Shown piece after piece: positions 1 to 64,000 of a stretch of DNA of 64,000 nt. How positions within the stretch are numbered: position 1 is the stretch's first letter; each line of letters opens with the position of its first letter. The stretch comes from Eledone cirrhosa (Eukaryota), in assembly GCA_964016885.1 (NCBI GenBank), contig OZ024742.1, positions 143,220,001 to 143,284,000 of the forward strand. Direction: 5' to 3'. The notes under the pieces were generated by a model, which was not told the DNA's origin, searched no databases, and worked only from the letters and a program-made list of their open reading frames with translations. Made by a program: the position numbers and the translations under genes.

Positions 1-637
1 CGTCTAGACACTTTGAACCAGTAGCCGGTATCTGAGAGATACGATTTTCGACTTCTCTCAGATACCGATAGCAACAGTTTTTTCTATCTTTAAGGGTCTT
101 CATCCTATTTCATAAGATATTTTATAACATTTCTGCGCATGATCATACCACTATTTTTATTGTTATATTATATTATTTTACTAGTCTCAATCAATCAACT
201 GCAACATTGCTGGCACTAGAGAGTTTAGTCGATCATATCAACTGGTGTGTTTATTTCAGCCCAGACCTTACATATCTATGTTTATTTAGTGGATGACCTT
301 TTGGCAGAATAGGGGTTTTACAGCTGATTTAAACATGATCACAGAACGAATACATATATATACAGAGGAAAAACACATGCATATACACAAATACATATAC
401 ACACGCACAAACACACGGAGACACAGTCAGCCTCATATTGGTATAATGGTAGCATAACCATCTCGCATACCACAGGTGTGAGTTGGAGTCACACAGGCGA
501 TAATGTGCACATTTTCCCGTCTTTTGTGGGTTTTATGCCCAACTTAGACTATTTTTCATAATCAAAAGCGTTCGTTGGAGCAACTTACTTTAAGCTAACA
601 GCATTAATTCATAATTTGGTCAACTCATAAATACGAA

Positions 638-706
<69 letters not shown>

Positions 707-984
707 AGAGAGAATGTGTGTATGTATTGTATTGGGGAGTGATATAAATATATAGATTGGGGAATATATATTACATATATCTATTACATGTTATACTAGT
801 ATTATATATGTGTAGGTGTGTTTATTAAATGCAATATCGCATAATTGCTTATTTCCACGGGCGTTTTAAGTTAACTCTATACTGGCTGGTAAATAAATAT
901 ATAAACGCTAATTCTCTGATTTTGCGAGTGTCAGATATCTACTTTCCATAAGTGATTACTATTTACTGTGGTTTTAGTACGTTT

Positions 985-1233
985 GTGTTTAACTGATTTC
1001 TCCAGCTGTTCGACCAAAGGTACAACCTGTTCATGAAATTAATGTAGAAGTGGTTCAGCTTCCCACACACATGTACACTTAAAGTAGTTCTCAGTAGGCT
1101 CAGCATGAGACTGTAAGTGAAAAGGCAGGTCCCCTTTGAATTACAGGTAGACATAACACGCCACCGGGAAACAGAGTCACGACCCTAGGATGGTGAGCTG
1201 AACACCCCAACAACTAGACCACGGGCCTTCACA
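985..1233 (-). mobile_element. Degenerate tRNA-headed SINE (family 2)
   Basis: Minus strand starts tgtgaaggcccgtggtctagttgttggggtg (A-box-like). The body gtacatgtgtgtgggaagctgaaccacttctacattaatttcatg is also seen in the 48-50 kb satellite unit. Confidence 0.5.
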
Positions 1234-1236
1234 ATA

Positions 1237-1320
<84 letters not shown>

Positions 1321-1711
1321 GTTAATATATATATAAATAAATATATATATATAAATGGAATAGAATGAAACGAAATTTCATTTCTCACTCTTAGTACGGC
1401 ACTTACTAAGTATATACTTTCAGACGTTCAAGCATCTGGCAGGAAGGTATACGATGCTGACGATAGCCAATAATCTTGAAACTAGTACATCGTTCCTGTG
1501 TCAGTGTTGAACAAAAAGGTGACGTGGTTGCCTAAACACTGTACGGCGTAATTCGGGCTGTTTGTTTGTTTAAAAACAAACAAACCGAGCATTATAATAA
1601 ATGTTCGGTAAACCGATACGTGCATATATATATGTGTGCATGTATGTATATATATATACATACTACTGTACGTCTGTATACATATATGTATGTACGTATA
1701 CATACATACTT

Positions 1712-1764
<53 letters not shown>

Positions 1765-1765
<1 letters not shown>

Positions 1766-2757
1766 TATAAGGGCCAGACACATTATAAAAATGGCTGTGA
1801 AGTGACAAGTCAGGCAGCCGAAAAAACGAGCAAGCTAAACAGGTTAACAAAAATTACCTGGACCTTCCTGGGTGGTTTCTGTGACTTCTAAATCAAGTAT
1901 ACTGTCTGATTTCGTTGTAAGCTTTTGGTATAATGATCGAACAAGGTAGACACTTTGTTAACAGGTTTTTGCTCTCAACCGCCTACGCTTTTTTTTCGGC
2001 TGCCTGGCTTGTCACTTCATTTTTAAATGTGTCTGGCCCTTATAACATATGTTAATTGCTCTGGCTTCTTCCTAGTCCATTGAGCGCTTGCTGGCATATC
2101 TCGAAAATTGAGTTTCGTTTTATTTTGGCGGCCGCCGAAATACGATCTCGCTGAAATTATATTTGTATTAATCTCCCGGGCCTAGAAATTAATTAGCTAA
2201 TTCAATTAGACAAATCTATTGACTGATTAATTGCTTAAGTTTATTTAAAAACAACCCGAATCGATATGTGCTGTTTTAAAAAATATTTTGCAATTCCTTT
2301 ACACATTTCGAATGCACCCGCCAAAAACAGGGGTTACCTCCCTTGCAGGGTAACCACGTGAGGTAGTGGCTTCACTAATGCTTCATTTGAACCCGTAGGC
2401 GGTTGAGAGCAAAAACCTGTTGACAAAGTGTCTACCTTGTTCGATCATTATACCAAAAGCTTACAACGAAAGCAGACAGTATACTTGATTTAGAAGTCAC
2501 AGAAACCTCCCACTGGATTTTACCACCACGTCCCAGGAAGGTCCAGGTAATTTTTGTTAACCTCTTTAGCTTGCTCGTTTTTTCGGGTGCTTGGTTTGTC
2601 ACTTCACAGCCATTTTTATAATGTGTCTGTCCCTTATAACGTATGTTAATTGCTCTGGCTTCTTCCTAGTCCATTGACCGCTTGCCGGCATATCTCGAAA
2701 ATTGCGTTTCGTTTTGTTTTGGCTGCCGCCGAAATACGATCTCGCTGAAATTATATT

Positions 2758-2760
<3 letters not shown>
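1765..2760. repeat. Rearranged inverted/direct repeat element flanked by (TA)n
   Basis: 1765-1987 is inverted at 2394-2639, and its 5' part is also inverted at 1991-2045. 2046-2166 is directly repeated at 2640-2760. Confidence 0.8.
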
Positions 2761-2843
<83 letters not shown>

Positions 2844-2944
2844 CATATATATATATATATATAGAGAGAGAGTGCGTATATATTTACCTCTATTTCAACT
2901 ACGGCCCATACACAATAGTTCTGGAGATTGAGGCCTAGTGAGCC

Positions 2945-3631
2945 AGAAGGCTTCATAACTGTCACCAACAACTCTTTGTAGACAGCAGCATTGACTCTTA
3001 AGCCCCGAGAAAGAAAAATGAGCAGGAATCTCTCTCATTGCTGACAACACCCAGAACCATCACAGTTGCTGGAAATTTGGTGTGCATGGCCATTGGAACC
3101 TCATTTGGATTTCTGCATAGCCATCTATCGTTCCGTCGGTTCACCTTGTGGTCCTGATCAAGTTTCTCTCACCAAAAAGAACCAAAGCATTCCAGTTTCT
3201 TGATGTTTTATCTTATTCAGTAAGCGCTTTGCACGGCACAAACGATTTTCTTTTGTCACATCCGACATAAACTTGCCTCTCCGCATCACATATGACTTGC
3301 ATCGGATGTCTCCACGAACAACTCTTCATATAGCGCATTCTGAAACCTTTATGTTCTTTGCAATGGCTCTCATTGACTTTCCTTGGATTTTATCGATTGA
3401 GTTTTTATTTTTTACAAACTGAGGCGTTCTGATTGCATTAAAACCTTGCGCTTTGCGCTAGGCTGCCGATGTTGGATCCCCGCCAGTAGCTTCCAGATCT
3501 TTTCTATCTTTGACGACAAAGAATCGAGCAACTTTCAGGAAGGAAGCTATCGCTGTATCACTATGCTGTGCTTTTTAGGCAACGATTAAAGCGCGCCGTT
3601 GCCTTTCTTGAGTCAATTTAATGTCTGGCAT
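2945..3631 (-). pseudogene. Transposase pseudogene (maT-like)
   Basis: Manual translation: MPDIKLTQ...KSMRAIAKNIKVS...KVNRRNDRWL...[17 protein letters not shown]...LRVNAAVY, with stops and frameshifts. Confidence 0.8.
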
Positions 3632-3645
3632 TATTTATCTGAAAA

Positions 3646-3830
3646 GGGCGGTGGATTGGCAGTATCGGTAGAGGGTCGGACGCCATGCTTTCCGGCATAG
3701 TTACGTCCCTTTACGATCTGAGTTCAAATCCCGCCGAGGTTGACTTTGCCTTTCATCCTTACGGGGTCGATAAAATAAAGTACCAGTACTGCACTGGGTA
3801 ATTGCTGGCCTTGTGCCTAAAGTAGAAACA
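3646..3830 (+). mobile_element. tRNA-derived SINE with Meta-like central domain (family 1)
   Basis: A box tggcagtatcgg, B box gagttcaaatcc, central gcctttcatccttacggggtcgataaaataaagtacc. 16-bp TSD attatttatctgaaaa at 3630-3645 and 3831-3846. Confidence 0.9.
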
Positions 3831-3919
3831 ATTATTTATCTGAAAAATTAAAAAAGACTAATTAATAATAAGAAAGTTAGAGCTCAAGAAAGATGTATCC
3901 TGAAAAGCGTGACGCACCC

Positions 3920-4008
<89 letters not shown>

Positions 4009-4169
4009 AATTTGTATTCCAATGTTACTAAGTAGTTGCATTGGATAGAGTCAACCGACGTCAGAGATTGCTCAACGTATAATAAAGTGTGTTTTAAAAT
4101 CCAGAGAAAATATGAAGAAGAAGTTTACGAAATTCTATATACCCGCATTTCCATTTCGTAAACTTCTTC

Positions 4170-4223
<54 letters not shown>

Positions 4224-4445
4224 TGTATGTGCGTAACGTTAAGACAGATGTTCCATAATCGCAATACGATGACGTAACATCTGTCTTAACGTTAATTTCA
4301 TACATGGAAACTCAGTCGCGTCTGATCGCCACCGTTATGTTGAATAGATACGACTGACGTCGAGTGCTCTTACCTGCTTACACATGTTTATCAATGAGTC
4401 GTCACAACACAATTCTTACGGATAAGCAACACAGTAGTTAGCAAC

Positions 4446-5654
<1,209 letters not shown>

Positions 5655-5841
5655 ATGCTTTGGGATGGTCATGTTCCCAATAAGAAACACACGCACCAGT
5701 TGCTTTCACTCCAATTTAAGAATTTATAAATTACCGGTTGGTTGGTTGGTTCCAAAGCATAACAATATCGGTTTCAACACACGTTTTCAGATAAAGAATC
5801 TTGCTAAACAAATTCAGAAACGATATATATATATATATATA

Positions 5842-6196
5842 GAAAGAAAAAGAGATGAAATCGAAAATGCAACTGGAGTCTTATTTAAAAAAAAAATATA
5901 TATATTTATTTGGTTCCTTTACCGGTTTCGCAGTTCTTCTGCTTTTCAAAAGGTGAGTTGAGATGGAGGGTCTGTGGTTTTTCTCACATCTGATGTGAGA
6001 AAAACCACAGACCCTCCATCTCAACTCTACTTTTGAAAGCAGAAGAACTGCGAAACCGGTAAAGGAACCAAATAAATATATATATTTTTTTAAAAATAAG
6101 ACTCCAGTTGCATTTTCGATTTCATCTCTTTTTCTTTATACTTTCACTCGTGTAGGACACCTCGGTTATTTTTCATTTTGTAAAAAAAACCTCACA

Positions 6197-6202
<6 letters not shown>
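5842..6202. mobile_element. Fold-back Penelope-like pLTR remnant with hammerhead motif
   Basis: Near-perfect arms of about 148 bp centred on 5991, flanked by (TA)n. A second copy lies at 19926-20285. Confidence 0.7.
5916..5953 (-). ncRNA. Minimal type I hammerhead ribozyme, U3-A8 variant
   Basis: ccuu-UUGAAAA-gcag-aagaa-cugc-GAAAC-cg-GUA-aagg. Confidence 0.65.
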
Positions 6203-6259
<57 letters not shown>

Positions 6260-6309
6260 GAATAATCGAGTATCGAAAAATCGGCGCACGAGTTCACGAT
6301 AAACAAAAT

Positions 6310-6376
<67 letters not shown>

Positions 6377-6418
6377 GATATATTAACAAATGGAAACTAT
6401 ATTTATAAAACCATATTT

Positions 6419-6480
6419 ATTTCATTATACATATTTCAAGGACACCAAGTCAAATTATGGTGCGCTTTCATCAGATAAAA
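6419..6480 (-). ncRNA. Minimal hammerhead ribozyme (same family as 59713)
   Basis: uuuuau-CUGAUGA-aagcgcacca...uggugucc uu-GAAAU-augu-AUA-augaaa. Confidence 0.65.
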
Positions 6481-6668
6481 TATAATATAGATCAGTTTTA
6501 TAAATAAATATTGACATACCTTTAAAGAATGCGACCATTTCTGTTGGAAGCTATATTTAAATTAAAATATAAATATTAATAAAATAGATGTTCAGACAAA
6601 ATATAATGATACATGACATACCCTGTAAAACTCATTCTTTGACATAATCATTGAATATTGATGAACAC

Positions 6669-6749
<81 letters not shown>

Positions 6750-7121
6750 TATATATATACGTGTGAGTGTATGTGTGTACAAACATCCAACTAGAATTAC
6801 GAGAAAAGCATCAACATACAAATCACACATTGCATCGACCAATAAACAAGCAATATAATAAATCATTGGTTTTCAATTACTAGTGTGAACCAATAAATTT
6901 TTACTAAAGGTAGTGAAATTAAAGATCATATTTACAAACAGTACGCATACACATACATGCATGTATGTGTATGTTTGCAGACAGAGACACAGATACACAG
7001 ACTTATTAACATACACAAACAAGCACACATACACATATACACACATATATTTGTATATAGGCATGTATGTATACATAAATACATACGTACGTACACAAAC
7101 ACACATATATATATGTATATA

Positions 7122-7188
<67 letters not shown>

Positions 7189-7385
7189 CTTTACAAATAT
7201 CTTTTATATATATTGTATAAATCTGTGTGAATTCATGCATGATATTCGTAAATATAGATGTTTGAATCCAAACTGTACGTACGTATGTTTTGATGTATGT
7301 ATCTATCTATCAATATCTATATGTATATATGTGTGTGTATGCATATATATATATATATGTGTGTGTGTGTATGCATATACATACA

Positions 7386-7456
<71 letters not shown>

Positions 7457-7471
7457 TTATATGTATATATA

Positions 7472-7524
<53 letters not shown>

Positions 7525-7526
<2 letters not shown>

Positions 7527-10500
7527 TGGATGTAGTTTAATGTCTTGGGTATGACATTAAACTACATCCAGTGGCAAGGCTCCAGTTCGGGAGTTCAGGA
7601 GATGTGGGGAATATGGAGTTACCCCTTAGTTGTCATGACTCCCAGGTCTGCCCTGGCCCGGGGTGGTAGTACCTGTTAGGGCTCCATTTATGGGTTAAAT
7701 AACTACCTTATTCGAGTGGCGCCGGTAAGGTATTGTCAGCCATTGAAAAGAAATATGGAGAGTCGATCTAACAGCACTAGGGTTAGAGCCCCTAATTACA
7801 CTGTCAAGGAGCAGCCTGGTCGTTATGACTCTGCTGGCTTAGAGCCACAGAGAGGGCCAGTGGATGATGGATCAGCTGTCTCTGAGACAAATATAAAGAA
7901 TGCAGTTTTGTCCTGCAGAAGAGCCATCAAAATGGGCACTTTGAATGTGAGGACTATTCGAACGCTGGAGAAGAGAGAGGAGTTGGGACATCTGTTCGAG
8001 GAGAGTGGTATACAGATACTTGCGATCCAAGAACACAGGATTCTACACGATGAGCCCGTGAGGAGTGTGATGATCGGGAGGAAGAGCCAGCTCATCACTA
8101 CATCGGCAGTGAAGAACACAACAAATGCTGCAGTAGGAGGAGTGGGTTTTGTGTTCAGTGCAAAAACCAATCTGTTGGTGAGGGAAATAATGCCTATCTC
8201 CCCGCGAGTGTTGAGGGTGACCTTCAATGGAAACCCAAGACTGACAGTCATCTCAGCCTATAGTCCAACCGAGGGGGACAGTGATGTGAATGCCGAGGAG
8301 TTCCATGAGGAAGTGTGTAGAGCTGTCAACACCACTCAGGCACACAATATCCTGCTTGTTTTGGGGGACTTCAATGCACATCTGAGTAAGGAGGGCAGTG
8401 AAGATCCTTGCTGGTACTTCCATAACAACACCAACCGAAATGGAAGACTACTGAGAGACACCCTGCTGGAGGCGAACTTGATGGCGACCAACCTAAGGTT
8501 TAGGAAGAATCTGGGGAAGATGTGGACCTACATCTCAGATATGCACCTGTCCAAGTCCCAGATTGATTTCATTCTGGTGAGGAAAAAGTGGCGGAATAGT
8601 GTTCTGAACACGGAACCATACAGCTATTTCAGTACACTGGGTAGTGACCACCGGCTTGTTATGAGTGAGGTCCGCGTGAGCTTAAGAAAGAGCAAGGCTC
8701 AGCCCCGGAGAACAATCTATGACTGGGGAGCTTTCAAGGAAGATGATAAGCTACAGGAGAGGTTCACAGTGGAAGTGAGAAACAGGTTTAGTGCTCTGTG
8801 TGGAGAGTCAGAGGAGAGAGAGATTGGATGGACTGAGGAGAGTGTGACGAGGAGGTACGGGCACTTCACCAATGCAGTGGCGAAAGCAAGTGAAACCCTG
8901 GTGCCGAGGAAAAAGAACAAAGGGAAGCACGTCAGCTCTGCAGACCCAAAAGTGTGTGCAGCCAGAGAACACCTGAAAGCTGCCAGGGACCAATTCTATG
9001 CTGATCCTACGGAGGAGAGGATGGAGACTGTGGAGGTGATGAGGGAAGAGCTCTGTACCGCTTACACTGAGGTCAGAGAGGAGGCACTGATAGAGAAGAT
9101 CAGAAGTGTGGAGAGAGCGGTTGACAGATCTGGATGTAAGGAGAGCTGGATGATCATCAACGAGATCACAGGGAGGAAGAAAAGGTGTTCGAGTCAGATC
9201 CAGGGAACGGGGCCCGAGGATAGGAAGAGGAAATGGCTAGACCATTTTAGGACCCTACTAGGAGAGCCACCCTCCACAGCCCAGAGCACTGGGGAGATCA
9301 GGCGGCTGTTTGAGGAACTGGATGTTGAGACAGAGCCCTTCACCAGAGAGGAGCTTCAGAGAGCCAAGAAGAAGATCAAGGAGGGCAAGGCTCATGGAGA
9401 AGATGGAGTAGCATCAGAGGTGATGAAGTGGTGTGATTTTGATGATATCATCCTGGGGTTCTGTAACGGGGCACTGGAGAAAGGAGTTGCCCCGAATCAG
9501 TGGAGGATCAGTAACATCGTCCCAGTGCCAAAGAAGGGAGATCTCTCTAACACCAACAACTACCGGGGGATCTCACTGACGTCACTTGTGGCAAAGACCC
9601 TCAACAGGATGATTCTTAACAGGATCCAGCCTGAGATGGAGAAGAAGCTCAGGGACAACCAGAACGGCTTCAGAGAGGGTAGATCAACCACCAGTCACAT
9701 CCTGATGCTGAGGAGGATATTAGAGGGAGCTAGAGCAAAGTGCCTTCCTGCGGTCATGGTTTTCATTGACTTTAGGAAGGCCTTTGATTCTGTGGACCGT
9801 TACTGCCTGATGAAGATCTTACAGGCTTATGGAATCCCCAAGAGGATGGTGGACCTGATATCGCTGCTCTACACCAACACCAAAGCCCAAGTCATTACAC
9901 CTGATGGGATGACAGAGTTCTTTGAGATACTGGCTGGAGTGCTCCAGGGAGATACATTGGCTCCCTACCTTTTTATCATCGTAGTGGACTATTGTATGCG
10001 CCTTGCACTGGAGAAACACCAGGACTCTGGCTTTACTGTAGCACCGGCTCAGAGCAGGAGAGTTGGGGCGAAAAAGGTATCGGATGCTGAATTTGCCGAC
10101 GACATAGTTTTGGTGACAAATACAGTGAAGGAGGCAGAGGATTTGATGCGGGAGGTTGAGACTGTGTCGATGAGTGTGGGGCTGAGAATGAATGAGACTA
10201 AAACAAAATATCTGGTAGAGAATGTTGAGAAGCCAGAGGGGATCACTAATGTAGGCGGGAAGCCGCTGGAATTGGTTGAGGACTTCCTGTATTTGGGAGC
10301 AAAGATTGGGAATACGGAAGATGATGTGGTTGAGAGGAAGAGCAAGGCCTGGGCGGCGTGCCACAGCTTGAGATCGGTGTGGAAGTCGGACCTTCGTAGA
10401 GACCTGAAAATCCGCCTCTTCATTGCTGTAGTGGAGTCTGTGCTGCTGTATGGGTCTGAGACTTGGACACTGACCAAGAGACTCACTCAGATGGTGGATG

Positions 10501-10859
10501 GGTGCTACACGAGAATGCTGAGGATGGCTCTGAACATTAATCAGTATACACTGAGGATGAAAAACTCAGAGCTGTATGGGAGCCTCCCAAAAGTCAGCTC
10601 AAAAGTGACACAGAGGAGACTGAGGTTGGCTGGACATGCTCACCGACATCCAGAGTTGACATTGCACTCCGTGCTCCTTTGGGAGCCCCTACATGGACAC
10701 ACTGGAAGAGGAAGACCAAGGTTAACATATGTTGATGCCCTAAGGACAGACACTGGTCTGTTGGAGACGCAGGACATGGCAGCGATAATGAGGGACAGAG
10801 ACCGCTGGGGAGAACTCGTCCATGGATCTCGGGAATTTTACCCGCCTTAGATAGATAGA
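7525..10859 (+). mobile_element. Full-length RTE-clade LINE inserted in (TA)n
   Basis: About 230 nt 5'UTR, a single APE-RT ORF, and a (TAGA)n tail starting at the stop codon. Confidence 0.92.
7755..10850 (+). CDS. RTE ORF: AP endonuclease + reverse transcriptase, uninterrupted
   Basis: GTLNVRT, IQEHR, SAYSPT, LGDFNA, IDFIL, SDH (APE). YRGISL, FIDFRKAFDSV, GVLQGDTLAPYLF, FADD, YLG (RT). RRLRLAGH...GRPR C-terminus. First ATG at 7755 (the track starts at GTG 7716). Confidence 0.95.
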   Translation: MESRSNSTRVRAPNYTVKEQPGRYDSAGLEPQRGPVDDGSAVSETNIKNAVLSCRRAIKMGTLNVRTIRTLEKREELGHLFEESGIQILAIQEHRILHDEPVRSVMIGRKSQLITTSAVKNTTNAAVGGVGFVFSAKTNLLVREIMPISPRVLRVTFNGNPRLTVISAYSPTEGDSDVNAEEFHEEVCRAVNTTQAHNILLVLGDFNAHLSKEGSEDPCWYFHNNTNRNGRLLRDTLLEANLMATNLRFRKNLGKMWTYISDMHLSKSQIDFILVRKKWRNSVLNTEPYSYFSTLGSDHRLVMSEVRVSLRKSKAQPRRTIYDWGAFKEDDKLQERFTVEVRNRFSALCGESEEREIGWTEESVTRRYGHFTNAVAKASETLVPRKKNKGKHVSSADPKVCAAREHLKAARDQFYADPTEERMETVEVMREELCTAYTEVREEALIEKIRSVERAVDRSGCKESWMIINEITGRKKRCSSQIQGTGPEDRKRKWLDHFRTLLGEPPSTAQSTGEIRRLFEELDVETEPFTREELQRAKKKIKEGKAHGEDGVASEVMKWCDFDDIILGFCNGALEKGVAPNQWRISNIVPVPKKGDLSNTNNYRGISLTSLVAKTLNRMILNRIQPEMEKKLRDNQNGFREGRSTTSHILMLRRILEGARAKCLPAVMVFIDFRKAFDSVDRYCLMKILQAYGIPKRMVDLISLLYTNTKAQVITPDGMTEFFEILAGVLQGDTLAPYLFIIVVDYCMRLALEKHQDSGFTVAPAQSRRVGAKKVSDAEFADDIVLVTNTVKEAEDLMREVETVSMSVGLRMNETKTKYLVENVEKPEGITNVGGKPLELVEDFLYLGAKIGNTEDDVVERKSKAWAACHSLRSVWKSDLRRDLKIRLFIAVVESVLLYGSETWTLTKRLTQMVDGCYTRMLRMALNINQYTLRMKNSELYGSLPKVSSKVTQRRLRLAGHAHRHPELTLHSVLLWEPLHGHTGRGRPRLTYVDALRTDTGLLETQDMAAIMRDRDRWGELVHGSREFYPP

Positions 10860-10930
10860 TATATATATATATATATACACACAAATACACACACATACTC
10901 ACACACACACACACACACACATGCATACAC

Positions 10931-10976
<46 letters not shown>

Positions 10977-11984
10977 TTACATATACATATGTATCTATAT
11001 ATTCGAAAGCTTTCGTAATTACCTTAAATAATTACAAGGAAAAGCGAAAAGGATAAAAGAAAGCAAGGAAAACAAAAAACAAAAAAAACTAAAAACAAAA
11101 ATAAAATGGAGGAAGCAGACGTAAACTGATCGTTAGTGTCATTGAGGACGGCATTTTAGGAAAAAATATTAGTTTTCCATAAGGAGTTCCTAATTGAAAA
11201 TGGCAAAATTCCAAAATCTTTGATCACGTCGTCTCAAACAGCAAGTTACAAAAGATAAATCGTTAGTATTTGTGCAAAACAGAATCAACGAAAGTTTATT
11301 CCGCAGAATGAAATACCTATAACCGAATTCTTTGAAGCTTATTTCAGAAGGTGGTTGCTATGGTTTATTCAAGCATGACAATTGAACGAAAAGGAATTGG
11401 ATAAGATAAACGCCAAGATAGCGTCTTAGAAAATGAAAAAAAAAAAATATATATATATATATATATAATATAAAAAGAATATGTTGTCAATGATGAAACT
11501 ATTCTCATCAAAGAATAACGATTTGTCAGTTAAAAATCATGTTATGAGATTATTTCCCCACTTAAATCACTTGGGAGAAACATAGATGGCTATACAATAT
11601 TAACGAATGTAATTAACAGTGTTTTGGCGTAATTATGTCACAGCTACAGCTTATAATTATTTATGCAAAAGATTGGTGTTAAGGCTAGACTTGGTTGCAC
11701 GCAATAGTAACTCTGAAATTGTTTCAAAGAGTGAATGAATATTACTTGCAGTAATACTACACACACACACCTGTAACAATGCGCTAACATTATTCTTTTT
11801 CTTTTCCATTAAAAGAAAAAAAAAAAATGTTTAATGTATAACAGAAATCAAAATAAAATTAAAACTATGACGCACCAGGAAGCACAACAGTGAAACACAT
11901 AAAATTGTATTGTTCTCATCTTTTAATCACGCGATTTCTCGTCTGTGCATTTTGTTTGATCACAGTGGATTGATAAATTCGTTT

Positions 11985-12105
11985 GAGCGTCGGAAAAAAT
12001 GTCTGTGGTTTTTAGTTACGGCACTTTACGTTCTGAATTCAAATCTTCCCGAGATCAACTTTGATTTTCACCCCTTCCGGTGCCGATAAAATAAGGTACC
12101 TGTAA
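11985..12105 (+). mobile_element. Degenerate SINE family 1
   Basis: ttctgaattcaaatc...ttttcaccccttccggtgccgataaaataaggtacc. Confidence 0.7.
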
Positions 12106-13906
12106 AGTGGATATAATATTCCCAACGAAGCATTCTAGATATTAATGGTATAATGGAAGACAAAGACGGGATATGCTGTCAACTCAGTCTGATCATGTAT
12201 GTCATCTGTGATCTCCCTTTAGCAATGTGATACGATATGTTGTCTGCTCAATCTAACTCGGTAGCAGAGTTAATTCCCACCTCTATCTCTTTCTATCTCT
12301 CTCTCTCTCTCTCTCTTTCTTTCTCCCAATCTTTCTCTTATGCATTCCCTCTCCACAGCAGTCTATGTTCCATTGCCACACTTTATTAATTTTAAACACT
12401 TTTATCCCACCCTCTAGCTGCGCCTCAAACTCACTATTTCTATCTCCATTTTCAATTTCTAAAAGCGTACCCCCCCCACACACATGCTCACACACACACA
12501 CTCATACTTATACACATATCAGATTTCGTAATATAAGGTTTTGACTCTAGAGTTCGCGATCCACTTTCATTCTCATCTCTTTTCTCTTTGAGAATGACAT
12601 GCACGTCATGCAGTATCATTTCTTCATATTGCTCTCATATGCGAAACATTTGATTGAATAAGAACAGTAGGTGTCATGGTAGATTTTTTAAAATGGATTA
12701 GTCGAGTGGTAAGCACTGTCCATTGACTCATATACTGTCTGGAAGAAAGGAGAATGTTATCCTGAAACAGAAGATTAGCCCAAATACTTGAAACAAGGTA
12801 AACTTCTCTAAAGGTATTCAAAGGCAAAGTGATGCCTTTGAACTAGGTGACAGATTAATTTTACCACCAAAGAAAAGAAACAGTTTCACTGACGGACTTC
12901 CATTCAGTTTCCGTGTACGAAATTTCATTGAAACTACAGGAGAAACCGAATCCGAAACAATGTAGTTGTGAATCGAACTGCTTAGTCATGCATCAATATC
13001 TACACTGTTAAAGTGTGATCTATGATCTCAGCAAACTGTACCTGAAACATTTTTTTTGAATCACTAATTTCTCAACATTTCTTTCTTCCATATCCTAAAG
13101 TAATTGGGAAAGAAAAGCCTCCATTTTAAAATTACTTCATTTCGCTTCTTTGGAAATAAATAAAATTTCAGTGTTCATGTCGAATTAAGAAATCATTAAT
13201 TATGAAAGAAATACAATGTAAAATAAATATTTTAACACCAGCGGAAGAGCGAACGTAGATGCTTATATATTTGATATCTTTTGTATTTATACATAAACTA
13301 CCAATGAATGTTTGCCTATTATTACATTGACATTATTATATTTTATATATCAGCTGCAAACCGACATTGCCTAGCAAAAACAGTGTAAAAAGGATTTGGG
13401 TATTTAAGCGTGAATTTGAGATTTATATCAGAAATTAACCTCAGCTACGAGTCTGTATGTTTTAGTATATAATTAGTTCAGCTTCATTGTAATTTGCTGA
13501 GCAGCAAAACTTGATAATTTGTGTCTGTTTCAGCTGTTTACACATCAGTTACGAAGGTAAGTGAGAGAGGGAGGAGATAGTGGGGGGGGGGGAAGAATAG
13601 ATAGACAGATGATTAAACCGACTTGACAGAGATAGAGCTAGAAGATAAAGAGAGAAAATAAGTGAGGGAGAAGGTAAGAAAGAGAGAGTGTATGAGAGAG
13701 AGAGCGAGAGAACGTGTGAATATTTGTGTGTATGCTTCGTATACAGTATACGTCTATGAACTTCTAAATGTACGTCAATTTGCATCAATCTCAGTTATCA
13801 AATATACAACAGTTTTGTCATGCGTGTAGGTCAATATGGAACTGTATAAATAGGTCTCCATTATACCTGCATAGACATATCATTCACTCTTCCTCTCTCT
13901 ACACAC

Positions 13907-13960
<54 letters not shown>

Positions 13961-13978
13961 TTCCAAGGCTCACGCATG

Positions 13979-14024
<46 letters not shown>

Positions 14025-14131
14025 GGGTTCAATGGCGGTGGGGGTGGGGTGGGGGGAAACTACAGTAAGTAAAATACTCAATAAATAGCAGGGTATAAAT
14101 ATTTGATATAGAAATGGTTTCAAAAAGATTA

Positions 14132-14189
14132 GAACTGTTTCATTGAAAGGAAATCATCAGGATGATTTCCTTTCAATGAAACAGTTCTA
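14132..14189. repeat. Short fold-back with hammerhead-like core (related to 47381-47467)
   Basis: agaactgtttcattgaaaggaaatcatc / gatgatttcctttcaatgaaacagttct. The minus strand reads CUGAUGA...GAAAC. Confidence 0.55.
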
Positions 14190-14203
14190 GCCCTGTAGTA
14201 GCC

Positions 14204-14481
<278 letters not shown>

Positions 14482-14504
14482 TATATATATATATATATAC
14501 ACAC

Positions 14505-14643
<139 letters not shown>

Positions 14644-14719
14644 TGTCTAGGTGCATGAATGTGTGTATGTTACTAGTTTCAATCATTGAAATGCATTGAT
14701 GCTTGGATACCGCTTTTAA

Positions 14720-15320
14720 AGGTTTAGCCGATCATAACATGTGAGTGATGTTGAGGTCCTTGAGAGAAGTGAGTGTCGGAGCATTGACAGTATCATCCTC
14801 CAACGACGTTTGCGATGGACCGGACACCTCTGCAGAATGGAGGATGATCGAATCCCGAAACAACTTTTGTATGGTGAGCTTTGTAAATGTAAGAGACCAC
14901 CTCACAAGCCAAGGCTCCGATTCAAAGATTGTGTAAAGGACTCATTGAAAAAAAAAACTGGTTTGATAGTGGCTGACTGGAAGATAGAAGCTCTTGAAAG
15001 AGAAACTTGGCGTGGAATGGTAAATGATGGGGTCCATAATTTTGAGGGCAGACGCATAGAGCACGAGAAGATCAAACGGGATGTGCGTAAGCAATGCTTG
15101 AGCAAATCTTGTCTCAAGAGCCACCGTCGCAGCCATGTTAAAGAGAACCAGTGAACTATGATCTCCACGGTATTGTGATGCAACCTGATGCAAAACCTGA
15201 GGCCAGGGAGATCCATAGTTGTCGTCAATGTGCGAAGGCGTGCACATTTCTAGCGGGCTTGAAAAGCCATATCTGAGCATCACATCTGAATCTGACAAGC
15301 GATTGCAGTACTGTTAGCAG
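14720..15320 (+). pseudogene. RTE/BovB-like LINE 3' fragment
   Basis: RRLRWTGHLCRMEDDRIPKQLLYGEL...PRLRFKD, followed by a degenerate C2H2-like motif in another frame. Confidence 0.85.
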
Positions 15321-15391
15321 AGTTTTCAGCCATTCATGTATATATATATATCTCCCACCCTAGTACCTTCAATATTTTATTTCTCATTCTT

Positions 15392-15427
15392 TCTTCTGAT
15401 GAAGGACTAGCGTCCGAAACGTTAAGA
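15392..15427 (+). ncRNA. Minimal type I hammerhead ribozyme
   Basis: ucuu-CUGAUGA-a-ggac-uagc-gucc-GAAAC-GUU-aaga, with palindromic stem III AACGUU. Confidence 0.75.
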
Positions 15428-15506
15428 CCCTCTTCCTGCTATATCAAGCGTTAACCTAATATATACCTTCCATATACTGTACCGATTGTGTTGTTATTTG
15501 TTTACC

Positions 15507-15616
<110 letters not shown>

Positions 15617-16504
15617 TGATAAATGTTCGAGTGTATGCTTAAGAGTATATTTGTATATGCTCTCTTGTAGGAGTGCACATGTGTATATAGACATACACGC
15701 GCATCCAGAAGTATAAAAGTGTGGGTGGGTATATATGTCTGTACTAAGGGATTCGCCTAAGCTCCAAAGCCCCCAAGCTATTGCTGTGAAGATATATATC
15801 ACACTCTACTTTTGTCTAGTCTAAACAATAACTTTTCCAAACACCCACTTTACTTTTCTTTAAAAATAACACCCACCTAGTTTTATGTCTGCCTTATACT
15901 TGGATTTGGGGGCCTCTGTTGCATATATATATGCACTTGTGCGTACATATATATATACACACACCTGTATGGATTTGTGTGTGTCTGAGGGGGTAGGTGT
16001 GAGTGTATGTACAAATCAACCAACATAAGTCTTTTTATTTCTAAAATTTCTAAACTTTCTAAGTATTTGACTCTAACCATTATTTTAAGTATTACCACCC
16101 CACATTAATTCCTCAATTTGTATGTGTGGACGTGTGTGTGTGTCTGTGGAGGTGGGTGTGAGTGTATGTGCAAGTCAACCTACATAAGTTTTTATTTGTA
16201 AATTTTCTAGTATTCTACTCTAACCATAATTTTCAGTAGTACCACTCCACATAAATTCCTCAATTTAAGAATGACCTGTAGTATATATTTCATACTATAA
16301 ACCTTAATTGAATATATATCTGACCAGGAATGCTTTTTGTGAAAATCAGTCATATGGAACTATTGTCATCTTGCCTGACGGTTTGAACTTTACAACACCA
16401 CTTGCCTCTTTCAGGTCAAATACCAACCCTACTAGCATCTACAAACTGACCAATGAGAATTAAGATTATTCCTGCTGACAACATTAACTTATTCCTAACA
16501 AGCT

Positions 16505-16673
16505 CATATGTCCCAAGGCTCTAATACCATCAACGCCATAAACACAGAGCTGGCATATCTAAGAACTGATTAACTGCCTGATGAGGTCATAGCCATTCAA
16601 TGGCTATCATCGAAATATATATAGCAGGAAATAAAGGATTATGAGCTCATGCAATTGACTTACGTTTCGTCAC
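16505..16673 (+). mobile_element. Penelope-like pLTR with hammerhead at 16574-16627
   Basis: cugc-CUGAUGA-ggucauagccau-uca-auggcuaucauc-GAAAU-auau-AUA-gcag. Confidence 0.75.
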
Positions 16674-16706
<33 letters not shown>

Positions 16707-16812
16707 AGGGATCAATATCCCGACAGGTACTAAGTACCCCTGGAAATATATAGGGTGTCTATGGTACAGTGGTTGTTCTATGGTATTAATTTGACATACC
16801 AGAACTATAAAT

Positions 16813-17423
<611 letters not shown>

Positions 17424-17525
17424 TGTATATATATATATATACTGTATATATATATATATATATATACTGTATATATATATATATATATATACAGTATATA
17501 TATATATACAGTATATATATATATA

Positions 17526-17572
<47 letters not shown>

Positions 17573-17599
17573 ATATATATATATATATATATATAACTT

Positions 17600-18010
17600 T
17601 GAATAACTTTGAAATGTTTTGGCCAGTATTGGCCCAGGCCATGTCTAACTTAATAGCACCACCTGGCGAAGTCTTTCAATTCAGGATTTGGGTACCATGG
17701 CCCATTCGAGAAGAGAATTACTGTTTGCGGAGACATATCCGGGTGTGGGTGGTTTGTCCGGGATTACTTGGAGGAATTTGTCCAAATACTTCTTGAATTT
17801 TGTGTGGTCAGTTTCTGTTTTGACGTGTCCTGGTGTGATGTTGAAGAGAGCAGGGCCAATTGAGGTGAAATAATTGTGCCGTATTGTTGTTATGAGTTGC
17901 GATTTAGATTTTTGTTTGGGACGGATAGCACGGGGCCCAAGCCTTGGGTGTATTTTGAAGGCGATGCCAACATCATTTGGGCAGTGATGATGGAACATTT
18001 TCCACATCAT
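17600..18010 (-). pseudogene. CR1-group LINE 3' fragment
   Basis: HPRLG...IGPALFNITP...[22 protein letters not shown], typical of a CR1-type ORF2 C-terminus. Confidence 0.8.
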
Positions 18011-18037
18011 GCAGATAATATAACGCTCACGGCTATA

Positions 18038-18168
<131 letters not shown>

Positions 18169-18211
18169 AACAAGTATGACCCTGACGGCAGAGCTCAAGC
18201 CGTTTCGACGG

Positions 18212-18273
<62 letters not shown>

Positions 18274-18459
18274 TAATAAAAACAATGAATAAAAACAAAG
18301 AAACAGTTCATTATATTAAAAAATTCATCATTTTACGATCGTTTCTAGGATATATATGTGTGTTGGTATGTATATCATATAGATCTATGTAAAAGTTTTA
18401 CAAACTATCAGAGGGAATATACATACTTACACATATATATGCTGTCTTCAGATATATCT

Positions 18460-18553
<94 letters not shown>

Positions 18554-18554
<1 letters not shown>

Positions 18555-19648
18555 AAACATGAGAAGAAAGAAGAATACTGCGTGGTTTGCACATGGGTTA
18601 CATATGATAAAAATAGTCCTTCGTCAGTGATTTTCCAACCATCATTGGTATTTCATCGCATTAAAAATCAGATACCTCAGGTTGGTGCGAGCAATAATCT
18701 AAAAAAAGTTATTGGGACCAGTAGGGGGACAAGTGAACAACATAGAAGGATAAAAACAAACCAAAGAAAGGAAATAAACACGCAACATGGTAGTCTTGGT
18801 CAGCATAACCTGGGTGGATTTCATGAGCGAAAAGTACAGACGTCCGACGTGAGTGAGATGTAAGCAAGAAGAGGCCCACTGTTAGCCAAACGGGAGGAAG
18901 TGAGAAGGGGAGAAACAGAGAGTGAGTGAGTGGAAGTGCGAGGAGGCGGTCAGTCGAGACAAAGTGTAACTGACAGAGGAGGCGAAAGAAGGTGAGAGAA
19001 ACAGAGAGAGCGGGGAAGCAGTAAGAGAGAAACAGAAAAACGCAGCCGAGGCAAATATATATAAAAAACATGAGAAGAAAGAAGAATACTGCGTGGTTTG
19101 CACATGGGTTACATATAATAAAAATAGTCCTTCGTCAGTGATTTTCCAACCATCATTGGTATTTCATCGCATTAAAAATCAGATACCTCAGGTTGGTGCG
19201 AGCAATAATCTAAAAAAAGTTATTGGGACCAGTAATCGCGTAACGCGAGGGGGACAAGTGAACAACATAGAAGGATAAAAACAAACCAAAGAAAGGAAAT
19301 AAACAAGCATAAGCTGGGTGGATTTCATGAGCGAAAAGTACAGACGTCCGACGCGAGTGAGATGTAAGCAAAAAGAGGCCCACTGTTAGCCAAACGGGAG
19401 GAAGTGAGAAGAGGAGAAACAGAGAGTGAGTGAGTGGAAGTGCGAGGAAGCGGTCAGTCGAGAGAAAGTGTAACTGACAGAGGGGGCAAAAGAAGGTGAG
19501 AGAAACAGAGAGAGCGGGGAAGCAGTAAGACAAACGCAGCCGAGGTAAATATATATAAAAAAACATGAGAAGAAAGAAGAATACTGCGTGGTTTGCACAT
19601 GGGTTACATATGATAAAAATAGTCCTTCGTCAGTGATTTTCCAACCAT

Positions 19649-19650
<2 letters not shown>
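18554..19650. repeat. Partial tandem repeat, about 2.2 units of about 500 bp, between (TA)n tracts
   Basis: The unit start aaacatgagaagaaagaagaatactgcg occurs at about 18555, 19066 and 19561. Confidence 0.9.
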
Positions 19651-19704
<54 letters not shown>

Positions 19705-19732
19705 GCCGATATTACTTCTTGGTGTTTTAATT

Positions 19733-19770
19733 GCCCTGATGAGTCCTTAATAGGACGAAACATTGTCGGC
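19733..19770 (+). ncRNA. Minimal type I hammerhead ribozyme (canonical core)
   Basis: gcc-CUGAUGA-guccu-uaau-aggac-GAAAC-auu-GUC-ggc, followed by AAUAAA, in an island of about 120 bp within (TA)n. Confidence 0.85.
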
Positions 19771-19816
19771 TAATAAAGACTTTTGATGTATTGAAGGCTT
19801 CTTTGTTTTACTCTCT

Positions 19817-19850
<34 letters not shown>

Positions 19851-19892
19851 TTATATATGTATATTTATTTAGCCATCCAAACATGTATACAT

Positions 19893-19925
<33 letters not shown>

Positions 19926-19928
<3 letters not shown>

Positions 19929-20150
19929 AAAAAGAGATGAAATCGAAAATGCAACTGGAGTCTTATTTAAAAAAAATATATATATATTTATTTGGTTTCT
20001 TTACAGATGTGAGAAAAACCACAGACCCTCCATCTCAACTCACCTTTTGAAAAGCAGAAGAACTGCGAAACCGGTAAAGGAACCAAATAAATATATATAT
20101 TTTCTAAAAAAATAAGACTCCAGTTGCATTTTCGATTTCATCTCTTTTTC

Positions 20151-20228
<78 letters not shown>

Positions 20229-20285
20229 ACTCGTGTAGGACGTCTCGGTTATTTTTCATTTTGTAAAAAAAACCTCACTTTCTAA
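19926..20285 (+). mobile_element. Second copy of the 5842-6202 fold-back element; hammerhead (U3-A8) at 20043-20080
   Basis: Same sequence with a shorter inverted left arm and (TA)n inside the tail. Confidence 0.75.
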
Positions 20286-20847
20286 TATATATATATATAA
20301 TTATTTGCTCTTCTGCCAAGCAGACATTGATTTCTTGTTCCGTAGTTCATTTTGTGAAACTCTCTTCTAACATTTCCGATTCTCTTCGACATTTTAATTT
20401 CCATGTAGAGTTTCAATTGCGTCTTTCAGAGAAACAATGGCTTTAAATATTGAATTAATCAGAGTTCAGAATTTGGTCTCTTTACCTTTTTTTTTGTCTT
20501 TTCATGGGTTTCTTTTTTTTATGTTTTTTGCTATTTTTTCTCTTTGTACGTTTATTTTTATTTCATCATTCAACGTTTTTAAAATTCCATTTCTACTTTT
20601 AAATCCATCAATATAATTTATTTTTAAATTTTATTTCCTTGTCTGCCTTTTTCTCTTCCGTCCTTCTCTCCCTCCCTCATTTTCTATCACACATACTCCG
20701 TGTCTCTAGCTTTTTATATATATATTTTTCTTGATCTCTTTAAAAACAGACTGACAAACAAAAACAACATATTAACCAAATGCTGTATCTATCAACCAAT
20801 TAAACTATCTCTCTCTCCTTCTCTGCCTATCTCTCTCTCCTTCTCTT

Positions 20848-20917
<70 letters not shown>
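20848..20917 (+). repeat. (TCTA)n microsatellite, 5' flank of Tx1-A
   Basis: Direct reading. Confidence 0.95.
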
Positions 20918-21134
20918 AGTCGTGTGTCACTTCGCGGAGAAGTTTCCGTTAATTTATGTAAGGAAAAAACGTGAGTTTTTAGTTCAATTTTATATCATTG
21001 TGTAACTTGACCACCCGTCTGGACCTTCAGGTGGTGGGTCAACTCATTTTCGCCCCTTCAGGGGCGGAATATCCATTTAAAAAATTTTTCTCCATCGAAT
21101 CTTGGAAAAAATATTGTAAAATTTTGATTACGTT

Positions 21135-23051
21135 ATGAACGCTGCGTCCAACGATAATGGTGGTGGAGAGGCGGTAAGACTACCAAGCTCGCAGTCAACA
21201 ACGTCTTCTTCACTAGATACTATAGAGATGGAAAGACGAAATGAAAATAAAAAAACGAATTCACATCCAAACAACACAAATGACACCAAACAGCTCAATG
21301 ACAACAAAAATAACAGCAAAACCAATAATGATGATAAAAGCAACAATGATAACAACAACAAAGAAAAAAATAAAGACAACGCCAATAACACCAGCATCAA
21401 AGACAACAACGACACCAAGGAAAATACGGATGATACCAACATCGGTGACAACAAGAATAACAACAAGAATAACAACAATAATGACAACACCACCAATACG
21501 GATTCCACAAAGAAACCAAAAATCTCCTTTGCGGAGAAAGTTCAAAAGAAAGAACAATTGATATATCTCGACATAACAAATGCTGAACACCTTTTAAAGG
21601 ACGCTAAGAGATATGTCACCTTCGAAAAAAATGGTGCTTTCAGCATCAATTCTCCGGTAGAAATTCGCAAGGAAACTGCTCTCAAAACGATAGTTTTTAG
21701 GACAGTTTCCAATTCTACCCGAAAACCAGTCCAATTGTCACAGAAAGATATTGAACTGGTTTTCAAAGATTCAATGAATGATATTGCATTCATTCAAAGA
21801 AGCAAACTTTTTGGGAGTATTTCGGTACTGATGAAGGATCAATTGACGGCCCAAAATTACTCTGTGTCGCCAATTGTATCCAACCTGTACACCTTTTTCC
21901 CTACATACATGGGAAAAAGGACACAAAAGATCAGAATCACAAGTGTCACACCAAAGGTGAACATATGGTGGATACTGTGCGGCTTCATCAATTTTGATGA
22001 AGACAGAATACTGTCAGTAGGCAAGTCCCCCAGAGATGTATTCAATGGGACTAGCATTGAAGTTCTGGTGCAAATGAGCCCAGAGCGAATAGCTATGATC
22101 CCACAGCGTGTACTCCTGGACGGACTTACCTACATAAACCTTTCGGTTGAGGGTAGGCGGCCTTCATGTTACCATTGCTTTAGCAGGGGTCACCTGAGGG
22201 CTTCCTGTCCTAAACTAATGAACCAAAAAAAGGCTCTTCTGCCAACACCCATCAAAACAACACAACCACCAACACCACCACTACAACAACAACACCAACA
22301 CACAAAAATAACCACAACAAACACAGTCCCACCCAACCTCACTCCACCTAAAACCACTGCAAAATCACATACAGACACAACAGCTCCCCAAGACATACCC
22401 CTCCCCAATCACACAGACGATACAACAGATGAGGCTATCTCGCCATCACCCAGTGAAGACGAGGGAGAACCCCATCGCTCGAAAAGAAAGAAAAGACATC
22501 ACAAAAGCAAAAAACCAGTAAACACTACCACAAACATACAACCACCAACACAAACAACAAAAATATCACAAACAAAACCCCCACCTCCTGAAAACAAAAT
22601 ACCTACAACAAAACGAAAGCACACACAAGAACTACAGACAAAAACAAACACAACACAAGAAAATTACACTTACACTTACATAAACACTGAAAACAAAACA
22701 CTAATGGAGACCATTACGAACGACCCTTCGGTTTTCACCGAAGGGAAAACTTTCGCCCACTCTATAAAAAATAGCAAAAAAATGAACCTAAAACTGATTA
22801 GGGTCCCTATACAAACTTATAGGTCCCTAAAAGAAACATTTGAGAAGGATGTGGGGAATTCCTGCGTGAAACCACTCAACCGCGTCCTTCTCAAATGCCT
22901 CCCCACTCCAGACACCCCCATCCCACCAGACCCCACCCCACCAAACATCTGCGTCCCCACCCCGCCGGAAACCACCACCCATCCAGACAACCCCTCCAAC
23001 ACCCCCATGGAAATCGTGCGGCCTGGTCCCCAGGAGGCGAAGGGTGAGTGA
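21135..23051 (+). CDS. ORF1 (gag-like nucleic acid binding protein)
   Basis: 638 aa. Asn-rich N-terminus, zinc knuckle CYHCFSRGHLRASC, Pro/Thr linker, conserved C-terminal block. Confidence 0.9.
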   Translation: MNAASNDNGGGEAVRLPSSQSTTSSSLDTIEMERRNENKKTNSHPNNTNDTKQLNDNKNNSKTNNDDKSNNDNNNKEKNKDNANNTSIKDNNDTKENTDDTNIGDNKNNNKNNNNNDNTTNTDSTKKPKISFAEKVQKKEQLIYLDITNAEHLLKDAKRYVTFEKNGAFSINSPVEIRKETALKTIVFRTVSNSTRKPVQLSQKDIELVFKDSMNDIAFIQRSKLFGSISVLMKDQLTAQNYSVSPIVSNLYTFFPTYMGKRTQKIRITSVTPKVNIWWILCGFINFDEDRILSVGKSPRDVFNGTSIEVLVQMSPERIAMIPQRVLLDGLTYINLSVEGRRPSCYHCFSRGHLRASCPKLMNQKKALLPTPIKTTQPPTPPLQQQHQHTKITTTNTVPPNLTPPKTTAKSHTDTTAPQDIPLPNHTDDTTDEAISPSPSEDEGEPHRSKRKKRHHKSKKPVNTTTNIQPPTQTTKISQTKPPPPENKIPTTKRKHTQELQTKTNTTQENYTYTYINTENKTLMETITNDPSVFTEGKTFAHSIKNSKKMNLKLIRVPIQTYRSLKETFEKDVGNSCVKPLNRVLLKCLPTPDTPIPPDPTPPNICVPTPPETTTHPDNPSNTPMEIVRPGPQEAKGE

Positions 23052-23084
23052 TCTCTTTTCCTCTTTTAACTTTTCAGCACCAAC

Positions 23085-26000
23085 ATGGCCAATATAAGAG
23101 TTGGATGTGTGAATGTACGCGGCCTGGGGATGCCCTGGAAACAGGGCAAACTCTTAAACGACCTCAGGTCGCACAGTTTGGATGTGGTAGCCATTTGCGA
23201 GTCCAGGATCCACGGCGAGCGACAGCTGGCCCCCATCTTCGATGACTTTGAGATCTACGCATCTCTCTGTCAACCGGGGGGTGGGGGCGGAGTTGCCGTT
23301 TTGCTGCGGAAACACCTGGGCCTCGTAACACAGACGGTACATCTGGACCCGGAGGGTCGACTGGTGGTCCTAGACGTTGACGGTAGTGAAGGTGGAGCGT
23401 TCAGGCTGGTGGCCGCATATGCCCCATCCGGGACACCGCGGCCAGACTTCTTCAAACGTCTAGAGACTTTTCTGGGAACGTCCCGCTCCTTGCTTTTAGT
23501 GGGGGACTGGAATGGAATCCTAGATGCACGTTGGGACTATGTGGGAGCATGTCCCGATAAAGGGGGGTGTAACAGCCTCAAACAGTTAATCGACCGATTT
23601 GACCTGGCCGATAGATATCGACTAGATTTTCCGACTGCGCCACTGTGGACGTGGAGTAATCGTAGCGGAACATCTAGATCGTACCTAGATAGGGTTCTAG
23701 TTAGAAATAAGGATAGGGACATGTTAAGCTGTCCACAAATGTTCATGGTTGCCTATTCAGATCACAAACTAGTGACCTGCATGGCCAACCTTGATAGAAC
23801 CCATAGACAAGGACCCGGCTACTGGAAGCTGAACTTGTCGTTACCGACAAGCAAAGCCTACAGTAGACGGATTAGCACTTTAGTTAAACAGCACTTGACA
23901 GGCGCCATTGTCAACAACAGATGGTGGTACTCTCTCAAGAGGGCAGTTAGATTAGACTCGATAGTTTTTAGTAAAGAATTAGCGTTAGATAGAAATAGAA
24001 CCGAGAAGGAACTGGTAGATAAAGTAGAAGAGGCAATTAGAAGTGGCAACGTAGCCAGCGTGCTAGCAACGAGAACGGCCTTGGACCAGTTCTTCGACGC
24101 AAAGCACGAGGGCTGCGTTGTCAGAAGCAAAATACGTGCTCTGGGAAACGAGGGAGCCAAAGCTGTTAGCTGGGCCCGAGTGACGGAGGCAAAAAGTGGC
24201 AACAAGTCCACGATTCGGTCTTTGAAGGACCAAAACGGACGCGTGATACGTGAGCCGAAGCAGATGTGTGCGGCTTTTCAGCGGCACTTTGCTCGGCTGT
24301 TCGGGGGGAGCGGCGCGCCGGGAGAGGCTATGGATTTCGGTCCATACCTCGACGGCCTACCGCGACTCTCGGACAGCGAGGCGAAGTTCTGCGAAAAGCC
24401 GATTTCAGCCACTGAGATAGGGGACGCGCTGAGCCAATGCGGCAAACGCAAATCTCCAGGTCTCGACGGTCTACCCTACGAATTTTACGTAGCAATGCCG
24501 GACTTATTCTCCGGTCTCCTGGAAGCGGTCTACTGCAACTGGCAACAGAACGGGAGAATTCCCAGTTCTGTAACCGGGGGCGTGGTCACACTAATCAGGA
24601 AGGACGAGAATAAGGGGGATGACATAGGCAACTTCCGGCCCATAACTCTGCTAAACACAGAGTTACAGATTTTGGCCAAGGTGTTGGCAAAGAGGCTGGC
24701 GCTTGTCGTCGAGAACCTGGTGGGAGAAGCGCAGACATGCGCGATCCCGACCAGGTCCATACACGACAACCTCCACCTCATGCGATACATCATAGAGAGG
24801 GTAGGGTGTAAACCCGGCTTCGGTGGGGCCCTGATCAACTTGGATCAGTCTAAGGCTTTCGATAGGGTTGACCATCGTTACCTGGATGCGGTGCTCGAGG
24901 CGGCAGGCTTCGGACCCGTGTTCAGGGGCTGGATTGCTGCAATGCACAACAGCAACATCTGCTCAAGGGTCAAGGTGAACGGTTACCTCTCGGAGCCGTT
25001 CCATATTACGCGATCCATTCGACAGGGATGCCCTCTCTCCTCCCTTCTGTACGTACTGACTCTCGAGCCACTACTGCGGAAGCTGGAGCTATTGCAGGGC
25101 ATCCCTCTGGAACCGGGACTGCGGAAAGCGGCGTCGGCCTACGCCGACGACGTGACAGTAATGGTGTCGAGCGCCTCGCAAATCGAGGAAGTCGGCACCT
25201 TACTAAAGGAATACGAAAGTCTCACAGGAGCGAAGCTGAACCGGGACAAGTCCATCGGTTTGCAACTCGGATCGTGGAGAGGCAGACCGATGCCTTCCGA
25301 TGGCGTCGTCGGACGCTGGACGGAAGGACCGGTAAAGCTGCTCGGGGTCTGGTTTGGTCCGGACCTCCAGGTGGAGAAGAACTGGAACGAAGTGACGGCC
25401 AAGGTGTTTGCACTCACCCAGAAGTGGGCCGAGTGCAAACTATCCTTGAAAGGTCGAGCGGAGGTGGCGAACACTTTTATAGCGTCCGCCATCTACTACC
25501 GCTTGACCGTCGTGCCTTGTCCAGCCAAAACGCTCGCCAAAATGGAGCGCGCCCTCTTCCGATTCCTTTGGAAGAGGCGGGCTCCTTTGGTAAGAAGATC
25601 CATCTGCTGCCAACACCCTTCTAACGGAGGGCTGGGGATGCCGTGGTTGACGATGCGCAAACACGCGCTCAGGCTGCGGCATCTCTACGTATTCCTCACC
25701 GGACAACCGGTGTGGGCCCCGTTCGTGAGGCGAGCCTTCCCACGACTCGTCTCGCTGACCGAGCTGCAGTCCTGGGTCAAGCAGAGACCGAGGAAAATGG
25801 GCGACTGGCACATCGAATGTGCTCAGGCGCTCACAGCCCTCTGGCAGGCGGACCCGGCGATCAGTGGAGACTCCACTTCGTCATTCTATAGAGGGTTGGT
25901 CCGCAGCAAGTGCGACGACGCGCTCGGTGAAACTCTAGGCGTGGAGGAAGATGAACTGGCCAGTCTGTTCGGTAGGACCTTCCGCCCGGGACCGATGGAC

Positions 26001-26522
26001 AACTTCCAAAAGTCCCTGGCCTGGCAGTGCTACCGAGGAGCTCTACCAGTTCGAGACAAGCTCTACAGACATGGGCGCCCGGGCAGGGACCCTGCAAAAA
26101 AGATCTGTCCGAGGTGCGTGCGAGACGAAGAAACCGTCGCGCACGCATTCATACACTGCCCGGGCGTCACTGACCTGTGGGGCTATGTAGAACGACTATT
26201 GTCGCGGGTGGGACCAATCCAGTTGACCACCGAGTCCATTGTCATGATCAAACCGCCACCCTCCTTCAAAAACGAAGGAGAGGCGGTTTTCCTTTGTGTG
26301 ATAGCTATGGCGAAAGAGGTTGTATGGTGGACAAGGTTGAAAGGGCTGAGGTCAGACACCTTTCTCTCCGGCCAACAACTGATTCTTTTTTTCAAATACC
26401 ACTTTGGAAGAAGAATCAGGATGGAGAGAGAGGTGCTGTACCCCAGCAAGTTTTATGAAAGGTGGGTGAAAGTGGCGAGAATGGCCCGAGTGAATGGGCC
26501 TTCTCTCTATATCAGCCTGTAG
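23085..26522 (+). CDS. ORF2: APE endonuclease, RT, CCHC zinc finger
   Basis: NVRGL, GDWN, YLDR, SDH, GYWKLN, KSPGLDG, FRPITLLN, DQSKAFDRV, RQGCPLS, YADD, GGLG, CPRC...HAFIHC. Confidence 0.96.
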   Translation: MANIRVGCVNVRGLGMPWKQGKLLNDLRSHSLDVVAICESRIHGERQLAPIFDDFEIYASLCQPGGGGGVAVLLRKHLGLVTQTVHLDPEGRLVVLDVDGSEGGAFRLVAAYAPSGTPRPDFFKRLETFLGTSRSLLLVGDWNGILDARWDYVGACPDKGGCNSLKQLIDRFDLADRYRLDFPTAPLWTWSNRSGTSRSYLDRVLVRNKDRDMLSCPQMFMVAYSDHKLVTCMANLDRTHRQGPGYWKLNLSLPTSKAYSRRISTLVKQHLTGAIVNNRWWYSLKRAVRLDSIVFSKELALDRNRTEKELVDKVEEAIRSGNVASVLATRTALDQFFDAKHEGCVVRSKIRALGNEGAKAVSWARVTEAKSGNKSTIRSLKDQNGRVIREPKQMCAAFQRHFARLFGGSGAPGEAMDFGPYLDGLPRLSDSEAKFCEKPISATEIGDALSQCGKRKSPGLDGLPYEFYVAMPDLFSGLLEAVYCNWQQNGRIPSSVTGGVVTLIRKDENKGDDIGNFRPITLLNTELQILAKVLAKRLALVVENLVGEAQTCAIPTRSIHDNLHLMRYIIERVGCKPGFGGALINLDQSKAFDRVDHRYLDAVLEAAGFGPVFRGWIAAMHNSNICSRVKVNGYLSEPFHITRSIRQGCPLSSLLYVLTLEPLLRKLELLQGIPLEPGLRKAASAYADDVTVMVSSASQIEEVGTLLKEYESLTGAKLNRDKSIGLQLGSWRGRPMPSDGVVGRWTEGPVKLLGVWFGPDLQVEKNWNEVTAKVFALTQKWAECKLSLKGRAEVANTFIASAIYYRLTVVPCPAKTLAKMERALFRFLWKRRAPLVRRSICCQHPSNGGLGMPWLTMRKHALRLRHLYVFLTGQPVWAPFVRRAFPRLVSLTELQSWVKQRPRKMGDWHIECAQALTALWQADPAISGDSTSSFYRGLVRSKCDDALGETLGVEEDELASLFGRTFRPGPMDNFQKSLAWQCYRGALPVRDKLYRHGRPGRDPAKKICPRCVRDEETVAHAFIHCPGVTDLWGYVERLLSRVGPIQLTTESIVMIKPPPSFKNEGEAVFLCVIAMAKEVVWWTRLKGLRSDTFLSGQQLILFFKYHFGRRIRMEREVLYPSKFYERWVKVARMARVNGPSLYISL

Positions 26523-26782
26523 GTTGAGGAAAAGGAGGAGGAGAGGAAAGGAGTACAAGCTCTTCGTACTCCTGGAGATGAGGGTTGCACATTTTTTTCG
26601 GGGGTCTGTGTTACCCATATAAACTGTCTCCCTCTATTGGGGAAAATCGACTAACTTTTAAATTCCATCTGTGATAACATTTTACACGTTTTTATTGTAT
26701 GTAAACTTCCCCCTTTGTATTTGTCCCCTTCTTTTGTGCCCCTGTGGCTAATAAAGAAATATATCTATCTATCTATCTATCT

Positions 26783-27029
26783 GAGGGAGCACCCCCTCTC
26801 TGTGCTCCTGAGGAAAAGGGTTGCACACTTTTTTCGGGGGTGTGTGCGACCCCCCAAGGCGCCTCCTCTCTATTGAGGATTTTGTTAAAAATTTTATTTT
26901 TTGTTATATCTTATTTTATTTTTATATTTTGTTATTGCCTCCTCCTTATTGAGGACGCCTTTTTGTGTAAACTCCCCCCTTTGTACTTGTCCCACTTTTG
27001 ATGCCCTAGTGGCAAATAAAAGAAACATA
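26783..27029 (+). mobile_element. Tx1 3'UTR-only insertion (closer to copy C)
   Basis: gggagc...aaaagggttgcacactttt...gccctagtggcaaataaa, followed by (ATCT)n. Confidence 0.85.
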
Positions 27030-27048
27030 TCTATCTATCTATCTATCT

Positions 27049-28615
27049 GATTCTTTTTTTAAAATACCACTTTAGAAGAAGAGTCAGTAATGGTGTCGAC
27101 CGCCTCGCAAATCGAGGAAGTCGGCACCTTACTGAAGGAATACGAAAGTTTCACAGGAGCGAAGCTGAACCGGGACAAGTCCATCGGTTTGCGACTCGGG
27201 GTCTGGTTTGGTCCAGGTGGAGAAGAACTGGAACGAAGTGACGGCCAAGGTGTTTGCACTCACCCAGAAGTGGGCCGAGTGCAAACTATCCTTGAAAGGT
27301 CGAGCGGAGGTGGCGAACACTTTTATAGCGTCCGCCATCTACTACCGCTTGATCGTCGTGCCTTGTCCAGCCAAAACGCTCGCCAAAATGGAACGCGCGC
27401 TCTTCCAATTCCTTTGGAAGAGGCGGGCTCCTTTGGTGAGAAGATCCATCTGCTGCCAACACCCTTCTAACGGAGGGCTGGGGATGCCGTGGTTGACGAT
27501 GCGCAAACACGCGCTCAGGCTGCGGCATCTCTACGTATTCCTCACCGGACAACCGGTGTGGGCCCCGTTCGTGAGGCGAGCCTTCCCACGACTCGTCTCG
27601 CTGACCGAGCTGTAGTCCTGGGTCAAGCAAAGACCGAGGAAAATGGGCGACTGGCACATCGAATGTGCTCAGTCGCTCACAGCCCTCTGGCAGGCGGACC
27701 CGGCGATCAGTGGAGACTCCACTTCGTCATTCTATAGAGGGTTGATCCGCAGCAAGTGCGACGACGCGCTCGGTGAAACTCTAGGCGTAGAGGAAGATGA
27801 ACTGGCCAGTCTGTTCGGTAGGACCTTCCGCCCGGGACCGATGGACAACTTCCAAACGTCCCTGGCCTGGCAGTGCTACCGAGGAGCTCTACCAGTTCGA
27901 GACAAGCTCTACAGACATGGGCGCCCGGGCAGGGACCCTGCAAAAAAGATCTGTCCGAAGTGCGTGCGAGACGAAGAAACCGTCGCGCACGCATTCATAC
28001 ACTGCCCGGGCGTCACTGACCTGTGGGGTTATGTAGAACGACTATTGTCGCGGGTGGGACCAATCCGGTTGACCACCGAGTCTATTGTCATGATCAAACC
28101 GCCACCCTCAAACCGCCATCAAAAACGAAGGAGAGGCGGTTTTCCTTTATGTGATAGCTATGGCGAAAGAGGTTGTATGGTGGACAAGGTTGAAAGGGCT
28201 GAGGTCAGACACCTTTCTCTCCGGCCAACAACTGATTCTTTTTTTCAAATACCACTTTGGAAGAAGAATCAGGATGGAGAGAGAGGTGCTGTACCCCAGC
28301 AAGTTTTATGAAAGGTGGGTGAAAGTGGCGAGAATGGCCCGAGTGAATGGGCCTTCTCTCTATATCAGCCTGTAGGTTGAGGAAAAGGAGGAGGAGAGGA
28401 AAGGGGTACAAACTCTTCGTACTCCTGAAGATGAGGGTTGCACATTTTTTCGGGTGAATGTGTTACCCATATAAACTGTCTCCCCCTATTGGGGAAAATC
28501 GACTAACTTTTTAAATTGCATTTGTGATAACATTTTACACGTTTTTATTGTATGTAAACTTCCCCCTTTGTATTTGTCCCCTTCTTTTGTGCCCCTGTGG
28601 CTAATAAAGAAACAT
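27049..28615 (+). mobile_element. 5'-truncated Tx1 copy, nearly identical to A
   Basis: Matches about 25157-26762 with internal deletions, a stop and a frameshift. Ends in (ATCT)n. Confidence 0.93.
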
Positions 28616-28657
28616 ATCTATCTATCTATGTAAGTATGTATGTATGTAGGTATGTAT

Positions 28658-29191
28658 TTGACTGCCGAGTCCATAGTAAGGATCAAACCGCCAACTTCTT
28701 TCAAAAACGAAAGAGAGGCGGTTTTCCTCTGTACAGTGGCTATGGTGAAAGAGGTTATATGGTGGACGAGATTGAGAGGACTGAGGACAGATGCCTTTCT
28801 CTCCAGACAACAACTCATTCCCTTCTTTAGATACCACTTTAGAAGGAGAATCAGAATGGAGAGAGAGGCACTGCACCCCAGTAAATTTACTGAAAGGTGG
28901 GTGAATGTGGCAAAAATGGCCCGAGTGATTGGGCCTTCTCTGTATATAAACCTGTAGGTTAAAGAAGAGAGCAAAAGGAAGAAGGGAGCACTTGCACAAC
29001 ACGCTCCTGAAGTTGAGGGTTGTTCTATCGACGGGGTATTAAACAACCCATTTGTGGCGCCTCCCCTCTATTGGGGATTTCGATTGTTATAATTGTTTGT
29101 TTCAATATTTTTACACGACTGTATGTACAATCCCAGGCATGTGTCTTTGTATTGTCCCCTTTTATTGTGCGCCCTTGTGGCAAATAAAGAA
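28658..29191 (+). mobile_element. 5'-truncated Tx1 copy of another subfamily
   Basis: LTAESIVRIKPP...ARVIGPSLYINL*, then 3'UTR and (ATCT)n. Confidence 0.9.
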
Positions 29192-29774
29192 ATCTATCTA
29201 TCTATCTATCTATCTATCTATATAGCTAGCTAGCTATCTGTATATCTATCTATATATCTATTTGCTCTTGTATCAAATAAAGAAATCTATCTGTATATCT
29301 ATTTAAACTATCAGTCAACAATAATCGCACTACCTCTACTACAAACATCACAGCCACCTTCATCAGCATCGTCATCATTATCACTCCTACTATAAAACCA
29401 CCACCACTACCATCACCACCACCACCACCACCACCACCCTCCTCATCACCTCTATTTCAATCCTTTCATCTATAATCTTCGTCAGTAAAAAATATATCTT
29501 TTCTATCTCTGTCTCTCAATTTGATGTTATATCTCTTTAACCTCTCTCACTCTCTCTCTGTATCCATCTTTGTCTATCTCTATGCCCCACTAAATCGGAC
29601 TATCTGACCCTCTCTTTCTCACTTTCTCTATCTTTCCCTCAGTTTGTTTTTGCATTTCTTTTTCTATGTAGGTATGATATGTCAGTCTCTAAATGTTGAT
29701 ATATGTGTCATATTTATATAGAACACAAATACTCGACACTAACATTTAATATTTCATAAATATTTTACATTAGC

Positions 29775-29860
29775 ATAACCTCGTGGTTAGAGTATTTGAC
29801 ACACGGTTGTGGATTCGATTCCTGGGCAGGGCGGCGCGTTGTGTTTTTGAGCAAGCCACC
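29775..29860 (+). mobile_element. tRNA-headed SINE 5' fragment
   Basis: gtggttagag...ggattcgattcc...gcgttgtgtttttgagcaag. Confidence 0.6.
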
Positions 29861-29879
29861 GAATAATGATAATAATGAT

Positions 29880-30217
29880 TTCTACTATAGGCACAAGGCC
29901 AGTAATTTTTTTTTTGGGGGGGGGGTCGATCATATCGACCCCAGTTTGTGACTGGTACTTTATTTTATCGACCCCGTAAGGATGAAAAGCAAAGTTAACC
30001 TCGGCGGGATTTGAATTCAGATCATAAAGAGCCGTAACTCTCTGCTACAAAGCATGGTGTCTGACCCTCTACCGATACTGCCAATCCACCGCCCTTGATG
30101 ATAATAATAATAATAATTGTTTCTGCTTTCGACCTTAGTGCATTACTAGCACTTTATTTATCGACCCCGTAAGGATGAAAGACAAAGTTAACCTAGGCGG
30201 GATTTGAATTCAGAACG
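29880..30217 (-). mobile_element. Two tandem SINE family 1 copies (29880-30096 full, 30118-30217 partial)
   Basis: atcgaccccgtaaggatgaaa...ggcgggatttgaa...ctgccaatccaccgccc, with (TAA)n tails. Confidence 0.88.
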
Positions 30218-31225
30218 TGTGCCCATAAAGATGGCAACGAGGTATCTTCCCTTCAACACTGATATCGAATTCTACTCCCCCTGGCAAGTTTTGTGGTTTG
30301 ATGTGGAGGAGTACCTCCACACTGATCTCAGACTAGTTTTCTCTTTTAGTAATCTTCACCTCGAGAAAGGTTTCGCTTCCCATGATGACCACGCAAGCTA
30401 GGATTTATCAGATATCCAGCTCTGGCGGGATTCCTGCAATTCTGACCTTTACGGTCCTTCTTCCAAGGTACGCTGGATAGAATACGAATTTGTCTGTCTG
30501 GCAGAGGACCATAGAATGTTTCACGACTAGGGTTTCACTCTTGAGCATTGAAGTTATACCATACTGCCTCACTTTAGCAATGTGCTGGTGCTCCAGCAAT
30601 GTGGTTTTCTGTAGTTTTCAACCTCATGTGGAGGTACTGCCCCCGAACGTCTAGTTTTTATCGAAACACATTTATAGGTAAGAGTCATTTTCGCAGTTGT
30701 TGCCCACACCTCAGGCGAGACGGCTATGTCAGCTTTAGTTTTGTCCAATTTCACAAGTTTGGTTGGTTGTGCCAAACAGATGTCTTTGTTCAAAATGTCG
30801 AAATTGAACATTTAGGGGTGATTAGCAGCCGCTCCATGTGAATGTGTTGTTGTTAATGTTGTTTTTGTTGATGTTGTTATTGTTGCTCGTGTTGTTGTTG
30901 TTGCTCGTGTTGTTGTTGTTGTTATTTTCGTTGTTTGATTCTGTTATATTTGTTGTGGCAGAGGTGTTTGTGGTGTTGGTACTGGTGTTAGTTTGATGGT
31001 GTTGGTGGTGGAGGAAGCAGCGTTCTTGCTAGTATTGTTGTCGCTTTTAGTTGTTATTATTTTCTTTTGTTGTTGTTGTGATGGTGGTGGCGGTGTTGAA
31101 GCTCACGCAGATACTGGTTAGTTTAACAGCAAAACAGTAACAAAGCTCAATACATACAATATGTTGAATAACTGTGAAAATAGAACAAACTTACAGGAGC
31201 GATGTGAACTACCCCTCGAAAGATT
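30218..31225 (-). pseudogene. Decayed 5' part of a Tx1 element (copy D: 5'UTR + ORF1 N-half)
   Basis: RQYG...LKSETLVVKHSM...FYPAYLGRRTVKVRIAGIPPELDI, homologous to ORF1 of copy B. Asn/Thr-rich N-terminus. Confidence 0.8.
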
Positions 31226-31257
31226 CAACAACAAAGATAGTAATAATAAAAATAATG

Positions 31258-31640
31258 GTTTCTGATTAAGGCGCAAGGCCAATAATTTTTAGGGTGGGGA
31301 AAGTTGATTAAATTGACCCCTGTGTGTTACTGGTGCTTAATTTTATCGACCCCGTAAGGATGAAAAGCAAAGTTAACCTCTGCGGGATTTGAGCTCAGAA
31401 CGCAAAGGGCCATAACTCTATACTGCAAAGCAGGGTGTTCGACGCTCTATCGATTCTGCCAATACACCGTCCTTATATAATAATAATAATAATGTTTCTA
31501 CTTTTGGCACAAGGTCAGCAATTACCCCAGTGCATTATTGGTGCTTTATTTTATCGACCCCATAAGGATGAAAGGCAAAGTTAACCTCGGCTGGATTTGA
31601 ACGCAGAACGAAAAGGGCCATAACTCTATTTTGCAAAGCA
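31258..31640 (-). mobile_element. Two tandem SINE family 1 copies (31258-31473, 31494-31640)
   Basis: Same diagnostic motifs, separated by (TAA)n. Confidence 0.88.
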
Positions 31641-31660
31641 TAATAATAATAATAATAATA

Positions 31661-31691
<31 letters not shown>

Positions 31692-31944
31692 TGATTTCAT
31701 TTATTGGCCACAAGGGCCGACATATAGGGGACAACACAATAGACAGGGACAGTGGGGGTTTACATAGAGATCGAGTAAGTATAAATAACAAAAAACAAAA
31801 TAACAATAAAAATACAACAATGAAAGTTCCCCAATAAGAGGGATCACCACCCAGGGTTGACTCAAGCACCCCACCAGTCCTGAGCCACCCGACGCTCCTA
31901 GGGCACCCGGGAAGGGCACCCCTCTCCTTCTCGAATTCACCAGC

Positions 31945-34900
31945 CTACAGGCGCATGATCAGAGTAGGCCCACTCACGCGGGCCATTCTCGCCACATTCA
32001 CCCACCTTTCAGTAAATGTACTGGGGGGCAGCACTTCTCTCTCCACCCTCACCTTCCTTTCCAAGTGAAACTTGAAGAAGTTGATGAGGGATTGGCCGAA
32101 GAGAAAAGTGTCTGTCTTCAGTCCTTTCAACCTGGTCCACCATGCAACCTCTTTCGCTACTGCCACCAGGCAGAGGAAAATTGCCTGCCCTTCCTGACCA
32201 AAAGAAGGCGGCGGGTCAATCTTCACTATGGACTCGGACGATAGCCGGATCCGTTCTACACGCGACAATAGCTGTTCGACATAACCCCACAAGTCAGCAA
32301 TGCACGGACACTGGACGAGTGCGTGCAGAACGGTTTCGTCGCTCTGCGCGCATCTCGGGCAGGTTCGTCTGACAGCACTTCCGTGCCTGTAGAGTTTATC
32401 CCGAACCGGCAGCGCCCCCCGGTAGCACTGCCAAGCGAGGGATTTCTGGAAGTTATCCATCGTCCCCGGTTCGAAAGTCCTCCGGAACATACTGGTCAGT
32501 TCTACTTCGTTGACGCCCAGAGCCTCTCCTAGTACGTCATCGCACTTGCCCTCCACTAATCCTCTATAGAAATCTTGAGTGGAAGTTCCACTGACCGCAT
32601 TGCCCACCTTGCAGAGTGCAGTGAGCGCCTGGCAACATTCCAGATGCCAGTCGCCCAGTCTCGGTCTCTTCTTGACCCAGGACTGCAGCTCAGTCAAAGA
32701 GATGAGCTGCGGAAAGGCCCGTCTAACAAACGGCGACCACACCTGTTCACCGTTTAGGCAAAATATCTGGAGATGTCGCAGCCTCAGCGCATGTCTGCGC
32801 ATCATTAGCCACGGCATGCCCAGCCCTCCACGAAGAGGGTGCTGGCAGCAGATGGACCGCCTCACCAACGGGACCCGTCCCCTCCACAAAAATTTGAAAA
32901 GGAGCCGTTCCAAATTGGCGAGGCGTGGACGGGGGCAAGGCACGACGGTCAGGCGGTAGTAGATGACGGACGCGATGTACGCGTTCGCCACCTCCGCCCG
33001 CCCTTTCAGTGATAGCTTTCTCTCAGCCCATTTCTGGGTGAGGTTGGCTATCCTGCTCGTCACCTCGTCCCAATTCTTATCCACCTGGAGGTCTGGTCCG
33101 AACCAAACCCCGAGCAACTTTACCGGTCCGTCTGTCCAGCGCCCAACGACGCTGTTGGACGGCATGGACTTGCCTCTCCAGGTGCCGAGCTGCAAGCCCA
33201 CCGACTTTTCCGGGTTAAGTTTTGCTCCCGTCAACCTTTCATATTCCTCCAAATGGGTGCGGATCACCTCGATTTCCGAGGTGTCCGACACCATCACGGT
33301 GATGTCGTCCGCATAAGCGGACGCAGCCTTTCTGCGTCCCGGTTCGAGCGGGATGCCCTGCAACAACTCCAGCTTCCGCAGTAGAGGCTCAAGAGTCAAT
33401 ACGTACAGAAGTGAGGAGAGAGGGCACCCCTGACGGACCGATCGAGAGATCTGAAACGGTTCCGAGAGGTGGCCATTAACTTTGACCACCGAGCAGATGC
33501 CGCTGTACATTGCAGCGATCCAGCTTCTGAAGACGGGGCCGAAGCCAGCCGCCTCGAGGACAGCCTCCAAGTACCGATGGTCGACCCTATCGAATGCTTT
33601 CGATTGATCTAAATTGATCAGAGCCCCACCGAAGCCAGGTTTGCACCCAACCCTCTCTATGATGTATCGCATGAGGTGGAGGTTGTCGTGTATGGACCTG
33701 GTCGGGATTGCGCAAGTTTGCGCCTCCCCAACCAAATCTTTGACGACAAGCGCCAACCTTTTCGCTAACATCTTGGCCAAAATCTTAAACTCTGTGTTGA
33801 GCAGGGTTATGGGCCTGAAATTATCTAGTGTGTCCCTCTTGTTCTCGTCTTTCCTTATCAGCGTCACTACGCCACGGCTCACAGAACTGGGAATGCTCCC
33901 GTTCTGCTGCCAGTTGCAGTAGAGCGCTTCGAGGAGATCGGAGAACAAGTCTGGCATATTTACGTAAAGCTCGTAGGGCAGACCATCCAAACCGGGTGAC
34001 TTGCGACTCGAGCAGCCGACAAGGGCGTCCTGAATTTCGACTGATGTTATCGGCTCTTCGCAGCGCTCAGCGTCGGCCGTCGAGAGGCGTGGCAAGCCGT
34101 CGAGGTAGGGACTGAAGTCCGCCGCCGTCTCCGACTCACCCATCCTCCCGAACAATCGAGCAAAGTGCTGGCGAAAGGCCTCACACATCTGCTTGGAATC
34201 GCTCAGTTCGTGTCCATCTCGATCCGTCAAAGACCGAATTGTGGTTTTATTTCCACGCTGCGTCTCTGCAAAGCGAGCCCATCGGGCAGCTTTGGTTCCC
34301 TCGTTCCTCAGAGCACGCGCCTTAGCTCTGACAATGCAACCTTCGTGTTTCGCATTGAAGAAATGGTCTAGTGCCATTCTCGCCGCTAGCACGCCTGTTG
34401 CAATGCCACTACAAATAGCCTCGTCTAACTTAGCTATCAGCCCCTCCTCCTTTCTATTTTTCTCTATTGCTACTTCTTTGCTAAATCCTATCGAGGTTGC
34501 TCTAATCTCTCTTTTGAGTGCCCCCCACCACCTGTTGTTGACAACCCCCCCTGTCAACTTTTGCTTAACTAAGTTGTTGACCCGGTCCCTGTAAGCTTTA
34601 CGTGCCGGAAACGACATGTTTAGCTTCCAGTAGCTAGGTCCTAACCTACGTGTCTTATCTAGGTCGACCATACAGATCACAAGCTTGTGATCTGAATAGG
34701 CAACCGTTTTAAAATGTGGACATCCTACACTATTTCTATCTCTTTTCCTAATGAAAATCCTATCTATGTACGATCTAGATGACCCTATGCGATTGGTCCA
34801 GGTCCATACTGGCGCATTAGGGAAATCTAGTCGGTACCTGTCAGACAGTTGAAACTGGCTGATCAGGTACTTGAGGCTTTTGCACCCCCCGCTCCTATCA

Positions 34901-35364
34901 GATACTCCCACACAATCCCAGCGTGCTTCTAAGATGCCATTCCAATCCCCTATTAACAGTAAAGGGCGAGACGTAAGCAGAAAGTTTTCCAGGCGCCTAA
35001 AGAAGTCCGGCCGACCGGCCCCAGTAGGGGCGTAGACGGCCACCAGTCTAAAGGCACCACCTTCGCTATTGCTCACGTCCAGGACCACCAACTTTCCGTC
35101 AGGATCCCGGAAGATTGACCTTACCTCGAGATCCAGACATTTCCTAAACAGCACAGCCACTCCACCTCCCATTCCCGGCCGACTAACAGATGCAAAGATC
35201 TGATAATCGTCGAAAATCGGCGCCAGTGCGCGTGTGTCGGAAATTCTGGTCTCGCTGATGGCAATTACATCCATTCCTAGTGACCTGAGGTCGTTGAGCA
35301 AGTGACCTTGCTTCCAGGGCGACCCCAGGCCACGAACATTTAAACTTCCTACTCTTATGGCCAT
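31945..35364 (-). CDS. ORF2: APE endonuclease, RT, CCHC zinc finger
   Basis: 1139 aa, collinear with ORF2 of copy A. YADD; CPRCAQSDETVLHALVQC. Confidence 0.96.
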   Translation of the reverse strand: MAIRVGSLNVRGLGSPWKQGHLLNDLRSLGMDVIAISETRISDTRALAPIFDDYQIFASVSRPGMGGGVAVLFRKCLDLEVRSIFRDPDGKLVVLDVSNSEGGAFRLVAVYAPTGAGRPDFFRRLENFLLTSRPLLLIGDWNGILEARWDCVGVSDRSGGCKSLKYLISQFQLSDRYRLDFPNAPVWTWTNRIGSSRSYIDRIFIRKRDRNSVGCPHFKTVAYSDHKLVICMVDLDKTRRLGPSYWKLNMSFPARKAYRDRVNNLVKQKLTGGVVNNRWWGALKREIRATSIGFSKEVAIEKNRKEEGLIAKLDEAICSGIATGVLAARMALDHFFNAKHEGCIVRAKARALRNEGTKAARWARFAETQRGNKTTIRSLTDRDGHELSDSKQMCEAFRQHFARLFGRMGESETAADFSPYLDGLPRLSTADAERCEEPITSVEIQDALVGCSSRKSPGLDGLPYELYVNMPDLFSDLLEALYCNWQQNGSIPSSVSRGVVTLIRKDENKRDTLDNFRPITLLNTEFKILAKMLAKRLALVVKDLVGEAQTCAIPTRSIHDNLHLMRYIIERVGCKPGFGGALINLDQSKAFDRVDHRYLEAVLEAAGFGPVFRSWIAAMYSGICSVVKVNGHLSEPFQISRSVRQGCPLSSLLYVLTLEPLLRKLELLQGIPLEPGRRKAASAYADDITVMVSDTSEIEVIRTHLEEYERLTGAKLNPEKSVGLQLGTWRGKSMPSNSVVGRWTDGPVKLLGVWFGPDLQVDKNWDEVTSRIANLTQKWAERKLSLKGRAEVANAYIASVIYYRLTVVPCPRPRLANLERLLFKFLWRGRVPLVRRSICCQHPLRGGLGMPWLMMRRHALRLRHLQIFCLNGEQVWSPFVRRAFPQLISLTELQSWVKKRPRLGDWHLECCQALTALCKVGNAVSGTSTQDFYRGLVEGKCDDVLGEALGVNEVELTSMFRRTFEPGTMDNFQKSLAWQCYRGALPVRDKLYRHGSAVRRTCPRCAQSDETVLHALVQCPCIADLWGYVEQLLSRVERIRLSSESIVKIDPPPSFGQEGQAIFLCLVAVAKEVAWWTRLKGLKTDTFLFGQSLINFFKFHLERKVRVEREVLPPSTFTERWVNVARMARVSGPTLIMRL

Positions 35365-35393
35365 GCTGGCAGGATGAATGGGAGAGGAAAGGT

Positions 35394-37304
35394 TTACTTA
35401 CCTTCCGGGGTCTTGTGAAGGTCGGGTGGTTCGACCTCCATGGTTTGTGGGGTTTCTTTTGGGAACCCCTTTAATAGTCTTGACGTGGGTTTTACGTTCG
35501 GGGTTCCCACATCCCGAGGAAAGCTCTTTCGAATTTCTTTGTATGAAGCGAGCGACATTCGCATCAGAAGCAAATTATCTGGTACGCGAAATGTGCTCGC
35601 TTCAAATGTTTCCCCGTCTTTTTCGATGTTTGTGCTTCGTGCTACATGGGCCATCAATTCCTTGTTGGCCCTTCTGGCAAGCACGAAGTTTTTAATGTTT
35701 TGTTGCTCGGGTTTTATTTGTTCGTGTGATTGTGGTGGTGATAGCTTTGTTAGTGTTGTTTCTATTGTGTCTGCGTTTGTTGTGGGTGGGGTGTCTGTAG
35801 TTTCTGATGTTTGTGTGTCTATTTGTTCTTGTGTCTGTTTAGCTTGTTTGCGTTTGGGGGATTTTGGTGGTTGTGTTGGTGATGCTGTGGGGAAAATGTT
35901 TGTGTGGGTGGTGTGTGTATTTTTTTTTGTGGGGGTGTTTGTGCTTTGTGGATTTCTTTTTTTTTTGTGTTTTGTTTTTTGTATTTTGGGGGACTTTGGT
36001 TTTCCCTCATCTTCACTGCTGGAGGATGAGGGGTCTGTGGCTGTGAGCGTGTTTGTGTCTGAGTGAGTGTTTATGTTCTTGTTCGTGTGTGTATTTTGGG
36101 GGGGAGGGGGAATGGGAGAGCTTTCCTCGTTTCCCCCCTGGGTGTGCAATTTTGGTGGTTCCATTGTTGACGGTGTTGCTGGTGGTCCTTGTCCCGGCGT
36201 CGCCAGCAGTGGAATCTTTCGACCCCTTGCGCTTTTCGGCAGTTGAGGGCAGAAGGCTCGCAAGTGTGTCGTTTCCCCACAAAGGAAACAATGCGGCCTT
36301 TTGCCCTCAGTCATTATATGCAACACCCTCCCGTTTTGGAGGCGGATGTGGTCCGGGATTGCTTTTACGTTTTCGGGTCTGATTTGGAGCAGTATCTCCA
36401 GATCAACCCCGGACCAGTCGTCCCTGGCAGTTCTCGTTGCCTCTACCGGGACTGTATCCGTTCCTTCCACGATTACGCAACCCAGGAGCCACCACATATC
36501 AAGTCCTGGTGGAATCCTGGGAATGCGCACACGTGCTATTCGTTTTCCCATGTGGGAGGGGTACATTATAACCTTGCTGGTTTTGCAAGGGGTCATTGAA
36601 TGCTTCACAGCGAGGGCTTCAGACTTGAACAGCACCGAAACGGTGCCGTATTGCCTGCCCCTCTCTATGAAGTCTGTGTCCTCTCTAATGTATTTCAGTG
36701 CGGCTTCTATATCAGCTTGGGCGATTATCGCTGCCCTCTTTGTCTCTACTGAGATGCATCTGAAATGCACCGTTCTTTTTTCCACTGCCTCAATGGCTTC
36801 TGCCGGGACAGTTAAGTTTGCCCAGGTCTGCTCTTGATTTATGATTTTCCAGGCCTGGGCCAACTTTTCCTCTCTGTTGGTTAAGTCGATGCTGTAGCAT
36901 GGTCTCCTTTTGGCCGCTGCCACAGCAGCGAAGGTGTTCTTGTTGGTGTTGTCACTGTTGTTGTTCTTGTTGGTGTTGCTGCTGCTATTGCTGTTGTTGT
37001 TCTCCCCTGTGTCGTGGTTACCCTCTGTGCTGTTGGCCTTGTTGGTGCTGTTGCTGTCGCTACTATTACTCTCTGTGCTGTTCGTTTTGTTGGTGCTCTC
37101 GCTATTACCACCTTCTGCGCTGTTCGGCTTGTTGGTGTTGGTGTTGTCGCTGTTACCACCTTCCGCGCCGCTCGGCCCGTTGGTGCTGGCACTGTCGCTG
37201 CTCACATTCGTGCTGGTGGCGCTCCTCGCCTCACCTCTGCTCTCAACGCTCAAGTCGTCGTTGCACAACAGCAGACCCGCCTCTAGGGGGCGTGGCTCCG
37301 CCAT
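35394..37304 (-). CDS. ORF1 (gag-like)
   Basis: 636 aa. Zinc knuckle CFLCGETTHLRAFC; same layout as ORF1 of copy A. Confidence 0.9.
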   Translation of the reverse strand: MAEPRPLEAGLLLCNDDLSVESRGEARSATSTNVSSDSASTNGPSGAEGGNSDNTNTNKPNSAEGGNSESTNKTNSTESNSSDSNSTNKANSTEGNHDTGENNNSNSSSNTNKNNNSDNTNKNTFAAVAAAKRRPCYSIDLTNREEKLAQAWKIINQEQTWANLTVPAEAIEAVEKRTVHFRCISVETKRAAIIAQADIEAALKYIREDTDFIERGRQYGTVSVLFKSEALAVKHSMTPCKTSKVIMYPSHMGKRIARVRIPRIPPGLDMWWLLGCVIVEGTDTVPVEATRTARDDWSGVDLEILLQIRPENVKAIPDHIRLQNGRVLHIMTEGKRPHCFLCGETTHLRAFCPQLPKSARGRKIPLLATPGQGPPATPSTMEPPKLHTQGGNEESSPIPPPPQNTHTNKNINTHSDTNTLTATDPSSSSSEDEGKPKSPKIQKTKHKKKRNPQSTNTPTKKNTHTTHTNIFPTASPTQPPKSPKRKQAKQTQEQIDTQTSETTDTPPTTNADTIETTLTKLSPPQSHEQIKPEQQNIKNFVLARRANKELMAHVARSTNIEKDGETFEASTFRVPDNLLLMRMSLASYKEIRKSFPRDVGTPNVKPTSRLLKGFPKETPQTMEVEPPDLHKTPEGK

Positions 37305-37744
37305 GTTTTTTTGAGAAAAAAATTATTATTTTTTTTCAAAATAAAGTTCAAATATTTGGGCCAAAAGGCCCAAATATTATGAGTTATTCCTTCACAGGAT
37401 ACAAATTAATGTCTTATAATGCTTCAGCGGTACAAAAATTAAACAATTCTCTACAATTAATCCTCAAAAAATTGCTTACTCACGGAGCTTCAAAAAACGT
37501 ACATCCACTTTCGTCAATAATAATAATAATAATTTCAAACATAGGTGCAAAACTACCCATAACTTATAGGAGTGCAACTAAATACCCCACGGTTTTTTCT
37601 CTGGTATCACCGAAGAAAGAAAGAGCCAAACTAAATACTATTAAGCTCAAATGTCGAATGCAATGCTGATAAGTAAAGAGAAAGAAGCGAACACTACTTT
37701 TAACTTTCTTTCTCAGCACAAAAAATACATAACATACACAGCTT

Positions 37745-38230
37745 CATACAAAGATTACTTCCCAGAAACGTGACTCCAAATAAATAGACTAAAAGTAGCA
37801 CTTATCAAATCGACCATCCCCCCTTCGTACCAACAGCGGCAAAGAACATCAGATAAAACTAACATCACACTCAATAACATAAACATACCTGACACACAGT
37901 TGATGAAAATTATGTATTTACATCTACAACATTTACAGCACACGTAGAATGCATAGTAAAGAAAGAAAAACAGCACTGAAACACTAAAAATTCTCAAAGG
38001 CACGACATTTTGCCAACACACACACACAACACAAATATCAATAGTACTAGTGTACAAACAATATATTAACTCTATCAGGAGTTGTATTAATCTTGTTTTG
38101 GATCTCAACAAATTGCACCAAACTACAAAGACTACAAACCAACGCACTTCACACCATCAAAAGCTGTTCGCAAACAGCACCTATTGACTGCCTAAACAAT
38201 GAAGCAAAAATGATTCAAAATTTAACCTGG
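37745..38230 (+). pseudogene. Old LINE (Jockey/I-like) RT C-terminal fragment
   Basis: LQINRLKVALIKST...LKILKGTTF...ILVYKQYI...KLQRLQTNALHTI, across frameshifts. Confidence 0.5.
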
Positions 38231-39904
38231 ACATGTGATAGGCGCAGTTGTTTCGGTAGCAGGTTTAATGCCCCCCACATAGTACATGCAACTTCATGTA
38301 CAATTACATCTTTAAACAAATAAACGCATCTAATATATCCTTAACATAAATACACCCTCATTCTAAGAACACAACCCACGCAGTCAAAATAAATATAAAA
38401 ATTATATGCACACAAAAGTAGCAGCAGCACACAGGTTTATTAATGCTAAACAGCCCCTTTTATAAATGTATATGAACAGCAATTGTGGCGCTCTAACCAA
38501 GTCCACTTTTCCGTCTAAGAAATAACCAGAACCTACAGGCGTAAGAAAATAAATTGGACTATGAAAAGAAGAATGTAACATGTTTGAACTGTTTGTTACA
38601 TTGTATTCCATAGAGTAAAATATTGTATGTCGGAGTGCGCGACAGTGATTCTCTATAGCATAGCTGGTAAAATAGAATTGTTCATCAGACTTGTTCGTTC
38701 GACTAACTAAATGCCACAGGTCTGCTCGATCAGAGCTAACCTGGGTCTAAACAACGTACAACAATAACAACGCCAACAACAATGACAAAAGCAGCAGTAG
38801 CAGTAACAACAGTCTATACCGATACTATTTCAAAGTGTCTTTTATTACAATGAAAAAAGAAAAATGAAGCCCAGAGCTCGAGCCAACCGGCCTTGAAATA
38901 TAATTGTAAGCAATGATAAAATAACAGCGGTCTAAAGTACATTCACAGCTAATATCAGCATACAAGACCACAAAAATGATGTGATATTATCACATGACAT
39001 GTATAAAAATAAGTGAATATAATTACCCACAAATAATAACTTATGTTATAAAGGGGAACCTCTATATATTTGCACGTGTTAAAAACAACAGCCATGTATC
39101 CTTCAAAACTACAATCTACTGCTTCAAATAATACGAAGCCTACTTGGAACGATTTAGTCCTAGATATTAAAAAAAGACACAATGGTCAAAACCTTTAACT
39201 ACATATAACAGCAAAACGACCTTATAGAAACAGCAACTAAATCTCCTTCCTATTACCCTCTAAAAAAGAGAGAGAAAAGGAGAAGACATTGGCCAATGTA
39301 GTCCTAGCTTTAGAAAAAGACGAATTAGTCATGGTCGAAATTCCTTTGATTGTAGGTTTGCTCAATCATGGCTGAGCTCTGGATAAATACCATCAACAAC
39401 AACGTCAAGTTTATACTCGCGTAAATTAGAAAAATTGAAATAGAAAACTTCATTCAATAAATATGCAAAAATAACCGTAAAAACATAAAACAAACAAAAC
39501 AGAACAAAAGAAAATTATACCAGCAAAAACCCATAACAGATAGTTTATCCTTATACATGACAGAATCCGTTTATTTTGACATATAATTATCTAATATTTA
39601 GCATTGTTGAGAATATGTCAATGATTTCGTTTAGGAAGCAGCTATTTTGAATGATTTTAAAAAGTTCCGAAAATCCTATTGATAGCAGAAAAGATATTTG
39701 ATAAATGACAGGCGAAATTATAGAGTAACTGCTGACAATTTAAGCAATATAATTTATCAAAAAACAAGAAATACCTTTCTACAAAAGTCATCCTAAATAA
39801 GAGAATTCTAGGAACCACATCAATTTCAGCTTCTGTTAAAATTCTATCGACATATAAGATGTGGTATATGAATATTACATCAAAACCGCTACTAGACTGA
39901 TGCT

Positions 39905-40030
39905 TTGTATTATCAATTCCCGGAAAGATGAAAGGCAAAGTTGAATTCAACGATATTTGAACTCAGAATTTAAAATGCCGTAGCTAAATACCAAGCATTT
40001 CATCCAAAGTACTACCGTATTTGCTAATCC
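39905..40030 (-). mobile_element. Degenerate SINE family 1
   Basis: aagatgaaaggcaaagttgaattcaacgatatttgaactcaga. Confidence 0.7.
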
Positions 40031-40256
40031 ATTTAGATCAGTGGTTCTCGAAGACCCAGATCACATTTCTCTCCTTGAAATCCCAGGTTTCTTCAATCCC
40101 TCCCTATTTAGAATTATCATCTAGTAATTTTTAACCCAAGCACCATATCAATACTAGTAAGTATTTCAAAGTTCAATATCTGTATAATCCCAAATGAGAT
40201 TAGATCTGGAGCAGCAACTTTTTTGTGAAGTGCTAATTCGTGATCTCTCTTAATAG

Positions 40257-40663
40257 CAGACCTGTCAAAGTGGGTGGGAGATCTCCCCGTCCGACGGGGA
40301 GATCTCCCACCCACTTTGGGGTGGCTGAGAGATGTCTTCTCTTGTGAAAATGGGTATAGCTTTCATTATGTAAAAAGGGCGGTGGATTGGCAGTATCGGT
40401 AGAGGGTCGGACGCCATGCTTTGCAGCATAGAGTTACGGTCCTTTATGGTCTGAGTTCAAATCCCGCCGAGGTTAACTTTGCCTTTCATCCTTACGGGGT
40501 CGATGAAATAAAGTACCAGTAATGCACTGGGATAATTGCTGGCCTTGTGCTAAAAGTAGAAACAATTATGTAAAATCTTCCCATTTTGCCTCATTTCTCC
40601 CCGTTTTGGGGCCCTTTTTTTCATGGTGTTCCCCGTTTGGGATTTTAGAGGTTGGCAGGTCTG
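40257..40663. mobile_element. MITE copy 1 (interrupted by a SINE)
   Basis: TIR cagacctgtcaa / ttggcaggtctg. 6-bp flanks taatag/taataa. Confidence 0.85.
40376..40564 (+). mobile_element. SINE family 1, full length
   Basis: A and B boxes. 11-bp TSD attatgtaaaa at 40365-40375 and 40565-40575. Confidence 0.92.
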
Positions 40664-40840
40664 TAATAATTAGTTGGCTGATTTGGTGCATTATTCTTCC
40701 CCAGTTCCTCCCATGGGAGCCAAGTTCTCCCCATTTGTGAATTACTGATCTAGATGGTACAGAAAAGAGGAATAACAATAGAATGAGGTACCGAGGGGAA
40801 GTGTAACATCATTGCTGTAAATAATTTGTTGTTGTTATTG

Positions 40841-41019
40841 CAGACCTGTCAACTCTCCCCATCTGACGGGGAGATCACCTACCCACTTTGGGGAAGGTGA
40901 TAGATGTCTTCTCTTTTGGAAATGGGTATAGCTTTAATTATATAAAATCTCCCCATGATGCCTCATTTGTTTTTTTCATGGTACCCCCCCGTTTGGGTTT
41001 TTAGTGGTTGGCAGGTCTG
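40841..41019. mobile_element. MITE copy 2
   Basis: Same TIRs. Perfect 6-bp TSD ttattg. Confidence 0.88.
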
Positions 41020-41573
41020 TTATTGTTGTTTAGATAGTAGAATGCAATTTAAGGGTGGATTTGGCTACTATTACTAAATAGGCTGAGCTGTTCCGTAGTG
41101 GGCTATTTCGCGTGTGAATATAGCAATTGATATAACAGGGTAACTAAGGTATACTCCAAATAGTGAATGAAAACGTTATCAAATCTACGTATCTAAGATA
41201 CAAAGAAACTGAAATTCTAAATTGAAATAGAGATAAAGAATTTTAAAATATCAGAACTAAACAGGTGCGTGTGAGAGGAAAGAATACTTAAGACGTTTAA
41301 CTTTAGAAAGAATAAGGACATTTAGGAAATACAAAGCAGATAACGAAAATGTATTTTTAGCTAAATCACGTTATAAATAACTAAATGACTAAATAACGAC
41401 AGGCAATAAACAACACAAGTATACATACAAGCAAACAGCCATTGAATTTGAGATAAACTAAGGCACAAGTTATAAAGGGATTTGGTTGAAGAAATGTTTA
41501 TTTATTTATAATGTAAGTTCTTTTTGAACAATATGTCCTGCAAAATAGAACGAAGGGCTATTGAAATATGAGA

Positions 41574-41662
<89 letters not shown>
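41574..41662 (+). repeat. (TCTA)n microsatellite, 5' flank of Tx1-C
   Basis: Direct reading. Confidence 0.95.
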
Positions 41663-41663
<1 letters not shown>

Positions 41664-41863
41664 GATAGAGTGAGACACGCTTCACATCGGCTCTGCTATT
41701 CTATCGGAATTTACCCTTACTATAGTAAGTACCAGTGAATTTTTTCAATGCAACACATTTGGAACACGTACCCCTGTTATTTAGGGAAACATTTTTATAT
41801 TTACCCCCTTTTTAGGGGGTAAAATAAATAACTATTTTTCTGTAAAACTTCTTTCTTTGACGC

Positions 41864-43668
41864 ATGGCGGGAAAGATGGCAGACATGTCTGCCATTAGCT
41901 CTGCCACGCCCCCCAAGTCTGAAGAACAAAAAATAGATACAACAAAACTAGACAACGAAACAAACAAACAATGAAAATGAAAAAACAAATGTTACGGAAA
42001 TGAGCAAACGGAAAACAAACAAACAGAAAATAAGAATACAAAAAACAACAAGGCAACTTTCGCCCAGACAACAAAAAAATCTATAATATATACACCTATT
42101 GACTTGACTGACGCCAGAGAAAAACTGGCAAAAGCAAAAAAGCACATAGTCTTGGGGGAGAACGGAATGTTTTCCATTAATTCCCCCCCAGAATTCAAGA
42201 AAACGAGACTAGAAAACACTGTTCTGTTTAGAACAATTCTAAACCACACGAGAAAGCCAGCACAGCCCAGCCAAATGGAGATAGAGTTGGTCCTAAAAGA
42301 CTATATGAAGAATATTCTCTTCATACGAAAGGACCGACTCCATGGCAGCATTTCTGTTTTAACAAAAGACAAGGAAACAGCACAGAGGCTTTCCCTAAGC
42401 CCACTCTCAACAACAGCATACAGTTTCTATCCCTCCTACATGGGTAGAACTCAGAGAGCCAAAATACAGACAATGCTGCCCACAATGGACTTCTGGTGGG
42501 CTATTGCTGGCTTCATAGACATGGGCGAGGACACAGTGCTGTCAATGGGGAAGGCATCTGGAGATGCGTTCCTGGGAATGGGCCTCGACCTACTAGTCCA
42601 AATGAGGCCCGAAAGAATAGCGCAAATCCCGGATCGCATCTGGCTGGATGACCTCACCCCAATATATATAATTGTAGAGGGGAGAAGACCAGCATGCTAT
42701 TCATGCATGGAAAGGGGACACGTTAAGGCTAACTGCCCGAATCATATCCCCCAAAAAGGACTATTGCCCACATCCACCACAAACAGTACACCAACACCAC
42801 CCACCTCCAAAAATACACTAATACCACACACAGCAAACAAAATACAGACACCACCAACCACAAGCACAACACAAACATCACCACCACCAGCACCAACCAC
42901 AACACAAACATCACCACCACCATCACCAACCACAAGCACGACACAAACATCACCACCACCACAAAACACATTCCAAACTAATAATAAAAAAAACAGCAAC
43001 AAATCTACCCCTCCCGCAAAAAAAACAACCAGACACCACGTCCCTCCCACCTAGCGCTGAAGAGTTTCCCCCAACTTCTGAAGAAGAAGGAGGAGAAGCC
43101 TTCAGACAAGTTAAAAGAAAAAAACGAAAGCACACACCCAGCACACCACAACAACAAATAACCTACACACAAACACCAACTCCAATCAAAAACACCACAC
43201 CCTCGACAAACAAAAATAAATCTGCGCCTCCCCTCTTCGAAACATTGACAGCATCACAAAAAAAGACGTTGCAATACACATATATAAATAAAGAAAACAA
43301 AAAACTGTTTAAATTAATAAACAATAGCCCTTTGGTGCAGACCGAAGGGCCAAACTTTATCTCAACAGAGAACTTCACCCATTTAAAAATGATAAAGGTC
43401 CCTCTGGACCTTTATCGTTCCTTAAAAGAACAATTTAAACAGGACGTGAGCCCCCTCCTGTTTAAAACCGTTAAATCGCGTCCTCTTGAAAGATTTCCCC
43501 ATAACCTCCCCTCTCCCTGACACAACTCCAAATACCCCAACCCCACCACACTCGGATACCCCCACACCACCACAAAACATCCCTCCACCCAACACACCCG
43601 ACCCCATGGAAATTACACAACCCGGAGAGGTAGGTGCTTTTCTTTCTTCACTTTCAACACCAAAATAG
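41864..43668 (+). pseudogene. ORF1 pseudogene
   Basis: ENGMFSINSP.E, CYSCMERGHVKANC, YTYINKENK, PMEITQPG in shifting frames. Confidence 0.88.
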
Positions 43669-46600
43669 ATCAATTGAGAGTTGGCTGTTTGAATGCGCGT
43701 GGCCTGGGCTCAGCTTGGAAGCAAGCAAAGCTTCTAAGTGACCTCAGGTCACGAAGTATAGATGTGATGGTTGTTTGTGAGAGTCGGATCAGCAGCGTGC
43801 GACAGCTGGCTCCCGCCTTCGATGACTTTGAGATGCACGCATCTCTCTGTCAACCCGGAGGCGGGGGTGGGGTTGCCGTACTGCTGGATAAACGTCTGGC
43901 TCTCGACGTACAGATTGTTCACTCGGACCCGGGGGGGGGGGGTCGATTACTGGTGCTGGACGTCGGAGGCGGTGAAGGCGGGGCTTTCAGACTGGTCGGT
44001 CTTTATGCCCCCTTCGGGGCTGAAAGAGCCGACTTCTTCCAGCGTCTGGAGACTTTTCTAGGAACGTCGCGTCCCCTGCTTTTAGTGGGGGACTGGAATG
44101 GAATCCTAGATGCGCGTTAGGACTATGCAGGGGCATGTCCCGATAGAGGGGGGTGTAGCAGCCTCAAGGGGTTACTCCATCGATTCGACCTGGTCGATAG
44201 ATTTCGACTAGATTTTCCAACTGTGCCAACCTGGACCTGGGCAAACCGCAGTGGTCAATCTAGATCGTACCTAGATAGGTTTTTGGTTAGGAGTAAGGAT
44301 AAGGACGTATTTAGTTGTCCAGAATTGCTCATGGTTGGCTATTCAGATCACAAATTAGTGACCTGCGTGGTCAACCTTGATAGAACGCATAGACAGGGTC
44401 CCGGTTACTGGAAGATGAACTTGTCCTTGCCGGCAAAGGAAGCTTACAGGAACCGGATTAGTAGCTTAGTTAAGATGCGGTTGACGGGAGCGATCGTCAA
44501 CAGCAGGTGGTGGGTATCTCTAAAGAGAGAGATTAAAGTAAGTTCGATAGGTTACAGTAAGGAACTAGCGGCGAATAGAAATAGGAGGGAAAGGGAGTTA
44601 ATAGATAAACTAGAAGAGGCGATTAGGAGCGAAGACGTGGCCAGAGTGTTAGCGTCGAGAACGGCGTTGAGCCAGTTCTTTGACGCGAAGCACGAAGGCT
44701 GCGTTGTCCGAAGTAAAATACGTGCTTTAGGAAACGAGGGGACCAAAGCTGTTAGCTGGGCCCGCGTGACAGAAGCCAAGAGTGGGATTAAATCCACCAT
44801 TCGGTCTTTGCGAGACCAGGATGGACGGGTGATCCTTGAACCTGAGCGGATGTGCGAGGCACTTTGCTCGACTGTTCGGAGGGGGCGGGGGGCCGGACGG
44901 GGATGTGGACTTCGGTCCATACCTCGACTGTCTACCGCGTCTTTCAAGCGGCGAAGCGGAGTGCTGAGAAAGGCCAATCACAGCCACTGAAATCGGTGAA
45001 GCGCTCAGCCAATGCAGCAGACGCAAATCTGCGGGTCTCGATGGTCTACCATACGAACTTTATTTAGCTATGCCGGTCTTGTTCTCCGAACTCCTCGAGG
45101 CTGTCTATTGCAACTGGCAACAGAATGGGAGAATTCCCTGTTCTGTGACCAAGGGCGTAGTCACGCTAGTGAGGAAGGACGAGAGCAAGGGGGACGACTT
45201 AAGTAACTTTAGGCCCATAACTCTGCTGAATGCAGAGTTACAGATTTTGGCCAAGGTGTTGCCGAAGAGGTTGGCGCTTGTGGTGGGTGGTTTGGTGGGA
45301 GACGCGCTGGATTTCTGCCATGCACAGTGGCAACGTCTGCTCTAGGGTTAAAGTAAACGGCTACCTCTCGGAGCCGTTTCAAATCACCCGGTCCATCAGG
45401 CAGGGGTGCCCCCTCTCCTCCTTTCTGTACGTATTGGCTCTCGAGCCACTGCTGCGGAAGTTGGAGTTGCTGCGGGGCATACCACTGGAACCGGGATTGC
45501 ACAAAGCGGTCTCGGCCTATGACGTAACAGTAATGGTGGCGGACGCCTCGGAAATCGGGGCGATCGCCACCCTACTGGAGGAATACGAAAGGCTGACGGG
45601 GGCTAGGCTGAACCGGGACAAGTCAGTCGGTTTGCAACTCGGAACGTGGAGGGGCAAACCGATGCCGTTAGACGGTGTAGTCGGGCGGTGGACGGAGGGC
45701 CCGGTGAAGCTGCTCGGGGTCTGGTTCGGACCGGACCTCCAGGTGGAGAAGAATTGGGGCGAGGTGACGAGCAGGGTGTTTGCGCTGACCCAGAAGTGAG
45801 CCAAGTGCAAACTATCACTGAAAGGTCGGGCGGAGGTGACGAACGCTTACATAGCGTCCGTCATCTACTACCGCCTGACCGTCGTGCCTTGCCCCAAGGA
45901 AACGCTCACCATCATGGAGCGCATGCTCTTCCAGTTCCTCTGGAAGAAGCGGCCTCCCATGGTGAGGAGATCCATCTGCTGCCAGCACCCTTCGAAAGGA
46001 GGGCTGGGTATGCCGTGGATGTTGATGCGTAGGCACGCATTGAGGCTACGGCATTTACAGGTATTCCTCACCGGTCAGCGGGTGTGGGCCCCGTTTGTGA
46101 GGCGAGCCTTCCCACAGCTCGTCTCGCTCACCGAGCTGCAATCCTGGGTGAAGCAAAGACCGAGAAAACTGGGCAACTGGCACACCGAGTGTGCCCAGGC
46201 GCTCACGGCTCTCTGGCAAGCGGACCCGACTATCAGTGGAGACTCCACCTCGACATTCTATAGAGGGCTGGAGGCTAACAGGGGCGATGACACCCTTGGA
46301 GAGTCGCTAGGCATGGAGGAGGACGAACTGGCCAGCCTGTTCGGTAGAACTTTCGGCCCGGGACCCATGGACAACTTCCAGAGGTCCCTAGCCTGGCAGT
46401 GCTACCGGGGGGCTCTGCCCGTTCGAGAAAAGCTCTACAGACACGGACGCCCGGGCAGGGATCCCGCGAAAAAGATCTGTCCCAGATGCGTGCGCGACGA
46501 GGAAACCGTTGCGCACGCACTAGTACACTGCTCGGGCGTTGCCGATCTGTGGGGCTACGTCGAACGACTGCTGTCGCGTGTGGCGCCGATTCGATTGGCC

Positions 46601-46894
46601 GCCGAGTCTGTGGTGAACATCAAGCCGCCTCCTCCCTTCAGAAATGAAGCAGAGGCGGTCTTTCGGTGCGTAATAGCCATGATGAAAGAGGTTGTGTGGT
46701 GGACGCGCCTGAAAGGTCTGAGGTCGGGTGACTTTCTCTCCGGCCAACACCTGGTTTACTTCTTCCAATACCACTTCGGAAGAAGGATCAGGATGGAGAG
46801 AGAAGTGCTTGGTCCCAGACAGTTTTATGAAAGGTGGGTGAAAGAAGCGAGAATGGCTCGTGTAAATGGGCCTTCTCTCTACATTGTTCTGTAG
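43665..46894 (+). pseudogene. ORF2 pseudogene
   Basis: APE, RT and zinc finger motifs with stops, frameshifts and an internal deletion near 45305. The start position reads ATA. Confidence 0.92.
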
Positions 46895-47290
46895 GTGAAG
46901 AAGTGAAGAGGAAAGGGGGAGCGCCTCCTCTCTGGGCTTCCCCGGCGAAAAGGGTTGCACACTTTTCGGGGGTATGTGCAATCCCCAACACGCCCCCTCC
47001 CTTTTGAGGACTTTTTATTATTATATTATTCTTATTGTTATGCCTTTTTCTTTACTCGCATTTATGTAAACTCCCCCCTGTGTATTTGTCCCTTTCTCTT
47101 GTGCCCTAGTGGCAAATAAAGAAATATATCTATCTATCCATCCATCCATCTATCTATCTATCCATCTATTCTTTTCAATCCATCTCTCTCTCTCTCAATC
47201 TGCCTCTCAACACACACACACACACACATATATATATACATATAATAAGTTGACGGGGTTAGCATGAGTTTCACTGATATATATATATGC

Positions 47291-47380
<90 letters not shown>

Positions 47381-47383
<3 letters not shown>

Positions 47384-47467
47384 TGAGATTCCACAGGACT
47401 AGAACTGTTTCATTCTTTAGAAATCATCAGGAATGAAACAGTTCTAGTCCTGTAGAATCTCATCTAT
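47381..47467. repeat. Short fold-back with hammerhead-like core
   Basis: agatgagattccacaggactagaactgtttcattc / gaatgaaacagttctagtcctgtagaatctcatct. Confidence 0.6.
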
Positions 47468-47565
47468 ATTAAAACTTTTATACTCTGCAATGTATTGAGT
47501 ACCTTACTTACTGTGGTTACCTCCGATTCAACCCGGAATAACGTATATATATATATATATATATA

Positions 47566-47856
47566 GTTAAAGAAAGAAGAGTAACATGGTTGGCTGTACA
47601 ATAAGGGGTTTATTCAAAGTGCTGACAATTGTTTCGTTGATCTGGTGCGTATTATTTTCATATCCACTTGCTCTGATGCGTTGACTGGTTGTAAACAACG
47701 TATTGGAGATCAATTGACGCAGCATCAAGCGATTAGCGAACTCTAGACGCACCAGATCAACGAAACAATTGTCAGCACTTTGAATAAAGCCCCTATTGTA
47801 CTTGAAATAAAGCCCCTTATTGTACAGCCAACCATGTTACTCTTCATTCTTTCACT
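47566..47856. mobile_element. Fold-back pLTR remnant; hammerhead with long stem II at 47670-47776 (+)
   Basis: Arms at 47566-47650 and 47747-47856. gcu-CUGAUGc-guuga...ucaac-GAAAC-aauu-GUC-agc (A9 replaced by C). Confidence 0.65.
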
Positions 47857-47883
47857 ATTATATATATATATATATATGTGTGT

Positions 47884-47943
<60 letters not shown>

Positions 47944-47944
<1 letters not shown>

Positions 47945-48057
47945 ACTTAGTACATGTGTTTGTGGAATGTTCAGCCACATGCATGTTAATTTCACAAGGG
48001 TAGAGAAATACCTGTTGCTGTTAGTCAACCATGTGTGAGTGTGTTTGTTGTATGCTG

Positions 48058-48121
<64 letters not shown>

Positions 48122-48233
48122 CTTAGTACATGTGTTTGTGGAATGTTCAGCCACTTGCATGTTAATTTCACAAGGGTAGAGAAATACCTGTTGCTGTTAG
48201 TCAACCATGTGTGAGTGTGTTTGTTGTATGCTG

Positions 48234-48293
<60 letters not shown>

Positions 48294-48405
48294 CTTAGTA
48301 CATGTGTTTGTGGAATGTTCAGCCACTTGCATGTTAATTTCACAAGGGTAGAGAAATACCTGTTGCTGTTAGTCAACCATGTGTGAGTGTGTTTGTTGTA
48401 TGCTG

Positions 48406-48443
<38 letters not shown>

Positions 48444-48555
48444 CTTAGTACATGTGTTTGTGGAATGTTCAGCCACTTGCATGTTAATTTCACAAGGGTA
48501 GAGAAATACCTGTTGCTGTTAGTCAACCATGTGTGAGTGTGTTTGTTGTATGCTG

Positions 48556-48601
<46 letters not shown>

Positions 48602-48713
48602 CTTAGTACATGTGTTTGTGGAATGTTCAGCCACTTGCATGTTAATTTCACAAGGGTAGAGAAATACCTGTTGCTGTTAGTCAACCATGTGTGAGTGTGT
48701 TTGTTGTATGCTG

Positions 48714-48775
<62 letters not shown>

Positions 48776-48887
48776 CTTAGTACATGTGTTTGTGGAATGT
48801 TCAGCCACTTGCATGTTAATTTCACAAGGGTAGAGAAATACCTGTTGCTGTTAGTCAACCATGTGTGAGTGTGTTTGTTGTATGCTG

Positions 48888-48923
<36 letters not shown>

Positions 48924-49035
48924 CTTAGTACATGTGTTTGTGGAATGTTCAGCCACTTGCATGTTAATTTCACAAGGGTAGAGAAATACCTGTTGCTGTT
49001 AGTCAACCATGTGTGAGTGTGTTTGTTGTATGCTG

Positions 49036-49077
<42 letters not shown>

Positions 49078-49319
49078 CTTAGTACATGTGTTTGTGGAAT
49101 GTTCAGCCACTTGCATGTTAATTTCACAAGGGTAGAGAAATACCTGTTGCTGTTAGTCAACCATGTGTGAGTGTGTTTGTTGTATGCTGGTATGTGTGTG
49201 TGTGTGACTTAGTACATGTGTTTGTGGAATGTTCAGCCACTTGCATGTTAATTTCACAAGGGTAGAGAAATACCTGTTGCTGTTAGTCAACCATGTGTGA
49301 GTGTGTTTGTTGTATGCTG

Positions 49320-49381
<62 letters not shown>

Positions 49382-49499
49382 GTGTGACTTAGTACATGTG
49401 TTTGTGGAATGTTCAGCCACTTGCATGTTAATTTCACAAGGGTAGAGAAATACCTGTTGCTGTTAGTCAACCATGTGTGAGTGTGTTTGTTGTATGCTG

Positions 49500-49535
<36 letters not shown>

Positions 49536-49647
49536 CTTAGTACATGTGTTTGTGGAATGTTCAGCCACTTGCATGTTAATTTCACAAGGGTAGAGAAATA
49601 CCTGTTGCTGTTAGTCAACCATGTGTGAGTGTGTTTGTTGTATGCTG

Positions 49648-49703
<56 letters not shown>

Positions 49704-49821
49704 GTGTGACTTAGTACATGTGTTTGTGGAATGTTCAGCCACTTGCATGTTAATTTCACAAGGGTAGAGAAATACCTGTTGCTGTTAGTCAACCATGTGT
49801 GAGTGTGTTTGTTGTATGCTG

Positions 49822-49857
<36 letters not shown>

Positions 49858-49969
49858 CTTAGTACATGTGTTTGTGGAATGTTCAGCCACTTGCATGTTA
49901 ATTTCACAAGGGTAGAGAAATACCTGTTGCTGTTAGTCAACCATGTGTGAGTGTGTTTGTTGTATGCTG

Positions 49970-50027
<58 letters not shown>

Positions 50028-50145
50028 GTGTGACTTAGTAAATGTGTTTGTGGAATGTTCAGCCACTTGCATGTTAATTTCACAAGGGTAGAGAAATACC
50101 TGTTGCTGTTAGTCAACCATGTGTGAGTGTGTTTGTTGTATGCTG

Positions 50146-50181
<36 letters not shown>

Positions 50182-50293
50182 CTTAGTACATGTGTTTGTG
50201 GAATGTTCAGCCACTTGCATGTTAATTTCACAAGGGTAGAGAAATACCTGTTGCTGTTAGTCAACCATGTGTGAGTGTGTTTGTTGTATGCTG

Positions 50294-50329
<36 letters not shown>

Positions 50330-50462
50330 CTTAGTACATGTGTTTGTGGAATGTTCAGCCACTTGCATGTTAATTTCACAAGGGTAGAGAAATACCTGTT
50401 GCTGTTAGTCAACCATGTGTGAGTGTGTTTGTTGTATGCTGGTATGTGTGTGTGTGTGTGTG
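47944..50462 (+). repeat. Tandem array: 16 copies of an about 117-bp constant unit separated by variable (TG)n
   Basis: Unit gacttagtacatgtgtttgtggaatgttcagcc...gtatgctggta, counted by eye. Confidence 0.95.
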
Positions 50463-50544
50463 TAAAAAGCTACTTATAAATGTACAAATACTAAACTTTA
50501 TATAAATAGTAAAGATGGAATAATGGGAGAAAGAGATAAAACCA

Positions 50545-50760
50545 GTCACTCTCCGACAGGTTCGCGGTCGTGCCCTTGGCAGTGGAGACTTCTGGTGTCC
50601 TTGGCCCTAGGGCTACTTCCCTACACACCACCATAGGCGCTGAGCTGGCCAGCCGCAAGTGTGAGCCTCGCGAGTTGGAATGGCTCTTCCAGCGCATCTC
50701 CCTTACCATCCTCCGGGGAAACGCCTTCTCCATTCTGTCCGCCGGGGCTGTGGGGAGGCC
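50545..50760 (+). pseudogene. CRE-like (restriction-like endonuclease) non-LTR 3' fragment
   Basis: FAVVPLAVETSGVLGPRA...WLFQRISLTILRGNAFSIL. Confidence 0.75.
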
Positions 50761-50939
50761 AGCACGTGGGACCCCATTTGCTCACCATACAGAGAGATGG
50801 GGGAGGGCGAGAGAGATGGAGGCGATGACGGTGGGAGTTCGGCCATTCCACATTCGGGCCATACCCTTGTGAAGTCACTTCTGTAAACACTTCTGTAATA
50901 CAGCGTTATACACCTCTCGGACACAGGTTCGATGAGATT

Positions 50940-51826
50940 GATGATGATGGTGGTGGTGGTGGTGGTGGTGATGGTGGTGGTGGTGGTGGTGATGGTGGTG
51001 GTGGTGGTGATGGTGGTGCTGGTGGTGGTGGTGGTGATGATGATGGTGGTGATGGTGGTGATGGTGATGGTGGTGATGGTGGTGATGGTGATGATGATGA
51101 TGATGATGCTAGCAGTGGTGGTGGTGATGGTGGTGGTGGTGATGGTGGTGATGGTGATGGTGGTGGTGGTGATGGTGATGGTGGTGATGATGATGATGAT
51201 GATGATGATGCTGGCAGTGGTGGTGGTGGTGGTGGTGATGGTGATGATGATGGTGGTGATAGTGGTGATGATGATGATGATGCTGGCAGTGATGATGATG
51301 ATGATGATGATGTTGATGATGATGATGATGATGATGATGGTGATGGTGGTGGTGGTGGCAGTGATGGTGGCGGTGGTGTTGATGATGAGGATGGAGATGG
51401 TTATTGTGATGGGGATGAGGATGAAGAGGGTGGTGGCAGTGATGTGGAGGGTAGCGGTTGTGGTGATGATGATGATGATGATGACGGTCGTGATGATGGG
51501 GACGGTGGTGGTGGTGATGATGACGATGATGATGATGATGATGATGATGATCGCGCTGATGATGGTGGTGGCAGTGATGATGATGGTGGCGGTGGTGGTG
51601 ATGATGATGATGATGACGATCGTGATGATGGGGATGGTGGTGGTGGTGATGATGATGATGGAGGCTTTGGTGGTGGTGGTGGTGGTGGTGATGACGATAA
51701 TGATGTGATAATAAAAATGACGATGGTGATGATGATGGCGGCGGTGGTGAAGGTGGCGGCGGTGGTGGTGATGACAGTGGCGGCGGTGGTGGTGATGACG
51801 ATGACGGATGATGCTGATGACGATGA

Positions 51827-51859
<33 letters not shown>

Positions 51860-51922
51860 CGGTGGTGGTAGTGACGATGACAGTGGCGGTGGTGGTTGTG
51901 ATGATGGTGATGACGAAGACGT

Positions 51923-51956
<34 letters not shown>

Positions 51957-52012
51957 GGTAGTGACGATGACAGTGGCGGTGGTGGTTGTGATGATGGTGA
52001 TGACGAAGACGT

Positions 52013-52057
<45 letters not shown>

Positions 52058-52120
52058 CGATGATGACGATGATGATGATGATGATGGTGATGATGATGGT
52101 GTCGATGATGAATGATAATG
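50940..52120. repeat. (GAT)n/(GGT)n compound trinucleotide repeat
   Basis: Direct reading. Confidence 0.95.
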
Positions 52121-52129
52121 ACAATAGCT

Positions 52130-52280
52130 GTTTCTACTTTAGGCACAAGGCCAGAAATTACCAGTGCATTACTGGTACTTTATTTTATCGACCCCGTAAG
52201 GATGAAAGGCGAAGTTAACCTCGGCGGGATTTGAACTCAGAATGGCAAGGGCCGTAACTCTATGCGCCAAAGCATGGCAT
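52130..52280 (-). mobile_element. SINE family 1, 5'-truncated
   Basis: tttctactttaggcacaaggcc...gaccccgtaaggatgaaaggc. Confidence 0.88.
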
Positions 52281-52509
52281 TGACAATAATGATAACGATG
52301 ACGATGATGATGATGATGATGACAGAGAACCAACGAACAATGATTCACAATTGTGTTTAATGAAAGTCTCCTGCCAAAAGTTACTAAGTAGCTGTCTGTG
52401 TAACACAACGACGTTATAGATTTCTGGTTTCATTGAAATATTAATTTGATTAAACTAGAAAATTAATTTAATCAAAATATGAAAATACATATTTAAAAAG
52501 AGACTTTCG

Positions 52510-53100
52510 AAGAGAGAGAGAGAGAGAGAGAGGGGGAGGGAGGGGTGGGGGAGAGGGAGAGCGATAAATGGCGGTTGGGGCGGGGGTAGGAGAGATGGAA
52601 AGATAAAAAAAAGGGGAGACAGAGATTGAGAGATAAATGTGGGAGAGAGAGAGATAGAGAGAGATGGAGAGAGAGAGAGAGAGAGAGTTGATGGAGTGTT
52701 AAAGGGGGGTGGGTGGGCCGTGAGAGAGATGGAGAGAAAGAGAGATGGAGAGAGAGAGAGAGATGGAGAGAGAGATGGAGAAAGAGAGATGGCGAGAGAG
52801 AGATGGAGAGAGAGAGATGGAGAGAGAGAGATGAAGAGAGAGATGGAGAGAGTGATGGAGAGTGAGAGAACGAGAGAGAGAGAGAGGAGATGGAGAGATA
52901 AAAGGAGAAGAGAGATGGGGAGATAAATGGGAAGAGGGAGTGAAATGGAAAGAGATTGAGAGAGAGAGAGAGAGAGAGAAGTGATGGGAGATTGAGATAG
53001 AGACAAATATAGAGATGGTGAGGTGGAAAGAAAGAAATAGAGAGAGAGAGAGAGAGCGACAGAGAGAGAGAGAGAGGGTGGGAGAGGAGGGGGGAATTTG
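52510..53100. repeat. (GA)n-rich low-complexity tract
   Basis: Direct reading. Confidence 0.9.
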
Positions 53101-54019
53101 AAGGAGAGAAATAGATTCAATGAACGAAAAATAGTAGTCATTAGAAAATGTATATAAGAACGTAGGTAACAACAACAACAGCAACAACAACAACAATAAA
53201 AATAAAATCAGCCATATTGTCTACGTGCCAGCAAAAAAAACAAAAACAAAACAAAAACAAAAACAAAAACAGAAATAAAACAGAAAAAACACAACAAAAA
53301 GACAAAGAAAAAACAAAAGAAAAACTGTAGGTTGGTCCATAGCCTTTATTACAAACATATATTCCATTGTACATATGACTGAATACAACAAAATAACTGA
53401 CACCAGTAATAAAGCTCAGTTATAAAATCATAATAGATTTTATAACATTTATCACAGTTGAATAAATATTTAGCCGTATCGTACAAAAGTAGACATATGC
53501 TCGCCTGAGTATTAACGGCACCTGTATTATATTACAGCAGTTGGTTGGAACTGATTTTCTTGTAGAATCAGCTTCGAATTGGAGGCGAAACCAACCAGAG
53601 CGACAACAATGGTTGATAATAATAAATAAATAGAATAATTGAAATATACAGAGGGTGAATGAGTGAGAGTGGAAGAGACAGAGGGTGAAAGAGAGAGAGA
53701 GAGAGTGAGTGAGTGAAAGAGAAAGACAGAGAAAGAGAGAGAAACGAATATATATATATATATATATATATATTGCTTACTCTTTGACACCAGCTGCTTT
53801 CTGTATTAGAGATTCGCAAATATACATGATTACACATACCTACACACACCTACAACAACAACAACAACACACACACAATGTAGTACACATACATTAGACA
53901 CGAACATAGCAACCCTTAAAATACTAATACATATACAAAAGTACAGATTATAGATGCCACAAATATGTACACAAACACGCAAAGACATATACACATTAAC
54001 TTTAACACTCTAAACATTG

Positions 54020-57700
<3,681 letters not shown>

Positions 57701-57964
57701 ATACACACATCATAATCATGAACCACACAGAATTATAGAAGTTTCTGTAAAGACAGATATGTATAGATTACATGATGCAGATCAACATGTTGATGTTATA
57801 ATGGTGTACTTAAGTGCTCTGGTTAGTCCCGAATTACTCAAGCGAACTAAATCTCCACCAGCATCATTCCGCCATACTGGCAATAAACCAAAGGAACAAC
57901 AAAAAAACAAAAACAAAACAAAACAAAAAACATGCAAATATGACTAAAATATATACATAAACCG

Positions 57965-58224
57965 CATGTCTGTGTGTGTGTATGTATACACGTATGTATG
58001 TATGTATGTATGTATGTATGTATGTATGTATGTATGCATGTCTGTGTGTGTGTATGTATACACGTATGTATGTATGTATGTATGTATGTATGTATGTATG
58101 TATGTATGTATGTATGTATGCATGTATGTATGTATGTATGTATGTATGTATGTATGCATGTATGTATGTAAGTATGTATGTATGTATGTATGTATGTATG
58201 TATGCATGCATGTAAGTATGTATG

Positions 58225-58258
<34 letters not shown>

Positions 58259-58305
58259 TGTATGTATGCATGTATGTATGTATGTATGCATGTATGTATG
58301 TATAT
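57965..58305. repeat. (TATG)n microsatellite
   Basis: Direct reading. Confidence 0.95.
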
Positions 58306-58382
58306 ATATTTGGCAGATTTATTGAGTGAGCTAGACGTTAACCTGGGACCATTGAGTTAATAGTAAGGATCTTTGTAAATAA

Positions 58383-58451
<69 letters not shown>

Positions 58452-58664
58452 CCAAAGATTAATATGGTTCATTGATTAATCAACAAATACAATTTTACAA
58501 TAGATTAGAAGCACTCGACAAAGGATTTTCCTGGAGTATTTAATCTTATTCAAAATATGGATTTAATACGTGTTTCATTATTTTGGGCTAATTATGTTAT
58601 ATAACCAGCTCGTCGAGAAATCTTCTGATGGCGTCACGATGGAAAGTAGTTTCCACGTGAAAAT

Positions 58665-59210
<546 letters not shown>

Positions 59211-59381
59211 CAAATGAATATATGATAGGGATAAACACTGATACAAGTATACAAGTGTTTGTATTGCAAATGACCAAGTTAGCTAGATTGAAAAATACTA
59301 ATTAAAATAATACGGTTTGCCTGTCTCGATTTAAAATAATAAATCAATAAAAACAATGGAAAGTAGTTTCCACGTGAAAAT

Positions 59382-60053
<672 letters not shown>

Positions 60054-60864
60054 TATATATATATATATATATGATTTTCACGTGGAAACTACTTTCCATC
60101 GTGACGCCATCAGAAGATTTCTCGACGAGCTGGTTATATAACATAATTAGCCCAAAATAATGAAGCACGTATTAAATCCATATTTTATGGTAGAAAATAA
60201 AACACACATTACAACTCTTCTCGCATTTCGTTTTCTCTTTACACCTTTGAATATTCTAACCCTTACATATAACTCGCTTCATCCCGTGACTCATTAAGAT
60301 CACAGATCCACATATATGATTGATGATCTATCCTGATACTGTGAAGCACTTCTTGAACAATAGCTCAGCTGGGTTGAAAAGATCTGACGTCTCGGTTATT
60401 TCGATGTTAGTACGTGATCATTCAACAGCGCAAAGATAGAAGATCTTGTCGGTTTATATGTACTAGACACAATGAAGGGTAGGTTCACAGATTTTAGCAT
60501 TTGTTCGTACCAAGATAACAACCCAATGGTATCATGTTATAAGGACGATTACACGCTAAATAACTGAGAAAATAATGCTTCTTCTGTAGCTGCCCACTAA
60601 AGGTTTATACGGTTTTGATAGATAGAGCAGGACCGCGAATGTTTAGAATACAAGCAAATAGTTTTGGTACAGCCGAGTGAGAAAGTCGTACTCAATAGTA
60701 GGAAATCTGATGTGTTTATTATTTGCTCACAGGATTTAACCGATAGCTACGCCCGGTTGGTTGAAGAGTAAATAAAAGAAATTTGCATAATGAAGAAGTT
60801 CGTGAAGTGAAATTATTTACACAAACTGAAGTTTTAAGATAATGTATGTCAAAGTATCGGCCGC

Positions 60865-60925
60865 TCACTGATAGGTTTGTGGTCGAGCCTGTGGGAGTGG
60901 AGACTTCCGCCGTTCGTGGTATCCA
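60865..60925 (+). pseudogene. Tiny CRE-like fragment
   Basis: TDRFVVEPVGVETS resembles DRFAVVPLAVETS at 50553. Confidence 0.45.
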
Positions 60926-61515
60926 CAACCACTGCCACAACCACCACCACCACCACCACCACCACCACCACCAACAACAACAACAAAAACCCCACCACCA
61001 CAACGAGGAATGTCTGTGTATGTCGTCAGGGCTGCTTCAAAATCTTTTTTGGCGTTATTGCTGCGTTCATTCAATAATATTAGTAGTGGCAACTATATCA
61101 CTTGTGTGCCTGCGTGTATCAATACATATGTGCGTGCCAATACATAATAGCCCGTACACGAGTGGTTAATGTGTGTGCGAGAGAGAACAGCATAGAGAAC
61201 GGATAGTCGGTGAATGTGCGTGTATCTGAAAGATTAACCCCATTCTTAATGGTGAACAAACCTGTCCTTCGAGGAGTATTGTGGCAGGTTGCCGGAGAGG
61301 TCAAACTCTCTGACCCTAACTAGGTTGGCGGTTCTAACCCAATTGTTTTAGCAGAGTCTGGCTATATATACAAACTGCCAAATACAAAATACATACTAAT
61401 ACCACCCAGAAAAGTGTACTTTAGGTTGTTGATACCTTCGTTAAAATATGTTGTCGATCCTTCTTCTATAAACGAGACCAGATGCAGGACAACCACAGCC
61501 CGACTGAAACTACTG

Positions 61516-61666
61516 CAGACCTGTCAACTCTCCCCATCCGACGGTGAGATCTCCCACTCACTTTGGGGTGGGTATAGCGTTCATTATATAAAATCTCCCC
61601 ATTTTGCCTCATTTCTCTATTTTTCATGGTACTCCCCGTTTGGGTTTTTAGAGGTTGGCAGGTCTG
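61516..61666. mobile_element. MITE copy 3
   Basis: Same TIRs. Flanks ctactg/ctattg. Confidence 0.85.
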
Positions 61667-61719
61667 CTATTGGTACACCGCCACCTAACCCATTTTTTTC
61701 TAACCCCGAAGCAGATCAT

Positions 61720-63520
61720 TTCTCTCTTTCTCATTCAAAGTTTAAGGTAATTACTACAGAATTTCCGAATAAAACCAGAACACAAGAAGAAGACTGGAAA
61801 TTTGTACCACGTGGACTACGACCTGAACCACTACTTTTCAAAAGCAAATCGCATTACATCTACATACTAAAAAGCAAAAGTGATTAACACGATGGGCCAA
61901 AGGATAATCGTTGACATTGCTATCCATGATCAAATGGAACTTCTAAATCCCCGCGAGCTGTGATTCTCTCTGAAGGGTCATGAATAAGATTTCTAACACA
62001 ATCACACCATAAGACTTATAAACCGAATTAAGACTTATAAACTCAACTAAGTCCAATGCAATAAGAAATTCTTCAGCAAAATCATATCTAACTTATCCTC
62101 TAGGTGAATACACATAAGTTAATCGACACGTTTCGCCTAATAAAGGATAAATGTAGAATGAAGTTTCTATAATTCGATATGTCTATAATTCTTCAGATCT
62201 TATTAGATATTGCCTTCAACTACTCTAAGACTATCACTGAAATTGACGATCTGCCATTAAAATAATTCTGAATGCTCGAAAATATGTTTTTTGCTTTGAC
62301 AATTCTCTATGAATGAAACAGAATAGTGATTTGAACGAAGTTACAGGCCTCACTCGATTGTACATCATTTCCAAATGAAAGATAGACTCCCAATACATTT
62401 CTTTATGGCAATCTATCACAATCTGAAAATCCTAAATTTCCCCGACATCAACTTCGAGAGAGGTTTGCATTAGCTGCATAGGAAACCTAATGTGTCACTC
62501 CGATTCATCAGCCGAAACTCCAAACATCTTAGATCCTTTACCAACAACCTCACCGAGAGCATCTCCATCCGTACTTCAACTCTATCCCACCAATTAGCAG
62601 ATTTTCAGGATCTAACACTTTATTATAAGGATACCTTCCGGAGCAGTTGTTTCAATCAAGAAATAAACTATATTCAAACACAAATGGGCTGAACCAGCCG
62701 TAGGAAACACAAGTGAACAGTCACGTGGCGTAATCCGCCATAAATCTTTTGCAATAATTAGGAAGCATTTTCCAACGCAATAATTGCATTATGAAATATG
62801 TAATAAAACAGTAAAAATGTCTTACTCTACCACACCAAATGTTGTGCAAAACATTGCTTCCTCCAACCAAGTCAAAATCGGTATCTATTAAACCACCCGA
62901 ATCAGTGACAAAACAGCTTAAAGCAATTGTCGCAACAGCAATAAGTATTCATTAAAATGACAAAGAGTATAGTGTACAAGTATATTGTACAAGCTTTTAA
63001 TCCTGCTACGCGCAACATATCAACATATCAACATTTTCAGAAATCATTACCAGTCATAATAATGGTTTCTACTTTAGACATAAGGCCAGCAATTTTTGAA
63101 GAGGGGAAAGTCGATTAAATCGACCCCTGTGCATTACTGGTACTTTATTTTATCGACCCCGTAAGGATGAAAGGCAAAGCTAACCTCGGCGGGATTTGAA
63201 CGCAGAACGTAAAAGGCCGTAACTGCCAATCCACCGCCATATTACTAATCATGATAATAATTGTTTCTACTTTTGGCACAAGGCTAGTCATTACGGAAAC
63301 ATATTAGTCTGTCCAGCCACCTGATTGAAAATGAAACCACTTACCAACTCAATTGGAACATCATAACCAATGTCCTATCCTATGCCAGTAACGGCAAAGC
63401 AAATGGAATATGGAGGAATCACTTTGTATAGTGTTCGCCCATTGCCTTTGCTCAAAACGAAATCCGATCTTGTTACCAATTGAAAACACCGGATATTTAA
63501 AACACACTTCAACTTCTGAC
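61720..63520 (+). pseudogene. Highly decayed Penelope-like element (Neptune-type) RT/linker/EN
   Basis: KFL*FDM...LLDIAFNYSK...ILNARK; RKHK*TVTWRNPP...KHFP...KTVKMSYSTTPNV; KSDLV..*KH. These match the Neptune pattern RKRNIIWFNPP...KHFP...VKISYSC.PN. Interrupted by a SINE. Confidence 0.6.
63065..63238 (-). mobile_element. SINE family 1
   Basis: Diagnostic motifs, with an internal deletion in the head. Confidence 0.88.
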
Positions 63521-64000
63521 GCACACACGATCCAGGATGCTAAGAGCCCGACAACCAATTAACATCAAGCTGCCATGGTAAACAATTATTTAGCTTGAAC
63601 GGTGTACCAATGCCTGCTTATGAAAAGAGAATCTTTAGCTTACCCAGGCACCACACTCTTTGACTGCATGAACAAACTAGTACTCACCTACATAAGCAAG
63701 TATTGTAGAATATTACCCGGTGGTGGCTGCTGTTGACAGTTATTATTGGCAACACATGCTGTTGTTGTAGTTGTTACTGTTGTTGTTGCGTTTGTTGCTG
63801 TTGTCATTATCATTGGCATTGATGTTGATATCGTTGTTGTTGTTATTGCCGATGTCATCATTCTTATCCAGATTGTTATTGTTGGTGATATCAGCATTAC
63901 TAGTGATGTCGCTGTGTACTAATACATGTAATGCTACGGTGAAATAATATAATATATATTAACATAATATAATATATATTAACATAATACAATATATATT

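What the first reader, a model, noticed from the sequence alone, without database searches (positions are those of the whole stretch)
23044..26522. Tx1 ORF2 appears to lie wholly inside an intron: donor at the ORF1 end, acceptor at the ORF2 stop codon
Seen: all three full-length copies have a consensus 5' splice site in the last ORF1 codons. A has AGG|GTGAGT (23044), B has AAG|GTAAGT (35401, minus) and C has GAG|GTAGGT (43630). All five ORF2 ends finish as a pyrimidine-rich stretch plus CTGTAG|G, with the TAG being the stop (26522, 28375, 28957, 31945, 46894). Joining donor to acceptor gives an almost immediate in-frame stop in each diverged copy: A K-G-TGA, B E-G-W-TGA, C E-V-K-K-TGA. This holds even though the donor phase differs in C. 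Inference: splicing yields an ORF1-only mRNA that keeps the 3'UTR and AATAAA, setting ORF1p:ORF2p stoichiometry. Established: copia-type LTR elements make a spliced gag-only RNA, whereas L1-clade LINEs are normally thought to use one bicistronic RNA. I know of no such arrangement in Tx1. Retrotransposing this RNA would give ORF1-only (HAL1-like) elements. Caveat: copy A has a competing CAG 7 nt upstream of the TAG.
Basis: partly seen in the sequence, partly recalled or inferred. Interest (0 to 1): 0.9.

Follow-up and report, generated by a model that had tools for sequence, protein, structure and literature searches.

The report
Conserved splice donor ending LINE ORF1
A large, young family of jumping genes in an octopus-like genome keeps a textbook splice-start signal at the end of its first gene in every subfamily examined, which likely lets it cut out its second gene to make a short first-gene-only message, though no RNA showing that cut was found.

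Summary
The sequence facts hold. The donor is real and lineage-wide: 47 of 50 ORF1/ORF2 junctions carry G|GT(AA/GA/AG)GT. Five of its positions are invariant in 10 of 10 families, in three codon phases, while the flanks diverge. Distant L1/Tx1 relatives lack it (0 of 32).

The acceptor half is weaker. An abundant clade (F) keeps the donor but ends ORF2 in TAA: 13 of 46 ends, one derived branch. The near-immediate stop holds at the TAG in 7 of 11 TAG families. A rival acceptor at 25891, present in 12 of 12, also gives early stops.

No spliced retrocopy was found in seven genome-wide pattern searches, so the HAL1 corollary is unsupported. No RNA run on record was available.

Best reading (0.45): the donor is likely spliced in part of the transcripts to an acceptor at or just before the ORF2 stop, giving an ORF1-only mRNA as in Drosophila copia. 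Main rival (0.3): an unspliced U1-binding site. I found no such arrangement described for Tx1 in nine literature searches.

The parts
20918..26760 (+). Copy A: full-length L1/Tx1-type LINE between (ATCT)n tracts; young family
   Evidence: 300 exact ORF1-end+donor copies genome-wide; 150 ORF2 starts at 97-100% identity
20971..20976 (+). Second donor-like site (GTGAGT) in the 5'UTR of A; similar sites in most families
21135..23051 (+). ORF1 of A, 638 aa, one CCHC knuckle, stop TGA overlapping the donor
23041..23049 (+). Conserved 5' splice site AGG|GTGAGT (intron would start at 23044), codon phase 1
23052..23084 (+). Pyrimidine-rich linker; its CAG (23075-23077) occurs only in families A, M and B
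23085..26522 (+). ORF2 of A, 1145 aa: APE endonuclease, RT, zf-RVT
23480..23499 (+). Rival acceptor-like site (YAG in 10 of 12 families), exon would start at 23500
25872..25891 (+). Rival acceptor-like site TTCTATAG (YAG in 12 of 12 families), exon would start at 25892
26499..26523 (+). Proposed acceptor: pyrimidine tract, CAG at 26513-26515, TAG stop 26520-26522, then a purine-rich run
26523..26760 (+). 3'UTR of A with AATAAA at 26750-26755
27049..28620 (+). 5'-truncated A-type copy; ORF2 stop at 28375 (near copy of A)
28660..29195 (+). 5'-truncated E-type 3' end; ORF2 stop at 28957
31695..37516 (-). Copy B: full-length, both ORFs intact, (ATT)n tracts at both ends; 5'UTR GTGAGT at 37483; ORF2 stop TAG at 31945
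35396..35404 (-). Donor AAG|GTAAGT of B (intron would start at 35401), phase 1
41662..47125 (+). Copy C: full-length, degraded (frameshifts, 197-nt ORF2 deletion); 5'UTR GTAAGT at 41725; ATA in place of the ORF2 ATG at 43665; ORF2 stop TAG at 46894
43627..43635 (+). Donor GAG|GTAGGT of C (intron would start at 43630), phase 0

Best explanation
This LINE lineage keeps a consensus 5' splice site across the last codons of ORF1, and a fraction of its transcripts is likely spliced from it to an acceptor at or just before the ORF2 stop, which would give a short ORF1-only mRNA with the normal 3'UTR, while unspliced RNA would make ORF2p and be copied into the genome. Shown: the donor and its conservation. 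Inferred: that U1 binds it, that splicing occurs, where the acceptor is, and that the purpose is an excess of ORF1p. The acceptor is probably the first AG of the pyrimidine tract: the CAG/AAG 7 nt before the stop where one exists, otherwise the TAG. Family F must use a poorer site or has lost the splice.
For: Donor in 47 of 50 junctions. Positions -1, +1, +2, +5, +6 are identical in 10 of 10 families; flanking columns agree in 4-7 of 10, bar one at 9. These families are 66-96% alike in ORF2 DNA and 23-51% to A in ORF1 protein. Variation is confined to GTAAGT, GTGAGT and GTAGGT, the common metazoan donor hexamers (recalled). It survives in phases 0, 1 and 2, so each invariant base is synonymous or non-coding in some family. 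The junction always lies before the ORF1 stop. The ORF2 stop ranks 1st-9th of 95-122 YAGs for pyrimidines in 10 TAG families. A score of pyrimidines before plus purines after, devised after seeing the data, ranks it 1st in A, C, E, G, J and among the top three scores in B, H, I, K. Taking the first AG in the last 16 nt before the ORF2 stop gives a stop within 4 codons in 12 of 13 family representatives, A being the exception (post hoc, partly automatic from the frame, and a GAG in F). Precedent: Ty1/Copia short gag mRNA and the ~3-kb Drosophila copia intron (PMC5580714, passages). Protein-level hint only: octopod ORF1 relatives end in GK, GKS or GKKWKQN.
Against: Family F keeps the donor but ends ORF2 in TAA (13 of 46 ends; about 45 of the first 100 rows by my reading). 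Its nearest AGs are a GAG and an AAG. Synonymous sites in the last 15 ORF2 codons are not unusually conserved: rank 35 of 196 windows, and 26% of conserved codon columns are as invariant as the stop. Four-fold pyrimidine bias there ranks only 152-165 of 873 windows. Human L1 also has a 3'UTR polypurine motif and conserved splice sites that mostly evade splicing (PMC5860796, passages). No spliced retrocopy from the donor side (A, F, K/J, C) or the acceptor side; all 22 hits were local indels, point mutants or a 5' truncation. This is weak, because cis-preference would make such copies rare. None of 23 listed internal gaps starts at the donor or follows GT-AG.
Confidence: 0.45

Rival explanations
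1. The site is an orphan U1-binding site that is not spliced. U1 would protect the 3.4-kb ORF2 part from early polyadenylation, or aid its stability or export, with the 5'UTR site doing the same for ORF1.
For: A second donor-like site lies near the 5' end: GTRAGT in 7 of 10 families whose 5' end was recovered, weaker AAG|GT sites in F1 and F2, none in I. None of those full-length copies has it spliced out. The donor persists in F without a YAG at the stop. No spliced retrocopies. U1 blocks premature termination in EVD (PMC5580714).
Against: In every family the junction lies before the ORF1 stop rather than drifting into the free linker. ORF2 holds no AATAAA/ATTAAA in A, E, F2 or G. Good acceptors exist downstream.
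Confidence: 0.3
2. The donor splices to an internal ORF2 acceptor: 25891, which would fuse ORF1 in frame to the last 210 residues of ORF2 (the zinc-binding end) in phase-2 families and give early stops in others; or 23499.
For: YAG at 25891 in 12 of 12 families including F, mean pyrimidine share 0.76; YAG at 23499 in 10 of 12. 25891 is at or near the top of the post hoc score in F, I, H and B. It gives E-D-stop in B, H, I and a stop after 4 codons in C.
Against: Both sites are explained by the protein. 30 of 65 conserved Arg columns are AGR in at least 9 of 10 families, and 7 of 108 Leu columns favour NTA. Products differ between phases. No spliced retrocopy at 25891 in the ATT clade: 2 hits, one a local mutation and one a truncation. 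The ATCT clade was not searched for this site.
Confidence: 0.12
3. A micro-intron of 34-61 nt over the pyrimidine linker fuses ORF1 to ORF2 in frame.
For: In 7 of 8 phase-2 family representatives the first AG after the donor joins the ORF2 frame; B, H and I have an in-frame TAG at 53-59 nt.
Against: With cis-preference the ORF2-making RNA is the one copied, yet all 50 junctions keep the pyrimidine linker, and none of 150 family-A ORF2 starts has an open frame over 1150 aa. C and E have no in-frame AG. Introns of 34-41 nt are below the usual animal minimum (recalled). A Kozak-like CAAC-ATG is kept. The AG is the conserved Arg codon.
Confidence: 0.06
4. Both motifs are by-products: an inherited Arg-stop or Gly-Lys-stop end of ORF1, and an inherited Leu-TAG-purine termination context.
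For: Adequate for the acceptor: background codon invariance is 26%, and TAA arose once without loss of success.
Against: Fails for the donor: the non-coding +5/+6 bases and synonymous bases are invariant across three phases while the linkers differ in length (25-45 nt) and sequence.
Confidence: 0.07

Closest known systems
Tx1-clade non-LTR retrotransposons that target microsatellites (Kibi, Koshi, crocodilian Tx1; PMC4494074, passages)
   Same: Two ORFs; APE endonuclease + RT + zf-RVT; CCHC knuckle in ORF1; insertion into simple repeats, here (ATCT)n and (ATT)n.
   Different: Different target repeats. No conserved donor at the ORF1 end is mentioned in the passages read or the search listings. 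Placement against named Tx1 families was not tested.
Drosophila copia and Arabidopsis Ty1/Copia (EVD) spliced short gag mRNA (PMC5580714, passages)
   Same: A conserved U1 site at the end of the structural gene. The proposed ~3.5-kb intron would remove the enzyme gene and keep the normal 3' end, as in D. copia. U1 may also act without splicing.
   Different: Those are LTR elements with one gag-pol frame and proven spliced RNA. Here ORF1 already has its own stop, and splicing is not shown.
Human L1 splicing and SpIREs (PMC5860796, abstract and passages)
   Same: An L1-type element with conserved splice sites, bicistronic RNA, cis-preference and a 3'UTR polypurine motif.
   Different: The splices described there are intra-5'UTR or 5'UTR/ORF1, are detrimental, and leave retrocopies (about 2% of full-length insertions). 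Here the donor is at the ORF1 end and no retrocopy was found.
ORF2 translation by termination-reinitiation in L1 and SART1 (PMC5972666, passages)
   Same: Short linker and its own start codon for ORF2; likely how the unspliced RNA makes ORF2p.
   Different: Does not call for a splice donor.
HAL1 (half-L1) ORF1-only elements (recalled; only search listings seen)
   Same: The predicted spliced RNA would have the same gene content.
   Different: No ORF1-only copy with the splice junction was found in this genome.

Membership tests
L1/Tx1 group of non-LTR retrotransposons | ORF2 with APE endonuclease, RT and C-terminal zinc-binding domain | tested here: met
   PF03372, PF00078, PF13966 in A and B; best solved-structure match is LINE-1 ORF2p, E 7e-114
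Tx1 clade | ORF1 with CCHC zinc knuckle | tested here: met
   C345 C348 H353 C358 invariant in 8 of 8; Pfam zf-CCHC only below its cut-off, 5 of 8
Tx1 clade | Target-sequence preference | tested here: met
   (ATCT)n or (ATT)n at both ends of full-length copies; the two tails separate on the ORF2 tree, 100/100. Target-site duplications were not mapped.
Tx1 clade | RT phylogeny placing it with named Tx1 families rather than other L1 clades | not tested
   No named Tx1 reference sequence came from any call; the label Tx1 rests on anatomy
Copia-type spliced subgenomic mRNA | Conserved U1-type donor at the end of the structural ORF | tested here: met
Copia-type spliced subgenomic mRNA | Conserved acceptor | tested here: inconclusive
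   TAG in 9 of 10 families, lost in F; rival sites exist
Copia-type spliced subgenomic mRNA | Spliced short RNA detected and translated | not testable with these tools
   No RNA run on record; only contigs, with the joint table cut
HAL1 / SpIRE-type spliced retrocopies | Genomic copies with ORF1 joined to the 3'UTR at the splice junction | tested here: not met
   0 found. Families B, H, I, E, G were not searched from the donor side. Exact patterns miss mutated copies.

The most novel reading that the evidence does not exclude
An octopod L1/Tx1 lineage has independently evolved the copia strategy: all or nearly all of ORF2 is a retained intron, and regulated splicing from a donor overlapping the ORF1 stop makes a dedicated ORF1 mRNA, so host splicing sets the ORF1p:ORF2p ratio and switches the element between inert and mobile.
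Probability: 0.45. Interest if true: 0.85.

Novelty: new variant of a known kind. Interest (0 to 1): 0.62.

Why it matters
How LINEs make far more ORF1p than ORF2p is usually put down to inefficient reinitiation on one bicistronic RNA, and splicing is seen as harmful to L1. A lineage with over 8,000 ORF2 5' ends in this genome has kept a perfect donor at this one place through frame shifts and linker turnover. If it is spliced, it is a LINE counterpart of the copia gag mRNA, reached convergently, and gives the host or the element a tissue-specific switch. If it is not spliced, it is a clean natural case of a selected splicing-independent U1 site in a retrotransposon. One RNA-seq junction search separates the two, and related elements in sequenced octopus species make that search possible now.

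Tried and rejected
RNA evidence: no RNA holder listed. Four contig runs of unrecorded kind were laid on copy A. Only 15 of 141 joints were shown and none was 23043>26523; one X4 contig spans 23017-23259 unspliced at depth 8. This is neither for nor against. X4 held 0.40 of the words, which equals the ORF1+3'UTR share, but its contigs cover all 30 bins, so I rejected that coincidence.

Spliced retrocopies: none. Caveat: the 'not the donor' patterns miss exon starts with G at +3 or +5 or with G at +5 or T at +6, so they do not fully cover 23499, 25891 or the micro-intron. Only supplies a measured denominator (300). Two promising acceptor-side hits were 11-nt duplications.

An ORF2-only mRNA from the 5'UTR donor to an AG before the ORF2 ATG was rejected: that AG exists only in A, M and B. 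A recursive AG|GT site was rejected: no pyrimidine tract upstream.

The 42%-identical lineage of P0003 has no closer match in this genome, so no near outgroup with DNA was available. The word-based ORF1 search found nothing; the profile search found 908 proteins but no DNA. Earlier findings: none.

Literature searches listed no paper on a spliced ORF1-only Tx1 RNA. Most were seen as listings only. Subscription papers and Repbase Reports are not in the library, and no supplements were read.
Full report
What it is. The window (G000:C3:143220001-143284000 of a 3.0-Gb animal genome) holds three full-length and several 5'-truncated copies of a two-ORF LINE. ORF2 has APE endonuclease, RT and zf-RVT, and its best solved relative is LINE-1 ORF2p. 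ORF1 has one CCHC knuckle. ORF1 relatives with names come from Octopus and Argonauta, so the host is likely an octopod. Copies sit in (ATCT)n (A, C) or (ATT)n (B), like microsatellite-targeting Tx1 families (PMC4494074, passages). The Tx1 label rests on this anatomy, not on a tree with named Tx1 elements. The lineage is large and young: 300 exact family-A ORF1 ends, 150 ORF2 starts at 97-100% identity, many with intact frames, and 8,464 further ORF2 5' ends.

The observation. One of the five ORF2 ends is a near copy of A. To test generality I took 400 kb beside the window and 40 copies that I chose for diversity from the first 100 rows. They fall into about a dozen subfamilies, 66-97% alike in ORF2 DNA, in an ATCT-tail and an ATT-tail branch. 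The pattern was built from five families, so more distant ones may be missed.

The donor is real. 47 of 50 junctions carry G|GT(AA/GA/AG)GT within 25-45 nt of the ORF2 start, and the 3 misses are broken copies. Background is about 0.006 per 60 nt. With one copy per family, -1, +1, +2, +5 and +6 are identical in 10 of 10, while flanking columns agree in 4-7 of 10 (one at 9). The motif is kept in three reading phases: Arg-stop (AG|G TAA/TAG/TGA, then non-coding GT) in most families, Gly-Lys/Glu-stop in A, B, H and I, and phase 0 in C. So it is the nucleotide motif, not the peptide, that is conserved, and it varies only as true U1 sites vary (recalled). It is lineage-specific: 0 of 32 metagenome L1/Tx1 loci whose match reached the ORF2 start (of 80 fetched, mostly 23-35% identical) have a G|GTRRGT within 60 nt. 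ORF1 relatives from other octopods end in GK, GKS or GKKWKQN, which would fit the donor, but their DNA was not seen. Most families also have a second donor-like site in the first 90 nt of the 5'UTR, unspliced in every full-length copy seen.

The acceptor is not settled. For it: in 10 TAG family representatives the stop is among the 1-9 most pyrimidine-led of 95-122 YAGs. A purine-rich run follows, and a post hoc score combining both ranks it first in A, C, E, G and J. The four families in which the TAG gives a long extension (E, K, K2, M) all have an AG 7 nt upstream that reaches ORF2's own stop after 2 codons, although that is partly automatic from the frame.

Against it: 13 of 46 ORF2 ends are TAA, all in family F, one derived branch that is about 45% of the first 100 rows and keeps the donor. 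Its sister family I has TAG|T. Synonymous conservation and pyrimidine bias at the ORF2 end are unremarkable. The early-stop argument is not specific: it holds at the TAG in 7 of 11 families, and a rival YAG at 25891, present in 12 of 12, gives stops after 2-4 codons in B, H, I and C and an in-frame ORF1 fusion to the ORF2 C-terminal region in phase-2 families. A loose end shows a further subfamily ending AAATAG|G with no pyrimidine tract next to the AG.

Direct evidence is missing. No RNA run is on record and the contig overlay was cut, so it says nothing either way. Seven exact-pattern searches of the whole genome for spliced retrocopies gave 22 hits, all local indels, point mutants or a 5' truncation (read). 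Their blind spots are listed under Tried and rejected. None of 23 listed internal gaps in the sampled copies follows GT-AG. Because L1 proteins prefer their own RNA (PMC5860796, passages), an RNA without ORF2 would rarely be copied. So this weighs little against splicing, but it leaves the HAL1 prediction unsupported. The same logic weighs heavily against a micro-intron fusing ORF1 to ORF2, since all 50 junctions keep the linker.

Mechanism. Shown: a selected U1-type site straddling the end of ORF1, always upstream of the stop. Inferred: U1 binds it; part of the RNA is spliced to the first AG of the tract at the ORF2 end, yielding a roughly 2.4-kb ORF1 mRNA with the usual poly(A) signal; unspliced RNA makes ORF2p by reinitiation at the CAAC-ATG (as proposed for L1 and SART1, PMC5972666, passages) and is the template for new copies. 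I give this 0.45, an unspliced U1 site 0.3, an internal acceptor 0.12, a micro-intron 0.06 and by-product 0.07. The first two are not exclusive: in Arabidopsis EVD one U1 site does both (PMC5580714, passages).

Novelty and verdict. It would work like the copia short gag mRNA but is not a member of that system. It is an L1/Tx1-type LINE with a feature that nine searches did not find in print (mostly listings). A 2026 O. vulgaris repeat paper lists 13 recently active L1-Tx1 families, and its main text has no occurrence of 'splic' (PMC13282606, passages). New variant of a known kind; interest 0.62, or 0.85 if the spliced RNA is shown.

Noticed in passing
window 43665-43667; L188, L190, L199: Family C has ATA instead of ATG at the ORF2 start in 4 of 4 copies, and the ORF1 stop TAG overlaps it. 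This suggests a non-AUG stop-start coupling, or a family mobilised in trans.
   Followed up: no
window 20971, 37483 (minus), 41725; loci L182-L221: A second donor-like site lies 28-90 nt from the 5' end in most families although their 5'UTRs look unrelated. A GC hairpin lies further into each 5'UTR.
   Followed up: partly
window 26756-29200; G000:C1 rows about 5.9 kb apart: Copies insert into the microsatellite tails of earlier copies and build head-to-tail arrays. The two target repeats, (ATCT)n and (ATT)n, match the two main ORF2 branches.
   Followed up: partly
about 50 kb upstream of the window (L075-L076 region): A copy with an E-type 5' half and an A-type 3' end, likely a recombinant between subfamilies.
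   Followed up: no
window 7680-10850: An intact single-ORF LINE of another clade (APE + RT + DUF6451, 1056-aa frame), RTE-like by recall; unrelated to the finding.
   Followed up: partly
window 26700-26755 and all 3'UTRs: A conserved 3' terminal motif (pyrimidine run, then CCCY-N-GTGG, then AATAAA) shared by all families; possibly the RT recognition signal.
   Followed up: no
proteins P0168, P0178, P0196: Database gene models in which pieces of this ORF1 are fused to host-like domains. They may be prediction artefacts, or exon capture through the element's splice sites.
   Followed up: no
protein P0124: A 603-aa ORF1 relative ending in GK lies on an ENA contig of only 2209 nt, about the size of an ORF1-only RNA. 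The DNA could not be fetched.
   Followed up: partly

Follow-up and report, generated by a model that had tools for sequence, protein, structure and literature searches.

Organization of the locus

The window, that is the whole 64,000-nucleotide stretch of Eledone cirrhosa contig OZ024742.1 analysed here, contains seven related LINE pieces that were recovered by comparing the window with itself, and that are termed A, B, C, F1, F2, F3 and D. Their positions and open reading frames (ORFs) are as follows.

20918..26761, plus strand: copy A, full-length Tx1-like LINE with both ORFs open (ORF scan and domain search)
21135-23051, plus strand: ORF1 of A, with one CCHC knuckle
23085-26522, plus strand: ORF2 of A, with the order APE-RT-zf-RVT
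26783..27027, plus strand: F1, 3'UTR fragment of 245 bp from another family, 71% identical to C
27049..28614, plus strand: F2, 5'-truncated copy of the A family (97% identical to A) with a rearranged 5' end
28658..29191, plus strand: F3, 3' fragment of a further family
30200..31240, minus strand: D, degenerate piece from the 5' part (ORF1) of a B-like element, its 5' end being approximate
31693..37515, minus strand: copy B, full-length Tx1-like LINE with both ORFs open (ORF scan and domain search)
37304-35394, minus strand: ORF1 of B
35364-31945, minus strand: ORF2 of B
41663..47126, plus strand: copy C, full-length but broken, of a sister family of A (self-comparison and tree)

Copies A and B are APE non-LTR retrotransposons of the L1 group, with an N-terminal APE, a reverse transcriptase and a C-terminal zinc-binding region. 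The domains PF03372, PF00078 and PF13966 scored above cut-off in ORF2 of both, and the catalytic motifs NxRG, GDxN, SDH and YADD are intact in both. The predicted model of the B endonuclease (pLDDT 93.9) has L1-EN as its best fold match, and its 12 best PDB matches are L1-EN or ORF2p. ORF1 yielded no Pfam match and no homologue among 2247 candidates; its look-alikes in the Atlas are clusters of the CCHC and ZCCHC3 type (0.90-0.92), and one CX2CX4HX4C zinc knuckle is found in ORF1 of each of A, B and C. A CCHC zinc knuckle in ORF1 is a feature of the Tx1 clade. The Tx1 label used for these LINEs is a putative one that rests on resemblance, the tree having been built almost only from unnamed proteins.

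Two intact copies had been counted in the first-pass annotation. The count stands for A and B, whose ORF1 and ORF2 are open, and does not extend to C, which carries stops and frameshifts and has lost about 195 bp of the reverse transcriptase region. The open frames of A and B point to predicted coding potential rather than to proven activity. Among the fragments, F3 was compared over the final 300 nt of ORF2, where it is 85% identical to A, 76% to B and 74% to C, and D shares 43% of its amino acids with ORF1 of B and 26% with that of A.

Microsatellites at the element ends

The full-length copies and the fragments are bounded by short tandem repeats.

20848..20917, plus strand: perfect (TCTA)n, 70 bp, 5' of A
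26762..26782, plus strand: (TATC)5, 21 bp, flanking A on its 3' side and F1 on its 5' side
27028..27048, plus strand: (TATC)5 between F1 and F2
28615..28657, plus strand: (TATC)3 followed by (TATG)n, between F2 and F3
29192..29261, plus strand: (ATCT)n, 3' flank of F3, degenerate in its distal part
31640..31692, minus strand: approximately (ATT)17, 3' flank of B
37516..37533, minus strand: (ATT)6, 18 nt, 5' flank of B
41574..41662, plus strand: perfect (TATC)22, 89 bp, 5' of C
47127..47169, plus strand: degenerate TATC/TCCA run, 3' flank of C

Read in the orientation of the element, perfect TATC runs lie directly 5' of A (70 nt), C (89 nt), F1 and F2 (21 nt each); the other 5' flanks are the 18-nt ATT run of B, a degenerate ATT run at D and (TATG)n at F3. 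The junction coordinates thus bear out an earlier description of (TCTA)n at both ends of A and C and of (ATT)n at both ends of B. One truncated copy departs from that pattern: F3 begins directly behind (TATG)n and not behind TATC. The 3' ends agree with the same description in having no poly(A) tail (none of six) and in passing into the repeat a few nucleotides after AATAAA, 6 nt in A and C and 7 nt in B.

A perfect, sense-oriented TATC run of at least 21 nt precedes four of the five TCTA-type 5' junctions. When all oriented positions of the window are considered, those with a repeat of at least 12 nt upstream amount to 0.217% for TATC, 0.056% for ATT and 5.4% for TA. Targeting is likely because four of five junctions follow TATC against this background of 0.2%. 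For the unlinked loci A and C alone the chance probability is about 5e-6; members of one stack are not independent, and the window offers three unlinked loci and one clear ATT-type copy. We therefore hold it as very probable that insertion was targeted to TCTA, and as probable that it was targeted to ATT. According to the rule of Kojima (2015), a target-specific family is one in which more than 20% of genomic flanks carry the target (PMC4494074, in excerpt). Own-repeat 5' flanks were found in four of five TCTA-type copies and in the single clear ATT-type copy, shares that refer to the copies in the window.

The commonest repeats of the window are of other kinds, with 102 AT runs (3473 bp) and 73 AC runs (1954 bp) against 10 AGAT runs (299 bp) and 5 AAT runs (104 bp). 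Eight of the 10 AGAT-class runs are located at ends of these LINEs, and all five AAT-class runs are at B ends or SINE tails, on a single strand. Among positions preceded by any microsatellite, (TA)n accounts for 55% and TATC for 2.2%. No TA or CA run precedes any of the seven Tx1-like 5' junctions in the window, which confirms that these copies lie outside the abundant (TA)n and (CA)n. The window also contains an RTE-like element (about 7530-10850, clade assigned by resemblance) that does sit in (TA)n and offers an internal contrast to the Tx1-like copies.

Two same-strand stacks and the associated SINEs

Several of these insertions are piled up in tandem, always on one strand. On the plus strand the order is A-(TATC)5-F1-(TATC)5-F2-(TATC)3(TATG)n-F3-(ATCT)n, a stack in which at least three distinct families are present. 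The minus-strand stack reads (ATT)6-B-(ATT)17-SINE-(ATT)5-SINE-degenerate ATT-D, followed by SINE-(ATT)5-SINE, with these SINE-like copies:

29862..30217, minus strand: two SINE-like copies with ATT tails, the ATT run 30101-30117 lying between them
31242..31640, minus strand: two more SINE-like copies with ATT tails and an ATT run at 31477-31493, the one adjacent to B being without its 5' head

Owing to the two same-strand stacks, of which the ATT array had gone unmentioned in the first-pass annotation, microsatellite targeting is well supported within the window, and better than that annotation had argued. F1 and F2 are truncated at internal points that have nothing in common, yet both start behind TATC, something that element-encoded tails by themselves cannot explain; truncated copies starting behind the repeat are the best argument within the window against a reading of the repeats as tails only.

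The dispersed short repeat of the window seems to resemble octopus SINEs. Its tail consists of a hairpin with a CTTGT loop followed by GAAA and ATT, and the 3' end of B is built likewise. The similarity between the SINE tails and B has a mean score of 15.0, against 9.8 +/- 1.3 in shuffles and reached by 5 of 2000 of them, the nine tails representing one family. The tails are about as similar to A, C, F1 and F3 (11-12 of 2000 shuffles), and chance matches within the window score higher. B was hence dropped as a proven SINE partner, the similarity not being specific to B; also dropped was a SINE tail shared with the upstream flank of B, since 891 of 2000 shuffles do as well. From the resemblance of the tails, a B-type LINE is a possible partner of the SINE. 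The portions of PMC5786205, PMC4758252 and PMC4824008 available to us name no partner LINE for octopus SINEs.

Divergence of A, B and C and the endonuclease loops

The copies had been described as closely related and their ORF2s as highly similar, which overstates the case. ORF2 of A and B is 71% identical (endonuclease 66%, linker 61%, reverse transcriptase 85%, C-terminus 70%), ORF1 is 28% identical, and blastn of A against B gave no DNA match over the 5' 2.1 kb. Judged by their sequences, A and B are distinct families. A and C come out as sister families in a quick tree (SH-aLRT 100), and the sites at which A and C agree against B number 42 in the endonuclease, 49 in the linker, 25 in the reverse transcriptase and 68 in the C-terminus, 184 in ORF2. 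The other patterns are less frequent in ORF2 (81 sites with A and B against C, 44 with B and C against A), and agreement of A and C against B is the commonest variable pattern in each ORF2 domain.

Two endonuclease loops had been said to sort with the target. The loop strings are as reported, but since A and C agree against B most commonly everywhere, the loops would sort in this manner whatever their role. Loop sorting was consequently dropped as a sign of function, being confounded with ancestry, and the description of A and B as a natural target-switch pair on account of their loops went too far for two separate families. The loops are located as follows.

35161..35190, minus strand: endonuclease loop of B, residues 59-68, aligned with the Lys70 region of L1-EN and not with the hairpin
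34780..34794, minus strand: betaB6-betaB5 hairpin loop of the B endonuclease, residues 191-195, with two differences from A, aligned with the loop grafted in 2v0r/2v0s

The first motif is not the beta-hairpin and aligns instead with the L1-EN stretch around Lys70, a region that contacts the backbone of the opposite strand (PMC8565326, in excerpt). The second motif, NRxGx, falls in the alignment on the graft loop of 2v0r and 2v0s and therefore corresponds to the betaB6-betaB5 hairpin (PMC1950540, in excerpt), which in L1-EN enters the minor groove (PMC8565326, same excerpt). Nicking by L1-EN was altered by grafting of whole loops and not by point changes (PMC1950540, as far as the excerpt goes), and the hairpins of A and B are equal in length and differ in two residues. 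Relatives that are 71-76% identical to B (P0201, P0202) have different hairpin strings, and the B-type string recurs in the relatives P0205 and P0231. Just one close relative has a credible host name; it comes from Argonauta hians and is 50% identical over the endonuclease region.

Structure of the untranslated regions

Alignment of the six 3' ends extends over a structured UTR, a small hairpin and AATAAA-GAAA, beyond which each end passes into the repeat of its family.

31693..31950, minus strand: 3'UTR of B, with four predicted hairpins that recur in each of the six 3' ends, the last of them lying shortly before AATAAA

Two-sided changes occur in 7 of 25 predicted pairs, the structure having been predicted from the same six related sequences as were used for the count. 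In 500 shuffles the covariation score was never attained, and the pair count was attained in 8. Being invariant, the last hairpin contributes no covariation. Rfam gave no match in 20000-48000 of the window. Hairpins are also found in the 5'UTRs:

21048..21069, plus strand: 5'UTR hairpin of A, 9 bp with a 4-nt loop (stretch chosen by eye)
37351..37378, minus strand: 5'UTR hairpin of B, 12 bp with a 4-nt loop
41800..41823, plus strand: 5'UTR hairpin of C, 10 bp with a 4-nt loop

Further copies in public sequence collections

Four public sequencing runs, of 24 listed, were aligned to B and its upstream flank. Across the bins from 35549 to 37372 of B the depth was at least 6,600 in run X16 and at least 140,000 in run X1, against 4-23 in the flank, these being summed depths and not copy numbers. 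Because B, its 5' part included, is far deeper than the flank, the B family is repeated in both runs. B differs from at least 88% of the depth in both deep runs at four places of ORF2, three of them non-synonymous, among the 40 entries listed of 1246. In X16, 38 letters of the single-copy flank contig precede the base at which its alignment begins (37542), which places the start of the contig exactly 30 letters ahead of the base where the ATT run is first interrupted. If contigs built from 31-mers are assumed, such a start would fit a 5' ATT run shared by other copies, or an empty allele whose run is longer, and would not fit random flanks. The metagenome loci (80 kept of 269) were all distant, with about 27-35% identity to B, and none of the 24 listed showed a microsatellite on both sides; the viral and prokaryotic collections returned no relative.

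A proposed mechanism of permissive nick and pairing of the RNA tail

The mechanism that we favour over a switch of endonuclease would act in two steps, a permissive nick at TpA and pairing of the RNA with the primer; as a whole it is a plausible working model, held tentatively. By target-primed reverse transcription, several families of one L1-group, Tx1-like lineage would enter microsatellites that were already there, among them the repeat tails of earlier insertions, and same-strand stacks would result. The transcript would run past AAUAAA into the flank and would end in a few UAUC or AUU units, and ORF2p would recognize the conserved 3' hairpin of this RNA. The APE endonuclease would nick at the TpA step of a top strand Y-TAT-Y (CTATC, TTATT), the nicked strand being R-ATA-R. 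The nicked 3' end would then pair with the repeat units of the RNA, and it is this pairing that would decide between TCTA and ATT, so that each family would go back to the repeat occupied by its parent. Reverse transcription would begin inside the repeat, and no poly(A) would be copied. The anatomy, the junctions and the stacks are observed; the read-through, the nick at TpA, the pairing of the repeats and the loss of poly(A) are steps that we infer from them.

A Y-TAT-Y core around TpA is common to both targets (CTATC and TTATT), while (TA)n reads ATATA and (CA)n has no TpA. With this shared core and pairing of the RNA 3' repeat, both targets would be possible without a switch of enzyme. Among the five junctions that abut a perfect run, four have the T of a TpA step as the last base of the 5' flank (C, F1, F2 and B, not A), a weak, post hoc observation sensitive to microhomology. 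Poly(A) cleavage usually occurs 10-30 nt past AAUAAA. In these elements that distance lies within the repeat, and a few repeat units would be expected in the RNA, on the assumption that read-through and 3' processing take this course. L1-EN reads the DNA shape at T-A junctions, with RNA-primer pairing as a further factor (PMC1950540 and PMC8565326, in excerpt), and for RTE LINEs the 3' microsatellites of the RNA have been proposed to set the sites of cleavage or priming (PMC6007223, in excerpt). Against the mechanism stand the (TATG)n flank of F3, the small number of loci in the window and the view of Kojima (2015) that the endonuclease is the main determinant of the target (PMC4494074, in excerpt).

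A switch of the endonuclease itself, that of A and C having diverged to nick (GATA)n and that of B (AAT)n with the 3' repeats as plain target DNA, is a somewhat less probable account, which widens the idea of the first-pass annotation beyond the two loops. Specificity set by the endonuclease is the standard view for the Tx1 and R1 clades (PMC4494074, in the part available), the second motif is the minor-groove hairpin whose replacement by whole-loop grafts alters nicking by L1-EN, and the B-type string is found again in P0205 and P0231. The endonucleases of A and B differ in a third of their residues, which by comparison of the sequences would be enough for a real change of specificity. The sorting of the loops is, however, inseparable from ancestry (42 endonuclease and 184 ORF2 sites), the hairpins are of equal length and only two residues apart, point changes in L1-EN left its pattern unaltered, and P0201 and P0202, at 71-76% identity to B, have other strings.

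That there is no targeting at all, the repeats being element-encoded tails, with 5' repeats carried along or produced by slippage in otherwise random insertions, seems very improbable. L2, CR1 and RTE elements carry 3' repeat tails, and the repeats of fixed phase behind a conserved 3' end look like these; the 5' run of B, moreover, is merely 18 nt. This account does not agree with the truncated F1 and F2 that also begin directly behind TATC against a background of 0.2%, nor with the start of the X16 flank contig if 31-mers are assumed. Nearly as improbable is the formation of the stacks as by-products of 3' transduction, template switching of co-packaged RNAs, recombination between tails or passive survival, with no preference in nicking or priming. 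The rearranged 5' end of F2, the truncation of D at a SINE and the missing head of the SINE next to B would agree with such events, and passive accumulation was proposed for Waldo-A/B of Drosophila (PMC3812793, in excerpt), but it would be left unexplained that A and C, whose loci are unlinked, both have long perfect runs on the 5' side, and that the far commoner (TA)n, in which the RTE-like element does sit, is avoided.

The favoured mechanism of permissive nick and tail pairing can be carried further, to a point that we consider unlikely: RNA and not protein would pass on the choice of target, the TCTA and ATT families would have interchangeable endonucleases that nick TpA within Y-TAT-Y, the repeat units of the last site would steer the next insertion, and the abundant ATT-tailed SINE might use the B-type machinery by means of its similarly built tail of hairpin, GAAA and ATT. 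A change of tail would then retarget the element.

Relation to known systems

Related Tx1 families on different microsatellites have already been published, namely Kibi on (TC)n and Koshi on (TTC)n in teleosts, and eight crocodilian Tx1 families on (TTCC)n or (TTTC)n (PMC4494074, in excerpt). The elements described here resemble them in belonging to an APE-type, putatively Tx1 group, in having related families on different microsatellites and in the pyrimidine-rich sense strand of the target. They differ in their targets, (TCTA)n and (ATT)n, each of which contains a TpA step, and in their octopod host; neither (TC)n nor (TTC)n was found in the flanks of A, B and C, where TCTA and ATT are present instead. 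The endonucleases of Tx1L and Tx2L of Xenopus, reportedly compared for target specificity by Christensen et al. (2000, Genetica), likewise belong to a natural pair of related Tx1 elements. Tx1L, however, inserts into the DNA transposon Tx1D and not into a microsatellite (PMC4494074, in excerpt).

Dong elements target (TAA)n (PMC3812793, in excerpt), the same AAT/ATT repeat class as that of B, and Dong-R4 is active in O. vulgaris (PMC13282606, in excerpt). R4 is among the RLE clades (PMC4640811); Dong and R4 thus form another clade with a restriction-like endonuclease, while B has an N-terminal APE and so is not an element of that kind. RTE LINEs and SINEs with microsatellite-like 3' repeats are comparable in that a role of the RNA 3' repeat was proposed for them, and differ in clade and insertion signature (Nishiyama and Ohshima 2018, PMC6007223, in excerpt). 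The endonuclease of human L1 (1vyb, 7n8s) is alike in fold (Foldseek E 7e-20, TM about 0.8), catalytic motifs and hairpin position, and differs in sequence (26% identity) and in priming, since L1 primes on poly(A) at TTTT/AA; the 3' poly(A) of a mammalian-type L1 is seen at none of the six 3' ends.

L1-Tx1 elements were recently active in O. vulgaris, with 13 families and 421 insertions, their targets going without mention in the excerpt of PMC13282606. In the literature covered we found no Tx1 element targeting TCTA or ATT and no targets of cephalopod Tx1 elements; subscription papers and Repbase, outside that scope, may list some. The A, B and C families hence add new members to a kind of element already known, from a host group new for it and on targets for which we found no report.

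The homing of APE-type LINEs to microsatellites was "not well understood" according to a 2013 review (PMC3812793, in excerpt). The pair formed by A and B, with near-identical 3' architecture, endonucleases 66% identical and targets that share a core, is suited to a two-by-two test in which an endonuclease swap is set against a tail swap. Should the outcome follow the tail, the choice of target would be RNA-programmable within limits and changeable without protein evolution; should it follow the enzyme, A and B would be one more pair like Kibi and Koshi or Tx1L and Tx2L. The origin of many TCTA and ATT runs in these genomes may be explained by such LINEs.

Array around B, SINE tail and LINE 3' ends

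All the AAT-class runs in the window fall within the minus-strand array that holds B, the full-length Tx1-like LINE copy flanked by (ATT)n.

29862-37533, minus strand: SINE-like copies with ATT tails, B, and D (a decayed B-like ORF1 fragment), all arranged head to tail
29876-29912 and 31494-31530, minus strand, and 3797-3833, plus strand: examples of the SINE 3' tail
37534-37700, minus strand: upstream flank of B, resembling the tail of a retroelement at its end (hairpin, then GAAA and ATT)

The 3' tail of the SINE resembles the Tx1-like 3' end in its CTTGT-loop hairpin followed by GAAA and ATT, a likeness that by score is weak and not specific to B. From this likeness of sequence, a Tx1-like LINE is a possible partner of the SINE. 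Comparison of the SINE tail with the B upstream flank gave no match by score; the flank is present in one copy in the window, and its depth is low in the public read contigs aligned on it and on B.

5' ends and protein relatives

All three full-length copies (A, B and C) carry a strong hairpin of 9-12 bp with a 4-nt loop, located 40-65 nt upstream of the ORF1 start.

21048-21069, plus strand: 5' hairpin of A
37351-37378, minus strand: that of B
41800-41823, plus strand: that of C

The hairpin sequences are mutually unrelated. The hairpins themselves have z from -3.9 to -5.6 in windows chosen by eye. In F2, the truncated A-family copy, the 5' end (27049-27199) is a mosaic of two non-adjacent A-family pieces, which suggests template jumps or a later rearrangement. 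Proteins P0002-P0042 from the homologue search form an unnamed sister group of ORF2 proteins (~1150 aa, identity 37-45%), some of them belonging to clusters hundreds strong.

Other repeats

7530-10861, plus strand: RTE-like element with an open APE-RT frame of 1056 aa
47877-50463: tandem array whose unit of 150-175 bp includes a (TG)n run that varies in length
63757-63899, minus strand: weak similarity in DNA (66%) to the beginning of A ORF1, which is rich in Asn

The RTE-like frame has a weak DUF6451 match. The element sits within (TA)n, and its end is a short run of (TAGA)n, which is the TCTA of the tails read on the other strand. The match to A ORF1 may be due to low-complexity sequence, or a further fragment may lie there, at the edge of the window.
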